Shown here piece after piece: positions 1 through 64,000 of a stretch of 64,000 bases of DNA; the first letter of the stretch is position 1, and each line of letters starts with the position of its first letter. The notes below the pieces were generated by a model. That model was not told the origin of the DNA and made no database searches. It saw only the letters and a program-made list of their open reading frames with translations. Source of the DNA: an uncultured virus (IMG/VR IMGVR_UViG_3300032250_000289) (taxonomy: Duplodnaviria; Heunggongvirae; Uroviricota; Caudoviricetes). Position numbers and translations under genes: made by a program. The stretch is taken from the IMG/VR virus record IMGVR_UViG_3300032250_000289; one strand, given 5' to 3'.

Positions 1-10
1 AATATCCTTA

Positions 11-439
11 ATGCTAAACGAGGGATTGCAATCAAAAACATTATCAGATGCTAGTATTTTTTATGATGGAATAGGACACAATCCATACCCAGTAGTTTGT
101 GGAATGTTTAATTCAACCGATATATGGAATTTTGATGGAAACTTAATAGCCACATCGTATACTACTTCTGAAAAAGCTCTTAATATAGTGAATAATTTTT
201 CATTGTTTTATTATTACGGGTGGGAAAATTTTAAGAATACAATGGGCTTACTAAGGCTAGCTAATGATGATAGAGTCAGTATAGTGTGTAGAAGCGAACA
301 AGATCATAAAGAACTATACAGGTTAACTGGAAAAAACAGCGTTGGTATTAGTGACAATTTTAACGATATATTAGACATTATTTCTAGGTGTAAAAATGGA
401 CGATGCAAAAATAGTCGAAATGTATGTAGACAAGAATAA
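11..439 (+). CDS. hypothetical protein, probably 5'-truncated by the window edge
   Basis: 142-aa ORF starting at the window edge and overlapping the next gene; no recognisable motif. Confidence 0.55.
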   Translation: MLNEGLQSKTLSDASIFYDGIGHNPYPVVCGMFNSTDIWNFDGNLIATSYTTSEKALNIVNNFSLFYYYGWENFKNTMGLLRLANDDRVSIVCRSEQDHKELYRLTGKNSVGISDNFNDILDIISRCKNGRCKNSRNVCRQE

Positions 440-1163
440 AAGCACTTACGAGATTGCTGAATTCTGTCAAACATATCCGAATAAAATTAGACGTATTCTA
501 TTAAAGAATAACGTTAATCTAAAAACTAAAAGCGAAGCTCAAAAGAACGCTATAGAGAGTGGGGCTTCTATACATCCAACTAGTGGAAAAACAAGAACTA
601 AAGAAGAGAAACTAAAAATTAGTTCTGGTCTTAAAAAATATTGGGACGATATGAGCGATGAGTTATATGAGAACAGAATTAATCAGTCTAAAGATCGTTG
701 GAAGAATATGTCGGATGTTGAGAAGAGCAACATGATGAGTGCTGCAATTAAAGCTATACAAATAGCTGGCAAAGAAGGGTCTAAGCTAGAGAAGTTTCTG
801 AAAAATGAATTAAGTGTTGCTGGCTATTCTGTCGAAGCTCATAAAAAGGATTTGATCGCAAACCAAAATCTAGAGATCGATATGTACATTCCAGCGCTCA
901 AGACTATCATAGAGATAGACGGTCCTTCACACTTTTTGCCGATTTGGGGTGAAGACAAACTACAAAAACAAATTAAATCTGATTTTCAAAAGAGTGGTCT
1001 AATATTAAATAAGGGAATGGTTATCATTAGAATCAAGAATATGTCTGATTCTGTATGTTTAGCAAGCCAAGAAAAATTGAGGCTTGACATTTTGAATCTT
1101 TTGAGTAGAATTGAAAAAGCGTTCCCCGGTAAAACAGAAAGGTATATTGAGATAGAAGTATGA
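396..1163 (+). CDS. HTH/NUMOD3-like DNA-binding region fused to Vsr/DUF559-type PD-(D/E)xK endonuclease (homing endonuclease-like)
   Basis: N-terminal STYEIAEFCQTYPNKIRRIL (HTH-like), GKTRTKEEKLKIS (NUMOD3-like), C-terminal EIDMYIPALKTIIEIDGPSH typical of Vsr/DUF559 nucleases. Confidence 0.75.
   Translation: MDDAKIVEMYVDKNKSTYEIAEFCQTYPNKIRRILLKNNVNLKTKSEAQKNAIESGASIHPTSGKTRTKEEKLKISSGLKKYWDDMSDELYENRINQSKDRWKNMSDVEKSNMMSAAIKAIQIAGKEGSKLEKFLKNELSVAGYSVEAHKKDLIANQNLEIDMYIPALKTIIEIDGPSHFLPIWGEDKLQKQIKSDFQKSGLILNKGMVIIRIKNMSDSVCLASQEKLRLDILNLLSRIEKAFPGKTERYIEIEV
1084..1111 (+). promoter_or_regulatory. candidate sigma70-type promoter upstream of the annealing-protein gene
   Basis: TTGACA (1084-1089), 16-nt spacer, TAGAAT (1106-1111), about 50 nt before the ATG at 1160; lies inside the upstream CDS. 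Confidence 0.45.
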
Positions 1164-1921
1164 ATACAAACGAAGAAGACTTGTTCGCCAACGTTCAGTT
1201 GCAGACCCCATCAAACACTAATACATCGGTAAAGAATATGATTGAATCAAGTGCCCCATCAATGCTATCAGTAGAGTGGCATGATTATGCTATGGGCTTA
1301 TTTGATTCATCAGAGCTTATCGATGGTCATCCTCTAGTGGCTGGACTAAGGCGTGTGTCAGAGCTTGTGCTTGGTCCAATTGTTTTTAGTGGGCCAACAC
1401 AGGTATTTCCAGTTCAACGAGAGGATCATCACGGTCGAGCTACCGTTATATTCTCAGTAGAATTTGCTAATGGTATGAGATATGCTGAAGTTGCTGACTC
1501 TTGGGAAGGTAATACTGACGATATGTTTTGTGCATATGCCGTCGCCATTGCTAGTACAAGAGCAGAAGCTAGAGCTTTGCGAAAGGCTTTAAAGATCAAG
1601 GGTGTCGCTGCCGAAGAACTAACTAAGAAGGATACAGCTAAGATTGTTAGAGAGATTTCTAATAACAAAGCTAGTAGCGATGGTGATTATAATGATCAGA
1701 GTCGCATGAGCGATGCCCAGTTTAATTTTATCGATGTAAAATGCAAGCAACTTAATATAGATGGTGCTAAGTTGTTTGGCTCATTTAATGTTAGTCCATC
1801 AAAGAAGGTTTCTAAGAAAATAGCAAGTGATATTATCGACAAATTGAATGATTATCAGCGTGATAAGAGTTCGATTGTAGAAGCATTATTAGGTTATCAA
1901 CAGGAGTGGCGTAACACATGA
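1160..1921 (+). CDS. Sak/Rad52-like single-strand annealing recombination protein
   Basis: AIASTRAEARALRKAL followed by AAEEL resembles the conserved helix of Rad52/Sak-type phage annealases; C-terminal SDAQ...SKKIASDIIDKL helical domain. Confidence 0.65.
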   Translation: MNTNEEDLFANVQLQTPSNTNTSVKNMIESSAPSMLSVEWHDYAMGLFDSSELIDGHPLVAGLRRVSELVLGPIVFSGPTQVFPVQREDHHGRATVIFSVEFANGMRYAEVADSWEGNTDDMFCAYAVAIASTRAEARALRKALKIKGVAAEELTKKDTAKIVREISNNKASSDGDYNDQSRMSDAQFNFIDVKCKQLNIDGAKLFGSFNVSPSKKVSKKIASDIIDKLNDYQRDKSSIVEALLGYQQEWRNT

Positions 1922-2253
1922 AGATTACATATACAACAAAGAATGGTAGAATCAGTGCGGAGATTGAGGGCGAGTCACAGAAAGACTTGTTTACTGAACT
2001 TAGTCGTTTCCAAGAAGTATTTGAGGAAACGGTCTGTGGTAAGTGTGGTTCAGACGATGTGAAGTTTATTGTTCGCACGGTTGAGGATAACCAGTATTAT
2101 GAACTACGCTGCACAAAGTGTGGTGCTAGACTAGCGTTTGGTGTTCATAAGAAGGGTGGCGGGTTATTCCCAAAGCGTAAGGATACAGATGGTAAGTGGC
2201 TACCAGATGGTGGCTGGGTAAAGTGGAATCCAAAGACTGAGCAGGCTGAATAA
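1918..2253 (+). CDS. zinc-ribbon protein
   Basis: CGKC and CTKC pairs; ATGA overlap with the upstream stop indicates translational coupling. Confidence 0.7.
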   Translation: MKITYTTKNGRISAEIEGESQKDLFTELSRFQEVFEETVCGKCGSDDVKFIVRTVEDNQYYELRCTKCGARLAFGVHKKGGGLFPKRKDTDGKWLPDGGWVKWNPKTEQAE

Positions 2254-2537
2254 TGAAGTATATTTATGCGGCAATTATTGCTCTTTGTTCAACAACTGGA
2301 TATAGTTATGAAACACTAGTTCCAGTAACAGTTTATACTCAGCCAGTTTTGGTTCAGCCTCAACCGGTACAAGTTATGGTGTATTATGCACCAGCTTTTA
2401 CCGTGACTGTTCCAGTGCCAGCACAGGTAGTTCCAGTATACACAGTTCATCCAACAGTGTATTGGGGCTATCCATATCAACCCGCTGGAAGTAATTATTG
2501 GCACCACAGGTGCAGGCTGTTTAATTTTAACTATTAA
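2253..2537 (+). CDS. small secreted/membrane Pro-Val-Tyr-rich protein
   Basis: Signal-peptide-like N-terminus MKYIYAAIIALCS, then low-complexity P/V/Y/Q; TAATG overlap with the upstream gene. Confidence 0.6.
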   Translation: MKYIYAAIIALCSTTGYSYETLVPVTVYTQPVLVQPQPVQVMVYYAPAFTVTVPVPAQVVPVYTVHPTVYWGYPYQPAGSNYWHHRCRLFNFNY

Positions 2538-2560
2538 ACCGCTTCACGGGGCCGGTAATT

Positions 2561-2600
2561 AAAATAAATTGGGGGGTGGGTAAAACCGCCCCCCTTTTAT
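2561..2600. terminator. bidirectional intrinsic terminator between convergent gene blocks
   Basis: GGGGGGTGG-GTAAAA-CCGCCCCCC hairpin (2571-2594), followed by TTTT on plus and preceded by AAAATAAATT (U-rich on minus). Confidence 0.8.
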
Positions 2601-3310
2601 TATAGGTACTCTACGGTGAAGTAAAGGCCGTAATTGGTCTTACTACCGATAGTATCTGGCTCTGAACTAAGAGCAGCGTACCAATCGTGTCTAGCTGATG
2701 AGTGCAAGCTACCATCCCTAGTAACATAACCAAGGGTTGTGTCTGTGTCTTGGGAATTAGTATTAAGACCACTCATGCCGGGAGAAGATGTAAATGCCAT
2801 ATCTTGCATAGCAATGGCGGGATCATATTCCTGCCAAGAGTATGGGCTGCGTCCACGATGATTTAAGCTGGTTTTATTGGCATCTGTAGATGGATGCCTA
2901 GCTTCGTAAACATAAGTTGTTACGCCAACAGCATTATTTGCTATATTTGTACGATCATAAATGCGCAACTTACAGTTTTGAACCTTAACAGCCTCTGTGT
3001 GTGTAAATCTAATATTAAGAGGGCATAGATAATTAGGCAATTTATCTAGATTTAATATAACGCCATTACTACTAGTAGTTCCAGCAGTGTTATTATCGCC
3101 CGAGGTAACTTTGGCTGTATTATTAAGTCTAGCGCCTTCACTTGTACCATTAGCATTTGTAATATAGGTTGTGGTTTGCTGCGATCCAATGGGTACGGAA
3201 ACGCCAAATGCGCTTCCATAAAAACCCAAACCAGAGCCACCAGTATGATTAATCAATGACCCATCGCCACCTTGGTCTTTTATATTACCATAAAATTTTA
3301 TTTCAGCCAT
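2600..3310 (-). CDS. putative virion structural protein
   Basis: 236 aa, G/S/T/N-rich, GGAG RBS, preceded by the conserved late motif; last gene of the structural block. Confidence 0.55.
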   Translation of the reverse strand: MAEIKFYGNIKDQGGDGSLINHTGGSGLGFYGSAFGVSVPIGSQQTTTYITNANGTSEGARLNNTAKVTSGDNNTAGTTSSNGVILNLDKLPNYLCPLNIRFTHTEAVKVQNCKLRIYDRTNIANNAVGVTTYVYEARHPSTDANKTSLNHRGRSPYSWQEYDPAIAMQDMAFTSSPGMSGLNTNSQDTDTTLGYVTRDGSLHSSARHDWYAALSSEPDTIGSKTNYGLYFTVEYL

Positions 3311-3335
3311 AGAAATCTCCCTATAAATTGTGGTT

Positions 3336-3351
3336 CTAGTATATAATACAC
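3336..3351 (-). promoter_or_regulatory. GTGTATW-N6-TAG motif copy (candidate late promoter)
   Basis: Minus strand GTGTATTATATACTAG, intergenic, about 25 nt before the ATG at 3310. Confidence 0.7.
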
Positions 3352-3356
3352 GAAAA

Positions 3357-6300
3357 TTATCCAGCTTTCATTTCTAATGTGACGTACTGAGGAAAGCGAC
3401 CTATAGTTAATTTTGTTTGAGACTGAGTAATAGTGAATAGAATATCATTGTGAAAATGATAAAAAGCTTCATATTTTCCATTACCGTTATTTTCTAGCTG
3501 CACAGACGTTACTAATTCTCCAGCGGCCTCTTTTTCACCCATAGAACTACCAATAGTAAGTCTTTGTATATTTTTAAGCCTATCTTGTGGGCCAATATCT
3601 TTTTGAATAATATCGTATGCAATAGCGCCAGTACACTCAATTTTTAACCCCGTTCCATTCGTACTTGTAACAGACGTTTGTGTAAGCGTAGTTTTAAAAT
3701 CTTCTGGGGTGAAACCTTCACCAATCGTATAATTACCATCCTTATCTATAAATGAAATACCTGTTACCCCACCCTGACCATCAATAGCCGTTACCCTGCA
3801 CTGAGCCTTATTGATAAATTTAACAACGTCATCTATAGCATAATTTTTACCAGCATTTGCAATAGTTAATTGTGAAACATTATTAGGATCTACAAGAGCA
3901 ATAATCCTTTTATAATATCTAAAACCTCCACCGGTTAATAGCTGACCCCTTCGTATTGGATTAACTCTCCACTCGCTTGGTTTTCTTAAAGCTGCATCTA
4001 ATCCAGTAACACCATTTTTAGTAATAGTTGTTCCAGCCGGGATAATTTGATTATCTGAACTAGATGTTTTTGGATTACAGGTTGTTGGTATTCTAAAATC
4101 AACAGAGCTTGTTGCTGTGTCAATATTTCTTTGATATGCCGATGGTGCGCCGCTTGCTGGAGTCCACGAAGTATCTTTAAAAACAAATCCCACATCTTTT
4201 ACTGAGCTTTGAACATTCCAACCAAGTTGGTCTGGATTAAAATGTAAAACTGAAAAATACCGTCCATCATAAAATGTTTGCTCGTCTGGCCATTGATCAA
4301 AAATTCTAACATGTAATGTAGTTGTCCCAAAATCAGTGTAATTATCACCTATTGATCCCCAGTTTTTCTTGGAATAATTTTTAGCTCCTGTAAATGGATC
4401 TTGAAGAATAACGCCTAGAATAACTGATATAGTTCCACCACCACCACCAGCAGCTTGATAGTCTGGGGAAAGACCAGAATATTGTTTTGTTGTAAAATTT
4501 ACTGTTGCTCCCGGCTGAGTTACAAATTTATTTTTAGCGGCGATAATACCAACGACATTAGCTCTTTCTCTACCGTCAACATTTGGAAAAATTCCCGGCC
4601 CACCAGTTGGACTATTACTATATGATGGGTATGGAACTTGATCCCCATATTTAATATGTGGAATATTTTGTGGGTTAGGCGATAGATCACCTCTACCATT
4701 TCTCCAAAAGAAATACTCCCCCCATAAATTAGATGTAGAAAATCTATCTTGTAAAATATCTGCTCTAAAATATGTTGCGCCTTTAAATTGTGGGACTATA
4801 TTATTTTCAGCAACACCAGCCGTCTTTTGTTGAGCCGGTGTAAGGTAAGCGTCATTCAAAGCAAATTCTGTTTGCAGTGGCGAAAATTGTATTCTGTTTG
4901 GTTTAACTGGCGTAAAGCCATAAAATGGGGTAATCCCACTAACAGATCCAGATACTGCCAACCACTCATATCTACTAGGCCAAGTTCTATAACTATAGAA
5001 TTTATCCAAAAGATTCCCGTTAGTTGATAGTGTGTTAATTGTTCCTCTTATGTTCTCTATTGGGCTACCATTTGTGGAGTTGACACTTCCATTTAATGCT
5101 ACTTCTGCTGGTAATTGTTTTAAATTTGCATCATTAACATCATAAAACAAATAATTTGTAGTATTTTTCTGCATATTTTCATCAATCCCAAGCGAAAGAA
5201 CATTTGGTTCTGACAATGGATCAAGATTACTTAAAAAATAATTTGGAGTATTTAGATACTGTCCGCTGCGAGTGCGTTTTTTGTTATCACTTCTATTTTT
5301 CTTAAAGTCTGCAACTTGAGCGGCATTATATCCATCTGGAAATAGTGGACCCCAAAATCCAGCTAATTTTTCATAGTCTCCAGCGTCTGTAGTGGCCGAC
5401 TGTCCGTTTGGACATACTTCTACGTTAGTTCTACTAACAACATTACCATTTGCATTTAATCCACCCATATGTGTACCAAGATTATCAAAAATACTAGATT
5501 GATAATAACCACTACTTGGGTAAAAATCATACGCAGACGAATTGGGTAGAGATGAAACGGATAATGTTGCTGAATCAGAATCTGCTGTGTCAAGATTTAG
5601 GTTCAGTAATGCTAATTTTAAGTTGTCGTTTACGGTAGTATTACTTCCTAGTTTTGTGAGATTTTTTATTGCATCATTCGCAATATTTGGTACATCAGAA
5701 ATTGTGTTATTTTGAAGATTTGCTAAACTCATATAGTATTTTATTCTTATTTTTGATTCATAAGAATCTGGCGTAACCATAACATTTGGAGAACCGATTG
5801 TTGCGAATCGATTATCTTTGAAATAAACGGAACTATCAGCAATATATTTTTGAAAAAACCATTTGCTAATTTTAGTTTCAACTGGCGTGATTACCGGAGT
5901 ATCGAATCCTTGCATAATCCATTCACTATCAAGCATACTACACATTATAATGTCATGCTTTTTAAAGCCTCTTGGTGATCTATTTACTACTCTAATTTTT
6001 TCTTTCTCATTATTACAATCACTTTTTATATTCGGACCAAACATATGTGGATTACAGTTCTCCAAACACAGCGGCATGGCTGTACCCACTGTAAATTGGG
6101 ACATATAATTAACAGAATCAGAGTCATATAAAGCGTCTGATGATAAATTATCTACAGCATCTAAGTCTGGTATCAACCTTGGTACTGGTGCTGGATCAAC
6201 GTCTGTTAATAATCTTGCTAACATTTGTTGAGTTCCAGATTCCCACATTCCTAAACTTTTATTAAATGTCATTTTTAAAGGGGCGGCAACGGTGTTCTTG

Positions 6301-7016
6301 GGATCATTTGTACCAGCTTCTGTTGGCTCATTATAAGCACCAACATTGGTAGATGAACTTGTGGATGACCAACCATACTTACCACCAGATGCTCGTCTAG
6401 GAATACCAACAATCATTTTATTGTCTTGTTTTTCTGCAACAACCCTGTCGTTATTTCTATTAACTTTATCTTGGAAAAATACTTTTATCTCAGCAGTTCT
6501 TGTTTCTCCACGAACAAAAAAATATGGAGTGTAACTCAGACACCCAGATGAGGAATTTTGTATATTATTGATGGTGTTAACTATTTTATCTTTTTCGGCT
6601 GGCACACTATCCCAATACCCATATTCTGCCCAATCGTGTTGCCTACATAAGCCTACTAATCCGCTTCCCCCATCAATACTATTGAAAATATCTGTTTGTC
6701 CAGTTTTCATGTTATATTTTTTAGTATCACTATTAAATGCTAATATTTGAAAATCTATTAACTTGCTTTGTTCGCCAATTAAACATTTTAACGCAAAGTC
6801 TGCATAAGATTCTGGTATTTCGCTAGTAGAACCTCCAGCCTCAATAGGAGTTTGTGAAAAAAATTCTTTTAATTTATTTCTATTTTCTTGAAAATAACCG
6901 GATATAGATGATATTGTAAAAGAAGATAATCCTAGTAATGCTAATGATGGATCATCAGTTGTAAATAGGTGTAGCCCTCTATCAGTATTATTTAAATTTC
7001 CTTGAAATAATCCCAT
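3357..7016 (-). CDS. putative tail-tip/virion structural protein
   Basis: 1219 aa downstream of the tape measure; C-terminal TIANAGKNY...GGVTGISF...GEGF beta-rich motif seen in phage virion proteins. Confidence 0.55.
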   Translation of the reverse strand: MGLFQGNLNNTDRGLHLFTTDDPSLALLGLSSFTISSISGYFQENRNKLKEFFSQTPIEAGGSTSEIPESYADFALKCLIGEQSKLIDFQILAFNSDTKKYNMKTGQTDIFNSIDGGSGLVGLCRQHDWAEYGYWDSVPAEKDKIVNTINNIQNSSSGCLSYTPYFFVRGETRTAEIKVFFQDKVNRNNDRVVAEKQDNKMIVGIPRRASGGKYGWSSTSSSTNVGAYNEPTEAGTNDPKNTVAAPLKMTFNKSLGMWESGTQQMLARLLTDVDPAPVPRLIPDLDAVDNLSSDALYDSDSVNYMSQFTVGTAMPLCLENCNPHMFGPNIKSDCNNEKEKIRVVNRSPRGFKKHDIIMCSMLDSEWIMQGFDTPVITPVETKISKWFFQKYIADSSVYFKDNRFATIGSPNVMVTPDSYESKIRIKYYMSLANLQNNTISDVPNIANDAIKNLTKLGSNTTVNDNLKLALLNLNLDTADSDSATLSVSSLPNSSAYDFYPSSGYYQSSIFDNLGTHMGGLNANGNVVSRTNVEVCPNGQSATTDAGDYEKLAGFWGPLFPDGYNAAQVADFKKNRSDNKKRTRSGQYLNTPNYFLSNLDPLSEPNVLSLGIDENMQKNTTNYLFYDVNDANLKQLPAEVALNGSVNSTNGSPIENIRGTINTLSTNGNLLDKFYSYRTWPSRYEWLAVSGSVSGITPFYGFTPVKPNRIQFSPLQTEFALNDAYLTPAQQKTAGVAENNIVPQFKGATYFRADILQDRFSTSNLWGEYFFWRNGRGDLSPNPQNIPHIKYGDQVPYPSYSNSPTGGPGIFPNVDGRERANVVGIIAAKNKFVTQPGATVNFTTKQYSGLSPDYQAAGGGGGTISVILGVILQDPFTGAKNYSKKNWGSIGDNYTDFGTTTLHVRIFDQWPDEQTFYDGRYFSVLHFNPDQLGWNVQSSVKDVGFVFKDTSWTPASGAPSAYQRNIDTATSSVDFRIPTTCNPKTSSSDNQIIPAGTTITKNGVTGLDAALRKPSEWRVNPIRRGQLLTGGGFRYYKRIIALVDPNNVSQLTIANAGKNYAIDDVVKFINKAQCRVTAIDGQGGVTGISFIDKDGNYTIGEGFTPEDFKTTLTQTSVTSTNGTGLKIECTGAIAYDIIQKDIGPQDRLKNIQRLTIGSSMGEKEAAGELVTSVQLENNGNGKYEAFYHFHNDILFTITQSQTKLTIGRFPQYVTLEMKAG

Positions 7017-7029
7017 AATTTAAACCTCT

Positions 7030-10000
7030 TTATACCGTATGACTTGTTATGTTGCTTGGAACCGTTGCGCCATCTGTGTAATATAATTTATCTTTTGCTC
7101 CCGCCATTGGGTCTGGCCTATATGCCATGTTTGGATGATAAGGATCATGTGAAGCTGGGGCATAATTTTCATCCATAGATTGAGCGGCTGAATTATAGTA
7201 ATTTTGTCTTAGGGTTGACTGATCTGGAAAATTTTCCGCTGTTTGTGAAAGCGTATCAGTATTTTGCATGGAAACAGATGTTCCATTAATGTTTTGATTT
7301 ATTGGCCCACCATCTCCAACTGCTCCAAAATTTGATCCATATGCGCCACCGCCATTAGGACTATAAACTTGTTGATTTGTTCTGGAATTACTAGCAACCA
7401 TTAAATTTGGTGATGATGATCGATTATTATTTGCAATATAAGAATTATTGTTGTTCATACTATTGAATAAACCCTCTTGAACTGTTTTGTAATTTAATCC
7501 TCTTTGTGATTTTCCTAGTCCTTTTCTAATTAGAGCATTTTTTTCATCTTTCAGCTTTTGTCTTTCTCTACTTAATTTTGAAATAGCATCTTGTTTTTGT
7601 TTTTGTAATTTGCCAAAACTAGCGGTATATAAATCTAACTTGTATGTTGTTTTTATACCATTGCTACTAATATCCACATTAATATTAGTTACTAATGGTC
7701 CTCCTTGAATAAGAGCTTTACATAGAGAGACTCCCTCTGGAGCGTCTGGAACTACGAAACCTCCTCTTTCAGAAAATAAAAGCATACTATTTGAAAACTC
7801 TGCCTGTGTTCTACCTGCATAATTAAGAAGTTGGTATCCCTCAAAGTTCCAAGGAGCTAAATTCTCATCTTTTATAAATTCAACTCGTCCACCGATATTC
7901 TGATAAACACTAGCTTGACCATCTAGCTGAGAAGAAACCCAAGGACCATAACATCTTTCTTTAGACATTAACGGTAAAACTACTAAATCTGGATAAACTG
8001 GGGATGGCATAATCGCATTAATTTGGTATGGTTCAGCGAATGATAAATTTGCTATCGCCTCTTTTGCGGCAAGAAAAGCTTGATCAGCGGCGGCGGTTGG
8101 TATAATCCCCTTAAATCTATCAAGAATTCTTGTTGGGGCATTTCTAGACTGTGAAGGTAAATCGAATCCTCTAACATTTTTAACAGTATCCATTGTCAAG
8201 AAGTGTTTTACTTTTTCAGCATTATCTTGCTGCATTGGACCATCTCTAAATCTTGCATCCTGCGTTGGTTGAATTTTTCCCGGTAGTGTTATGAGGGCAT
8301 AAACATGATCTGTATCTAAATCTTCCAAATTTGTATTAATTATATCACTGTCAAATAAAGCGTTGTATCTATATTTGAAGTCAAGTATTTGATACTTATG
8401 ATCTTCATCATCAAGTACACCGCTAGTTGGAACAAAATGGGCCATATAGTATGGTATACTATCAACATAATCATTAATTGGGCAAGGTTGATAAATTTTT
8501 ACTGGCTTAGACATTCTACCGATATCTCTAACCTGTGTTCCATACACATATGTTTCTCTTGCAGACATTTTTGGTGGCATATAGAATCTATCATCAATAT
8601 CACACTTTACGAACACTACAGATTCAACTTGAGTCTGATCACGATTAGCGTCAGTGTATGGGGTTGGAAAACTATTAAATCTATCTGCTTTGGTATTATC
8701 TAAACTATCACCTAAATCGGGAATCATGGCGTTGGCGACTACAGACTGTTGAGTATAACTATCTGGACTTAATCCATCTAAACCTAAGTTTTGACTATGA
8801 TCAAATCTAACATACGCCGACACTCTTCCATTATCACTTATGAAGTTTGTTAAATCTTGCGGAACAAATAAGCACCGAACACCTAGTGGCTTATTATCGT
8901 AACTTACAATTCCACTCACTTGGCTAAAAGTCATAACATTGTCGTATAAATCAAAATTGAAATATCCACCATCTTTACTAGGAGTGTAGTTATATTCATG
9001 AATATCAGCTATTGGATTATAATTAACAGCTAACGCCCCAGCGTATCGTGCAGAATTGGGTAACGCACCAGAAGATAAAAATGTATGAAACATATGATCA
9101 GCGTTTGGATTAAATGGTGCTTTATCCTGCTGTACTGTTAATTTAAATGCTTGAGAAAATTCATAACCTATACCAGAATTTATTGGTAATGGTCTAAAAC
9201 CAAACATCCCACTAGCAAATTCATTAACTTTATTACTTATCTCTTGTCCACCATAATCTTTTAATGCTAATCCGCTAGTGTAAAACAAATTTACTTCTTT
9301 GGGAATTTTAACCAAAAACTTTTTACCAAGGCATTCTTCGGCAATTTGCTTAACAAAATTGTAAACCCTCATAGCATTTTCTGTACTCTTTTTTGCTAGT
9401 TTTGGTAGAATTTGAAATGATTTACTCATTGCCGTAACGTTGTTTTCAATTAAACCAATAGTTTTTTCTATTGTCGAAGAGTCATTAGAATTTAATAGTG
9501 TTTTTATGTGTTGAAAATATTCTTTCTCAGCTTCGCTTAAACCCATAGGACTTTTTGATAAATCTTCTAATCTGTTCCACTCAGAGTTTATTAAAGCTTT
9601 AAAATTTTCTTCATCTGAAGATTTTAATTGAGCTAAATTAGTAACCATAGTAGTTAATCTAGCAGAAATTTCTGTTAGTCCAGCTTCTGGTATACCTATC
9701 TTAGTTGCTCTTTTATAGTAAAGGGGATATCCATATGGTGGATTACATGGACTCTTTGGTAAATGGTCTGACCCAAACTGTGCATATTGATTACCGTTAA
9801 CATAAGACGGGAATACCGACCTCGGAACACTTACTGCATAGTTATTGGATATATTTACTCCGTTTGGAGCATGGGGAACATTATTTCCACCAAATGGAAT
9901 ATTTGGAGTTGATTGAATGGCGGCAATTTCTTCAGCATCTCCCTGCTCAACAGACTCCATATATAAATCGTTGTATGTTAATAGAAAATTTTTCCATCGC

Positions 10001-11898
10001 TCAAAAGAGATGAGTGCGCATCTTAATTCCATTTCTGTGGCAACATAGTATGCACCTAAACCATTAGCGTTAACTGCGGTGGCATCTAAAAGTATCTGCT
10101 GATAAGAACCAAACCCTCTTGGTATACTAACAGCGTTTGATCCTAGCTTTCCATAATATGGAAGTATTTGTTGTTTTAAAGATGTTTCCAAATCCCACTG
10201 TTTTCCTAGCAATAAATCTAACTTATCGCCCTCTACGCCATTTAATTTTTTACGTAGTTCTAGATTGTCTCTATCGGCATTACTGGAAAAGTAATACATA
10301 TCTACTTCTTGAGCGCCAACGATGAATTTATCGGTTGTCACGTTAGATAATTCATATCCAACATCTTGATTCTCGACATAAATTTCTTTAGATGACAAAC
10401 CATCAATATATCTTTTAATAGCACCATATTGTGGCTGTACAGAACGATCAATAGCATCGATTCTAATAATACCAGCAATTAATTTTGATTGTAATGCATT
10501 TTTATCAGCTATAGCATATATGGCTGAAGACTTTTCCATGATATCAACATTGTATTTGTATAAGAAGCTACAAGCTGGGTGATCAATAATTGGCAATAAA
10601 GATACGAACATATCATGGCTAGTTATATCGCAAATTTCCATAGCTAAATCAAGCATGTTGATTTGGTCAAAATCTAAATAATATAAATCTGGCAAAGTAG
10701 GTAAACCACTTAAATCAACAACGTAATTAAATCCTCTAAAATTAACAACACCCCCATAGCCAGCGACTTTATATTCATCTAGTAATATTCCATCTTTTTC
10801 CATCAAAGCGTATATAGCATCTCTTACTCTGTAGTATGGTATACCTTGACTACTTCTTCTGGAAAATCCAGTTCCAGTAATTGGAAAGCTCTCTGGTTTA
10901 ATTGTTGCGGTTATTAATGAAGGTAATCTAGGAGCTTCTAGTTGATATCTATCGTTTCCAGTGTATGTTATAGATCCATTATCCGCAGAAACATTTCTAG
11001 TTAGAATAGACTTTTTATATGTGGGGTTTGATTTATCACTAAAATTAGCATCGATAACCGCTTGTGATAAATTATGCTCTAAGAATCCGTATATATTGAG
11101 TATGTTCTTATTGCTATACACTGTGCCAGCATAGTTATTTAGGATTAATACTACGTTTGATAATATTTCTCTTGGGTCTATAACTTGAACTGAATACTGT
11201 GGGTTTCCTCCCATGCCACGATTTTGAGTATAAGTTTGTAGTATGCCGCCAAATACTAGATGGTCTTTTCCTCTAGCTTCACTATTCAGTGTTGGTCTAT
11301 AGTCCAGTATTTTCTTGGTAGCCATATCAACGTATTCATATGGCGCTAATGATTCTGTTGGACCATCAACATCAAAAATTCTACCGGTATCAACAAAAGG
11401 AACTCTAGTAATCCCGCCTATAACATCATAACCATATGTATCATCAAAGGTTTTGTAGTAAGCTTGCTGCACTGTTGCTAAATTTCTACCAAACTTAAAA
11501 AATACTGGAGATCCCACCATCGGCGGGGCAAATTGGTCGTGTACACCACTATGATATACGTCATCTCCGTAACCCATATATAAACCATCAGATGTGTTAT
11601 ATTCGTCATTTATTAAGTTGACACTAAGTGTTGAGCTAGTATCTCCAAATCCACCATTCATACTAAAATCAATAATAGATGCACCCAAAAATGTTTGCTG
11701 CACAAACCCCCTATTTCCAGAGGTCCATCCACCAACCGAAAAACTTTTTGGTATGGCTCCACTTGCTACCCACCTATCACCATAAATAGGAGCGTCTGGC
11801 TGAATTGATTGGTATCTAGTAATACCATCAGCGCCAACGATTGGTAATTTACCATAAGATATAATATTTTCTGGAGAAATATTTGGATTTAATGCCAT
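7030..11898 (-). CDS. putative tail-tip/baseplate hub-like protein
   Basis: 1622 aa in the post-tape-measure position; N-terminal FLGASIIDFSM..GFG..SSTLSVNL, FGGILQ and late PLVTNINVDIS..GIKTTY segments; C-terminal coiled coil. Confidence 0.5.
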   Translation of the reverse strand: MALNPNISPENIISYGKLPIVGADGITRYQSIQPDAPIYGDRWVASGAIPKSFSVGGWTSGNRGFVQQTFLGASIIDFSMNGGFGDTSSTLSVNLINDEYNTSDGLYMGYGDDVYHSGVHDQFAPPMVGSPVFFKFGRNLATVQQAYYKTFDDTYGYDVIGGITRVPFVDTGRIFDVDGPTESLAPYEYVDMATKKILDYRPTLNSEARGKDHLVFGGILQTYTQNRGMGGNPQYSVQVIDPREILSNVVLILNNYAGTVYSNKNILNIYGFLEHNLSQAVIDANFSDKSNPTYKKSILTRNVSADNGSITYTGNDRYQLEAPRLPSLITATIKPESFPITGTGFSRRSSQGIPYYRVRDAIYALMEKDGILLDEYKVAGYGGVVNFRGFNYVVDLSGLPTLPDLYYLDFDQINMLDLAMEICDITSHDMFVSLLPIIDHPACSFLYKYNVDIMEKSSAIYAIADKNALQSKLIAGIIRIDAIDRSVQPQYGAIKRYIDGLSSKEIYVENQDVGYELSNVTTDKFIVGAQEVDMYYFSSNADRDNLELRKKLNGVEGDKLDLLLGKQWDLETSLKQQILPYYGKLGSNAVSIPRGFGSYQQILLDATAVNANGLGAYYVATEMELRCALISFERWKNFLLTYNDLYMESVEQGDAEEIAAIQSTPNIPFGGNNVPHAPNGVNISNNYAVSVPRSVFPSYVNGNQYAQFGSDHLPKSPCNPPYGYPLYYKRATKIGIPEAGLTEISARLTTMVTNLAQLKSSDEENFKALINSEWNRLEDLSKSPMGLSEAEKEYFQHIKTLLNSNDSSTIEKTIGLIENNVTAMSKSFQILPKLAKKSTENAMRVYNFVKQIAEECLGKKFLVKIPKEVNLFYTSGLALKDYGGQEISNKVNEFASGMFGFRPLPINSGIGYEFSQAFKLTVQQDKAPFNPNADHMFHTFLSSGALPNSARYAGALAVNYNPIADIHEYNYTPSKDGGYFNFDLYDNVMTFSQVSGIVSYDNKPLGVRCLFVPQDLTNFISDNGRVSAYVRFDHSQNLGLDGLSPDSYTQQSVVANAMIPDLGDSLDNTKADRFNSFPTPYTDANRDQTQVESVVFVKCDIDDRFYMPPKMSARETYVYGTQVRDIGRMSKPVKIYQPCPINDYVDSIPYYMAHFVPTSGVLDDEDHKYQILDFKYRYNALFDSDIINTNLEDLDTDHVYALITLPGKIQPTQDARFRDGPMQQDNAEKVKHFLTMDTVKNVRGFDLPSQSRNAPTRILDRFKGIIPTAAADQAFLAAKEAIANLSFAEPYQINAIMPSPVYPDLVVLPLMSKERCYGPWVSSQLDGQASVYQNIGGRVEFIKDENLAPWNFEGYQLLNYAGRTQAEFSNSMLLFSERGGFVVPDAPEGVSLCKALIQGGPLVTNINVDISSNGIKTTYKLDLYTASFGKLQKQKQDAISKLSRERQKLKDEKNALIRKGLGKSQRGLNYKTVQEGLFNSMNNNNSYIANNNRSSSPNLMVASNSRTNQQVYSPNGGGAYGSNFGAVGDGGPINQNINGTSVSMQNTDTLSQTAENFPDQSTLRQNYYNSAAQSMDENYAPASHDPYHPNMAYRPDPMAGAKDKLYYTDGATVPSNITSHTV

Positions 11899-11900
11899 AA

Positions 11901-12476
11901 TTATGTCCTGTATTGTCTACTATATAAGTTGAATGTAACTGTCCCAAGCGTAATAAAATCAGACGGATCAAACGTAAAAGCAAAAGATAATGGATCAGTA
12001 ACCATGTTGGCGGGCTCAGAAGGAACGTTAGTTACACCAGAATGGTCGTAATGTACATATGGATTAAATATACTAAAGTCATTTATTGAATAGTCTCTAC
12101 TAGCCTTAGAATTTGATAAAGCTTGAATAAAAAAACTGTTAGGCTCATTATTGTTATTTACCAGCGTGTTTATATAGTCTGGTGGTTCTCTAATAAACTG
12201 TTTAGATTGATAATATTCTAGTCCAGTTGGTTCAACTATAGACTGTGTATAGTGACCAGCGCCAGTAAAAGTTTTGGGAGCAAAATTTGGTTTATAAATA
12301 TACTGTTCGTTTTGGGAAAAATCTAAAAAGTTAGCTTCACCAGAAGGTAATACTCCACTGGTATTAGCAAACCCGCTAGGTGTTGAAAACATTATAGATA
12401 GTAATTGAACACCCGAATCTATCGGGAAGAATGGCAATATTACATACTCTAATTTATTTGTTTGTCCTAGTGGCAT
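11901..12476 (-). CDS. hypothetical virion protein
   Basis: 191-aa ORF tightly packed between tail genes; several SG/TG motifs. Confidence 0.55.
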   Translation of the reverse strand: MPLGQTNKLEYVILPFFPIDSGVQLLSIMFSTPSGFANTSGVLPSGEANFLDFSQNEQYIYKPNFAPKTFTGAGHYTQSIVEPTGLEYYQSKQFIREPPDYINTLVNNNNEPNSFFIQALSNSKASRDYSINDFSIFNPYVHYDHSGVTNVPSEPANMVTDPLSFAFTFDPSDFITLGTVTFNLYSRQYRT

Positions 12477-12477
12477 A

Positions 12478-14343
12478 TTAATGATCCAATTCGTATACCC
12501 AGCTCAAATTTAAACTATATCTTCCTTCTTTTGGGTTCCAACTTTCACTCGGTGGATTAAGAAAATATTTCCTAATTCCCGGCTCATTAGCTGGACTCAA
12601 AGATGCTATAACATTATTAATTTGAGATCGTATGGGTTCGTTTAAGCTTGGTTTAGATAACAAATATCTGGTTCTATCTAGACCATAAGGAATGTCTGTA
12701 TAGTCTACAACCAATTCTATTCCAACATCTCTTTTGTATTCTGTTCTACCACCAATATATTGTAATACTGGACCTGTAGCTCTGCCGATTACTGGAATCA
12801 TAGCAAAAACATCGCCGGGATAAGTATCGTTAACACTAATATTTTCAGTTAAAACTCCACTAATTAAATTTAGCGGTCTATTATCAAACTCAACATTATA
12901 TGTTATTTCCCCAGTGAATTCATTAAGACCCAAGCTAACGCTTTTTGGTTGTGAATTTAAATTAGCGCCTACCGATGCGTTTGCTCTTTTATAAATGTCA
13001 GATATTAATCCAAATCTTCCACTATTACTAACCAAGTGATATTTATTTAGTGCATTTTGATACGCTGTATTCGGTGGGGTTGCTGGCTGTCTACCGTCAT
13101 TAAGTGTTAGAGGAAATGGATCGGCTGTTAAATTGCTTTCACCACCATAAACAGTTCCACTTGGAACAAGCAGACTAAGACCTTTTATAGTTCCATCTAT
13201 TGAAACATTAACGAATGGGCCACCAAGGCTACTACTAATTGACATCTTATAATTTTCATAAGCATCTTCTTGTGATAATAGCCATGTTTCTGATATGCTA
13301 TATGATCCAGCAATCCTATCAATATTTTCAGTTATTGAATGGTTATATCCTTTATACTTGTTTGATAAATTCAAAAGACCGCTAGCAAATACGTGTGTGT
13401 TGCCTTGATAATTAGGGTATTTTTGCCAATTGCCACTAGCATACCCTTGGTAGATAGTTCCATATAAAACGTTTTTATGAAGATAATTTCTCGCCTCAAC
13501 CCATGCATCAACTCTTGCTCCACCAACAGAATAGTGCGTTTTTCCCGTTGCTGAAGTATTTCTTGTTAATCTCCAAGCTTTTGTTACATTTCCACGACTT
13601 GTGGTATTTCCATTGCCATCTTCAGCTTCTAAACTCCAGCTTTCTGAAAAATCTTCTACAAATCCACCAAATTGCGCTTTCAGTTCGTTTTCTGTTAATC
13701 TTGAATTACCAAATCCATATATACCAGATTGTTCAGTACCAAAGTACCCACTAGTGCTTGAGTATGTAGAGTTGAGTGAGCCGTCAGTAAATACTTTATC
13801 ATCTTTATCTAATAACACATCAGCTCTTAAAGTAACTGTGTATTTGCAAGTGTTGACATAGATACCTTCCTCAAAATTAACTGATTGTACTTGAGGGTAA
13901 AATTTAAGAATTGGACGATCATCTTGCTCAACCCTATTTTGGCCAGCCGCAGCTTGTGATTGATTTGGTGGGGCGGGAACAGAATCATCATTTGATATTG
14001 GAGATAGCTCAATTAACTGTCCATCTAAAGCAAAAAGTTCTCTTAAGCTATTTTGCTTATGTATGATAGACTGCATAGCTTGACCAATGCCAACTAATTG
14101 ACCGTCTGGCCTTTTGGATAAAGATCCAAAAAAAGGTGCTGCAAAATCAGTGGCATTGCCAGTAGGAAGTATTCCACTACTAAATGGCGACCCCTCATTA
14201 TTAATAATTGTACCATTAAGAGTTATTTCATATGATCCACCAAATACCCCGACTTTATTTCTCAGAGGGGTATAAGATATAGAAATAAGTGGCGTTGGCC
14301 GAATAACACAGCCAGTGACATTTTTATAGTATACTGTTAGCAT
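12478..14343 (-). CDS. putative distal tail/tail-tip protein
   Basis: 621 aa with repeated beta segments (FSESWSLE, YSISETW, ITYNVEF, YSLNLSW); position in the tail operon. Confidence 0.5.
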   Translation of the reverse strand: MLTVYYKNVTGCVIRPTPLISISYTPLRNKVGVFGGSYEITLNGTIINNEGSPFSSGILPTGNATDFAAPFFGSLSKRPDGQLVGIGQAMQSIIHKQNSLRELFALDGQLIELSPISNDDSVPAPPNQSQAAAGQNRVEQDDRPILKFYPQVQSVNFEEGIYVNTCKYTVTLRADVLLDKDDKVFTDGSLNSTYSSTSGYFGTEQSGIYGFGNSRLTENELKAQFGGFVEDFSESWSLEAEDGNGNTTSRGNVTKAWRLTRNTSATGKTHYSVGGARVDAWVEARNYLHKNVLYGTIYQGYASGNWQKYPNYQGNTHVFASGLLNLSNKYKGYNHSITENIDRIAGSYSISETWLLSQEDAYENYKMSISSSLGGPFVNVSIDGTIKGLSLLVPSGTVYGGESNLTADPFPLTLNDGRQPATPPNTAYQNALNKYHLVSNSGRFGLISDIYKRANASVGANLNSQPKSVSLGLNEFTGEITYNVEFDNRPLNLISGVLTENISVNDTYPGDVFAMIPVIGRATGPVLQYIGGRTEYKRDVGIELVVDYTDIPYGLDRTRYLLSKPSLNEPIRSQINNVIASLSPANEPGIRKYFLNPPSESWNPKEGRYSLNLSWVYELDH

Positions 14344-17300
14344 TTATTTTCCTCTGATTGCTATTGGTAGCGATTCAGCATTAATTCCTATCCCGCTAGC
14401 CATAAATAAATTCATACCGGATGATACCACTATAGGATTTGGACAGTCTAAATACAGCCCCAACCCAGATGGTATTCCAGAAGCAAAGCCAACTACGGCA
14501 CTTTCGTACAATCCTAAAGTATTATACACAAATGCTGTATCATCCACATTTGTAAATACATTCATATTTGAAGCTGTGTTTAACTCTTTGCCATAATTAA
14601 AGAGTCTTAAGCCCTGCTTTACTGGTGTTCCATACATATATTGGGCATCAATTGATTCAATATATGGTCTATGTTCGATAAAACCCTTACTAACTGGGTC
14701 TTGACCAGAAGCTTCTAGGAAAATCTCTCCTTGATTATTAGTATATATTATGCCACTAACATAGTATCTAGTATCTGGCTTATCGTTATTTTTAACCTCT
14801 ATGAATACCTGTGGATTATTAAATTGGTCTCTTTCTCCATAGACTTTGGCTTGTATAAAGCTATTTGAATTGAAGAATGAGGACGGTTGTTTTCTTAGCA
14901 TAGAATCAAATACATAAGCTGATCCAGCTTTACTTAATGAGGGACTGTTGGCTCCACTACCAAAGGTGTGATGAGGAGTTGCTACGGCTAGAGTATAATC
15001 AGCGTCAGTTCTATTACTTTGACTAATAGCTACAGATTTTCCAAAGTAGTCGTTTTCAGTTCCAGACGGGATAATGCTACCATTTTTCTGTAATCTAGAA
15101 TTATAACCAACTGGAATAACCTTCTCTACCAAAGTCCATCTTTGTAGTTTTGCGGGCCAATCAACGATTTTATTTTCAAACATGAATACTGCGCCGTTGT
15201 TAAGAACTGTTCCGCTACTACTTGTTGAGTATCTTATTCCAGACTCACCAATATTAATAACTTTTCTATTGGGAATATTAAATTCACTACTAAAGGATTT
15301 TCTAATAAATGATCCGCTGCCACCAATCACATAGTTACTAAAATCATGACCGGGGGAACCAACAGCTATTACATCAGAGTCAATACTAACATCGTATCCG
15401 AACTGATCATTAATAATAGTATTCTGACTAAGTTCTTGTGAGCTATAATTATTAGCACCAAGATACATTCCAGACTGAGAAACTGATGTGCTACTTAAAT
15501 CTTGACCCACATTGATTGATGTTGGGCGTAACTTCTGAGTAAACTGCCAAGGAACTGTTGCTCCAAGTATTCCACTTCCTCTGTAAGTTTTTTCAAATAT
15601 ATAAACTGATCCGGCACCACCGTTATAACTAGCCTTGATGCCAGATGATACACCGCCACTTACATAGTAATTCCAAGGCTGAACAACGTCTTGTGAAAAT
15701 GCTGAGAATGGAGCGCCCACCACTAATTTATTCTGATATAAATCTATTGAATATCCGAATAGGTCACCACGATAACCAGATGGATATCTATCAAAATCTA
15801 AGTAGTCATAATTTGTATCCTTCATTATGGTTGGCATACCACCCTTATATGAAGAATCTTCATACATCTTACTTTCAATAATTCCGCTAAATTTAGAACA
15901 TCCCCCATATTCAATTTGTTCTGAACTAAACTTGCTCATCTCTCTAATTTTGATTAGTTCTATTTCTTCTTGAGTATAATAATCTTCCCAAGGATTTTCT
16001 GGTCTTAGAACATAATCTGGACTATATTTAGATTCGTTGTCATTAAAACTAGATAATGCTGACCTACTCATATTGCCAATATTAAATAATAGATTATGTC
16101 CACTATTTCCAATCATACTATATAATTTTTGTGGACTGCCGCGCTCTGGTGACACTATTTTAGTAAGAACATTAAACTGTCTACCATTATTATCAGATGA
16201 GAATGAAACTGATGGATACAGACTTCTAATAAATTCATAATTAGTCGTTGGTATTACACCATTGCTGTCAGCTAAGAATGGGCCTTGTAATAGACTAGAA
16301 TCGCCAATCAATGTGATGGTTGATCTAGTTGACCCAACAGTAAATGCTGACACGTTTTCAGCTTCTTGAGCAACTACAACTGGACCATCTTCAATTAATT
16401 GTCCACCAAGGCCACAGTCACTAGTTGGACAATATCCGGTGTTATCTGAACTAAATGGTATAAATCTTGATGGAATAACATAAGATCCTGCTGGACTTCC
16501 ATTAGAAGTTATCGCCCACTCATAACCAGTTTGTTCTTGTTCAAAGTATTCTTGTGTTAAAACCTTATTTTCTATTGGAAATAAAACTCCAGAAATACCT
16601 AATAATCTTACAGTTTTTGGAACATAGTTATAATTTTGACTTAACCCAGAAGCATTTGTACTTATGTACATGTTTATGCTAGATATCCCGCTTGGAATTT
16701 GCACATTAAAACTACCGGTTTGAACTTCTCCTATACCATTAAAAAATACTGGTAATGAGTATCCAATATTATCCTGCGCCACTTCATAATATGTATTTGT
16801 TTCATTATTAATATCTCTAATTGAATAAGGACCGGCACTTAAAGGTGCTGCTGGTAAACTAGCTTTTGTAGTTACATTAGACACTAATACATCTAATCTT
16901 AATGTTTCGGCAGGCGTTTCAGCGATGCCATCAATGAAAATCTTATATCCAGAACCGGGGGTTACTGGGAACGTCACTTTTGCAACACCGCTCTTTAGTC
17001 TCCAAAATCCATGAGTTATTAAAATATTATCTTCAATTGGTTGACCAGCGTAACAAATAGACCTTGAATTTGCTCCAAGTTTAATTGGTATAAATGTATC
17101 AACAAAACTATCAAATGATTGAATAGTGAATTTATTATTTATACCCCTAGAGATATAATTGTCTGTCATTGTTAAACCAATACCAATACTTGAAGCATAC
17201 TTGTCTTTTACTGGTATATAGTACGGCTCCATTGTTAAGCCCAAACTAGAAAATAGAGTTTTCATAGCGTTTGCTTTATCAATAGAATTATCATATGTAA

Positions 17301-20300
17301 TCACTAATTTCTTGTCACCAGAATTTAACCAATCTTTAAGTTCTTGGAGTTGAACTGTATCTGGCAAACCAGCCGGATTTGCTACCCAGCATACATCATA
17401 ACTGTCTGACAATTTATCAACATTAAGAGTGACGCTATTTCTATTCTTTTTAAATAACGAGTCTAATGAAGATGTTTCTGAACTGTACAAGAATGATGAA
17501 GCAGAAGATGAATTTTTATACGCATCTATAAAACTAGTTCTTTCCGTCCAAGAATTGAGTTGAGCAATTCTGGCTCCATCTTTTTTGTATACCATATTAG
17601 CATAGAAATTAATATTGTTATCACCAGCGCCTTGAGAAAGAGAATTTGGTATTTCTGTTGATAGTCCAGCTATAACTATTACCTTAGACGAACTACCAAA
17701 TAACTCTTCAGCACAGTAAATACTATTTGGTTCAAGCTGAACTGTACCTTGAGTTGTATAACTGTCTGGTATGCCAGAAGCTTGTAGTAATGATGCCCTA
17801 TCTTCAACTATTTCTGGTGTATAAAATCTTCCAGCGCTAGCTGTTGAGCCAATATTAGTATTTAAATATGTATAGTTACCACTATCATTTGACCATATAA
17901 ATTCAATACCACTATTGGGGCCGTTATTACTAAACTGAGTTATAGTACTATAAGTAGTATAGCGATTAGTTTTATAGGTTGGAAACTGTCCAGATGTTGC
18001 TGGACTTGCTGGATAGTATATCGTTTGTGGATCAGTATATCCACCAACAGTTAATAGTGGAATAGGCTCTTTACCAGCTAATGGATAAGTGCTTACAGAA
18101 ACATCGTTAGGATCACAGCACGGAGGGATATAGTTTCTAAAAACCAAAGGCCAGTTAACCGGATAAATAACAAGGTTAAATTGACAGTTAACGCATGATG
18201 ATAACCACTGCGCTCTTAAGTCGCCCTCATGAACTAATGGTAGTTCGCACTTGGTATTTAACTTACTATCTTCTGCTTCGTCGCATGGTGATGATGCGTA
18301 ATAATTTGGAAAATGCATCCTAATATCAGCAACGCCATAGCCTTTGAATTGTCGTGCGCGTATTGGACTATACGTACTATTTGTCGGCCTAAATGATGGC
18401 AGTATATTATTAAACGTTGGGATAACATCAGAGAGTGCTTCTTTAGCATTTCTAGCTGGATGCAATCTCATCTTAGAATTTAATCCACTCAACAGTTTAT
18501 TTATAATGTCATTTGATTTTTGGTAAATTCCACTCTGTTCCCAAATTGGATCATTACCAACCAATACTAAATTTCTATCTCCAAGTGATAACCAAGACGA
18601 AATATTGTTTACGACTTCATCACTAACAGCATCAACTTCTGGAGTAATGATAAACGCTAGTCCAGCATCCTGTGGTATATTTGGATCTGAAAAGTCTGTT
18701 TTTCTAAAGTTTTTATCATTCAATATTCCAGAAATATAATTATACTGTCTAATATCTGCTGGGCTACTATTGCTTTGTTGTAGATTTCCAAAGAAAGTAA
18801 ATTCTACCGCTGAATTATGTGGATAGTATTTCCTAGAGTCAAATACCCTAACTGCACCGGCATTAACATTAGACTTCCAGCTTGTTGGGATAATTCCATT
18901 TAGTTTATCAGTATTTAATGGATCGTAATATCCATTATTGATATATGCAACATTAATATCATCCCATTCATTTAAACTATCTGTGGGCGCACCAAACGCC
19001 ACAATGCTTCCATCGTCATTAACAGCGGCACTATAACCTAGTCTTGATGTTGGTAAGAATTTATCAGCAAGAAAACCCCATGTGCCAACAATTGGAATAT
19101 TTCCATAGCCATAGTTATAAATATTTTCATACTCATTAATATTTAGGTATTGTCTTACTTCGTATTTTTCTGAAGATGTTAATTCCAAGTATAGTATCTT
19201 ACCAGCATCAGCATTATTAGACCGAACCAAAGATGTATAGTAATCTAATAGGTTAGCAAATCGCCCAATGCCACCACGACTTGAACTCTTATTGGCTAGC
19301 CACGATCCGATGTTAAGGTATAATCTTGCTTTTTCTTCTGGTTTATACTCATAAACTTTACAGGCATCATTAATATACGGTGATCCAATAGCTATAACTT
19401 CAGTATTATTACTGATTGACACAGCGTGACCGAACCTGTCTGGAATTGCTTGAGCGTCAGAGGGAGAATTAATTTGTTGAATTAAATTCCATGACCCGCT
19501 TTCTTTTTCAAAAATGTATACTCTACCACCACTTGGTGGGGAATAATTAAATTCGCCTAAATTAGGATTATAATATTCGATGCCCACACCGCTGGTTAAG
19601 AATCTTAGCTGGTTATCTCGTATCAAACGTCCAGTATCTAATGTATGGTTCAATATCGTTTGACCCATTATTACCCAATCTTCAGCGGCTCCAATGTCTG
19701 GAGTAAATTCTGTAATAGCGCCAGAAGATTTCACATTATAGAAATCACGAACACCGCTAGCAAAACTATATTCTTTATAGTATTGTACGAATTGATCAAT
19801 AGCTGGCTCCAAAGCTTCTCGCCCTAGTGATCTACTATTGTCTACATAAAATCCTACTAATGGTGGAATATTATTATGTATTTTGCTAGTGTCGTATGGG
19901 AAAGCCTCAAGGAATGCTGATTTAATACCGCTTAGTATTTTTGCTGTGGTGGTTTCATTAACAAGTCCAAAATTTCTATTAATTTGCCTCTTTGTTATAA
20001 AGGCTGGCTTTGGTTCAGCAAAATCATTAGATGGTGTACTATAGTCATCATCTAGAGTTGGCTCAATTATTACTAGTTTTACATCAAAAGAAATTGGTGG
20101 ATTACTATAGTATTTATAGAGTATATCTTTATTGGAAACTGCACTTAGTATATCTCTATATGTTCTAGTCCAAGGGGCTACATCCAGTTGAATTTCTGGC
20201 TTGAATTCGTCAGTAAATATAATTAAACCAATTTGAATACCTGACGGTTTTAAATCTTCAAAAGTTCTATTCCACTTTGAGCTTGGTCCACCAACAACTA

Positions 20301-23300
20301 GCACCTGTCGTGAATCTTCTCCAAGTGATTTTATACCAGAATTAATACCCAAAGATACTGAATGGCCGAACTGGCGACCTTCCTGACCAACGTTCCAAAG
20401 TCTTTCAGTAATTGCTGGCTGTCCACCAATAATGCTTCTTTTACGCTCAGTATAATAATCTCTTAAATAGGCTTGTGGTAATGTTAATTTTGTTTCTAAA
20501 TTCCAAGAAGCTTTATCTGATCCAGCAGGCCAATTATATCCAGACGGTGGGACGTTTCTCTTATAGATAAATACTGAACCAGCTTCACTTAATGTGTAAT
20601 TAGAGTCATCGGTAACGCTCATCATCGGAGCGCCAACTGCCATTACATCATTTCTAACAGCTATAGATTTTCCAAACTGATCATTAGTATTTCTGGAATT
20701 CGAAACAATCTTTGTTCCAGAATATCCAACAAAGTTATTTGATCCATATTCAACTTCTTCAAATTCATTTGGAACACTGATAACAGTGTCTGTACCAGTT
20801 CGACCAGTAATAATTGTTTTATATGGAACATTAGGTATTAGACCGTCATATTTACGTATTCCATAGAAATTTCCACTATAACCAATCGGCGTGTTAAACC
20901 CACTTGTTTGTAAGTTTGTGTAAGTGTTAATTGCTCTAAAAATACCGCCATCAACGCAATCGCTAACTAAAGACCATTTTTTACCATGAGTAGTTACTTG
21001 TAGTTCTTTGCAGTCACCAGACGCAACACAGTCGCCGTAGCATATTGTATCAACGCCTCTGATTTCATCGTTAGCCCTTAAAGATGAATATATTAGATCG
21101 TCAACATTGATACTCTTGCCAACATTGTTGCCATTCCAACTAACTGTAGCTTGTTCGTTTAGTAAAGCATTAACTGGTGGATAGTTGATAACATATAAAT
21201 TCAAGCTATTACTATTAACTGTTCTTGTAAAGTCATCGCCCATTGTAAAGAGACTTGTAGTGTGGCTAGCGCTATCAAACAGGGCAGGAACTTGAACAAT
21301 CAATGACATTGTTTCACTTGGGAAGCGAGATGCTAGTAATGATACACCCTTAGTGTAAAGTTTGGTGGTGTTGGATAGGTTAATTCTTCCCCGTTCCGCA
21401 ATAGTAAGTAAAGATAGATTTCCGCTAGATGTTTGGTCTATGGGGAGATTCTTGGTTACTAAAGACATGTACTCTTCGTTAAACTTTGTATCTCTTCCAC
21501 CAACATGCAGTAAGAATCCACCATCATCTCCATTTGAACCATACATAATCTCTGGACCGCTACCAAAGTTATTTCCACCAATGCTTACTTTAATATATGT
21601 AGTTGAATGTAATGATAATGGAGTTGATAATCCAGACTGATGAACGGTATGTAGATTAAGATATTCATACGGCGGCTGGTAGCCGCTTGTATAAAGCTTC
21701 ATATATGGGACACCACTGTTCTCACCAACCGTGTGATATCCATAACTGTGAAGATTGATAGTTTCAACTGGTTGCTGCTGCCCGCTAGCAAACAGCGGCA
21801 TTACTTCGCTAGACGTATCAGAAAATACTAGAGCGTTTTCTAATCTTACGTGGGCGCTATGAATTTTAATTGTGGAATCATATGGTGATCCAGTTGGGTA
21901 AACAACGTCATACTGTAAAAACATGTCGTTGATGTCTTTAGAATAATATTTATGATCAAATTCAGTGATAATGTTATCTAAGTTAAAATTGGCCCAAGGC
22001 TCAGAAGTATCAAGCAGCGAATCTTTACCAAACTTACTATTAATTTTTGATATTGATCCAGATGGCTTTAAGTAGTGGATCGCCCTATTAATAAGTCCAA
22101 GATTATTCTTGCTTGGTAGATCGGGATTATCTTTATTTTTTGTATACAAACTGACAATTAGTTTTGGACCAATTTTCCCATCCGACCATACTATATTGTT
22201 TTTAGTTTCATACTCTATGATGGTGTCTACAACAAAAGCGTTTTCGTAGAAATCATAATCTCTTGGTAGGCTTTTACTTATTCTTGGATAAGCTGTGTAG
22301 AAACCACCACCACTTTCTGGAACGTTTGACAAACTAAATCTTAAGAAATCATTTTCAATCTGAGTATGATAGGATACTCCAGAGGTCATAACACTAGCTG
22401 GCAAAGTTGTATTTGTAATTTGGCTATAACCAGAACCATTATTAACAATGTGATGGACTATAAAATCTTCGCCAATACGCTTGGTTAAAGACTTAAAAGC
22501 TGGTTTGAATGAGAATATTTGAAAGTCGCCCATTTTCCAATCAGATGTATTTTCATCAACATAACTCCATAGATTAGAGCTATTAGATGACTTTACACTC
22601 TGACTAGATAAAAAGTCTGATGCTGTTATTTGTTTGTTCTGAAGATTAGGATTAGCACTTACTAAATTTGCTCCAGAATCACTAATACCAATTTCACTAA
22701 CGAACATATTCATCCCAACGCCAGAGCCATAGCAATATCCAAATATTAAATTGCTATCTCCCGTCGCCTTGATGAAAGATGATGATTCTGCTCTAAGGTT
22801 ATCGTAAGATGCTATTTCATTATCAGTATATAATTTTAACTTACGAGAATTGTTGTCATTATAAGTTAATATAACTGGGAGAGGGTATTGATAGTTAGAG
22901 TATAATAGGCTATCTTGTGCTGTTATGACATTACCAGCAGTATCTCTAGCGTATCCACATAGATATCCATTTCTATATCCTAGAGCGAATTCTAGATTTT
23001 GTCCAGCGTCCCATTTAGCAAACAGAACTCCAGAATTAAATAGATTGTAACCAACACCGCTTATTGATATATCTGGACTAAAGCGTGTATAGATCGCAAA
23101 ACCATTATCTGTATTCACACTGCCGAAGTTTATATTGGCGCTAATTCCAGACAGCCTTACAATATTATCATAGGTGTCAGAAATTTTTCCATATAATTCA
23201 TGATTTTCATAACCAGCTATAGAAGTCCAATCGATGGTTTTATAGGGGGTTGGTGATGCGAATAACGATTGATTATTAAATCTAAGGCCAATGTTACTTA

Positions 23301-25677
23301 GTTTATTATATGTTCTATTGAACTTACCACTGATTGGTACTATATTTTCACCAATCTTATCAGAAATAACGAATGGATTACTATCATAGTTAAATGTGAA
23401 GTATCCCTTTGAGAATGGAACATATAGCTGTTCATTTTTAAACGAGAGATCATATGCTAAAGGATTAAATGCTCCATTTTTAACTTTACCAGAAACACCT
23501 CTCCATCTGCGGGCATAGTTTGTTTTTAATGTTGCTGGCGTTTTGTAAGAGTGTGGAATTCCAATAATAGATGATAGTTGTGCGTATGTATCAGAAAGAG
23601 AACCAGATGATGGATAAATATGTACGGTTCTACGATTAAATTCTGTTGAAGCATTAGCAAGAGTATGTAAAGCTAGGGCATTGGACGGTTTGTACTTTAC
23701 TACTAATTTAATACTAGCGAAGGATGCACCGCTTGGAATTGGATATAGGTCTAGATATAGATTTTCAAAATATGAACTTTGAGCATAATTTTTAGATACA
23801 CCAAGAGCAACATTGTCTTTGTAAATCTTTAGGGGTATGGTGTATTCTTGGAAAGATGTAGTGTTGACAACCGGCAAACTAGTAAGAGAGTAATGATCAC
23901 CGCCATCATTTAATAGAATAGAATTATAGAACTGATCTTTATTAGATATTGATACTGTGGATATGCCCAATTCATTTGTAGGATTAAATCCAGATTGAGT
24001 TGGTATAGAACCAACGCCGCTTATGCTTTGTAAGAAACCGCCAACCGCTGAAGTGACATTTAGTATCTTATCATCGCTATAACCAACAACATCTAAACTA
24101 AAGTCATTTCCACCAATAGCTTTTTTAGCAACAATTTTTAATTCTACGCTGTCAACGGCAAAGAAATTGTCTGTTTCTGCTAGAGTTTGTAATTTTGCGG
24201 TATCTAAAGAATTATTAAGACTGCCAAAAGAAAATGCGCCATCTCTTAATTCTGTAACAGATGTTGGTGGTTCATGGCTAAATTTTAATTGAAGCTTTCC
24301 AGAATTCGATACTGGTGCGTTATAATCTAATGATATATAGTTATATTGTGATTTATCGCGCAGATCATTAGTTAATACCGCTGCGCTCCGACTTGTTAAG
24401 TTATAATTCACACCATCAGATGATTTCCACACACTGCTAGCAACTGGGTATATTCCAGCATTAAAATCTTTAAGTAGAACTTCACTAGGAAGAATATCCC
24501 TTATAATTCTATTACCGGTGGACTGAACTTCTGAATAAAAATTAAGACGATTATCTGATAGTATTCCAATACCACCACTGTTACCAATTTCAATAGCAGA
24601 AATTCGCAAGCTATTGGTTGGATTGATTGAATACTGTGAAGCCTGTGTTGATATTGGTGGAAACCCAAGAGCTAAATAGTCATTTTGACTAGCATCTGGT
24701 GAGTAAATAAATTTGGGCCTACAAGTATCTTCATATCCTTCATTAAATTCTTCTTCGAATGGATCGTCTAGACATTCAGATTTTACATCTATATTTAATG
24801 AGTAGCCACTTGGTAGACCCATTAATGGATAATCTCTATCCCAACTAAATAATAATAGGTTATTGACTTCTGGCTCTGAGATATATGTTGTATAGTAAAT
24901 TTTCTGACTTGAGTAATCGGATTCACCACGTAGTACAATATCTTTGTATTTGATGATTAGATTACCAGACGGATCTTCCAACTTAAGATTAGATAAGGTG
25001 TATCGTGGGGGCACGTTAGATTCGTAGTTGGCTACGGGCGCTGCTGCCCTAATAAATAGGTAACTTTGTTTGCCCACCTGTGCTGGTCTAGTAACTTCAA
25101 ATTTATATCTAAATTCACCATCAGTTAATATTGACTTTGGTTGAATATATGAAGCGTTATCATCAGATATAACTTTACTATTTCCTGCAATAGTAGAGAG
25201 AACGCCCTCATCAATACTAGAGTATAGATTATTTGTGTTTTGATATTTATCAACAAAGATATTGCCATTTAGATTAGCTATGATATCTCTGATGGGATAA
25301 AGTTTTTCTGTGGCTTGAAAATTTAATGGAGACTGAAATGGTCCAGCAAATTTATCAGTTATTGGCTGGCTAAAGTATGCTTCCCCTCCAACTCTAGCCC
25401 TTAAAACACCTGACATGTTTAATCTGCTAGCTATATTAGAGTTATCAAAATACTCTAAACCATTTAGCCCAAAAGATATATTGTATTTAGATGTTAGATT
25501 ACTATCACCCATTAATCTGGATGACACCAAATTAAATCTAGAATTATTTGATCTAATTTTACCAAGTGCTGAGATTTTAACAGTAGCACAAGAATACGCT
25601 GAAGCTTTAGCACTAATACTAGCTTTTCCACCAACCCTAGCTGAACTAAATACTACTGAATTAGTTAATACTGCCAT
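14344..25677 (-). CDS. giant virion protein with LamG-like domain and seven FG-GAP (integrin-alpha-like) repeats
   Basis: 3777 aa; repeats DQFGKS..VGAP, RQFGHS..VGGP, DRFGHA..IGSP, SRLGYS..FGAP, DLFGYS..VGAP, DQFGYD..VGSP, DYFGKS..VATP with GxVY/FIF strands; LFAKW...LTY...LKLY LamG-like region. Confidence 0.75.
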   Translation of the reverse strand: MAVLTNSVVFSSARVGGKASISAKASAYSCATVKISALGKIRSNNSRFNLVSSRLMGDSNLTSKYNISFGLNGLEYFDNSNIASRLNMSGVLRARVGGEAYFSQPITDKFAGPFQSPLNFQATEKLYPIRDIIANLNGNIFVDKYQNTNNLYSSIDEGVLSTIAGNSKVISDDNASYIQPKSILTDGEFRYKFEVTRPAQVGKQSYLFIRAAAPVANYESNVPPRYTLSNLKLEDPSGNLIIKYKDIVLRGESDYSSQKIYYTTYISEPEVNNLLLFSWDRDYPLMGLPSGYSLNIDVKSECLDDPFEEEFNEGYEDTCRPKFIYSPDASQNDYLALGFPPISTQASQYSINPTNSLRISAIEIGNSGGIGILSDNRLNFYSEVQSTGNRIIRDILPSEVLLKDFNAGIYPVASSVWKSSDGVNYNLTSRSAAVLTNDLRDKSQYNYISLDYNAPVSNSGKLQLKFSHEPPTSVTELRDGAFSFGSLNNSLDTAKLQTLAETDNFFAVDSVELKIVAKKAIGGNDFSLDVVGYSDDKILNVTSAVGGFLQSISGVGSIPTQSGFNPTNELGISTVSISNKDQFYNSILLNDGGDHYSLTSLPVVNTTSFQEYTIPLKIYKDNVALGVSKNYAQSSYFENLYLDLYPIPSGASFASIKLVVKYKPSNALALHTLANASTEFNRRTVHIYPSSGSLSDTYAQLSSIIGIPHSYKTPATLKTNYARRWRGVSGKVKNGAFNPLAYDLSFKNEQLYVPFSKGYFTFNYDSNPFVISDKIGENIVPISGKFNRTYNKLSNIGLRFNNQSLFASPTPYKTIDWTSIAGYENHELYGKISDTYDNIVRLSGISANINFGSVNTDNGFAIYTRFSPDISISGVGYNLFNSGVLFAKWDAGQNLEFALGYRNGYLCGYARDTAGNVITAQDSLLYSNYQYPLPVILTYNDNNSRKLKLYTDNEIASYDNLRAESSSFIKATGDSNLIFGYCYGSGVGMNMFVSEIGISDSGANLVSANPNLQNKQITASDFLSSQSVKSSNSSNLWSYVDENTSDWKMGDFQIFSFKPAFKSLTKRIGEDFIVHHIVNNGSGYSQITNTTLPASVMTSGVSYHTQIENDFLRFSLSNVPESGGGFYTAYPRISKSLPRDYDFYENAFVVDTIIEYETKNNIVWSDGKIGPKLIVSLYTKNKDNPDLPSKNNLGLINRAIHYLKPSGSISKINSKFGKDSLLDTSEPWANFNLDNIITEFDHKYYSKDINDMFLQYDVVYPTGSPYDSTIKIHSAHVRLENALVFSDTSSEVMPLFASGQQQPVETINLHSYGYHTVGENSGVPYMKLYTSGYQPPYEYLNLHTVHQSGLSTPLSLHSTTYIKVSIGGNNFGSGPEIMYGSNGDDGGFLLHVGGRDTKFNEEYMSLVTKNLPIDQTSSGNLSLLTIAERGRINLSNTTKLYTKGVSLLASRFPSETMSLIVQVPALFDSASHTTSLFTMGDDFTRTVNSNSLNLYVINYPPVNALLNEQATVSWNGNNVGKSINVDDLIYSSLRANDEIRGVDTICYGDCVASGDCKELQVTTHGKKWSLVSDCVDGGIFRAINTYTNLQTSGFNTPIGYSGNFYGIRKYDGLIPNVPYKTIITGRTGTDTVISVPNEFEEVEYGSNNFVGYSGTKIVSNSRNTNDQFGKSIAVRNDVMAVGAPMMSVTDDSNYTLSEAGSVFIYKRNVPPSGYNWPAGSDKASWNLETKLTLPQAYLRDYYTERKRSIIGGQPAITERLWNVGQEGRQFGHSVSLGINSGIKSLGEDSRQVLVVGGPSSKWNRTFEDLKPSGIQIGLIIFTDEFKPEIQLDVAPWTRTYRDILSAVSNKDILYKYYSNPPISFDVKLVIIEPTLDDDYSTPSNDFAEPKPAFITKRQINRNFGLVNETTTAKILSGIKSAFLEAFPYDTSKIHNNIPPLVGFYVDNSRSLGREALEPAIDQFVQYYKEYSFASGVRDFYNVKSSGAITEFTPDIGAAEDWVIMGQTILNHTLDTGRLIRDNQLRFLTSGVGIEYYNPNLGEFNYSPPSGGRVYIFEKESGSWNLIQQINSPSDAQAIPDRFGHAVSISNNTEVIAIGSPYINDACKVYEYKPEEKARLYLNIGSWLANKSSSRGGIGRFANLLDYYTSLVRSNNADAGKILYLELTSSEKYEVRQYLNINEYENIYNYGYGNIPIVGTWGFLADKFLPTSRLGYSAAVNDDGSIVAFGAPTDSLNEWDDINVAYINNGYYDPLNTDKLNGIIPTSWKSNVNAGAVRVFDSRKYYPHNSAVEFTFFGNLQQSNSSPADIRQYNYISGILNDKNFRKTDFSDPNIPQDAGLAFIITPEVDAVSDEVVNNISSWLSLGDRNLVLVGNDPIWEQSGIYQKSNDIINKLLSGLNSKMRLHPARNAKEALSDVIPTFNNILPSFRPTNSTYSPIRARQFKGYGVADIRMHFPNYYASSPCDEAEDSKLNTKCELPLVHEGDLRAQWLSSCVNCQFNLVIYPVNWPLVFRNYIPPCCDPNDVSVSTYPLAGKEPIPLLTVGGYTDPQTIYYPASPATSGQFPTYKTNRYTTYSTITQFSNNGPNSGIEFIWSNDSGNYTYLNTNIGSTASAGRFYTPEIVEDRASLLQASGIPDSYTTQGTVQLEPNSIYCAEELFGSSSKVIVIAGLSTEIPNSLSQGAGDNNINFYANMVYKKDGARIAQLNSWTERTSFIDAYKNSSSASSFLYSSETSSLDSLFKKNRNSVTLNVDKLSDSYDVCWVANPAGLPDTVQLQELKDWLNSGDKKLVITYDNSIDKANAMKTLFSSLGLTMEPYYIPVKDKYASSIGIGLTMTDNYISRGINNKFTIQSFDSFVDTFIPIKLGANSRSICYAGQPIEDNILITHGFWRLKSGVAKVTFPVTPGSGYKIFIDGIAETPAETLRLDVLVSNVTTKASLPAAPLSAGPYSIRDINNETNTYYEVAQDNIGYSLPVFFNGIGEVQTGSFNVQIPSGISSINMYISTNASGLSQNYNYVPKTVRLLGISGVLFPIENKVLTQEYFEQEQTGYEWAITSNGSPAGSYVIPSRFIPFSSDNTGYCPTSDCGLGGQLIEDGPVVVAQEAENVSAFTVGSTRSTITLIGDSSLLQGPFLADSNGVIPTTNYEFIRSLYPSVSFSSDNNGRQFNVLTKIVSPERGSPQKLYSMIGNSGHNLLFNIGNMSRSALSSFNDNESKYSPDYVLRPENPWEDYYTQEEIELIKIREMSKFSSEQIEYGGCSKFSGIIESKMYEDSSYKGGMPTIMKDTNYDYLDFDRYPSGYRGDLFGYSIDLYQNKLVVGAPFSAFSQDVVQPWNYYVSGGVSSGIKASYNGGAGSVYIFEKTYRGSGILGATVPWQFTQKLRPTSINVGQDLSSTSVSQSGMYLGANNYSSQELSQNTIINDQFGYDVSIDSDVIAVGSPGHDFSNYVIGGSGSFIRKSFSSEFNIPNRKVINIGESGIRYSTSSSGTVLNNGAVFMFENKIVDWPAKLQRWTLVEKVIPVGYNSRLQKNGSIIPSGTENDYFGKSVAISQSNRTDADYTLAVATPHHTFGSGANSPSLSKAGSAYVFDSMLRKQPSSFFNSNSFIQAKVYGERDQFNNPQVFIEVKNNDKPDTRYYVSGIIYTNNQGEIFLEASGQDPVSKGFIEHRPYIESIDAQYMYGTPVKQGLRLFNYGKELNTASNMNVFTNVDDTAFVYNTLGLYESAVVGFASGIPSGLGLYLDCPNPIVVSSGMNLFMASGIGINAESLPIAIRGK
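14514..14529 (-). promoter_or_regulatory. GTGTATW-N6-TAG motif copy (intragenic)
   Basis: Minus strand GTGTATAATACTTTAG in the 3' end of the 3777-aa gene, about 170 nt before the next ATG (14343). Confidence 0.5.
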
Positions 25678-25692
25678 GATATCCTTTTAATC

Positions 25693-28600
25693 CTATTCGT
25701 TTGAGAGTATTTTCCCGCTACTGTCTTTAAGATTACCACCCTCTGTTACCTTGTGATTTTTAATCATTTCGCCAACTTTATTTAATAGGTCTTCTTGAAT
25801 GCTATCTTTTAGTGACATTAAGAATGATCCACCTGTTAGATTAACATTTATATTAGTGTTGTCTAGAGCTACCTTGAATTTAGTAGTTGATAGTGTGGTA
25901 ATACTGTCCGTTAACTGTTGATTAAAAGTATTAAGAGCTTCTGATAATTTATTTACTGTTGTTGGATCTAGACTTACCGCACTCATGCTACCGCCGCCAG
26001 TTCCACCGCCAGCACCAGATTCATCTGTCATTCCACCGTAACGCAAATACTTCACTCTACCACCTTTAGCAAATCCTGACACCATGCTATCAGCACTAGC
26101 TGATCCACCATTAATAGCTTTGAGTAATGCTAAATTATTTCCTCTATTAACAGCATCTCTCCTAACTACGAATTCACCGGGAGTTAACATTGCTGGAACA
26201 GTGTCGGTGCCCCTTGGAATAAATTTGCCCATTGAAGCATAAATTAAACCACCAAGCGCCTTGCCCTGTGCTACACCGGCGGCAGCAGCTTCTTTTTCTC
26301 TACCTTGTACAACTTCTACTCCAGAAGTAGCGTAAATAGTGGCTTTTTCAAGATTCATTGTCGCTGTTTGTAATTCCATTTGGGCCATATCAACACCCAT
26401 TTGTCCAGCCTGAGATAATTCACCACCTAAAGCTCGTAGTCTACTCTTTGAAGCTTCTTCTTCTGCCGTTGTTCCGGCAGCAGCCTGCGCCGCTCTTGGA
26501 TCAGTTACTCCTCTAGCTCTTAATGCTGCCTGTGCCGATCTTTCACCTAGACCACCAGCGCCACCAATACGTTGACCATAAACATCTTGAACACCAGCCT
26601 CTTGCATTCTTTGAATATTACTATAAGCACCACCAAGAGCTTCCGCTCCAAACGCTCCCATTAAACTTTGATTACCAGTAGCGATGGCTGCTGTAGCGCC
26701 AACGGCGGCTTGTTGCTGAAAGAATTTTTCTATGTCGCCAGATATTAAAGATTCCATCGAATCTTTTTCAAGTTTAGTCTTAGCTTCAATAGTTTTAAGA
26801 TTATCTTCTTCTGCCTTGATTAAATCTCTTACTGTTTGTACATATTCTTTACTAGCTTTTGCTAAGTCTTTTTGATTTTCTGCCGTTTCAGCGCCCTTTG
26901 GACCAACTAATGCGTTATCTGTTCTTCTAGCAGTTTCAGCCGCACCAAATCCAGTAGTAATTTCTCGTCTACGTTGCTGTAGTTCAGCGATACTGCCGCT
27001 TTTCATTTCTGATAAACCTAATCGTCCAGCACCAACATTTGCTTGAGCGACTACATTGCCTCGTCTTTCCTCGTTGGTAATTGCCTTACCGCCATATTTA
27101 GCTTGAACTTCTCTACCCTCCATGCCCAACTGGAGAGCTTCTTTTTGAGCTTCTACTAAGTTTCTCTCAGCGTCAATTCTTTGTTTTGTTAAGCCCACTA
27201 ATTGCTGATTAATTTTTATTTGAGCCATCAATGCTTCTTTAGCTTGACCAATAGCATTTTCACCCAAATCTTTTAATGCTGCTTCAAAAACTGAAATATC
27301 ACCATTTGCTAATTTTTCAAGATCAATATCAGCGCCTTCTAATGACTTTTTGAAGTTATTAAACTCTTCCGAACCTTCTGCTAATCCAGAATTTTTCGTT
27401 ATAGAATTAATAACAGCTTCTTTACGCGCGTCAGCAGACTGATTTCCAGTTTCTGATAAACTACTCTTAACATCTTCAAAGATTTTTGCTGAATTTTTCT
27501 GAGCGCTATTAACTGCTTTTACATTTCCTTCAAATTTAGTAACTTGCGCTGCATCTGCTCCAAACTTAGTTAAAACACTAGAAGCCTCACCTAAAGCTGC
27601 TGTAAAATCAACATCACTAATTCCTTGAGCGGCACCAGTTACGCCAGCTTCTAATGTTGCTAAAGCCCCTTCCATTGGGCTAGCTCCAGCCTCAAGACTA
27701 TTAACAAAATTGTTAATCTTTAAAGCTGATGCGTTAGCGGCACCATTAACGGAAGAAAGTCCTAGATTCATAGCTGCAAAGGCTTTACGATTTGTTTCAA
27801 TCTCTTTGCTTAAGTTGGTAAAGGATTTTTCTAATTGTTCAGCCTGTTGTTCAAGCTGTTTAGCATTAAGATCTAATTGATCTGCCGACTGTTTATTGCC
27901 AAGATCTTTTTCTGTTTTTGCTTCTTTTTTAACTTCTTCAGCCCTTCTTCTTAATTCTTCTGGGGAGTTATCACCAAGGGCTAGACTCATTTTTGCTTTA
28001 GCTTGCTCTGGGGTGCTGCTGGACGCTATAGACTCTCTTATAGCAGCATTCATAAGTGGTTTATTCATTTCAAAAGCTTTAGCTTGAGTATCATTATTAT
28101 TTTTTGCTAAAGCGGCATTTTCTTCATCAATTTTACTATTTCTTTGAGCAGAACTTTCAACTAATCCAAATGTTAATGCTGATATAGCATTTCTTGCTGT
28201 GCCAGAACCACCCTTAGACATGTTTGCACTATTAGCAGTAATGGCTTTCTGATTAGCATTTTGTAAGTTTACCGATTCTTTGGTAACGTTTGCTATTTTT
28301 TTTAATCCTTCTGCGGCAGTAATTGTGCCATTATTAAAATCTTCCATTGCGGAAATTGCGTCTTTTTCTCCTTGCTCAAATGCTTTCTGGGTTTTTGTAG
28401 CTTGAGCTTGAGCTTGAGCCAAAGAAACAATGCTACTCATTGTTTTACCGCCAAACATTTCGCTGATTGCTTGTAATTCATTTGGAAATACATTTGCAAT
28501 TACAGTTGCTAAACCAGTACCTAGCGCAGCGCCAACTGCCGCACCTATTGGTCCAAGTAGCCCCCCGATTGCTGCTCCAGCGCTTCCCGCAACCATTCTT

Positions 28601-31600
28601 GCATTATTAGCATTAGATAGCTCGGCTTCTTGTTGTGCTGCTTTTCCAGCCCCCTCAACATCTCCAGTTTTAATTGCAGTATTTTTTCTTTGTGTTGAGT
28701 CATCAAATGATGAAACAAAAGCATTAAATACTCCTATAGCGGCAGCAGCGGCGGCGGCTGGGCCTACCAATTTCATTAATCCTTGAGATACAATACCAAC
28801 TGTTTTTAATAAACCAGAAGTCGCGCTAGTTGGAAGTGGCACTGCTTTTGATATAGATTGCGCAAAATTTGATCTTGCTTGCATTCGCCCAACGGGGTTA
28901 GCTAGTCTAGCCGCCTTTCTGTCGAGGCGACTAAGCGGACTGCCAGTAGCAGCATCAAAATCTGAATAAGATCTTCTTTTTTCCACTAAATTTCTAAGAG
29001 CGTCTCTTCTTGATCTTTTATCTGATGGTATAGTTGCTCTAGACTGAGTAATAGGGTCATAGGTTCCAATACCTTTAACGTTGACATTTTTACCTTTAGC
29101 TAAAAAGGCATCGTAATTCATAGTGTTAGCTTTTGCTGAAGCTTGATTAGCAATCTTAGGCACGCCTTTACCAGAAAGAAACTTACTCACACTTTGTTTG
29201 GTTAAAGATACCCCAAGCGCCTCCAAAGCAAATATAACACCACCAAGAGTAGTACCCATAGTTAGCAATGAATTGCCAAATTTTTCCATAGCTGAACTAT
29301 TTTCATTCAACGGCTTTATAAACGCCTGCAAAGAAGATGTTACTAAGCTAATACCTAATCCATACTGTTTTGTTGCTTGAGTTGCTTGCTGAACCACTTG
29401 AGTATTTGATCTAGTACCACCACTACTGCCGCCTCCTCCACCTCCTCCACCGCCACCAACTAAGGGGGTCGCTGCGGCGATTTGATTTAATCTTTGAAAT
29501 ACGGTTATTAATCCCTGTGACTGAGTAGTAAGTATAGTCAAGCTTTTCCCAAGATTAACAATGCTAGAATTTATATTAGCTAGACCAAAACCACCACTTG
29601 AGCTTACACCAGTGCCACTTGTTCCAGCAGCGAAGTGTTGCACAACTCCACCATTAGCATACTTACCAACCTTGTTCATACGGTTAAGATTACCATAGCC
29701 AATACTTTGAGCAGATGATCTATTAACAACAAACTCGCCGGGAGTTAATAGGGCGGGAACAGTATCAGTCCCAACTCCTCCCCCGGTTGCAAATTTTTTA
29801 ATCATTCCACCAAAATGTCTTAAAGTATACTGACCAGTACTGCCCCTAGTTTCAAATCCAGCGTTGATTGCGGCGGCTTTATTCATTCCTAATTGTGATA
29901 AAGAATATCTTCTGCCTCTTACAAAATTTTCTTTTCCTTTTTCCATAGTTTTACCATTAGTATATAATGATAAATTGGCTGGATTTTTTAATTCATCTAC
30001 TATTTGTCTTATTGTTTTTTCTTGTAATGATCCAGTTCCAGTAAGAGCAGCCGCAGATAAAGAAGCTTTAGCATCAATGAAACTGCTTGGTAGATTCTTA
30101 TAATCATCTTTTAAAACTCCAGATAAGCCATTTGGAAAATCGAATGGTCTTCCCGGATTTTCTTCAAATGGACCACCCTTAAGAACACTTAGAGTGTCTT
30201 CAAATAAATTACCTCTGGTTCCCGTATTAATGCTATTTAAAAATGCTTGTTGGGTATTAGCGTCTATTTTTTTAGCTGTCAAGCCCAAATCAAGAGCTAC
30301 GCTTGATGCGGCTTCATTGGCCGCTCCAACAATAGCATTGTTTAAAGCTTTATTAAAAGACTCGCTAGTCGGACCACTTAGTCCTTCTCTTGTTGCGTCA
30401 AATTGTCCTAATATTGGAAATTTTTCATTTAATTTTAATCCAGTTCGTTTTTCAATTTGTGGTTTAACTATAGAAAAACTTCCCGGTACAACACCTTTAT
30501 TTTCTAGCAAAGCTGCGCCAACTTCTTTTTTCCCAGAAGCTATTTTATCTATTAATCCTCCACCGGCATATTTTCTTACTCCACCACCGCTATTCATTCC
30601 AGCTAAATTACTAGCACCCAATTTCTCAACACTGCTTTTTCGTATAACAAACTCGCCGGGACTTAACATGGCGGGAACTGTATCTCTATTACCAACACCG
30701 GGAACTAAACCGCCAGCAGCAAACTTATGTACTTTTCCACCTTGATTAAAAGTGCGACCAGATCTTAATCCACCCACAACGTTACCAGCAAATGATCCAA
30801 TACCCCTAGCAAGATTGATAGCGGCCATTGCTGTTAATAATGGTAGGAGTGGCTTGATGGCATCTGCAATCTTAATCAATGCTGATGCTAGATTTAAGGC
30901 GGTATTAGCCATTATCTGAAAAGTTGATGTTTCAGTAATTCCACGAACTAAAGCTAAAAATTCTTCTTTAACTTTTGTGATACGAATAGCAAGTGCAGCT
31001 TGAGCCGTTTCAGCATCTTTAGTTAATGAATTTCCCGCATTTTGAGCAACATTCAATGCGGCCTGTGCGGTTGAGAATTGTTGTAAAAGTGGTAATACTT
31101 TACCAATCTGTCGGAAACCACCAAGCTCTTCGGCAATTCTAATAAATGTAAGATCACCCTCTCCTAATCCACTAAGAGCATCACTCAATCGCCTCACGGC
31201 CTCGTATGGGCCAACGAATTTACCATTCAAGTCAACAAGTTCAACACCAAACTGTTTTAAGAACTCAATTGTTTTGGGGCGTTGAATACGTGTGAAGATG
31301 GTTCTTAAGCCAGTACCAATGCTTTCGGCACTTTCGCGGGTTGTGGCTCGTACTGATGTAAACAAAGCTAACAATTCATTAAGATCGCCACCAGAAGCTT
31401 TAAACACACCACCAGTTCTACGAATAACGTCAATTAAGTCACCGGCTTCAACAGCAAATGCGCCAGCAACAGCGTTAATAGAACCCAACTGACCCTCTAG
31501 TGCGCCCACACCCTGCTTAAACTGAGCAAGAATAGCAATAGCACCTTCTGTAGTTTCTGATAAACTATCAAAGTTAGGGGCTAGTGCAGACTTTGCTAAA

Positions 31601-32094
31601 GCGTCTAGTGCTACTTTAGTGTCTTTAGAAGAAATACCAGCTTGAATTAAAGCTGTGGTGGTTTCTAGTAATGATTGAGAAGATACACCAAACTTTAATG
31701 ACAAGCCCGTAATGGTATCAGTTAAGCTTCTCAATTTACCAACGCTATCGCCAGTAACCTGAGATAACTTAATTAACTGTCTTTCAAAGTCGATAGAGGT
31801 TTGTACAGCATCACTAAGTGTGCTAGTAAACAAACCTACCGCTCTGGTAGCAATAGAAAATGCAGCAAAACGACGAATAGACACAGCAAATGCTTGACCC
31901 ATTCTTCCTGCTGCTGATGTAGCGTCGTTGCAGGATCGGGTGACTTGCTGTATCTGTCGTTGAGCTTGCGCAGAACCTTGAACCTGTAAATTGACATTAA
32001 TGCCATTTAACTGATTTTGGATCTGAGTTACTATTTGGCCGACATTAGTAGGAGCTTGTAGTTGTAGTTGTGCAGTCAGTACGAATCTTGACAT
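25693..32094 (-). CDS. tail tape measure protein
   Basis: 2133 aa, Ala/Gly/Lys-rich helical; N-terminal TP901-type core (SIDFERQL...ESAESIGTGLRTIFTRI...GGFRQ); hydrophobic segments; follows tail tube and chaperone genes. Confidence 0.9.
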   Translation of the reverse strand: MSRFVLTAQLQLQAPTNVGQIVTQIQNQLNGINVNLQVQGSAQAQRQIQQVTRSCNDATSAAGRMGQAFAVSIRRFAAFSIATRAVGLFTSTLSDAVQTSIDFERQLIKLSQVTGDSVGKLRSLTDTITGLSLKFGVSSQSLLETTTALIQAGISSKDTKVALDALAKSALAPNFDSLSETTEGAIAILAQFKQGVGALEGQLGSINAVAGAFAVEAGDLIDVIRRTGGVFKASGGDLNELLALFTSVRATTRESAESIGTGLRTIFTRIQRPKTIEFLKQFGVELVDLNGKFVGPYEAVRRLSDALSGLGEGDLTFIRIAEELGGFRQIGKVLPLLQQFSTAQAALNVAQNAGNSLTKDAETAQAALAIRITKVKEEFLALVRGITETSTFQIMANTALNLASALIKIADAIKPLLPLLTAMAAINLARGIGSFAGNVVGGLRSGRTFNQGGKVHKFAAGGLVPGVGNRDTVPAMLSPGEFVIRKSSVEKLGASNLAGMNSGGGVRKYAGGGLIDKIASGKKEVGAALLENKGVVPGSFSIVKPQIEKRTGLKLNEKFPILGQFDATREGLSGPTSESFNKALNNAIVGAANEAASSVALDLGLTAKKIDANTQQAFLNSINTGTRGNLFEDTLSVLKGGPFEENPGRPFDFPNGLSGVLKDDYKNLPSSFIDAKASLSAAALTGTGSLQEKTIRQIVDELKNPANLSLYTNGKTMEKGKENFVRGRRYSLSQLGMNKAAAINAGFETRGSTGQYTLRHFGGMIKKFATGGGVGTDTVPALLTPGEFVVNRSSAQSIGYGNLNRMNKVGKYANGGVVQHFAAGTSGTGVSSSGGFGLANINSSIVNLGKSLTILTTQSQGLITVFQRLNQIAAATPLVGGGGGGGGGGSSGGTRSNTQVVQQATQATKQYGLGISLVTSSLQAFIKPLNENSSAMEKFGNSLLTMGTTLGGVIFALEALGVSLTKQSVSKFLSGKGVPKIANQASAKANTMNYDAFLAKGKNVNVKGIGTYDPITQSRATIPSDKRSRRDALRNLVEKRRSYSDFDAATGSPLSRLDRKAARLANPVGRMQARSNFAQSISKAVPLPTSATSGLLKTVGIVSQGLMKLVGPAAAAAAAIGVFNAFVSSFDDSTQRKNTAIKTGDVEGAGKAAQQEAELSNANNARMVAGSAGAAIGGLLGPIGAAVGAALGTGLATVIANVFPNELQAISEMFGGKTMSSIVSLAQAQAQATKTQKAFEQGEKDAISAMEDFNNGTITAAEGLKKIANVTKESVNLQNANQKAITANSANMSKGGSGTARNAISALTFGLVESSAQRNSKIDEENAALAKNNNDTQAKAFEMNKPLMNAAIRESIASSSTPEQAKAKMSLALGDNSPEELRRRAEEVKKEAKTEKDLGNKQSADQLDLNAKQLEQQAEQLEKSFTNLSKEIETNRKAFAAMNLGLSSVNGAANASALKINNFVNSLEAGASPMEGALATLEAGVTGAAQGISDVDFTAALGEASSVLTKFGADAAQVTKFEGNVKAVNSAQKNSAKIFEDVKSSLSETGNQSADARKEAVINSITKNSGLAEGSEEFNNFKKSLEGADIDLEKLANGDISVFEAALKDLGENAIGQAKEALMAQIKINQQLVGLTKQRIDAERNLVEAQKEALQLGMEGREVQAKYGGKAITNEERRGNVVAQANVGAGRLGLSEMKSGSIAELQQRRREITTGFGAAETARRTDNALVGPKGAETAENQKDLAKASKEYVQTVRDLIKAEEDNLKTIEAKTKLEKDSMESLISGDIEKFFQQQAAVGATAAIATGNQSLMGAFGAEALGGAYSNIQRMQEAGVQDVYGQRIGGAGGLGERSAQAALRARGVTDPRAAQAAAGTTAEEEASKSRLRALGGELSQAGQMGVDMAQMELQTATMNLEKATIYATSGVEVVQGREKEAAAAGVAQGKALGGLIYASMGKFIPRGTDTVPAMLTPGEFVVRRDAVNRGNNLALLKAINGGSASADSMVSGFAKGGRVKYLRYGGMTDESGAGGGTGGGSMSAVSLDPTTVNKLSEALNTFNQQLTDSITTLSTTKFKVALDNTNINVNLTGGSFLMSLKDSIQEDLLNKVGEMIKNHKVTEGGNLKDSSGKILSNE

Positions 32095-32130
32095 GTCTTT
32101 CTTTCTTTACTGAGGCTACACGCTATCCAC

Positions 32131-32967
32131 TTACTTTCCGTTTACTTCTATTTTTTTACCCTTATCGTCTGTGTAGGTTATTGTGGATATATAATTACCA
32201 GACTCGTCTAGAATATTACCCTCTTTATCTACTCGCTTGCCTTCTTCATTAAGATAATATCCGTTCTTATCTATTGGTCTACCGTCCACATCCACCAACT
32301 GGCCTTTATCGTTAACTAAACTAAGGTCATCATTAACGAAGTTAAACATCTTAAGAAATTTGTTTTCGGGCAGTTTGGCTTCAAAGTCTTTATCTACAGA
32401 ATAAAGCATGGAAGCTAGGGCTGTAGCTGCTGCGAAAGAAATTTCACTATCCGCTTTATCCTTGTATTCTTCTAAATTATTATACACCTTATTACCATTT
32501 TCATAATAGGTGCAACTTGATACTAAAAAGTCAAAGCGGGAATTATCAGAGATGGATTCTGCGGTATTTTGCTCCAAAGAGATTCTATCGCTAATTAAAT
32601 CACGTAATTTATTACGCTGAATTCTCATCTGCACAGCAATGTCTTTCCCCTCGGACGCTTTAAGCTTGCCACCCTTAGAGCTACCGCCTACATAAAGCTG
32701 TTTTTCTAAGTTGCTAATACTTTGAATAATATCCTTCTGTTCCTTATCTTTGGATTCGTCCCAAATATCCTGTTCTTTCATGAACTTTTCAAGTTCTTTC
32801 TTAGTCATAATACCTTCTCTAACACAATCTGTCCAAGCTTTGGCTCCAACTCTCTGTGCCTGACTCATAACTGTGGTACTAGGACGCCTCACGACAATCT
32901 TAACTTTACTTTCTACGCCATTGTCTGTGACTGTTACTTCTACTGTTTTTTCCTTATCCTGTGACAT
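32131..32967 (-). CDS. putative tail assembly chaperone
   Basis: Acidic/helical protein immediately upstream of the tape measure; C-terminal 7-aa DxxGxx(V/I) repeats. Confidence 0.6.
   Translation of the reverse strand: MSQDKEKTVEVTVTDNGVESKVKIVVRRPSTTVMSQAQRVGAKAWTDCVREGIMTKKELEKFMKEQDIWDESKDKEQKDIIQSISNLEKQLYVGGSSKGGKLKASEGKDIAVQMRIQRNKLRDLISDRISLEQNTAESISDNSRFDFLVSSCTYYENGNKVYNNLEEYKDKADSEISFAAATALASMLYSVDKDFEAKLPENKFLKMFNFVNDDLSLVNDKGQLVDVDGRPIDKNGYYLNEEGKRVDKEGNILDESGNYISTITYTDDKGKKIEVNGK
32472..32487 (-). promoter_or_regulatory. GTGTATW-N6-TAG motif copy (intragenic)
   Basis: Minus strand GTGTATAATAATTTAG, about 380 nt before the tape measure ATG. Confidence 0.45.
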
Positions 32968-32978
32968 ATAAAAATCTC

Positions 32979-33326
32979 CTAATTTTTAAACTGTGTAATA
33001 ACGGGAATTTGTATTGAATATCTTAACCATTCTACTTCGTACTGAGACAATTCAGCATCAATATTTCTAGCTTGATTATTTCCTTTGTCTAGAATTTCTG
33101 ATCTAACCTTGTCGTAAATTGCTTTTAATTCAACTTGGGCGGGTGTTAAATCGCCAGTTGGATTAGACCATAAGAAACTAAAGTTTTCTTCTATGGTACT
33201 TAGTGCGCCAATCATTGTGGTCTGTATTTTCTTTTTGAGAATTTTCGCAAGCCTGTCTTTGGAATCAGACTTGTATTTTAACTCTCTAGTCTTTTTATAT
33301 TCTGACGAGTTTTGATTATTTTCCAT
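32979..33326 (-). CDS. hypothetical protein
   Basis: 115-aa ORF with AGGAGGA RBS between the two chaperone-like genes. Confidence 0.7.
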   Translation of the reverse strand: MENNQNSSEYKKTRELKYKSDSKDRLAKILKKKIQTTMIGALSTIEENFSFLWSNPTGDLTPAQVELKAIYDKVRSEILDKGNNQARNIDAELSQYEVEWLRYSIQIPVITQFKN

Positions 33327-33334
33327 AAGTCCTC

Positions 33335-34369
33335 CTATCGATGATCCTTAAATTGTTGATTAGACATTGTTTGTACTTTTAACTTTTCATCAAGAAACTC
33401 ACCCTGTTCAGCCGACCCCCTTGCTTTAATAAGTTTTTCCCTTTCCTTCTTTACCATTGTGGCGTGGTAACTATTCATACCATTTATGCGTTCAATATCA
33501 TTTTTGTCATTTGCTACAACAAAAATCTCTGCTGAATTTTTAATTTTCTTATTTGCGTTCTTTTCAAATTCTGCTTCGGCTTTTTCCTTTTCTCTCTTCT
33601 TGTTTTGTATTATGAACCAGCCATCTAACATATCATCATCTTCAATAATATCTTTTGGTGGACAGTCCATAGACTCTTGAATATTATCATACATTTGTGA
33701 CCATATAATAAGATTCTTCTGGTTGTATGTTAATTCTTGATCTTCTCTATTTTGAAATAGTTTTGTGCCAGCATTTTCTCTAATAGCCCAAAATGATCTC
33801 CAAGGTTCGTTTCGTGCTAAGTCTCTAACGGTTGAATCTGCTAAAAAACTAGACTGCCACTCGTCTGTAACGTATATAATTGATAGGTCGTTAAAATCAT
33901 ATAGTTTGTTATCTTGATAAGTTGTGTTCTTAATTATCCAAGTAGCTTTCTCTGCCGCTGCCACCCCTTCGCAAGTGTTGATATAATATTGGTTTTTTTT
34001 ACTAGAGTGTTGTAGAAATTGTTTTTCTCCCGCTCTAATGTATAGTCTAATTCTTTCGCGTAATTGTCTATTATTACGAGCGTTGTAAATTTCTACTTTT
34101 AGCTTCTCAATATCTTTTTTAAATCCTTCTACTTTTTCGTCATCTTCCACAGTCCACAAACCTTGTTCAATCATCCAATCATTCATTTCTTCTTCGTTCA
34201 TCATTCCGTCGATATAAGACTGTTCATAAGACTTATTGTACACTTGACAGGACTGTACTGATTGATCAATTGTTGGTGGTAATATTGTTAAATTAATACT
34301 TTTAGATTCAATAAAGATTTTACCAGACCGTATCAATGAAATAAAAAACTCCCGCTCATGATGTTTCAT
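33335..34369 (-). CDS. putative tail assembly chaperone (paralog of 32131-32967 with C-terminal extension)
   Basis: Directly after the tail tube gene; shares G(M/I)M...E...M.EQ..W and NT.E motifs with 32131-32967. Confidence 0.55.
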   Translation of the reverse strand: MKHHEREFFISLIRSGKIFIESKSINLTILPPTIDQSVQSCQVYNKSYEQSYIDGMMNEEEMNDWMIEQGLWTVEDDEKVEGFKKDIEKLKVEIYNARNNRQLRERIRLYIRAGEKQFLQHSSKKNQYYINTCEGVAAAEKATWIIKNTTYQDNKLYDFNDLSIIYVTDEWQSSFLADSTVRDLARNEPWRSFWAIRENAGTKLFQNREDQELTYNQKNLIIWSQMYDNIQESMDCPPKDIIEDDDMLDGWFIIQNKKREKEKAEAEFEKNANKKIKNSAEIFVVANDKNDIERINGMNSYHATMVKKEREKLIKARGSAEQGEFLDEKLKVQTMSNQQFKDHR

Positions 34370-34393
34370 TACAAAACCTGTGAACGGGAGTTT
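34343..34393 (-). terminator. hairpin plus U-tract overlapping the start codon of 33335-34369
   Basis: Minus strand AAACTCCCGTTCA-N22-TGAGCGGGAGTTT (13-bp stem with one G-U), running into TTTTTT; ATG 34369 lies in the loop. Confidence 0.65.
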
Positions 34394-34433
34394 CTATTTT
34401 ATGTCCTTTAAAATCCAAATCGAATTAGTTTAC

Positions 34434-35552
34434 TTATGCAGTTTTATAACCACGGGGATCTTGTGGATGTTGGACTATTAGATCATTAAAGGTTGTGAAT
34501 GAATACTGAATTGTGGCATTACCACCACCAGCATCACCACCACCATAAGTGATAGATGACAGTCTATTCTTACTTCCTAAGTCGAGAATAGTACCGTCTT
34601 TTAAATACATAAGAATTTTTTCTTGAGCCGTATTATTGCCTTCGTTTCTTGTGCCCTTATATGCAGCAACGCCTTCTTCATAAGCATTAACCTGATCGCC
34701 ACTAATAGCAATAACTTCAAAGCTTGATGTTACTTCGATTGGGAACTGAGCAGCACGATAGTATGGAGCTTTTCGTCCCAATTCAAGAATATCATCACGG
34801 CTAAAGTCTGTGCTAACTTCAAAATTCTGTATATGAACATTTGGAATAAATCCATCAGCCTTGATTCCGCCGTTACCGTCACTTGTGCCAGTTCCAGCGT
34901 TACCACTATTTGAGCCAACAACACCAAAAATGCACGTTGGAAGAATGCTACTAGCAAGTATAACATTTTCTCTACGCTGAATACCACCACTACCACCAAG
35001 AGCAAGTGGTTCATCCTGACCAGCGCCAGTTGAGTAATTGATATTATTTAGTGATTTTACAACGGAGGCATTCATAAAGATTGCTGGAGAGAACCAAGCT
35101 TTATGATTACCTACCAATGTCACTGATTCTGTGCAATTTCCATCTGTTGGGAATGTATAGCTAACATTGCTAATATACATACCAGACATATAAACTTCGG
35201 TTGGAGCAATGCCGGATACGGCATCTACAGCATCGCTATAAATACCAAGAGCCAAACAAGCTCTTTCTGTTGAGCGACCAGCTAAACCCGCTGAAGCAGC
35301 GCCAGATGACGCCAAGTGGTATATTAATGGATAACCGTCGAGAGCTTTTTCTAAAGTAACTTCAACGTCTGGAATACCTTCGATATTTTCGTAAATCTGA
35401 ATCTGGCCTAGTTCGAAGACCTGTTCTAGATTAAAAGTTGTGTTTACGCCAACGCTCTGTAAGCCATGAATTGGTGTCATTTTGCCGCTACTTGAGAAGC
35501 ACCTTTCGACACCCACAGCTTGGCAGGCATAAAATATTCTATTATTGGGCAT
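34434..35552 (-). CDS. major tail tube protein
   Basis: 372 aa; GLQSVG..T.F.LEQVFELG and a second DILELG repeat; strong RBS (AGGAGAG), own late motif; position between neck genes and chaperones. Confidence 0.7.
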   Translation of the reverse strand: MPNNRIFYACQAVGVERCFSSSGKMTPIHGLQSVGVNTTFNLEQVFELGQIQIYENIEGIPDVEVTLEKALDGYPLIYHLASSGAASAGLAGRSTERACLALGIYSDAVDAVSGIAPTEVYMSGMYISNVSYTFPTDGNCTESVTLVGNHKAWFSPAIFMNASVVKSLNNINYSTGAGQDEPLALGGSGGIQRRENVILASSILPTCIFGVVGSNSGNAGTGTSDGNGGIKADGFIPNVHIQNFEVSTDFSRDDILELGRKAPYYRAAQFPIEVTSSFEVIAISGDQVNAYEEGVAAYKGTRNEGNNTAQEKILMYLKDGTILDLGSKNRLSSITYGGGDAGGGNATIQYSFTTFNDLIVQHPQDPRGYKTA

Positions 35553-35582
35553 TATATCTCTCCTATATGAAAGTTAGAAGTT

Positions 35583-35598
35583 CTAATTATCTATACAC
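35583..35598 (-). promoter_or_regulatory. GTGTATW-N6-TAG motif copy (candidate late promoter)
   Basis: Minus strand GTGTATAGATAATTAG, intergenic, about 30 nt before the tail tube ATG. Confidence 0.7.
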
Positions 35599-35602
35599 AA
35601 AT

Positions 35603-36577
35603 TTATATACTAAGTTCAATAGACTCTACCGTAAGCCTTACTATTCCAGCGTAGAAATTAGTATTGATCATATCCATACCTTGAACAGATGCATTTTTAA
35701 ATTCAACAGCATTTCTATAGTAGGATGAGACTAAATCTGGGTATCTTAAAGCTCCAGAAACTGGAGAACCCATATAATCTAAGGGAAATGCGTTGTTATT
35801 GGCTAGAGCGTTACTATTAAACATGTATATAGTTTTATCGTTTTGTAGGGAGATGATATCTACTAGTTTATTGCGGGTAAACTCATCTTCTGCTAAACAG
35901 TGGAACAAAATGTCGGTTTCTACAAATTGTCCACCACCAAGCTGATAACCCCTAAATTTTCTTCGTGGCACAACCTCTACGGCGATTGCTGGTAACTGCA
36001 CCCTCATTTCCGCTGGAAGTGCAAACTCACCCTTATTTGACGTTAGGAAGCTAGCTGGAACTTCTTGGGTTCTATATTGAATTTCTCTTAACCAAGGTAA
36101 GCTATTTGCATAAATAATATTGATGTATTTATAGCTGTATTCAGCTTGTACTTTTGAGCCGGTTGGAATTGGATTATTAAACACTACTCTTCCATTAAAA
36201 TAATCAACTTTGTGGGCATAAATTCCAGTGGTTGAGGATGGATAGTAAGTATTGTTTACATAAACCCCAGAAATGCCGGGAATAGCCTTGTTTGTTCCAA
36301 CTATTGGGGCTGGACTATAGCTAACGCCGCTTTGCCAAATCCAATTCTGACGAAAAGCCTCCCAAGCTTTTCCACTTGGGTATACATCATTAAAAATTGG
36401 CCTTAACTGGCTATAATCCCTATTGTCTGGCGATAGTTCGCCGCGAGTGACATTTTGGTAGTTGCCCTTCTCTAATAACGCCCAATCTAAAAATTCAACA
36501 ACATTATCCTGCAACTCATTATTTAGAGTTGAACTAAAAACATTGTCAAAACCTTTAAGATTAAGATAGTCTTCCAT
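35603..36577 (-). CDS. putative tail terminator/completion protein
   Basis: QLPAIAVE...GYQLGGG...DILFHCLA..EFTRNKLVD terminator-like pattern; inserted VDYFNGRVVF..PI..G..V.A.YSY beta domain; immediately upstream of tail tube. Confidence 0.55.
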   Translation of the reverse strand: MEDYLNLKGFDNVFSSTLNNELQDNVVEFLDWALLEKGNYQNVTRGELSPDNRDYSQLRPIFNDVYPSGKAWEAFRQNWIWQSGVSYSPAPIVGTNKAIPGISGVYVNNTYYPSSTTGIYAHKVDYFNGRVVFNNPIPTGSKVQAEYSYKYINIIYANSLPWLREIQYRTQEVPASFLTSNKGEFALPAEMRVQLPAIAVEVVPRRKFRGYQLGGGQFVETDILFHCLAEDEFTRNKLVDIISLQNDKTIYMFNSNALANNNAFPLDYMGSPVSGALRYPDLVSSYYRNAVEFKNASVQGMDMINTNFYAGIVRLTVESIELSI

Positions 36578-37200
36578 TATGAACCTAAAATGTTATTAAA
36601 TACTCTAGTAATTTGTTGCTCTTGGGTGGTTCCAGATAGGGCGCGTGTGATAAAATTATTATCATCCGTACCAGAATACTGTGGTGGAACTCTAAATGCT
36701 CCACCGGGAGTCATATTACCAAGACCGGACCTTCCTAGTCCAGTACCGGGATTGTATTGATAATTTGTAATAATAATTGTGTCGCCCTTTGTTAGCAACC
36801 AATCTAGCCAGTGTAGATTTCCACCCGCATATCTAACATAACCGGTTGATAAACTTAATAGATTAGCAAAATCGCTAGGTTGAAAGTTAAGTTCTAGTCC
36901 ACCATTAAGATTACGATCAAAGGGAACGATTGAGATATTAACAGAGTTAGTTATTGATTCTATAATGCTTGTTACTATTCTAGCAGATGAGGTTAAGCCA
37001 AACTGTCCAGCTAAAGAGTCTGTATCGGATGATTGTAGTGAGATTATTTCTGGCTGAGAGTTGATCCATGCTGGAATTAGATTAGAAACTCCCCTTATTA
37101 ATGCTGCTCTACGTGATGATATTCTACTATTAATATAGTTAGCAATACCCACATTGATATTACGCTGAATAGTAGTAATATTATCTGTAATCCTGAGCAT
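36577..37200 (-). CDS. putative neck/tail completion protein
   Basis: Position among head-tail joining genes; GLGRSGLGNM and NFITRAL C-terminal pattern. Confidence 0.45.
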   Translation of the reverse strand: MLRITDNITTIQRNINVGIANYINSRISSRRAALIRGVSNLIPAWINSQPEIISLQSSDTDSLAGQFGLTSSARIVTSIIESITNSVNISIVPFDRNLNGGLELNFQPSDFANLLSLSTGYVRYAGGNLHWLDWLLTKGDTIIITNYQYNPGTGLGRSGLGNMTPGGAFRVPPQYSGTDDNNFITRALSGTTQEQQITRVFNNILGS

Positions 37201-37682
37201 TATATTCTCTTCCAGAAACAGGCGAAGTATCTATTTTGTTTTAATCCTAGTGGAATGTGTTCTCCCACTCTTTCAAATCTCATCTCTTTGTAGTCTTTGA
37301 TATCTTTGTGTACTATAAGGGCTTTTGCTCTTAAAACTGTTGGTAAGTCTGACATAAAACCAATAGTTTGAATAGCACTGTCGGGAATTTTAATAGAGTC
37401 AGTCGCGCCAATCCACTGTTTAGTATCCCAATACACCTTTAACTTTATGTCCGTAAGGACTTCAGTTTCTTTAATAGTTTTAGTGCCGCGATCATGTGTA
37501 CCATTCACTCTTCGGTTGGCATTAATAGAGTTGACTTCTGGAATATTATTATTAGGGGAGTAGATTATTTCTTCCACTTTATTTATAGATACCAACTGAC
37601 AAGTAACACCAAAAATATCGAAGGTGGAATCGATAACATCATAGTATTTATCGAAAACACTTTGTGGGATATTAATTGGCAT
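37200..37682 (-). CDS. putative head closure protein
   Basis: 160-aa beta-rich ORF in the head-tail joining position. Confidence 0.45.
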   Translation of the reverse strand: MPINIPQSVFDKYYDVIDSTFDIFGVTCQLVSINKVEEIIYSPNNNIPEVNSINANRRVNGTHDRGTKTIKETEVLTDIKLKVYWDTKQWIGATDSIKIPDSAIQTIGFMSDLPTVLRAKALIVHKDIKDYKEMRFERVGEHIPLGLKQNRYFACFWKRI

Positions 37683-38196
37683 CGGGATTTTCCACGGAGT
37701 TTAGTTTGGCTTTTATGTCGTTACAAACTTTGGTGAATGATACTCTAGTTTGATTGTAGTCGAATACTAATTTGTTAAACTGAGATAAGGTTATACTGTG
37801 GATATTATTGCCAACATCTAACACGTTGATCATTGAGTCCGGTGGTAAGTTAGCTTCTTTGGCCGATAATAGTGTTGAGTTGAGTTCAGATGATTTAACG
37901 TCACTCATGCTTAATCTAAATCCAAGCGAACTTTCGCAACCCATATTTATAACATTGTCTATAAATTCTAAAGAGTATTGTGATATTTGAATATTTGATT
38001 TATTTTTAGAATACCAATCAGCTTCTTCGTGGTGTTCATTTAAATAATTCTCTAGATCGCCCTCAAGATTAAATAGTTTAACACTATTATTGGTTTCTAT
38101 TTGAGAGCAAAAATCTAACGTTCCAAATGATAATATTTCACTATCGTTTTCAATAGAGTAGTATAAGCATTCTGATGTATAGTTATAATATTTCAT
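37672..38196 (-). CDS. putative fibre assembly chaperone (DUF4376-like C-terminus)
   Basis: Coupled to the upstream fibre gene; LDVGNNIHSITLSQFNKL...IKAKLNS resembles phage fibre-associated helical domains. Confidence 0.4.
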   Translation of the reverse strand: MKYYNYTSECLYYSIENDSEILSFGTLDFCSQIETNNSVKLFNLEGDLENYLNEHHEEADWYSKNKSNIQISQYSLEFIDNVINMGCESSLGFRLSMSDVKSSELNSTLLSAKEANLPPDSMINVLDVGNNIHSITLSQFNKLVFDYNQTRVSFTKVCNDIKAKLNSVENPDAN

Positions 38197-41100
38197 TATG
38201 TAGTAGCTCCAAGGTCACTAATTGTCCATCCTCTTGATAGCATTGTGTTTCTAGCAGCAACAACGCTACTGGTATTTGAGTAAAATCCTCTAACAAATGA
38301 ACTAACATTAGTTTGAGAAGCGTTGTCTGATAAAGTTCTTAGTAAATTATTATAGAACTGTGTTGGATAAATAGAACTTGAATCCGTTTGTAAAAATCCT
38401 GTCATATCACTAACATTTGAAAAATTCCAATTATAGACCGGACCAGCAAATCGTGTACCATAAAACATACGTCTCATGTTGATGATAGATGATGTATTTA
38501 ATGAAGAACTTAATGCTGGCCACTGTGTTAAGAAATAACAGTTCTCAAAACAGCTTGTCAGATTATTATCATCTGGTAAAATTGGGAGGTCGGAAGCGGT
38601 AACTGGAATATAACTAGAAAGATCAGGAGTGCCAAGAAAAGAAAACGCAAAGTGAGCGCCACCATCTGCTAATTTAAATTTATTTCCACATCGTTTTATG
38701 TCTCTAAGGGTTACACAGTAGTTTGAAGAAATTCCACTGAGCGAAAAAGTAAAATAACTTCCAGTTCTAACCCTTATTCTAACGTTATAGTTACCCAGTG
38801 AGTACCCATGAGTCTCGCCGACACCGGTTGAAGAGTTATATACGCTACCAGTTCCATCTCCCCAATTAATTTCTAGAACAACATCAGACATATTTCTTAG
38901 CATCTGTCTTAGCGGAAGGGATGTAAAATTTGCATTTTCAATAATAAAAGTAAATATTGTTGTGTTTTGATCGCCCCAATCGACCATGCTCCAACTCTTG
39001 GTATTAATTAAATAATTACGACCAGCAACAGCGCTACTATTAGTACTATCAAACTCAGCATTTATTGTAAATGTTACATTTGATTGTGAAGATTTTCCAC
39101 TATTTCCCCAAGCTATAAGTAGGTTGTGATAGTTAGTCTGATTCATACCGGAGAGATAGAAAATTTTGCTCATATTAGTGACTAATGCTATGTTAAGACT
39201 AGCAACATTTTGGTTAAAAGCTGTTGCGCCACTAAACATACTAGCCATAGTTGTAACTTTGCTAGTATCCCACGAAGTAATGTTTCTATTAAAACTGCTT
39301 GCTCCATTAAACATGCTGCTCATATTGGTAACGTTGCCAACATTCCAAGATGTTATATCAGCATTAAAAGCGGCTGCGTTATTAAACATATTTGTCATAT
39401 TCGTAACGCTGCTCACATTCCAAGTCGAGATATCATCATTAAATACTGTGCAGTTAGTAAACATATATGACATTTTTGTAACACTAGAAACGTTTAACGA
39501 GGATAAACTTCCAGTTAAAGATGAGCATCCTTCAAACATGCTAGAACAGTCGGTTGGCAATGTTGGAGAATCTGTAGCTGTAATAGATGTTAGATTAGCG
39601 CACCCAGCAAAAGAACCGTTACTAGCACTAAGATTTAATGGACCCCAATTACTAATAGTGAGTATTTTTAATTTATCCCCAGCATTATTAAATTCCCAGC
39701 CGTTAATAGTTCCAGTAATTGTTATAGTTCTAACGGCATTATTTGGATATGTGTGCGATCTTTGACTATATGAAGTTATTGTAGACGTTGTTCCATCGCC
39801 CCAATTTACTGTAAAGTTATATGTTCCATCTATTTTTAGTGGCAGTGAAATTTGAAAATTGGGTGATGATGCACCTAATTGTACTGGACTCCAAGTTGAA
39901 ATAAAAGAACTTGTTAAAGCAAAACTTAATGGTGTACTATATGAACCAGTTCCATAAACATTCTTAGCAGCAACTCTGAAAACATAATTATTAGTACTTA
40001 GCCCTGTTAGTGTGGCTGTTCTGGTTGTGCTAACACCGTCCGAGAATGTTACATAAGAACCATCACCCTGTGATGATAGCTTATACTGAACAACATAATC
40101 TGTTAGGACTGATCCACCATTACTAGCAGGGGTGTCCCAGCTTAACTGTACCGATGTATTATTGAGAGCAACCGCTGTAAGATTAAGTGGCGCACTTGGT
40201 AGATCAGCAGTTGTTAATGTTAAAATATCAGAAGGTACACCAGAACCAGCATTTGTTAAGGCGTGAACTTTAAAGTTATATTGGGTACTTGTATTTAGTC
40301 CAGTAACGCTTCCCGTGGTTGTATTGCCAGCTATAACTCTGAAATTTGTAAATGATGCGTCTGTACTAGCCTTATTAAACAAGTAGTAACCGCTTATTGA
40401 ACCGCCAGTTCCACCAGTATCTGATGGTGCTGTCCAAGTAAACGTTGCTGTATCTGATGCTATAGATTCTAGTGCAAAATTTCTTGGTGCGCTTGGAAGT
40501 CCTAATGTTTTTACCAATACTGTTGAGGTTGAACTATAGGGTCCAGATCCAATGCTACTAAGCGCCGCTGCTCTAACGGTATAGGTTGTACCGTTTGGTA
40601 AATCTAGAAAGTTTCCAGAAACGCCATCTGGTCCAGTTAATGTTAAACTATTGCTATATGAGAAAATTTTCTCAAATGATGAACCACCAGCTTTTGTAAA
40701 CTCAACCTTATACCCTGTTAATGAAGCTCCACCATTATCTAGAGTGTATGGTGATAATTGAATAGTATTTATTGATGGTGAAGAAATACTATTAATAGTT
40801 GTAAAACCGGGGATTGTGGCGGCTGGAGTGGCTGTTGCTGTTGAGCTATAATCACCATTAGTAATTGCATCAACGGCAGCAACTCTAAAGGTATACAGTG
40901 TACCGTTTGTTAATCCGGTAACAACCGTGGAAGAGCTAGTATCTTTATCACCAAAAGTTGAGAAATTACCAGCACCAGCACCACTATATTGAACTATATA
41001 GTCAATAATATTTAGCCCATCATTTGGAGGAGTCCAAGATAAATTGACTTTGCTATTTGCTGACGTTGCTACTAAATTTGTAGGAGCATTTGGTGGATTA

Positions 41101-43040
41101 TATTGCCCTACAATGGGAGCAAATGAATTACCTAAGTCTATTCTTCTCCAGCCACTGCTCGGAGTTTTAGCATATAAGTACTGATCGTTTACGAATAATT
41201 CGCCAACATCTCCAGCGTCGGCACTATTTAATATTGTTCTGGTTGTTGTCCATTGATTGATGGGTGTTTTCTGCCAATTATTTGTAGACGTACAAACGTA
41301 CATAAACTTACTATCCCAACAAATATCTCCAGTGTCGCCGGGAGCATTTCCGCTTGTTGGTGTTTTACTAGTTCTTAATCTAACAGAGTCGCTATTAATA
41401 TCTAATTTTTTGGTGGGAGTAATAGTTCCCAACCCAAGATTGCCACCTAGATAGTTATTAAATGTATTAGATTGATATATACCCCAATGATTCGTAGCGT
41501 TATCCCCACTACCACCAATTAGTATGTCGTAAGCCCTATTAATGATTCCACTTGTTGCGAGAGCGGATATGTTTAATCCTACAGCAAAGTCTGTTGTTGG
41601 ATTTTGCGCTCTAGAATCTGCATGGCCATAAGAAATGGTCATGCCATATAGACCGCTTAAACTGCCCGAGTCATCTGTGAAAAGATTTCTTAAATTTAAA
41701 ATTTGAGCGCCGAAACTTGCTCCAGAATTAACTATACCATTATTTACTAAAGAATTTACAATGGTATAAGAGCCAACGGATGAGCGGTTTGAATTAGCAG
41801 TAATATTATTTCTAGAATCAACTATTAGTCCATATGCATTCTGGTCATTTTCATTTTTAGATATTGATAGTGAACAATCACTTCTAGGCACATAATTGAT
41901 ACCAACAACGCCACTAAGCTGAGTATTTGCTGGTGAGTATACTACAATATTTTGTGTTTTGTTTTGGAAGTAGCCCGATATAGCCGTATCGTTTGCTCTT
42001 AAAACTCCAGAAGATTCAAGAGTGATTTGTCTTAATACTCCAGAAACATCATTGATCTTAGTATTCAAAACTCCAGAAGCTGATGAGGCTACTATTAAAT
42101 CATTGCGAAACACACCAGAGACACTATTAATTTTATTATTTAGTGAGCCAGACGCTGATGTTAATAAAGTATTTGTGGCATAAATACTACTAAGATTTGG
42201 AATATCTTCAAGTGTTAATATTCTGAATGATGGATAAGCTGGTGAGCAAGGTGGTGTGCAACCACTTGGGGGTCCAGCAAATACCATGCCAGCGCCCTGT
42301 TGTTTAAGTAATATAAACTGGTTAACAACGCCGCTTAATTGTAGGATAGCATTTGAACCAGTAAGCTGACCAATTAAAGAGTTGTCATAAGCATACTGAT
42401 CAAGCTGGTTTGGTTCAAAGTGTGTTAACTGTCTACCGCCCACATAAGATGAATCATTATTATTCTGAGGTGGGAAATAAACTCCAGACCTACCGATAAC
42501 AATTCCAGATGAACGAACAATAGACTGTGCGCTCATTCCACCAATATCAATAGCATACTGGGGATTACTTGATCGAATACCAATTCTGCTGTTAGTTGGA
42601 TCAACTACTAAGTTTGAATTATAATTTAACATATTGGGAGAACCCCAAAATGCTAATCCGTTTGTTTGTGGAGTATTGTATCCGCTAACACCAGAACCAG
42701 TATAAACAGCATGTGTAGCTGGATATGTAACATAAACTTCTTTTGTGCCTTCACCAAAGTTAACTAATCCATTATTATTACTACTTCTAACTGGAAATCG
42801 CTTTAATTCATTGGTGGTGATTCCATCGCCAAGATCATAGCTAGCACTTCTATAAATACCGGAACCAATTTCATAATTAACTCCATCAGTAACAGCATAA
42901 AATAAAGAGTCGTTATGTTGATAGACTGAACCAAAAGAACTAAATCCCCCAACCGATCCAGACAACGATAAGTTGCCCGTACCCATTGTATAACTGAGTT
43001 CTTTGATTCTATCTGATAGAATAATTATGTTATTTGCCAT
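38196..43040 (-). CDS. fibre/adhesin with fibronectin type III repeats and DUF285 (BspA-like) repeats
   Basis: N-terminal LSDRIKE...GTG fibre anchor; four FN3 units (PNAPTNL...LSW.PP...Y.VQY...GL.NGT.YTFRVAA); VNWGDG motifs; WNVSSVTNMTNMF/FN.DI.SW DUF285 repeats. Confidence 0.85.
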   Translation of the reverse strand: MANNIIILSDRIKELSYTMGTGNLSLSGSVGGFSSFGSVYQHNDSLFYAVTDGVNYEIGSGIYRSASYDLGDGITTNELKRFPVRSSNNNGLVNFGEGTKEVYVTYPATHAVYTGSGVSGYNTPQTNGLAFWGSPNMLNYNSNLVVDPTNSRIGIRSSNPQYAIDIGGMSAQSIVRSSGIVIGRSGVYFPPQNNNDSSYVGGRQLTHFEPNQLDQYAYDNSLIGQLTGSNAILQLSGVVNQFILLKQQGAGMVFAGPPSGCTPPCSPAYPSFRILTLEDIPNLSSIYATNTLLTSASGSLNNKINSVSGVFRNDLIVASSASGVLNTKINDVSGVLRQITLESSGVLRANDTAISGYFQNKTQNIVVYSPANTQLSGVVGINYVPRSDCSLSISKNENDQNAYGLIVDSRNNITANSNRSSVGSYTIVNSLVNNGIVNSGASFGAQILNLRNLFTDDSGSLSGLYGMTISYGHADSRAQNPTTDFAVGLNISALATSGIINRAYDILIGGSGDNATNHWGIYQSNTFNNYLGGNLGLGTITPTKKLDINSDSVRLRTSKTPTSGNAPGDTGDICWDSKFMYVCTSTNNWQKTPINQWTTTRTILNSADAGDVGELFVNDQYLYAKTPSSGWRRIDLGNSFAPIVGQYNPPNAPTNLVATSANSKVNLSWTPPNDGLNIIDYIVQYSGAGAGNFSTFGDKDTSSSTVVTGLTNGTLYTFRVAAVDAITNGDYSSTATATPAATIPGFTTINSISSPSINTIQLSPYTLDNGGASLTGYKVEFTKAGGSSFEKIFSYSNSLTLTGPDGVSGNFLDLPNGTTYTVRAAALSSIGSGPYSSTSTVLVKTLGLPSAPRNFALESIASDTATFTWTAPSDTGGTGGSISGYYLFNKASTDASFTNFRVIAGNTTTGSVTGLNTSTQYNFKVHALTNAGSGVPSDILTLTTADLPSAPLNLTAVALNNTSVQLSWDTPASNGGSVLTDYVVQYKLSSQGDGSYVTFSDGVSTTRTATLTGLSTNNYVFRVAAKNVYGTGSYSTPLSFALTSSFISTWSPVQLGASSPNFQISLPLKIDGTYNFTVNWGDGTTSTITSYSQRSHTYPNNAVRTITITGTINGWEFNNAGDKLKILTISNWGPLNLSASNGSFAGCANLTSITATDSPTLPTDCSSMFEGCSSLTGSLSSLNVSSVTKMSYMFTNCTVFNDDISTWNVSSVTNMTNMFNNAAAFNADITSWNVGNVTNMSSMFNGASSFNRNITSWDTSKVTTMASMFSGATAFNQNVASLNIALVTNMSKIFYLSGMNQTNYHNLLIAWGNSGKSSQSNVTFTINAEFDSTNSSAVAGRNYLINTKSWSMVDWGDQNTTIFTFIIENANFTSLPLRQMLRNMSDVVLEINWGDGTGSVYNSSTGVGETHGYSLGNYNVRIRVRTGSYFTFSLSGISSNYCVTLRDIKRCGNKFKLADGGAHFAFSFLGTPDLSSYIPVTASDLPILPDDNNLTSCFENCYFLTQWPALSSSLNTSSIINMRRMFYGTRFAGPVYNWNFSNVSDMTGFLQTDSSSIYPTQFYNNLLRTLSDNASQTNVSSFVRGFYSNTSSVVAARNTMLSRGWTISDLGATT

Positions 43041-43058
43041 TTTTTATTTCTCCAACGA

Positions 43059-43991
43059 TTAGCTGATGATTGGGGCGATGCCAGTAGTTGTGCCAAACTC
43101 TCTTCCGAATACTACCAAATCATTAATCTTGGCATCTGTATATTTACCTTCGCCGTTTAATACATAATATGTTATTGATCTTAGTGCTGACGCATCATCG
43201 CCAATCCTATAAACCAATCCAACAGTATTATGGTCGAAGTCTTCACCGGTATCTGATGTGGATCTAGAATTACTAAATCCAATTGCTGTATAGTTATTGC
43301 TTGCTAATGTGCCAGAAGCGAAAACAATCTTATGCTTACCAACGCCTATTTTTTGAATAGCGTAAATATTGTACGAATCATTTACTACTGTTGGGTTACC
43401 ACTACTTGAACTAAAATTAATCCAAGCTTTAGCAACACTCTTGCCAGTACTTAGATTAGAATTATCCACATCAAACGTTACTTTTGTTCCAGTTCCAACG
43501 TGAACAATTTCTCTATTTGTGCTGGGAGTATGAGTAAACTGTAAACCGCGATTGTCACTATTACCAACAGAATTACCGCTAGAATTAATCCAATTATTTT
43601 TAGTGCCTAGATTATTCTGCATAACTCTAGCGCCATCAGTAGGCATATACTGAGTGTGCGGATCGCCAGCCGTGAGAGAACTTAATTGATTATGGTTGAT
43701 ATTAAATGGGCCGGGATATGCCACATACTGAGTACCGCCACCGTTTGGAAAATTAATTCCAGATTCAGCAATAAACATTCCATAAGAACCATTAGTAATC
43801 TTGGCTCTTACATTGCTGCCGGTGAATGGGGTTGTTGCGTCAAAATTTCCGCTAGCAACTAGCTGGTTAACTGAGTCAACAATATCCTCCATGTTATGTC
43901 TAACATGATATGCTGAAATTAATCCAGCATTATTGTCTGAAAGTTCAGACTGAATGTTATTGACTAGTGTGGACTTTGGTAATACTGGCAT
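43059..43991 (-). CDS. putative short fibre protein
   Basis: HNQLSSL..GDPHTQY motif and C-terminal AKAWINF...SYNI..I...G.G domain found in phage fibres. Confidence 0.55.
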   Translation of the reverse strand: MPVLPKSTLVNNIQSELSDNNAGLISAYHVRHNMEDIVDSVNQLVASGNFDATTPFTGSNVRAKITNGSYGMFIAESGINFPNGGGTQYVAYPGPFNINHNQLSSLTAGDPHTQYMPTDGARVMQNNLGTKNNWINSSGNSVGNSDNRGLQFTHTPSTNREIVHVGTGTKVTFDVDNSNLSTGKSVAKAWINFSSSSGNPTVVNDSYNIYAIQKIGVGKHKIVFASGTLASNNYTAIGFSNSRSTSDTGEDFDHNTVGLVYRIGDDASALRSITYYVLNGEGKYTDAKINDLVVFGREFGTTTGIAPIIS

Positions 43992-44003
43992 ATTTTCCTC
44001 CGA

Positions 44004-44525
44004 TTAATATCTAAAATAACCGCCTCTAGAGTCGTAATCATTATGAGTTCTGGTAATATATTCACTAGCTGGAGAGTACGGACCAAGAACAGCTTGACCG
44101 GCAATACTGCCGCCAGAACGATAATCCAATAACATTTTGGTATATTTGTCCGTAATGTCTTTATATAGAGCGAGAAGAACTGAGGAAACTCCACGTAAAT
44201 CTATAGACGATGGGCCGTCTTTAATAGAAATAGCATTGGAGGATTCTGTTCTAACCTCGCTACCAATAATGATCATTGCGGTTTTTAGAGATACTAGATT
44301 GATAAAAGCATTATCTTTTGTGAGTGGATCCGTGGGGTCTGGAGATAAATAAGACTGTTCAATATTGATTGAGTATGCGTTATTTAAATCCACCTCCAAG
44401 GACACCATTTGCGCTCCAACAAGAATAGATGTTTCTAGCCTACTTGCATTGTATTTATAATTATCTTGGTCTAGATCGTTAACTAGATGCCTTACTATGA
44501 TGGATAACTCACCTTGCCAAGACAT
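44004..44525 (-). CDS. putative head-tail adaptor
   Basis: IVRHLVND....Y....L helical N-terminus and ISIKDGPSSID hairpin resembling adaptor proteins. Confidence 0.5.
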   Translation of the reverse strand: MSWQGELSIIVRHLVNDLDQDNYKYNASRLETSILVGAQMVSLEVDLNNAYSINIEQSYLSPDPTDPLTKDNAFINLVSLKTAMIIIGSEVRTESSNAISIKDGPSSIDLRGVSSVLLALYKDITDKYTKMLLDYRSGGSIAGQAVLGPYSPASEYITRTHNDYDSRGGYFRY

Positions 44526-44534
44526 AAAATACCT

Positions 44535-44834
44535 TTATATGTTGTTTAAGACTTGGAAAGTGTAAATATTGGAACGATAACTTCCGCTAGCTAGCCCAAT
44601 TGTTGCCTGTAACTTATAATATCCAGCTTGATTTAAATCACCAGATTTTGAATCGTAATAAATTTTACCATCCAAACCATCAGTCATTAATGTTCCACTG
44701 CCAGTAATTACTGAATTATCTGGCTTTTTAATGCTTAACATCCTAGTGGAACTAGAAACGTCTAAAATTTGGCCATTATTTTGCACATTGATGATAAATC
44801 TAGTTCCAATATCATTAACATGAATTTCAGACAT
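44535..44834 (-). CDS. BppU N-terminal-like beta-sandwich protein
   Basis: NDIGT.F...IKKPD...DGKIYY....GDLNQAG.YKLQ pattern. Confidence 0.6.
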   Translation of the reverse strand: MSEIHVNDIGTRFIINVQNNGQILDVSSSTRMLSIKKPDNSVITGSGTLMTDGLDGKIYYDSKSGDLNQAGYYKLQATIGLASGSYRSNIYTFQVLNNI

Positions 44835-44864
44835 ATTTCACCAATGGCTAGTTTATAGTATCTT

Positions 44865-44880
44865 CTAGATGATTATACAC
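44865..44880 (-). promoter_or_regulatory. GTGTATW-N6-TAG motif copy (candidate late promoter)
   Basis: Minus strand GTGTATAATCATCTAG, intergenic, about 30 nt before ATG 44834. Confidence 0.7.
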
Positions 44881-44920
44881 CGAATTTATTAATTGTGCGG
44901 GTCTAAAGCTAACCACGAAA

Positions 44921-45523
44921 TTAGGCTATATTATCCAGTTCCTCATCATTTACTGGAACTGGTTCATTTGCTAATAGTTTGCGAGATTTCTTGATCGCCC
45001 TATTCACCATAATTTTACCCAAAGCGTCAATAAATGGTAAATTTCTACGATTTGTTTCTTCTCGTAGCCAACCAACAACAATATCTATATTCTCAGCACA
45101 CCAATCGTTTCCTTTTTCGTTCATTTCTAGGGCGTGGCGCTTACAAGAGCAGTTGTCAGACATAGTAAATCCTAAACTTTTAATCATTTTTGATAATACA
45201 GTACCGGGATGGTTTGGGGTTTCTTCTAGCGTTTTTGGAAATAATGATCTTAATGCGGATGCTGGATTTTCACCTAATAATTCTGTTATTTTACTTTCAG
45301 CTTGAGATTGTGTCCAATCTCCTACGCTGTCATACTCATCTCCAGACCAGAGTATTAAGGGGTTTGGAATGCCAATAATTGTTGCGTATACAGTTTTAAC
45401 TTTCGTGTTGTCTGTAAAGACTAAATCTAAATTATCAAAATTAATAGGGTTTGGGTGATTAATTCTTCCGCTATTATCTGTAAATGGAGGCGGTGTTATA
45501 GTGATAGTGTTATTTAGTTTCAT
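44921..45523 (-). CDS. hypothetical protein with CSC...WC motif (tandem paralog A)
   Basis: PGTVLSKMI...CSCKRHALEMNEKGNDWC; AAGGA RBS; colinear with 45602-46222. Confidence 0.75.
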   Translation of the reverse strand: MKLNNTITITPPPFTDNSGRINHPNPINFDNLDLVFTDNTKVKTVYATIIGIPNPLILWSGDEYDSVGDWTQSQAESKITELLGENPASALRSLFPKTLEETPNHPGTVLSKMIKSLGFTMSDNCSCKRHALEMNEKGNDWCAENIDIVVGWLREETNRRNLPFIDALGKIMVNRAIKKSRKLLANEPVPVNDEELDNIA

Positions 45524-45559
45524 GTTTAATTCCTTTGAGTTATGATTATCCTATAGACT

Positions 45560-45589
45560 ATTATAGTATTGGTCTACGATTACTTGCAA
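45560..45589 (-). promoter_or_regulatory. candidate sigma70-type promoter
   Basis: Minus strand TTGCAA-N18-TATAAT, intergenic, about 36 nt before ATG 45523. Confidence 0.4.
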
Positions 45590-45601
45590 CTGGTTTTGTT
45601 T

Positions 45602-46222
45602 TTAAGAATTTTTGAACGGTCCAAATAAATTATCTAGTTCTTCGTCATTTGCTGGTACGGATTCATTTGCTAGTAATCTTCTGGATTTTTTAATAGCTCT
45701 ATTTACTAAAATAGAAAAAGAATTATCAACTATAAGCATTCTTCTGTTTGTGCTTTCCAGCTTAATAGCATCAATTATATATTGAATATTTTGAGCGCAC
45801 CAATCATTTCCCTTGCTATTCATTTCAAGTAAAATCTTTTTGCACGAACAGCTATCTGAGATTGCAAATCCAAAAACTTGCACCATATACGCCAAGACTG
45901 TGCCGGGGAGTTTTGGTGTTTCTGCTAGGGTTTTGTGGAATAGTGATCGTAACACTAATTCTGGATTTTCTCCTAATATCTCTGTTAATTTTTCCTCCGC
46001 TTGGGCCTGTGTCCAATCCCCAATATTTATGTATTCTTCCCCAGACCACAAAGTGATTGGCATAGGGATATTATTTATTTTAACGCTTATAGTCTTATCT
46101 TGCACATTATCTGTAAATGTTAAGAATAGTTCGTTTAAGACTACTGGACTCTGGGTTACTGTTTCACCAATAACGCTGATAACGGGCGGCGGATTAACTG
46201 TAATAGTTTGATTAAGTTTCAT
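45602..46222 (-). CDS. hypothetical protein with CSC...WC motif (tandem paralog B)
   Basis: Start moved to the second Met (MKLNQTIT, matching paralog MKLNNTIT; AAGGGA upstream); CSCKKILLEMNSKGNDWC. Confidence 0.75.
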   Translation of the reverse strand: MKLNQTITVNPPPVISVIGETVTQSPVVLNELFLTFTDNVQDKTISVKINNIPMPITLWSGEEYINIGDWTQAQAEEKLTEILGENPELVLRSLFHKTLAETPKLPGTVLAYMVQVFGFAISDSCSCKKILLEMNSKGNDWCAQNIQYIIDAIKLESTNRRMLIVDNSFSILVNRAIKKSRRLLANESVPANDEELDNLFGPFKNS

Positions 46223-46242
46223 TGTATTTTTCCCTTTTTTAT

Positions 46243-48060
46243 TTATGAACAATTAGCTGCGCATTCTTCTGGCGTAGAATAAAGTGTAGTGCTTGATGGA
46301 CAATTGCTAACAAGAGTGCCCCACGTTGAACAACTAGAACAAGATCCGTCAGCACAATAATATGATATTACTCGACTTGGCCCAACAGAAGCGTCCCCAG
46401 AGTCGTTTGAAACAATGCATGATTCCTCTATAGGCTCATTAATTTGTTTAAGTCCAAATGGGGGGCACGATGCTGGATTTATGCATGGGACTCCAAGCGG
46501 TAGATTTTTACAATCACTACTTCCTCCGGTGCATTGTCTTGGATCACTACAACTCCCCACATAATACCAACCTTCGGAAGAAAAGTCCCCTCGCGTTCTA
46601 TATTCATAAACACAATCATCGCACGCTGGTAAACAGCATAAGTCTGAAATTGGACATCCAGCAAGACTTAAATTGAAATGCATTAAACCGGGATTATCAT
46701 TTGTGCAATCGCCTTCGTGAAAGGTAAGTGTTGCAGACCCACAAGTAATACCAATACTATATGACCATTTTTGTAGACATGTTGTTGGTGTAAATTCTGT
46801 TAAAAGAACACTTGGATTACAGGTTATTGATCCTGTGATTGAATTATTTCCACAACCAAGATCTTTTGTGTATCTCCAAGTATATGCACCATTCATTGTA
46901 TACTGTACGTCTCTTTCTGCCGTTGGACAAATAGAGGATATATCAAATGCGCCAAATCCGTTCCAATTACAGGTGGGTGGCGGTGTAGTCGTAGTGCTTG
47001 TAGTGGTGGTTGTGGTGGTGGTTGTGGTGGTAGTTGTGGTAGTTGGGGTGGTTGTGGTGGTTGGCACTGGCGTGGTGCTAGTAGTTGTAGTGGTTGTGGT
47101 GGTTGTGGTGGTTGGCACTGGCGTGGTGCTAGTAGTTGTAGTTGTAGTTGTAGTTGTAGTTAATGGTGGCGGCGTTGTAGCGGAGCATTGAATAACACTA
47201 ACTACATTCGATAGAGTAAATGTGGTTGGTAATCTATCACAGCAACTAATATTAAAATTCTCGCATAAACTATAAAATTCTATTTGCAGTGTTTTATTAT
47301 TAATGTCCACATTATTTAGGGCGTTGCACTCTAAAACTATAGCTTTATAGTCTAAGTAAGATGTATCTGAGTATGGACTTATTGTACTATTAATAACTCC
47401 TAGAGCATGATTAGCAATGATCTGCTTCGTTTCTTTGATTCTTACTATGATTTGAAGGGCATTTTTGATGGTATCGGAATAATTAGCTCTATCAACATAT
47501 AGTAGAATATACTTTGGATATAATGGATCTGTCCGCTTAATGCGCGGCATAACGGTTACAAACTTTTGTTTACTATGAAGAAACACATCAACGTTGTGTA
47601 ACATGGTGTCATCATGATAATTATCAACACCAATTACGCGAACACGCCCGCCACCACTAATTGTCGTATTTCCAGTAATATTTATTATACCAGCCATGCT
47701 GGAATGAAATTCACAGTTGTAGTATAGGGTATTTGGTGCGTTGGCCGCAATGGTAAATGTTAACGTTCCATTAGAAGTTCCGTTATTGATAATGCCCGCA
47801 TTGTAAGCGTTAGTTTGTCCAGTGGTGCGAGTTGTTTTAATCCAGAAAGGATGACCAGTAGCATTAATATTGAACGTATATGTCATGCCTCTTATAAGAT
47901 TTAGCGTCGGGTTACTAGATCCATTAATTACATATGAGCCGCTACCGCTGTTGGTGACATTAAATGCTATAGGCGATTGAGTGGTGGTTGTGGTCGGGGA
48001 GTATCTACTTCCCTTTGGGAAGCTGAATGATCCGCACGGAGTTGAAGGTGAATATGCCAT
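46243..48060 (-). CDS. virion protein with cupredoxin-like domain, Thr-rich tract and Cys-rich C-terminus
   Basis: Start probably MAYSPS at 48060; GHPFWI...LYYNCEFHSSMAG (H, C-x2-H-x2-M); about 60-aa poly-Thr/Pro tract; many Cys in the C-terminus. Confidence 0.7.
   Translation of the reverse strand: MAYSPSTPCGSFSFPKGSRYSPTTTTTQSPIAFNVTNSGSGSYVINGSSNPTLNLIRGMTYTFNINATGHPFWIKTTRTTGQTNAYNAGIINNGTSNGTLTFTIAANAPNTLYYNCEFHSSMAGIINITGNTTISGGGRVRVIGVDNYHDDTMLHNVDVFLHSKQKFVTVMPRIKRTDPLYPKYILLYVDRANYSDTIKNALQIIVRIKETKQIIANHALGVINSTISPYSDTSYLDYKAIVLECNALNNVDINNKTLQIEFYSLCENFNISCCDRLPTTFTLSNVVSVIQCSATTPPPLTTTTTTTTTTSTTPVPTTTTTTTTTTTSTTPVPTTTTTPTTTTTTTTTTTTTTTSTTTTPPPTCNWNGFGAFDISSICPTAERDVQYTMNGAYTWRYTKDLGCGNNSITGSITCNPSVLLTEFTPTTCLQKWSYSIGITCGSATLTFHEGDCTNDNPGLMHFNLSLAGCPISDLCCLPACDDCVYEYRTRGDFSSEGWYYVGSCSDPRQCTGGSSDCKNLPLGVPCINPASCPPFGLKQINEPIEESCIVSNDSGDASVGPSRVISYYCADGSCSSCSTWGTLVSNCPSSTTLYSTPEECAANCS
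46975..47182. repeat. ACN-codon low-complexity tract with a 51-nt-period duplication
   Basis: GTN triplet runs on plus; TTGGCACTGGCGTGGTGCTAGTAGTTGTAG at 47061 and 47112. Confidence 0.9.
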
Positions 48061-48064
48061 GATA

Positions 48065-49330
48065 TTAGTATGTTGCGCAACAACACCTAGTTGATACTCC
48101 ATTTATGATATAGGTAACAAGAGCATCATTTCCAAAACATCCCTCTGGTGGTGCTAGATCGCCATCGTAATAAGTATATGTTGGATCAGACTCACAAGCT
48201 GATCTACAGTCTGTTACGGGAGTGGCAGTTGTAGTTGTCGTTGTTGTAGTAGTGGGCGCGGGTGTCGTGGTTGTTGTTGTGGTTGTAGTGCTGGTGGTAC
48301 TAGTAGTAGTGCTGGTGGTACTAGTAGTAGTGCTGGTGGTGCTAGTAGTAGTGCTGGTGGTGCTAGTAGTAGTGCTGGTGGTACTTGTTGTGCTTGTTGT
48401 GCTGGTGGTGGTACTGGTGGTGGTACTGGTGGTGGTGCTAGTTGTGCTGGTCGTGCTAGTGGTTGTGCTGGTCGTACTAGTCGTAGTAGTGGTAGTTGGA
48501 ACGGGTGTAGTAACCGTAGTTGTTGTGGTTGTTGTAGTTGTGGTGGGCGTAATATCAATAACACACACATTATCAATAGCTGGACCAAAAGAACCACTTG
48601 ATAAACTATGGAATGCAATCCGCGTTGTGGTATTTGTAGCAATAAATGTGAATGTTTTGGTTTGCCAATTCATTGATTCGTATGTACCATAAGTTGTTCC
48701 AGTAGAATCAAAATTATACATTTCGGTATACAATAATGTGTACTCAGGAACTCTAAATATAGAAACTTGAGCGAGTTTAACACCAAGATTACTAGCATTA
48801 TTGGCTGAATAATTAAAACTAACTTGGTAAGTTCTTCCTATGACCGTTGAAAAATCTTGACTTATAACACCAGCAGTTGTAGAATTTAAATCGACAAACC
48901 TTTTTCGTGGTTGTGAAGGATTGGTATATGATAATGAGTGTATATCTATATTACCTCCTGTCCAATCTGTAGCATTTCCGCCTCCACCGGAACTGCCTTC
49001 AGCACCTAATTCAAAATCACCATTAAGAATTAGATTTCCAACACAAACATTTGACGGAGCGGTTGTAGTTGTGGTTGTAGTGGTAGTTGTTGGAATACAA
49101 TTAACAATACTAACAGAATAAGATCGCGTTAATGGTGGGAATCTTTTAGAAAAATCTTCAACCGCTATAATAATAGAGTAGTTATTTTTCACTCTACTAT
49201 CTAAAACAATATCATCTTTAAAATATAACTCATTATTTCTAATTGTAAACGAACTTCTATCATTGCCATAAATATTAATAACATATGGGCCACAAGCATC
49301 ATTGGATATATTTAAGTCTGCAAGTTTCAT
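48065..49330 (-). CDS. DUF642-like carbohydrate-binding domain protein with long Thr/Ser tract
   Basis: NLILNGDFE...VDLN...ISQDFSTVIGRTYQVSF...GPAIDNV; about 110-aa T/S tract; small Cys-rich C-terminal domain. Confidence 0.7.
   Translation of the reverse strand: MKLADLNISNDACGPYVINIYGNDRSSFTIRNNELYFKDDIVLDSRVKNNYSIIIAVEDFSKRFPPLTRSYSVSIVNCIPTTTTTTTTTTAPSNVCVGNLILNGDFELGAEGSSGGGGNATDWTGGNIDIHSLSYTNPSQPRKRFVDLNSTTAGVISQDFSTVIGRTYQVSFNYSANNASNLGVKLAQVSIFRVPEYTLLYTEMYNFDSTGTTYGTYESMNWQTKTFTFIATNTTTRIAFHSLSSGSFGPAIDNVCVIDITPTTTTTTTTTTVTTPVPTTTTTTSTTSTTTSTTSTTSTTTSTTTSTTTSTTSTTSTTSTTTSTTSTTTSTTSTTTSTTSTTTSTTSTTTTTTTTTPAPTTTTTTTTTATPVTDCRSACESDPTYTYYDGDLAPPEGCFGNDALVTYIINGVSTRCCCATY
48220..48550. 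repeat. Thr/Ser-coding tandem repeat (21-nt unit in the core)
   Basis: GTGCTGGTGGTRCTAGTAGTA repeated about four times from 48288, then degenerate copies. Confidence 0.9.
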
Positions 49331-49332
49331 AA

Positions 49333-49491
49333 TTATGGATATGAGGCGTTAACATCTGGGATCACTATAACTGAAAAATCTTCATCATCATTAACAACCG
49401 GCGGCGGCGTGGTTGTTGATGTAGTGGTATATACTTTGTATACCTTATCTGTGGGTGGAATTACTTTACAGTTCGCATATGGCTGTCCCAT
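49333..49491 (-). CDS. small 52-aa Thr/Pro-rich protein missing from the ORF track
   Basis: AGGA RBS then MGQPYANCKVIPPTDKVYKVYTTTSTTTPPPVVNDDEDFSVIVIPDVNASYP*; fills the gap, stop 2 nt before the next ATG. Confidence 0.7.
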   Translation of the reverse strand: MGQPYANCKVIPPTDKVYKVYTTTSTTTPPPVVNDDEDFSVIVIPDVNASYP

Positions 49492-49503
49492 AATTTATCC
49501 TAA

Positions 49504-52500
49504 CTAACAGGGACTATTTCCAACCCATATTGGCCTATATTCATTATTTATTCTAATAGCCACAACATATGTGCCGTATGGAATATTAAGTATGGTGTCT
49601 CTATTATATAGTACAACACTTCCAGAATCAGACCAATTACCGCCCTTCGTAATCAAAATGCCCGTCGTTGGGTGTGAACCAGCGCTAGGTGGTCGAATTT
49701 CATTAGATGTATAACCTTCTACAAATAAACTATTTATTGAATTTTCTAGATTGGTAATCTTGGAACCTTGTGAATTAACATCATCTAAAAATGAAGCCGA
49801 GTATAAAGAAGTGTTATCTCTAAATCTAATGTCACCCAACAACTTGAAGTCACCTTTTAGTTCGGCATAAGGTCTTGGAGAAATTGGCTGTTGATAGACT
49901 GGGGTTATTGTTGGGCTAGCAACATTACTTTTCAGTAGAAGTAGATCATTAGAAGAATTACCACTAAATTTAAACGTTAATGTATTATCTGGATAATCTG
50001 ACCCACTCTTGTCAACAACTTCAATAGTATTGGCTTGTAGTGATAAGCTGTCAGTATTGGTTGAGTCTTTAATAACTAGCTTACCACCACTTGGCATAAT
50101 TAACTGTTTGTCGCTCTGTGTTGGACCAGTAATACCATGTAATAATACTAGACTACTATTATTAGAACCTAGTAAGAAGTTATAGTTGCTATTTAAATTA
50201 TTTCCAAGACCATTAGCACCGATAACTATATTAAAACTAGCAGAGCCAGATGTATTATTGTAGATATCATGACCAAACACAGTATTATTGAAACCAGTAG
50301 TTAAACTATTAGCAGAAGTTGCTCCAAAAATAGTATTGTGATATCCAGTAGTAATTCCAGTAGCTAAAGTTGATCCAAAAATAGTATTTTTATAGCCAGT
50401 AGTGATAGAGTATAAAGATTTATATCCAACAACAGTATTATTACTTCCAATAGTACCAAGCCGACCGCTTGGGCATAAATATCCACCATATGTATTGAAT
50501 TGGTTATCTGTAAATAGTGCCCTAGCATCAACATTGTTGTGTTTATTGATAACTAAATCATGCTGGTTGCCACTACCATCAAGGAAATAGATTGATTGTC
50601 CTTGATTAAAAGAAATATTTGGTTTAACAAATAACTTACCGTATTGAGCGGTTGCTGATGGAGAAGTGCTATGCTCATACATGCTAACTGCGGTATTTTG
50701 ATAGCCACTACTACCTATAGTAATCATTGCGTTTGGCGTTGGATTTCCAGATGGAAACATTGACATAAAACCGGTTTCGTGCAACCGCATAAAAACGCGC
50801 TTACCAGAATCTTTATATAGACTCAGATCACCCTGTGCAGTAAAATCTGAATACTCAAGCTCTAAAGCATTTTGTAAGCAATTATTGCCACCAACTAACT
50901 GTAGAGAAGCTTTTGTGTTAGCAAAATTTTCAGTTGATAATCTAGCGATAGCATTGCCAGTTGTGCGAATATTGAATATTGTTTTTGGAAGAATATCTTC
51001 AACGCCGGGAGACAGTGTTGATAAACCAAAAACCCCCTCATTATTATTTTTCATCAATGTGATAGCATTCAACATCGATGATGTATTATCATAAGATCCA
51101 ATAACAAATCTATCAGTTAAAGAACCAATAACATTTAGGTTAGAGTCATCAATATATCTTAATTCAAAGCCACTAAGTTTATCTTTATTATAATTGTCAG
51201 CATCTCTGGTTCTTCTTTTTGTGTTTGTCAAAAATCGCTGACCGATGGTTACTCCAGATTCTGGAGCAGAAATAGCAACAAAATAATTCGATATATCGCC
51301 AGAGTTTGCTAAGAAGTTTACGTTGCTAATTCCAGCTAAATGTCCACTTGTGCTATATAAGTCAGATGTTAGTAAATTTTCTCTAGACACATACAGTCTA
51401 TTATCATTTCTAACGAATAGTCCATAGCATCCAGAATTACTTGTGATACTTAAGTCTTTTGTTGTGATAATTTTGTTAGTTCGAAGATGTGTGCCATTAT
51501 CAAGATTTAAACTAATATTACTATTCCATGAGGCTTGAGCGTAAACATTGGTTGTTGAAACACAGTCTTGACTTACTGGTGGTAGAAATGTAAACTTATA
51601 ATCTCGTTGATAGCCCACTCCGCTAGATTTGATAACGACACCAGCATTTATCAAGTCACCATCGCTCATGAAACCATATGGTGGTTCTATAACATTACTA
51701 ACATTTTGATAGTCTAATAATCCGTATGGGCCACCACCATCTATAATATCTACTTCTCCGCTAGCACCTAAGAAAAGTGTTTTTGCTGAGTATTCATTAT
51801 TGGTAACTGCTTGATACTTATTTATTCTGGCTATGCCGCTAACATACAAATTCTCAAAATAACCTCCACGCCATCTAGTTGATGTTAATCCTAAATCATA
51901 ACTATTATGTTTTGCTGGTAATAAATTTCCAGAAACAAATATTGAACTATCATTACTAGATAGATTAACACCACCAGAGAAATTTATGCTATCAGCTAGA
52001 TATAATTTTGACCAATAATATGAAGATGAGCCTAAATTGTATAGATTTCCACTTGAGGGCGAAGTGTGTCCACCAACTTGTAAAGCTCCGTCATTATGAA
52101 GGGAGTTAGTATTAATACCAACTTGACCAAGTTCAAAGTCGCCATAGATTAGCGTGGTTAAACCGGAGCCAAGAGGATTGGCGCACACATACTCTTCATC
52201 AACAAAGTGAGAAGCAATAAATAATTTATTATTGGTATGTCTATTTGCAAAATAACCAGCAGCATGTCCAATAGCAACGTTGCCACTACCAACCTTGTTA
52301 TGATTTAAGGAGTAGTTTCCTAATCCAACATTGGCGAAACCAACAGTATTACCGCCAAGAGCATTATAGCCGATACCAACATTGTTCTCTCCATATACAT
52401 TACAGCTTAGTGATTTAGAACCAACTGATGTGTTTTGTTTGCCAGTATAGTTTGATCTTAAAGCATAATAACCGAAAGCTGAGTTATCTGTGCTAACATA

Positions 52501-52728
52501 CCCATTCAAGCCAAGATTTTCTAAAGTGGATTCACCAGCTTTAGTAGTTCTTGTTGATGGTGTGCCAAAATTTAAACCAGTAAGATTTTGGTTAACTGTT
52601 AATAGATGTACAGAATCTATAATATCTAATAGATTATGTCTTACATCATTGGGGGAAATATTGGCTGTAGCATTATCAGCTAACTCGCTAACTATATTGT
52701 TAACGAGTTGTAATTTACCTACAATCAT
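49504..52728 (-). CDS. fibre protein with trimeric beta-roll-like repeats
   Basis: Two blocks of N(T/V/S)x(V/I/F)Gxx(A/S)L...TG..N repeats and YNLG....W..LY / YDLG....RW motifs typical of phage fibres. Confidence 0.7.
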   Translation of the reverse strand: MIVGKLQLVNNIVSELADNATANISPNDVRHNLLDIIDSVHLLTVNQNLTGLNFGTPSTRTTKAGESTLENLGLNGYVSTDNSAFGYYALRSNYTGKQNTSVGSKSLSCNVYGENNVGIGYNALGGNTVGFANVGLGNYSLNHNKVGSGNVAIGHAAGYFANRHTNNKLFIASHFVDEEYVCANPLGSGLTTLIYGDFELGQVGINTNSLHNDGALQVGGHTSPSSGNLYNLGSSSYYWSKLYLADSINFSGGVNLSSNDSSIFVSGNLLPAKHNSYDLGLTSTRWRGGYFENLYVSGIARINKYQAVTNNEYSAKTLFLGASGEVDIIDGGGPYGLLDYQNVSNVIEPPYGFMSDGDLINAGVVIKSSGVGYQRDYKFTFLPPVSQDCVSTTNVYAQASWNSNISLNLDNGTHLRTNKIITTKDLSITSNSGCYGLFVRNDNRLYVSRENLLTSDLYSTSGHLAGISNVNFLANSGDISNYFVAISAPESGVTIGQRFLTNTKRRTRDADNYNKDKLSGFELRYIDDSNLNVIGSLTDRFVIGSYDNTSSMLNAITLMKNNNEGVFGLSTLSPGVEDILPKTIFNIRTTGNAIARLSTENFANTKASLQLVGGNNCLQNALELEYSDFTAQGDLSLYKDSGKRVFMRLHETGFMSMFPSGNPTPNAMITIGSSGYQNTAVSMYEHSTSPSATAQYGKLFVKPNISFNQGQSIYFLDGSGNQHDLVINKHNNVDARALFTDNQFNTYGGYLCPSGRLGTIGSNNTVVGYKSLYSITTGYKNTIFGSTLATGITTGYHNTIFGATSANSLTTGFNNTVFGHDIYNNTSGSASFNIVIGANGLGNNLNSNYNFLLGSNNSSLVLLHGITGPTQSDKQLIMPSGGKLVIKDSTNTDSLSLQANTIEVVDKSGSDYPDNTLTFKFSGNSSNDLLLLKSNVASPTITPVYQQPISPRPYAELKGDFKLLGDIRFRDNTSLYSASFLDDVNSQGSKITNLENSINSLFVEGYTSNEIRPPSAGSHPTTGILITKGGNWSDSGSVVLYNRDTILNIPYGTYVVAIRINNEYRPIWVGNSPC

Positions 52729-52740
52729 TTTTCAGCTTTC

Positions 52741-53436
52741 TTAATTGAGGCTGATTTCTAATGAGTTAGAGTCAAATTTAATATTATCGCCCGTATATAC
52801 ATAGCGGGGGTTATCAAGTTTTGCATACATTAGAAGGTTGCCAGAGGCGTAATTTGATGTATCTACTACTGCTATTCCAGAAACCCATCCCCAATCGGTT
52901 AAAGCTGTTGGAAATACAATTTGATTTGAATTTTTAATAAATCCATTTCCTTCATAGGTTGTATAACCGGGATTAGTAGCCATGCCAGACTGCTGTAGGC
53001 TTAGTGGAGCATAGAATACAACGCTAGGATGCTCTACGAACCTGTAAGACTGCGCTAAAGTATTAGGGTCTGCACTTTTAGCTGTATCAATATTTAAATA
53101 TAATGGATAATAGTATCCCTTTAAACCAACTGTAATTCCAGTAGCGCTAGTACCAGATACTGTATATACTGTTGTGTTATCAACACCAACGTTATTCCAC
53201 GTTATATTGCCAACGCTTGATGGATTTCCTAGATTAATTCTAGAGTAGTTTGTTGTAACGAAGTTTGCACCTCTAGAAACACCAGAAGCTAATTCTGGAA
53301 TAGTTGATCCAGTGTCTGATTCAATTGGTACACCGCTAGTTAAAGCAATGGCAATTTGAGTCGGTTTTGCAAACGATGTTCCCTTGAAAATGTGAGTCAA
53401 AAGACCAGACTCTAAATAATCAGATAATGCGGCCAT
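52741..53436 (-). CDS. putative virion structural (fibre-associated) protein
   Basis: ALSDYLE...IAL...Y.R...N...IVFPTA..DWG.V...A..D....GNLL pattern common in phage virion proteins; AGGAG RBS. Confidence 0.6.
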   Translation of the reverse strand: MAALSDYLESGLLTHIFKGTSFAKPTQIAIALTSGVPIESDTGSTIPELASGVSRGANFVTTNYSRINLGNPSSVGNITWNNVGVDNTTVYTVSGTSATGITVGLKGYYYPLYLNIDTAKSADPNTLAQSYRFVEHPSVVFYAPLSLQQSGMATNPGYTTYEGNGFIKNSNQIVFPTALTDWGWVSGIAVVDTSNYASGNLLMYAKLDNPRYVYTGDNIKFDSNSLEISLN

Positions 53437-53471
53437 ATTTTTCTCCTAAAAGAGTCCTAAAAACTTATGAT

Positions 53472-53487
53472 CTATTGTTATATACAC
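53472..53487 (-). promoter_or_regulatory. GTGTATW-N6-TAG motif copy (candidate late promoter)
   Basis: Minus strand GTGTATATAACAATAG, starting immediately after the capsid terminator U-tract. Confidence 0.7.
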
Positions 53488-53522
53488 AAAAAAAGCCACC
53501 CCCAAGCAAATGAGGGCGGCTT
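53488..53522 (-). terminator. intrinsic terminator after major capsid gene
   Basis: Minus strand AAGCCGCCCTCA-TTTGCT-TGGGGGTGGCTT then TTTTT. Confidence 0.85.
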
Positions 53523-53553
53523 AATTGTTAACCTATACTATTAGTATTATAGA

Positions 53554-54561
53554 TTAGAATGAGCCAAGAATGACTCTTCGGTTATCTAGAACACCAAAGC
53601 CAAGTTCAGCAAAACCATAGTAACCGGCGCGCTGCTGACGGTGTAGAGTGGGATCTTCAAACACCTGTAGCTGCTCCTTAACTGGCATAACGAAACTATC
53701 GCTATTAGCTTGGTCAAGACCAACTACTAGCTCAAGATCGCTACTCTGAACTGCGCCACCAAGATCAGTGGTGAAGAAGTTCTGATATTCCTGACCTTCG
53801 CCTAGTTCATCTAGGTCATGAAGATTAACACCGAAGATTCTGGCGATTGAAGCGCCACCGTCTGCGGAGTTGTAGATTTCTCTACGTGTTACATCATCAA
53901 TCTGGTCAAGACCCCAACTACGAACGTCTTCAAGAGCTTCTGGGCTAACATAAAGATCGGTTAGGCTACCACGACCAACTGATGCTGAGTTACCACCGCT
54001 ATTGCGGCGCATAACTGTCTTCATAAGAGAAACTAGTCTCTTTGAGAATAGACCAGATGTTGCGTCAGCATCGAACACTAGAATGTTACGATCAACGCCA
54101 GCGGCTAGAAGTGTGTGCCAGCCGTCATCATTCATCTTCTTTGTGAAACCAGCTTCCATAACCTGTAGGGCACGACCAACAATGTCCCATCGTGCTTCGC
54201 GGGCATAGCGAAGAAGATAGTCAACTGAAGATGTGATACTATAGGTTGGGATCATTACGTAATCGCCTTCAACACTTCTCTCTGGCACTCTACCGTGACC
54301 GGGATTGGTGTAAGCGACATGCTCACCTTCAAGGCCGGGGGAGATAAGGTCAAGAGGGAACTCTGTTGTTGAGCCGGATTCAACATTGATAACTTCGAAG
54401 ATGTTACCAAGGATGTTACCGACCAAGACACCCTTACGTAAGGGTAGTTCTAAAGCCTTTGCAAACTCTCTCTGAGCGGCAGCGGCTACATTGATATCGG
54501 AATCCCCTGACTTGCGTAGGAGGCCGATAAATTCATCACTAGGTCTTTTGTTTACGGGCAT
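53554..54561 (-). CDS. major capsid protein
   Basis: 335 aa after portal-scaffold-decoration genes; AAGGAG RBS, GC-richer codons, followed by a terminator; LYVSPE and IFGV.L patterns of HK97-fold capsids. Confidence 0.85.
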   Translation of the reverse strand: MPVNKRPSDEFIGLLRKSGDSDINVAAAAQREFAKALELPLRKGVLVGNILGNIFEVINVESGSTTEFPLDLISPGLEGEHVAYTNPGHGRVPERSVEGDYVMIPTYSITSSVDYLLRYAREARWDIVGRALQVMEAGFTKKMNDDGWHTLLAAGVDRNILVFDADATSGLFSKRLVSLMKTVMRRNSGGNSASVGRGSLTDLYVSPEALEDVRSWGLDQIDDVTRREIYNSADGGASIARIFGVNLHDLDELGEGQEYQNFFTTDLGGAVQSSDLELVVGLDQANSDSFVMPVKEQLQVFEDPTLHRQQRAGYYGFAELGFGVLDNRRVILGSF

Positions 54562-54592
54562 GTTTAATTCTCCTTATATTTTTCTATTTAGA

Positions 54593-55060
54593 TTAGGGAA
54601 GGTTGACTTCGACTTTGGCATAACCGTCTTCGTCCTTACTAGTAAGGAATCGACCAACCATTAGTGTGCCAGAACTGCCGGGGCTATCGGGACGAATGTT
54701 ACCGGCTGTTACGTGACAAGCAAAGGCTGGGTCACCAGCGACGGGTGTGCCAGTGAGAAGGTTAGTTACAACATAACCCTTGCGGAGTACTGTAACTTTG
54801 CCACCCTTCTGTACTTCATCCTTATGCTGATTAAGGTGAGTACGGGTTAAATCCTTATTTACTACGTCGTTAAGTAGGATACCTACTGGGCGACTTGCTG
54901 CTGTTACAGCGGCATATGTAACAAGGTTAACACCCTGATCCATAGCTGCGCCAGAACCGGCAGTACCGTGAACAACGACACCACCGCGTGAAGCAGTGCC
55001 AGCATTGTAAAAGAAACTGATATCGGTCTGGAATTCGTATCTATCTGATTTTAGGGCCAT
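54593..55060 (-). CDS. capsid decoration/cement protein
   Basis: 155 aa between scaffold and capsid; PVGILL...GGKVTVL..G.V.T...VGRFL..KD.DGYAKV beta-tulip-like pattern. Confidence 0.7.
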   Translation of the reverse strand: MALKSDRYEFQTDISFFYNAGTASRGGVVVHGTAGSGAAMDQGVNLVTYAAVTAASRPVGILLNDVVNKDLTRTHLNQHKDEVQKGGKVTVLRKGYVVTNLLTGTPVAGDPAFACHVTAGNIRPDSPGSSGTLMVGRFLTSKDEDGYAKVEVNLP

Positions 55061-55082
55061 AATTTTTTCTCCTATTTTGAAA

Positions 55083-56531
55083 TCATTTACGTAAAACGTT
55101 TTCTGTTAGCCACTCTGCTACACTAGCTCTCGTAGCTTCCAATTCATCTACTACATCAGAAGCGTCTACGAGAGTGGCTTCTGTTGATTTTACATCTTTG
55201 AAGAGTTCTTCTGATACTTCTTCAGTTTCAGAAGCAACTACTTCAGCCTTGGGATTTTTGCTTTCATTTTTTTCGTCTTTGACAAGACTTTCTTTCATTT
55301 CGTAATTACCGCCCTTATCCTTCATTTTAGCCATCTTCTTTTTATACATTGCTAAGACAGCTTCGAAAGCGGCATCATCTAGACTATCATAAAGAGAAAG
55401 TGATTCTTCTGCTTCTGCTTCATCAAAACCGCTCTTGACCATTTCAGTCTTGCGATTCATATCTTTTTCTTTCTTCTTCATCATCTTGAATTTATCATTC
55501 ATTTCAGCTAGTTCTTTATCCTTGAGTGATAAAGCTTCTTCTAGACTAGCAACTCTAGCTTCAAAAGCAGAGAGTGCTGATTCCTTTTCGGCAATTGTAT
55601 TTTCTAAATCTGAAAGCTTTGATGCATAATCAATAGTTTCAGCTTCTGTGATTACTGGTGTTTCAACTACTTCGGTTGAAGCTACATTTTCTGTTTGAGC
55701 ATCAACTAGCTGCTCCTCTACCAAATTGGTTACTGAATCTGCCATATTAAAATCTCCTTTAGAAACATTTGAAATAGTATACTGTTCATTTATAGAGAAA
55801 GCTCTGCTAGAATCAAGAATAATACTTCGTGGATTAGCTGGTTTAGAAACTAAACCCTTACCAGAAAATGAAATATCTCTTAATGATCTACCAATTTTAT
55901 AGCCTTCGTATTCTCCCGTACCACCGTAAGCTCTTAAATGTTTTGTTAAGAATGATGATTCTTCATTTCTAGCTATAACCCTTGAGCCTCCAGATTGATC
56001 TATAACTGCATAATCAAATCCGGCGAATAAGCATTCCATAGAAACGAACCATTGGCCTTGTTCAATTTCTGCAATGATCTTATTCATTCTTTCTCTATTG
56101 TCTGGATTTGTCCAACTATTATATAGAACGGCTTCTGTAATAATATCGAACTCGCTGGGCGCATCTGTTGAATCAGCAATTATTTTATTGCCTTCTCTAT
56201 CAACAACATAGCTGCCAGTGATATGTCCAATGATATCGTTTTCATTGTGCATAAAATTGAATTGTTTATCTTCTGGTGTATTTCTAGCAGCCCAAGTCTG
56301 CTGATTATTAAATACATCGTCATTTTTATTCCAGCCAGTGGAAACTAACACAGATTTTAAATAATATAGATCAACTTGATTAGGATTGCTAGAAGCTCTA
56401 ATTTTGTCAATAATATTTGGACGATTATACTGGCCATTGCTTAGTACTGCCTGTGAGCAATAAGCGATGGAACCCTGAGCCTTAATTTGCTCAGATAATC
56501 CGTCTAATACTTCTTGATTATATATTTTCAT
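55083..56531 (-). CDS. prohead protease-scaffold fusion
   Basis: N-terminal N.NDD.F, FNFMH...IIGH, VSMEC, F.G.GLV..PANP.S protease motifs; E/K-rich coiled-coil C-terminal half. Confidence 0.8.
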   Translation of the reverse strand: MKIYNQEVLDGLSEQIKAQGSIAYCSQAVLSNGQYNRPNIIDKIRASSNPNQVDLYYLKSVLVSTGWNKNDDVFNNQQTWAARNTPEDKQFNFMHNENDIIGHITGSYVVDREGNKIIADSTDAPSEFDIITEAVLYNSWTNPDNRERMNKIIAEIEQGQWFVSMECLFAGFDYAVIDQSGGSRVIARNEESSFLTKHLRAYGGTGEYEGYKIGRSLRDISFSGKGLVSKPANPRSIILDSSRAFSINEQYTISNVSKGDFNMADSVTNLVEEQLVDAQTENVASTEVVETPVITEAETIDYASKLSDLENTIAEKESALSAFEARVASLEEALSLKDKELAEMNDKFKMMKKKEKDMNRKTEMVKSGFDEAEAEESLSLYDSLDDAAFEAVLAMYKKKMAKMKDKGGNYEMKESLVKDEKNESKNPKAEVVASETEEVSEELFKDVKSTEATLVDASDVVDELEATRASVAEWLTENVLRK

Positions 56532-56545
56532 TATGTGTTACCTTT

Positions 56546-56561
56546 CAAAATTAGTATACAC
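56546..56561 (-). promoter_or_regulatory. GTGTATW-N6-TAG motif variant (TTG)
   Basis: Minus strand GTGTATACTAATTTTG, intergenic before the protease/scaffold gene. Confidence 0.6.
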
Positions 56562-56577
56562 TAAAACTATTAAAAGG

Positions 56578-58665
56578 TTAAACTAGGGCATTTTGCTCAA
56601 TAAATAAACCAATAATATTCGTGCGATAAATATCAATGTTCATGGTTTCTATATTTATATTTCTATCACTTAGCAATGTTTTAAATTCTATTGGAGTGGT
56701 CTTTTTGGCCATTAAAATGTCATTTATGCTCTGAGCGTTCACAACTTCTAATAATGGTAAATTTGTTAAAACATCTATCTTTAGCTGTTCAAGATCATTG
56801 ATCTGAGCCTTAGTTAACTGTCTAAGATTTTTCTTATTGTTGCAGCTTAAAAAAGCATTATTAAGAACATCCGTTAATTCTGACCAAGCTGATTCCGTCC
56901 ATACTAATAATTCAGCAACTCCCGGTTTAGATTTAGGATTAGCAATCCTTTGCTTGCGGGGTTTTGTGTCTGTTGATAGTGGGGGTCTACCATTCTGGTT
57001 AGGAGAGGGTGCTGTTTTTGGAGCGCCACCGCCGCCAAATGGAGTTTTTGGAGGTTGAGCTAACAGCAAATCTTTTGGAACAGTAGTTTTAATACCAACA
57101 TCGCTTGGTAGAACTTTACCAGTTTGTAGGGCGATCTTTTCCAAAGCTTCTTTTTGCTGTGGATTATGGTAGGGACTTGCTTTATTAGGTGTTGTATCAG
57201 ATGTTCTAGCTTCCATTTCTCTCTGCAATCTAATCTTTTCGATCTGTGGAATTTCTTTAAATCTTTCAATAACAGTTTCTTGACTAATAATGTCTCTGTC
57301 GGCAAGTTGAATAAGTAGATTCTTCTCGGCGGCTTCATCAGATAGTGTCATCTGATCAAACTGAATATATGCTTTATAACGAAAGCCCATAGCCTGACGA
57401 ACAATTTCTATTTCTTTTTCCCAGAACTTAATTAGTAAATCTCTACCGTACTGTAGTCTTTCAACTAAAGTTTTGAGCGATATATAATTATTTGTAAAAC
57501 CACCGCCGCCGGTTGCCATACCAGTTAACGTTGGAGGAACGCCTAGTCCAGCATAAATACTATTTAGAACAGAGGTATATTTTTCTGAACCTAAGAACTT
57601 GTATACTTCACTGCTAGCTTCTTTGAATGATAATTCTGGACCCCAAACTAGTTCCATTGTGCCGCCACCAACGTTACTAGCTAGAATATCTCTTAATTTA
57701 TTAATAGCCGCCCTATTTGGTAGAATCTTATGTTCTAAGCTACCAAGGGTCCATAGTCTAATATTTGAGATAGCACCGTCCAAAGCTGACATGTCTGCTA
57801 ATCTCATTTTCTCTAACATGATAATATCATCAAGAATTGAATAAATCATGGGGTCTGCCCATTCCTGCCAATCGTCTTTCTTGTAATGAAAAACGCTCAT
57901 TCGGTTTGGATCAAGGGCGACTTGCTTTTCGCCATTCTGCAAGCTTTGTTTTATGCCGTTAGGTAGACTATTTAATACGTCTGTTGGTAGATCGCCATCT
58001 TCAAAACGGTCTAAGAATGTTTGAACGTTAATGGTATAGCTAGGAACGCCAGTAAAGATGGACATTTTGCCATCCTTCATCTTAACGTTTAGGGGATTAA
58101 AAAAGTTGTATCTCCAAGGAATAAGGTTTTCTTTAATATTTGGAACCTCTACCTTGATATCAGAAGATAGAGCCTTCATGTAACTTTCTAATTCTGGAGT
58201 AACATTAGCTTTACTTCTATAGATAATAACATTGCCTGTTTTGTAAAGATTGTTCAAAAATCTTTCTGATCGATCTTTACCATTAATGCTTTTGAACCAT
58301 TGCTGATAGAATTTCTCAACGCTCTTATTAGGGTGAACTATACTAATACCTTGGCTACCAAAATCTCCCATTAGATCAATAATATTTCTTATAATGCCAA
58401 CCTTACTATACGCATCGATGCACATTTTCATGGCTCGTTTTTGCTGGGAAGGAACCGCCTCGTTGGGTCTAAAGGCGTAGTAATCCTGTTTTGTAAATCC
58501 CGGCCTTACAGAACGATTTGGTTCAATATCCAAGAATGTACGATAAGTGCTACCTTGACTTTTAGATAATCCAGTATAGCTTTCAATATTATCAGAAAAC
58601 TGAGACATTGCGCTAGCTTTGCTGTCTTGATTATCGTCTGACCAAGTGACCATATCGTTATTCAT
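56578..58665 (-). CDS. portal protein
   Basis: 695 aa between terminase and protease; IIRNIIDLM, TGNV, IYAGLGVP, I.FD...LSD, GRP C-terminal tail typical of portals. Confidence 0.85.
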   Translation of the reverse strand: MNNDMVTWSDDNQDSKASAMSQFSDNIESYTGLSKSQGSTYRTFLDIEPNRSVRPGFTKQDYYAFRPNEAVPSQQKRAMKMCIDAYSKVGIIRNIIDLMGDFGSQGISIVHPNKSVEKFYQQWFKSINGKDRSERFLNNLYKTGNVIIYRSKANVTPELESYMKALSSDIKVEVPNIKENLIPWRYNFFNPLNVKMKDGKMSIFTGVPSYTINVQTFLDRFEDGDLPTDVLNSLPNGIKQSLQNGEKQVALDPNRMSVFHYKKDDWQEWADPMIYSILDDIIMLEKMRLADMSALDGAISNIRLWTLGSLEHKILPNRAAINKLRDILASNVGGGTMELVWGPELSFKEASSEVYKFLGSEKYTSVLNSIYAGLGVPPTLTGMATGGGGFTNNYISLKTLVERLQYGRDLLIKFWEKEIEIVRQAMGFRYKAYIQFDQMTLSDEAAEKNLLIQLADRDIISQETVIERFKEIPQIEKIRLQREMEARTSDTTPNKASPYHNPQQKEALEKIALQTGKVLPSDVGIKTTVPKDLLLAQPPKTPFGGGGAPKTAPSPNQNGRPPLSTDTKPRKQRIANPKSKPGVAELLVWTESAWSELTDVLNNAFLSCNNKKNLRQLTKAQINDLEQLKIDVLTNLPLLEVVNAQSINDILMAKKTTPIEFKTLLSDRNINIETMNIDIYRTNIIGLFIEQNALV

Positions 58666-58700
58666 GTGTTATTCTCTTAATTGGATTGTAATTGGAATGG

Positions 58701-58716
58701 CTATGTATTAATACAC
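58701..58716 (-). promoter_or_regulatory. GTGTATW-N6-TAG motif copy (candidate late promoter)
   Basis: Minus strand GTGTATTAATACATAG spanning the terminase stop codon, about 35 nt before the portal ATG. Confidence 0.65.
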
Positions 58717-60690
58717 ATCTTTCATGTTTTCTGAAAACCAACTAGGTGCGTTGTATAGCTTTTCATTTTCGTATGATTTTGTTTGCTCTCTACCTGTAGC
58801 AAATCCTCCATAGAAATTGTATACTTCTTGCTCTGGAGTTCTTTGTAAAACTCTAGCAGCCATATTGGCCATTAATAGTGCGGAATATCGGTCCTTCCTC
58901 ATTTTGCTTTTCTTGCCGGTGCCTATTATATATTCTGGAGTATCCCATCTATCCCGACCAGAATTTGTTTGTGTCATTTGTATCATAGCCAATTCGTCCT
59001 TTAATTCCTCAATATCTAAAACACATTCTTCTAAAGTGTCGAACATTCTATGTTTGATATCATCTTGGGATGTGGACAGGCCAATAGAGATGGCATCAAA
59101 GTATGGAAATAATAATGCTTTATCTTCAAAGTCTTTTCTCATGCCATGATTAGCTTCTGATAACCATTCATATCGTGCAAACTGACACATTTCTACGATA
59201 TGTAAGCCTCTTTCGCCATCGGTATCTTTTTCTTTTTCTGGATCAATAGTTGGCCATATTGCCATTTCTCCAGATTTAATTTTGTCTTGGTCGTGTAAAG
59301 ATTCTATAATGGCTATACCGCCACCCTGCGCGTCAATAGCAATATGAATACATGGGTATAAGATCATTAAATCTCTAATTTTTCTAGCACAATAAGAATA
59401 GAAATCACTCTCTGTTGAATAGCCCTTTTTTACTTTCTCTTTATGTTCTGATCTAGTGGTTGTCCAACAATGCACAATTCTTCTGTGATCTGGATTTATT
59501 TCTAATATAACGATACTAAAATTATCTACTTCAGAAGCGGGGTCAACACCAAAGATATATCTCTTATTTGGATCACCCATTAGCGTTGCCTCAAATTTAA
59601 TTTCCTGCCCCTTGCTATCTTTGATAGAATTATTATTTGACACCACGCAGGACTCAATTAATGAACGCTTAAAGAACCCCTGAGAGTCTCTAGTAAAGCA
59701 GCAACCAAACTCCATCTGATAAATACCAGCATGTACTGTAGCTTTTGATCGTGCTACTTGATCAGCATCCATAAAACCTTTTGGTAATAGCTCATATGGC
59801 ATTCTTATAATAGAATACTGGGTCCAATCAAAATTATCTGGGGCATCCTCGCCGTTGAACACTTCTCTTAATTTGGTGGGATTGCCACCGCTTTTAATAA
59901 TAGCTTTCCATTTCTTCCAGTATGTAGCGAAATGATTAAAGTCATAGTAAGCTGTTCCAGATAAAATAATCTGGTTGTCTTTTATTTCTATATCTTTATT
60001 TTCTTCTTCTATCTGTATTCCAAGTTCTAAAGCTTTTCTTTGTGCGGCTAAACGTTTTACATTTTCAACAGGGTCCGCACTAACAGCAGCGAAACCAGCC
60101 ACCACGTTTTCAAAAATATCTCTTGGTATGCTTGCAAATTCGTCACTAATAATATCGTTTGCGCGCTGACCTCTAATTTTTTGACCATCACCAAGTGGTA
60201 AGCAAGTAATAGTGCTTTCATTAATTCGTAAAACACACCTGTCAGTATCTCTTCTTGGGCCACTATCAGAGTCGCATAAATCTCTTAACATGGGAGAATT
60301 GCGCCATATGGTTTCCATGTATTCAAAAATAATTTTACTCTGTCTAAAGGCGGCACCAACTACAACAATCTTTCGTCGTGGAAGTATTAATGCTCTTAAT
60401 ACAGCGTAGAGAGATAGCGTGAATGATTTACCAAATCCTCGACTAGCAATGAGCATGGGAAATTTTCTAGTCCATATCTCTTGTAAGATTAAAGCCTGTG
60501 ATGGTAGCAACTGTATACCAAGAATATGGCTACAAATAAAAGATAAGTATTCTGGACGGGTCATAAGCCAAGCTAACTTTAAATGAAAGTCATCTTCACT
60601 GGGCTTTAATATAGACATTGGGTTGAAGATATTGGCATCTATATTATCAAGACCTAGCCAAGCTTCATCTATCTTCTTAAGATTATTCAT
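58708..60690 (-). CDS. terL: terminase large subunit
   Basis: LLPSQ adenine motif, Walker A ASRGFGKS, IRGQRA..IISDE Walker B, SGT coupling motif, RNase H GVDPA and KDRYSA. Confidence 0.93.
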   Translation of the reverse strand: MNNLKKIDEAWLGLDNIDANIFNPMSILKPSEDDFHLKLAWLMTRPEYLSFICSHILGIQLLPSQALILQEIWTRKFPMLIASRGFGKSFTLSLYAVLRALILPRRKIVVVGAAFRQSKIIFEYMETIWRNSPMLRDLCDSDSGPRRDTDRCVLRINESTITCLPLGDGQKIRGQRANDIISDEFASIPRDIFENVVAGFAAVSADPVENVKRLAAQRKALELGIQIEEENKDIEIKDNQIILSGTAYYDFNHFATYWKKWKAIIKSGGNPTKLREVFNGEDAPDNFDWTQYSIIRMPYELLPKGFMDADQVARSKATVHAGIYQMEFGCCFTRDSQGFFKRSLIESCVVSNNNSIKDSKGQEIKFEATLMGDPNKRYIFGVDPASEVDNFSIVILEINPDHRRIVHCWTTTRSEHKEKVKKGYSTESDFYSYCARKIRDLMILYPCIHIAIDAQGGGIAIIESLHDQDKIKSGEMAIWPTIDPEKEKDTDGERGLHIVEMCQFARYEWLSEANHGMRKDFEDKALLFPYFDAISIGLSTSQDDIKHRMFDTLEECVLDIEELKDELAMIQMTQTNSGRDRWDTPEYIIGTGKKSKMRKDRYSALLMANMAARVLQRTPEQEVYNFYGGFATGREQTKSYENEKLYNAPSWFSENMKDVY

Positions 60691-61321
60691 TCCTATTCCA
60701 ATCGGTCATAATAGCATCTGCAAACCCGTAATAAACAGCTTCCTCAGAATTTAAATACCAATCACCAGACTTTAATTTCCTAATTAAATATTGTTTGACT
60801 TGTTTTTCACTAGGCTTTTTGCCAAATTTATCTTTAAAGAATTGACCATCAACGCACCTTTTAGCATAAAGATCAAACATTACACTGGCGCACCTGCGCT
60901 CATAGTCAACAAAATTCTGTACGCTAAGATAGTCAGAACCAATATCCGTTGATCCATAATGACTCATAAAGTATGCGTTCTTAGTCATGTATCTATAATC
61001 AGCAGCTTGTAGGATAATACTACTCATTGACTCGGCCTGACCGTAAACAATAACGCTTACATAAGATCGGCACATTGTTATAGCATCAAAAATAGCCATC
61101 CCATCAGACCATTCCCCACCAACACTGTGCATGTGTATAGTGATGGGGTTATTGTTCCGTAAATCCAATCCTCTTAAGTTCTTAATAAATGTATTGGACA
61201 TTCTATATTCAACGCCGGGATTCTGATTATCTTCAGTATGATAGTGGTTATGAAGAAATATTTCTCTGGTATTTATATTGGCACCATAGTCATGAAAATC
61301 TTTCAATAATTCTGGTTCCAT
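60683..61321 (-). CDS. clpP: ClpP-like serine protease
   Basis: HSVGGEW..GMAIFD, GQAESM (Ser), FMSH (His), DWYL..EEAV.YGFAD (Asp); start probably MEPELL after GGAG RBS. Confidence 0.88.
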   Translation of the reverse strand: MEPELLKDFHDYGANINTREIFLHNHYHTEDNQNPGVEYRMSNTFIKNLRGLDLRNNNPITIHMHSVGGEWSDGMAIFDAITMCRSYVSVIVYGQAESMSSIILQAADYRYMTKNAYFMSHYGSTDIGSDYLSVQNFVDYERRCASVMFDLYAKRCVDGQFFKDKFGKKPSEKQVKQYLIRKLKSGDWYLNSEEAVYYGFADAIMTDWNRNE

Positions 61322-61322
61322 G

Positions 61323-61814
61323 TTAATCTCCATTTCCCGTGTTATACATTTCATTGATTCGTTTCAGTATACTGCTAACTGCTAAGAATGCGTCGTATTT
61401 ACTACCACAGAATAGAACGTGTATGTTGTGTTGAATTTGAAATTCAAATAAACATTTTAACATATATTTACCAGTTATTTTGATATTATTTTTATTTTCT
61501 GATGGGATGCGGGAGTCTTTGGGAAACTTTAACAAGTCCTCTAAAGAAAATTCTAGAACGATAAACTTGTGTGGAAACTTTGTCATGCGATCTATTTCGT
61601 TCATGAAGGCGTGTTTTTTAACACCCAAGTTTCCAGCCAATTCTTCAACGCATCCCTTACGTTCAATGCATATCTTGTCCTCAAGACCCTGTATGCTATA
61701 GTCTCCTGTATCCAATTTTGTTTCTATCATTCCAGCGCAAGTGTTGTACTCTTTAAAAAAGTATCCGTCTTGCTCTCTGGTGTCTTTAATAACTATGAAT
61801 GATTTATTCGCCAT
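61323..61814 (-). CDS. ERCC4/XPF-family nuclease
   Basis: DTREQ, LDTGDYS, CIERK motifs. Confidence 0.88.
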   Translation of the reverse strand: MANKSFIVIKDTREQDGYFFKEYNTCAGMIETKLDTGDYSIQGLEDKICIERKGCVEELAGNLGVKKHAFMNEIDRMTKFPHKFIVLEFSLEDLLKFPKDSRIPSENKNNIKITGKYMLKCLFEFQIQHNIHVLFCGSKYDAFLAVSSILKRINEMYNTGNGD

Positions 61815-62064
61815 TGATGATTTCTATAAACAATGCTTCGTAGTGTCGTTCTTGATCTTTAATAGACTTGTGACAGTTGTAACACAAAGTAATACCGTTG
61901 GATGTTTCATACCTTAATGAGCTAGCAGAACTCCACGGTCTAATGTGGTGAACCTGTAGCCTAGACTTACTATCGCACTGAGGCATTCTACACTTAAATT
62001 TATCTCTTTTAAGTATGTCTGTTCTCCACTTTTTATATACGGGATCGCTGTAATTACGTTTCAT
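61804..62064 (-). CDS. HNH endonuclease
   Basis: RDKFKC..PQC...LQVHHI......NGITLCYNCH. Confidence 0.9.
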   Translation of the reverse strand: MKRNYSDPVYKKWRTDILKRDKFKCRMPQCDSKSRLQVHHIRPWSSASSLRYETSNGITLCYNCHKSIKDQERHYEALFIEIINGE

Positions 62065-62309
62065 AGTGAGTATATTTTATCTATTCTAGACTCTTTTCGT
62101 ATTCTTCTACAAATAATTCTCATTTTGATTGATGGATCTTGATCTAGTAATATTTTAATTAAACCATTTATTACGTCTACGCATACCATATCTGGGTCTG
62201 TAGCTGTAATAAACACCGTTGGAAATGGTGAGTTATATCCTTTTAGATTTAAATGTCTTATATTAACGTAAATGTTAGAAATGTCCAACATTACTCTGTA
62301 GTTTTTCAT
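62061..62309 (-). CDS. hypothetical protein
   Basis: 82-aa ORF overlapping both neighbours in operon orientation. Confidence 0.6.
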   Translation of the reverse strand: MKNYRVMLDISNIYVNIRHLNLKGYNSPFPTVFITATDPDMVCVDVINGLIKILLDQDPSIKMRIICRRIRKESRIDKIYSL

Positions 62310-63360
62310 TTATTCTGTCATTTAACATGAGTATTACTAGTTGCTCTAGGTCACATTTTGGTTTCCATCCTAATTTTTCTTGAGCTTTAGAGGAATCACC
62401 ACGAAGATAATTTACTTCTGCTGGCCTGTAAAACTCTGGGTCTATATAAATAAAGTTTAAAGGTTCATCGATATAGAAATATTTGAAAGCCTTGTCTATA
62501 AAATCTTTTATTGTGTGTGTTTTTCCAGTACATATAACATAGTCATCTGGTTCATGTTGCTGAAGCATAATGTGCATAGCCTCAACATAATCGCCAGCAT
62601 ATCCCCAATCTCTACAGGATTCAATATTGCCTAATCTAAGCTTTGGAAATTTAATTTCATTAGGGGTATGTAGAATATGTTCTGCTGAGAAAGTTAAATC
62701 ATTAATATTTATCTTGTGTCGTTCAGTCCAATTAATAAAGTCAACTAGCCAGTTTGTAATTTTTTTGGTGACAAACTCATCGCCACGGCGCGGACCTTCG
62801 TGATTAAATAAAATACCAGAACTAGCGTGTAGGCCATAAGCTTCCCGGTATAGTCGAACGGCAAAATGTGCGGCACATTTAGCTATCGCATATGGTGATT
62901 GGGGAAGAAATTTTGTCTCCTCATTTTGATACTTATTTCCATGACAATCTGTGTCACAAGAATCTCCAAACATCTCGCTAGATGATGCTTGATAGAATCT
63001 TACCCACTGCATATTGTTATCTAATATAGCTTGTAAAATATTGATACAACCCTTACCGGTTATATCCCAAGTTAGCCCCGGTTGCTTAAAAGAGGTTCCA
63101 ACATGCGACTGTGCTGCTAGATTATAAATTTCATCTACTTCATCATAATCTTTAAGAATATTTGTGACACTACTAACATCTGTAATATCGCCCTCAATCA
63201 ATTCAAATGATGGATTTCCCTTTAGATGTTTAATTCTCTGTGTGGTATCTACGCTGCATCGTCTAGCAACACCAACAACCCTATAATCCTTAGATAGTAA
63301 AAGATCGGCTAGATGGCTACCATCTTGTCCTGTTATTCCGAATATAATTGCAGTCTTCAT
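62275..63360 (-). CDS. gmd: GDP-mannose 4,6-dehydratase
   Basis: GITGQDGS, EIYNLAAQSHV, FYQASSSEMFG, SPYAIAK, GILFNHE.PRRG..FVT.KI, RDWGYA.DYV, RPAEV..L.GD. Confidence 0.95.
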   Translation of the reverse strand: MKTAIIFGITGQDGSHLADLLLSKDYRVVGVARRCSVDTTQRIKHLKGNPSFELIEGDITDVSSVTNILKDYDEVDEIYNLAAQSHVGTSFKQPGLTWDITGKGCINILQAILDNNMQWVRFYQASSSEMFGDSCDTDCHGNKYQNEETKFLPQSPYAIAKCAAHFAVRLYREAYGLHASSGILFNHEGPRRGDEFVTKKITNWLVDFINWTERHKININDLTFSAEHILHTPNEIKFPKLRLGNIESCRDWGYAGDYVEAMHIMLQQHEPDDYVICTGKTHTIKDFIDKAFKYFYIDEPLNFIYIDPEFYRPAEVNYLRGDSSKAQEKLGWKPKCDLEQLVILMLNDRINEKLQSNVGHF

Positions 63361-63992
63361 AAACCTTCCTCTTCCTTTATTTTAAAATAATCCTCTGTAA
63401 ATTTTCCTTTTCTCATAGCTTCTAAATACCAAGGACTATGTTGTGCTGAGTACCAAATGTTGTGCGCCCTATTTTGATTTAATCTTTCACTTCCATTAAC
63501 TTCAAATTCCCAAGGATTTTCATTTTCTATTAAAGATGATTCTAAAAATTGCTTATTCCATATTGAAGCCTGCATGGATATAGAATACAAAGTAAATTGA
63601 TTCATTTTATATAGATTGTCTTTAACACAAACGCTATTATATAAGCTACTATTTTCATGGATGCCAAATCTATTTATATTAAGACTTTCTACTAGATTAA
63701 AATAGGATTCAAACTCTTCTTTGAATATTGTTTTTCTAAAAAAGTAATCGTCTTGTAGCCAAAGGATGTAATCATCTTCTATAACTTGACAAGCTTTCTT
63801 TACACATTGAGAGTATGGAACGACGCCAGCAGTGATCCACTTAAAGTTATCAAACTTCTTTGTTGTGGTTTCAGTTAAGAAGTATTTCTCACACTCTATA
63901 TTATGATCCCAATACTTATTAAACAGTTCAACAAAGTCATTCCATAAGAAATGATACTTGTCGCACGTATTTATTAAAATAGAGAATTTCAT
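63357..63992 (-). CDS. glycosyltransferase-like (GT-A) protein
   Basis: SILINTCDKY..LW, YILWLQDDYF (DxD-like), ASIW, PWEFE; coupled to gmd. Confidence 0.6.
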   Translation of the reverse strand: MKFSILINTCDKYHFLWNDFVELFNKYWDHNIECEKYFLTETTTKKFDNFKWITAGVVPYSQCVKKACQVIEDDYILWLQDDYFFRKTIFKEEFESYFNLVESLNINRFGIHENSSLYNSVCVKDNLYKMNQFTLYSISMQASIWNKQFLESSLIENENPWEFEVNGSERLNQNRAHNIWYSAQHSPWYLEAMRKGKFTEDYFKIKEEEGL

Positions 63993-64000
63993 TCTTTTAC

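Follow-up and report, generated by a model that had tools for sequence, protein, structure and literature searches.

A phage tape measure protein with three position-specific copies of a lambda-type module as probable joints between its segments

The window analysed here, a 64-kb stretch of viral DNA, carries on its minus strand a long gene (Table 1) whose product is a tape measure protein (TMP) of the TP901 type. Tape measure proteins set the length of the tail, plug its tube and are ejected first to build the channel for the DNA; to our knowledge, no other major part of long phage tails is so poorly understood. This one matches PF10145 (PhageMin_Tail) at aa 126-312 (E 7.3e-25, 88.5 bits versus a cut-off of 33.2) and TIGR01760 (tape_meas_TP901) at aa 89-425 (E 9.1e-27, 94 bits versus a cut-off of 28.8), while tape-measure PHROGs match aa 17-445. 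The gene is placed within a tail block, with head genes upstream and large tip/fibre genes downstream, all on the minus strand: the genes for the terminase (58708-60690), a ClpP-type protease (60683-61354) and a cement protein (54593-55060) come before it, and open reading frames (ORFs) of 3,777, 621, 191, 1,622 and 1,219 aa come after it. No tube, chaperone or hub gene was recognised in the 64-kb window by any of the domain and profile libraries searched. According to the ruler rule of 0.15 nm per residue derived from the TM4 and P1 papers, the uncut protein, which is known from sequence alone, would correspond to a tail of ~320 nm.

Table 1. Segments and modules of the tape measure protein, with their positions in the window
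Feature	Position	Strand	Description
TMP gene	25693..32094	minus	uninterrupted ORF, 2,133 aa + stop
N domain	30751..32094	minus	aa 1-448; most conserved part of the TMP, length fixed in relatives
Module M1	30556..30750	minus	aa 449-513: FNQGG, FAAGG, core 471-483, helix, YAGGG
Segment A	29821..30555	minus	aa 514-758; variable exchanged cassette, M1 to M2
Segment A core domain	30049..30504	minus	aa 531-682; G.lFE ... RPFDF.nGL ... [DE]AK
Module M2	29647..29820	minus	aa 759-816: HFGG, FATGG, core 777-789, helix, YANGG
Second variable stretch	28765..29646	minus	aa 817-1110; poly-Gly linker + hydrophobic segments
Ruler body	26266..28764	minus	aa 1111-1943; moderate conservation, identity 0.16-0.75
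Module M3	26032..26265	minus	aa 1944-2021: ALGG, core 1964-1976, helix, FAKGG, RYGG
C-terminal tail	25696..26031	minus	aa 2022-2133; length constant in relatives

The earlier note on this DNA had described three DTVPAxLxPGEFV modules flanked by GG motifs, and all three strings and every motif listed could be located. The cores are NRDTVPAMLSPGEFVI in M1 (30646-30684), GTDTVPALLTPGEFVV in M2 (29728-29766) and GTDTVPAMLTPGEFVV in M3 (26167-26205), and they are the only matches to the relaxed pattern D.[VIL]P..L..GE.[VIL] in all six frames of the whole window. A module of ~60 aa runs from an aromatic-x-x-GG joint through the DTVPAxLxPGEFV strand-turn and a short helix with L..MN at its end to another aromatic-x-x-GG joint. 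The GG motifs start at residues 449 (FNQGG), 458 (FAAGG) and 509 (YAGGG) for M1, 759 ((R)HFGG), 768 (FATGG) and 812 (YANGG) for M2, and 1946 (ALGG), 2008 (FAKGG) and 2017 ((L)RYGG) for M3. The protein has six [FYW]xxGG motifs, every one within a module flank, and across relatives the motif is 17-25 times denser there than elsewhere (per 100 aa, 2.59 versus 0.104 among 120 family proteins and 1.95 versus 0.115 among 149 representatives). The copies are old, the product of neither chance nor a recent duplication: third-codon identity between cores is low (0.67 for M1/M2, 0.33 for M1/M3 and 0.39 for M2/M3) while their amino-acid identity is 61-89%, which indicates that the repeat is maintained by selection on the protein. 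The earlier note had also suggested predicting the structure of the module, and AF2 run on a 51-row alignment returned one helix at low confidence (pLDDT 59.5); the module is predicted to have no autonomous fold.

Judging from profile searches, this module occurs very widely among tape measure proteins and belongs to no curated Pfam or NCBIfam family. Neither Pfam nor NCBIfam models matched at any of the three modules, and the sole match there was phrog_35029 (function not annotated), which aligns with three stretches, best with aa 452-505 in M1. When a profile built from 51 modules was searched against 177,635 PDB sequences, just two proteins were matched at E values up to 10, the TMP gp16 of Douge (two copies, E 2.1e-6) and gpH of lambda (residues 731-785, E 5.4e-4, both flanking GG joints aligned). 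Representative proteins matching the module number 22,223 at E<=1e-3, 7,370 at <=1e-10 and 1,348 at <=1e-30, and the best 150 of these 22,223, which are 2,122-7,872 aa long, have 4-10 copies each. The matches among cultured phages are 38 records, annotated mostly as 'tape measure', and the module is kept from lambda through actinophages and cyanomyophages. It was looked for and found absent in the TMPs of TP901-1, HK97, Mu and SPP1, which means that it is dispensable for TMP function in general.

Among 120 relatives, 112 have three modules, seven have four and one has two, and those 112 share one plan: N domain, M1, segment A, M2, ruler, M3 and C-terminal tail. The N domain was matched at full coverage in 118/118 relatives (median identity 80%, length 358-451 aa, median 450) and is 45-55% identical in seven of eight giant multi-module proteins tested, while segments A and B span 217-631 and 951-1392 aa, respectively. 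The second variable stretch, in which a G-run (~878-890) and hydrophobic runs can be read, has an identity to relatives of 0.01-0.48 with low occupancy, and the ruler body co-varies with the N domain among the closest relatives. The C-terminal tail measures 94-121 aa in the 112 relatives (about 105 aa), compared with a median of 141 aa beyond the last module in 149 representatives. Of the TMP, solved siphophage tails show no more than the last 33-42 residues, as a trimer inside the hub, and by its position the C-terminal tail would be the part seated in the tail tip. The nearest neighbour of a module was the same-position module in 336/336 cases, M1 always pairing with M1, and the three copies are position-specific orthologues. 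M3 is the canonical C-proximal copy, counterpart of the one in lambda gpH, and segment A lies between two additional copies, M1 and M2.

Identity to the closest relatives stays at >=0.9 up to ~aa 500, falls to 0.05-0.4 at aa 521-760 and returns to 0.85-0.95 at M2, and this drop directly after M1 with recovery at M2 supports the notion of an exchangeable segment bounded by modules. Segment A is 0.08-0.30 identical to its relatives and gave any BLASTP match in just 49/118 of them; its best relatives (P0009 and P0010) are not the best for the flanks. In 252 of the 357 protein pairs whose N domains are >=90% identical, the M1-M2 segments are <30% identical, and Spearman coefficients of pairwise identity are 0.04 for N versus A, 0.01 for A versus B and 0.31 for N versus B. 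These comparisons support the view that segment A evolves and is exchanged independently of its flanks. At the DNA level, similarity to 34 related loci (blastn) was found in the N domain plus M1, in M2, in M3, in a few matches in the late ruler and nowhere else apart from a single HSP in segment A (aa 631-660). M2 is an isolated island, with 19 HSPs at aa 781-810 and none on either side, and M3 is an island as well. The second variable stretch has a module at one side only, so that the limits of variation are not set solely by modules.

The earlier note had taken the modules for processing or recombination boundaries between a ruler and exchangeable cargo, and had proposed asking whether the sequence between them is hypervariable and enzymatic. 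Exchange and hypervariability between M1 and M2 stand, whereas segment A as a recognisable enzyme is not supported, there being no Pfam match and no fold match in structure searches. A set of unrelated swapped domains can be ruled out, since all versions (118/118) join in one homology cluster and an iterated local HMM finds the core domain in 76/120 family proteins (and in 65/149 representatives). The retention of this domain, for which AF2 gave a pLDDT of 67.2 and a pTM of 0.52, implies that segment A is also constrained. A PD-(D/E)xK nuclease was considered; the signature of such enzymes is E ... D ... (D/E)xK set on a core of alpha-beta-beta-beta-alpha-beta topology. An FE...FDF...[DE]xK motif occurs in 72 of 145 core-domain matches, other matches having D.TR instead. 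AF2 places helices and no strands at these positions (local pLDDT 57-69), and no nuclease was among the fold matches (best VIA Z 4.2). Our guess would be that, in the ejected protein, segment A faces the host or serves to evade exclusion. Together with the three-module plan, this one exchanged cassette shows that a slot for variable content is built into the tape measure, which bears on host range, on resistance via TMP-targeting exclusion proteins and on phages engineered for tail cargo.

That a similar motif is found near the C-termini of tape measures, as the earlier note stated, is borne out by lambda gpH, in which residues 731-785 share both aromatic-x-x-GG joints (FATGG and YATGG), the GEFV turn and the helix. 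In gpH the module follows a stretch that is first hydrophobic and then rich in glycine (691-745), as M1 does here. M3 also lies at a comparable distance from the C-terminus, with 112 aa beyond it versus 68 aa in gpH. The two proteins differ in that gpH is a lambda-family TMP with one module, whereas the present one has a TP901-type N domain and three modules. The gpH core, YEPAGIVHRGEFV, has no D-T-V-P start, and the absence of D-T speaks against these residues having a conserved catalytic function. After tail assembly gpH is cut into gpH* (~78 kDa) and a fragment of ~14 kDa (gpHC), which starts near the module and remains in the tail tip. The lambda paper states that neither the cut site nor the protease is known, and reports residues ~690-817, the module region, as disordered or not resolved in virions. 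The masses would place the cut at about residue 710-730, within the glycine-rich stretch 701-745 and no more than ~20 residues upstream of the module. A module found beside the lambda cut, in >22,000 protein clusters and in no curated family offers a concrete handle for experiments.

Internal copies far from the C-terminus, as here, are also present in Douge gp16 (963-1011 and 1412-1459; PDB 8zdo) and TM4 gp17 (702-768), with core variants (SDSMLARVSNGEFI, SDSILARIANGEFI) that differ from those of the present TMP. The Douge copies are absent from the structure, in which only 1658-1699 is built, and SDS-PAGE, mass spectrometry and cleavage terms do not occur in the Douge paper. In TM4 gp17 the module lies upstream of the mt3 peptidoglycan hydrolase motif, which holds W853, and modules likewise lie just upstream of an SLT domain in VWB gp47 (784-844 and 959-1041, respectively) and of a glucosaminidase in S-SCSM1 gp159 (604-648 and 697-816). 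The Douge and TM4 inserts are muralytic, whereas segment A has no recognisable function.

How these modules work can be viewed in several ways. The TMP might be a polyprotein, cut at all three modules once the tail is built, its pieces (N of ~48 kDa, M1+A of ~32 kDa, M2+ruler of ~125 kDa and M3+C of ~20 kDa) being ejected separately ahead of the DNA. Cleavage at TMP modules would rest on analogy with lambda, where the cut falls ~20 residues or less upstream of the module, and weakly with T5, and we consider that the protein is unlikely to be processed in this way. T5 pb2, in which a channel-forming body is likewise separated, close to the C-end, from a small hub-seated piece (pb2*/pb2C), is the one TMP whose cut has been mapped, after R1127, and the sequence that follows (AEGGMMY...HGTEVVTPMV) aligns with M3 (ALGGLIY...RGTDTVPAML) in BLASTP over 30 columns. 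This alignment is not significant (E 0.4), however, and T5 pb2 has no detectable module, unlike the present protein: the module HMM finds nothing around R1127 or in residues 1085-1127 even at E 1000, and pb2 is absent from the PDB profile search. Piuri and Hatfull describe TMP processing as common and even able to excise an internal segment, and giant proteins, which among the best 150 matches reach 10 modules and 7,800 residues, would imply micrometre-long tails if used uncut and are hard to see as simple uncut rulers. In one related locus (L027) an in-frame TAG occurs 40 aa past M1 with a GTG directly after it, splitting the gene there, but this is one locus in 34 and may reflect an error or read-through. 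Further points against cutting at all three modules are that M1, M2 and M3 share no residue pattern of a scissile site and that the 36 other ORFs of the window include no tail-associated protease, the sole protease being the ClpP-type prohead enzyme, although a protease acting on the TMP, if any, may be host-encoded. In addition, removal of a 114-aa insert from the TM4 TMP shortened the tail by ~20 nm, which indicates that inserts count in an uncut ruler during assembly.

Alternatively, before or in the course of ejection and without any cutting, each module could latch on to a tail ring (hub, distal tail protein, tube or terminator); we regard this as a possible, if doubtful, explanation. The type-specific conservation of M1, M2 and M3 fits three distinct partners, the low-confidence AF2 monomer fits folding upon binding, and the hook predicted in JBD30 gp46 (1022-1066) overlaps a module match (1017-1059). 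A precedent of this kind exists in T5, where the 43 C-terminal residues of pb2* come to lie between subunits of the hub after opening. The T5 hook bears no sequence likeness to the module, however, and for JBD30 the match is weak (E 1.1), with the cut and the hook both predicted by the original authors. Such binding is also difficult to reconcile with the disorder of the module region in lambda virions and with the location of M1 and M2 near the N-terminal, head-proximal end, distant from the hub. It is very improbable, by comparison, that the modules are role-free conserved spacers left by an ancient TMP duplication or fusion, with segment A varying because it is unconstrained. Many TMPs do function without the module, and inter-module segments in six giant multi-module proteins are mostly without paralogy to each other. 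Yet across the family the cores keep 81-91% identity to the query while third-codon positions have diverged between copies, and this conservation, the broad retention of the module and the position-specific variants kept in every case point to strong purifying selection rather than neutrality; the conserved domain of segment A speaks against the absence of constraint there.

The explanation that we favour, and consider probable, is that the three old, position-specific copies of a lambda-type module act as joints that connect the ruler's functional segments. As joints, the modules would be unfolded alone and take shape only in the assembled tail, each copy engaging its own partner, and at least M3 would mark the site of a maturation cut or a hinge. 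What the analysis shows is the module with its homology and spread, the constant three-module plan, orthology by position and a mosaic history, while the binding of partners, the cutting and what segment A does are inferred. Because their DNA remains conserved where the surrounding sequence has diverged, the modules would in addition act as anchors for homologous recombination that swaps segment A. A bolder extension, which we think rather improbable, is that the module is a portable 'cut-and-dock' signal across tailed phages, that multi-module TMPs are true polyproteins and that the M1-M2 cassette is a swappable host-specific effector. The cut beside each copy would then be made by some protease, perhaps one from the host, or by the tail itself once assembled, so that the tail lumen would be loaded with a defined series of proteins ejected in order before the DNA, and the cassette might, for example, meet an inner-membrane factor or evade superinfection exclusion.

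The three core strings (DTVPAxLxPGEFV) and every GG motif that the earlier note had named around them are present in the tape measure protein (TMP), and a relaxed core pattern matched nowhere else when all six frames of the window were searched. Alignment of the TMP copies with those of relatives delimits a module of about 60 residues. It opens with an aromatic-A-x-G-G joint and, after a short spacer, continues as (G)xD-T-V-P-A-x-L-x-P-G-E-F-V-(V/I), followed by a helix of the form G...L..MN and by a second aromatic-A-x-G-G joint. The joint, in the looser form aromatic-x-x-GG, belongs to the repeat; all six copies in the TMP flank a core and, in relatives, the motif is 17-25 times denser in module flanks than elsewhere. 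The module copies, hereafter M1, M2 and M3, are old, since third-codon identity between the cores is 0.33-0.67 against a peptide identity of 61-89%. The N domain (aa 1-448) was matched by PhageMin_Tail of Pfam at aa 126-312 (E 7.3e-25), by TIGR01760 (tape_meas_TP901) of NCBIfam at aa 89-425 (E 9.1e-27) and, at aa 17-445, by several tape-measure PHROGs. An identical TMP is found on a record from a 132-kb contig, and the contigs of uncultured viruses that carry relatives measure up to 173 kb.

Features of the tape measure gene and of other genes of the window
Feature	Position (nt)	Strand	Remarks
TMP ORF	25693-32094	-	2,133 aa; all three motifs inside
Core of M1	30646-30684	-	aa 471-483
Core of M2	29728-29766	-	aa 777-789
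Core of M3	26167-26205	-	aa 1964-1976
Segment A core domain	30049-30504	-	aa 531-682; G.lFE ... RPFDF.nGL ... [DE]AK
3,777-aa ORF	14344-25677	-	directly downstream of TMP; Pfam: only FG-GAP repeats, aa 1656-1705
1,614-aa protein	38196-43040	-	four fibronectin type III and three DUF285 stretches
ClpP-type prohead protease	60683-61354
ERCC4-type nuclease	61323-61814
GDP-mannose 4,6-dehydratase	62275-63360	-	Pfam E 1.4e-106

No model of Pfam or NCBIfam covers the module, whose sole library match, in three stretches, is phrog_35029 (function unknown), and no paper describing it was found in a literature search that covered journals outside subscription. The earlier note had asked for a profile with which homologous tape measures could be collected, and one built from 51 modules matched 22,223 proteins at E <= 1e-3 among 1.84 billion cluster representatives (7,370 at <= 1e-10 and 1,348 at <= 1e-30). 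The best 150 representatives are 2,122-7,872 aa long with 4-10 module copies each; in 149 of these, the median start of the first copy is residue 516, a median of 141 aa separates the end of the last copy from the C-terminus, and 208 of the 614 inter-copy gaps measure 800-1,200 aa. Among PDB sequences, two were matched at E <= 10, namely the mycobacteriophage Douge TMP, which has two internal copies, at 963 and 1412 (E 2.1e-6), and residues 731-785 of the lambda TMP gpH (E 5.4e-4), in which the two joints align along with the GEFV turn and the helix. The latter bears out the idea that a similar motif occurs near TMP C-termini. When M2 was searched by tblastn, 38 of 50,697 cultured-phage records were matched, mostly in proteins annotated as tape measures (from phages of Gordonia, Mycobacterium, Streptomyces, Clavibacter, Acinetobacter, Shewanella, Ralstonia and Nitrincola) and also in cyanomyophage virion proteins. 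Local profile searches, in which E is per single sequence, placed the module in TM4 gp17 (702-768), VWB gp47 (784-844) and S-SCSM1 gp159 (604-648), and found none in T5 pb2, the TP901-1 TMP, HK97 gp16, Mu gp42 or SPP1 gp18. The match to JBD30 gp46 (1017-1059) is weak (E 1.1, single-sequence search).

Relatives of the TMP numbered 1,057 at E <= 1e-3 among 7,998 scored candidates, and the best 120 were examined. By profile, three modules are present in 112 of them, four in seven (M2 or M1 being doubled) and two in one. The three-copy plan consists of an N domain of 358-451 aa (median 450), M1, segment A of 217-631 aa, M2, segment B of 951-1,392 aa, which includes the ruler, M3 and a C tail of 94-121 aa. 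Every one of the 336 modules in the 112 three-copy proteins selected by a relaxed pattern is nearest to a module at its own position, and the triplication therefore predates the family, each copy keeping its own variant, which fits three different roles or partners. We conclude that the three motifs are position-specific copies of the lambda-type TMP joint and that M3 is the canonical one, ahead of a C tail that presumably sits at the tip. Two related loci carry additional copies: in L033 (9983-25039, plus strand) a 5,019-aa frame has five modules, one of M1 type, one of M2 type and three of M3 type, and in L006 (9989-17602, plus strand) a near-identical second M1 lies about 250 aa beyond the first.

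The stretch between M1 and M2 is hypervariable, as had been anticipated. Identity to 119 relatives is 0.54-0.99 at aa 1-480 and 0.65 at aa 481-510, falls right after M1 to 0.08-0.30 at aa 511-750, and is 0.91 at M2, 0.01-0.48 at aa 841-1110, 0.16-0.75 in the ruler and 0.81 at M3. Counted as identities per 100 residues of each query segment, P0002-P0005, the nearest relatives by N, B and C, score 92-98, 52-61 and 54-84 there, respectively, and only 11-16 in A, while the best segment A relatives, P0009 (65) and P0010 (59), score 75-77 in N and 2-28 in B. In pairwise profiles, the breaks in identity lie around aa 505-520 and 745-765. Over the 6,903 pairs of 118 proteins, N is at least 90% identical in 357, of which 252 have A below 30%, and A is at least 60% identical in 151, of which 97 have N below 85%; pairwise identities of N and A have a rank correlation of 0.04, and those of A and B one of 0.01. 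The TMP has a mosaic history, and that of segment A is uncoupled from its flanks. Since blastn detected similarity to 34 related loci only in N plus M1, in islands at M2 and at M3 and, as a few matches, in the late ruler, the modules are the only conserved DNA around segment A, and such DNA is a requirement of homologous exchange. We conclude that M1 and M2 enclose a cassette which is swapped among relatives, probably through recombination within conserved module DNA. The proposal that modules mark exchange boundaries is supported for the segment between M1 and M2, which is swapped independently. The far end of the variable region that follows M2 (aa 817-1110) lacks a module, and modules are therefore not the sole limits of variation.

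What is exchanged appears to be one family. The idea that segment A consists of unrelated swapped domains was rejected because single-linkage BLASTP placed 118 of 118 versions in one cluster, and its core domain was recovered by an iterated profile from 76 family members out of 120 and from 65 of the 149 distant multi-module representatives. The expectation that inter-module sequence would be enzymatic was not supported for segment A, which is not recognisably so: there was no match in Pfam and no usable one in the ESM Atlas, and the AF2 model of the core (19-row alignment; pLDDT 67.2, pTM 0.52; helical part confident) had no match at E <= 0.001 in the PDB (Foldseek) or in BFVD and, in VIA wide, a best Z of 4.2 for a helical hairpin only. 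A nuclease was considered on account of an E...D...(D/E)xK-like motif read from the alignment, and was dropped as unsupported: the motif is present in only 72 of 145 domain matches, its positions lie off the strands of the AF2 model and the three fold searches gave no support. Nor was a catalytic Pfam domain found between modules in 13 multi-module proteins, picked from the 149 representatives for a length below 5,000 aa, where the Pfam matches were to PhageMin_Tail (11 proteins), to EF-hand (one protein, weak) and to M78 (one protein, below threshold). A joint preceding a functional piece is a real pattern elsewhere, since in cultured phages modules lie shortly upstream of muralytic domains, namely in VWB gp47 (SLT domain, 959-1041), S-SCSM1 gp159 (glucosaminidase, 697-816) and TM4 gp17 (mt3, which contains W853).

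The domain plan, the homology and spread of the module and the mosaic past of the TMP are shown by the comparisons above; we infer that the joints may bind partners or be cut. Structure prediction for the module, which had been suggested earlier, returned one helix but no confident fold (AF2, 51-row alignment; pLDDT 59.5). According to PMC12617516, lambda gpH is unresolved in virions at about 690-817, and the site and agent of its cut are given as not established. The modules may become ordered only when a partner is bound or when a particular step is reached, which would fit both their failure to fold in AF2 and the disorder of the lambda counterpart. By mass, the lambda cut falls at about residue 710-730, a position that is inside the glycine-rich stretch 701-745 and shortly upstream of the module. 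In T5, pb2 is cut after R1127 according to PMC10038345; no module was found around this cut by profile, and the sequence past R1127 aligned to the start of M3 in BLASTP with an E of 0.4 only, a likeness that might at best be a hint. For JBD30, the authors predict that the TMP is cut at 1066 and that residues 1022-1066 form a 'hook', which would hold it in the baseplate; this hook overlaps the weak module match. Piuri and Hatfull describe TMP processing as common and as possibly even excising an internal segment, and they show that a 114-aa insert adds to tail length. Terms for protein gels or mass spectrometry do not occur in the paper on Douge, whose TMP has two internal copies.

Within the window, no tail-linked protease domain was found among 36 other ORFs, nor one of the JAB/NlpC type exemplified by lambda gpK. 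Self-cleavage by the module, suggested by the likeness of G-D-S-M...G-D-x-V to a LexA/S24-like motif, was dropped; there was no Pfam match at E <= 1 and lambda is without the Ser/Thr. It seems unlikely that the TMP is cut at all three modules. In one of the 34 related loci (L027, 9980-18046, plus strand), a single in-frame TAG lies 40 aa past M1 with a GTG directly after it, leaving a 557-aa ORF of N plus M1 and a separate ORF for the remainder; this may be a natural split, read-through or an error.

Two giant tape-measure-like proteins, P0121 (7,794 aa) and P0122 (7,872 aa), have 9-10 modules, with first gaps of about 900-1,250 aa each. Their inter-module segments are mostly dissimilar from each other, and a search for tandem duplication of ruler units in six giant proteins yielded only two weak paralogous segment pairs, so that this explanation was rejected. 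If such a ruler stayed uncut, the tail would exceed 1 micrometre, taking 0.15 nm per residue.

The TMP gene lies in a one-strand block, with terminase, ClpP-type prohead protease and cement protein upstream and ORFs of 3,777, 621, 191, 1,622 and 1,219 aa downstream. The 3,777-aa ORF had no PHROG match and the four others were matched by no library; by position, all five presumably encode the tail tip and fibres. The 1,614-aa protein with fibronectin type III and DUF285 stretches, encoded among structural genes, may serve to decorate the surface or as an adhesin. A phage-carried sugar-nucleotide gene, encoding GDP-mannose 4,6-dehydratase, neighbours those of an ERCC4-type nuclease and a ClpP-type prohead protease.
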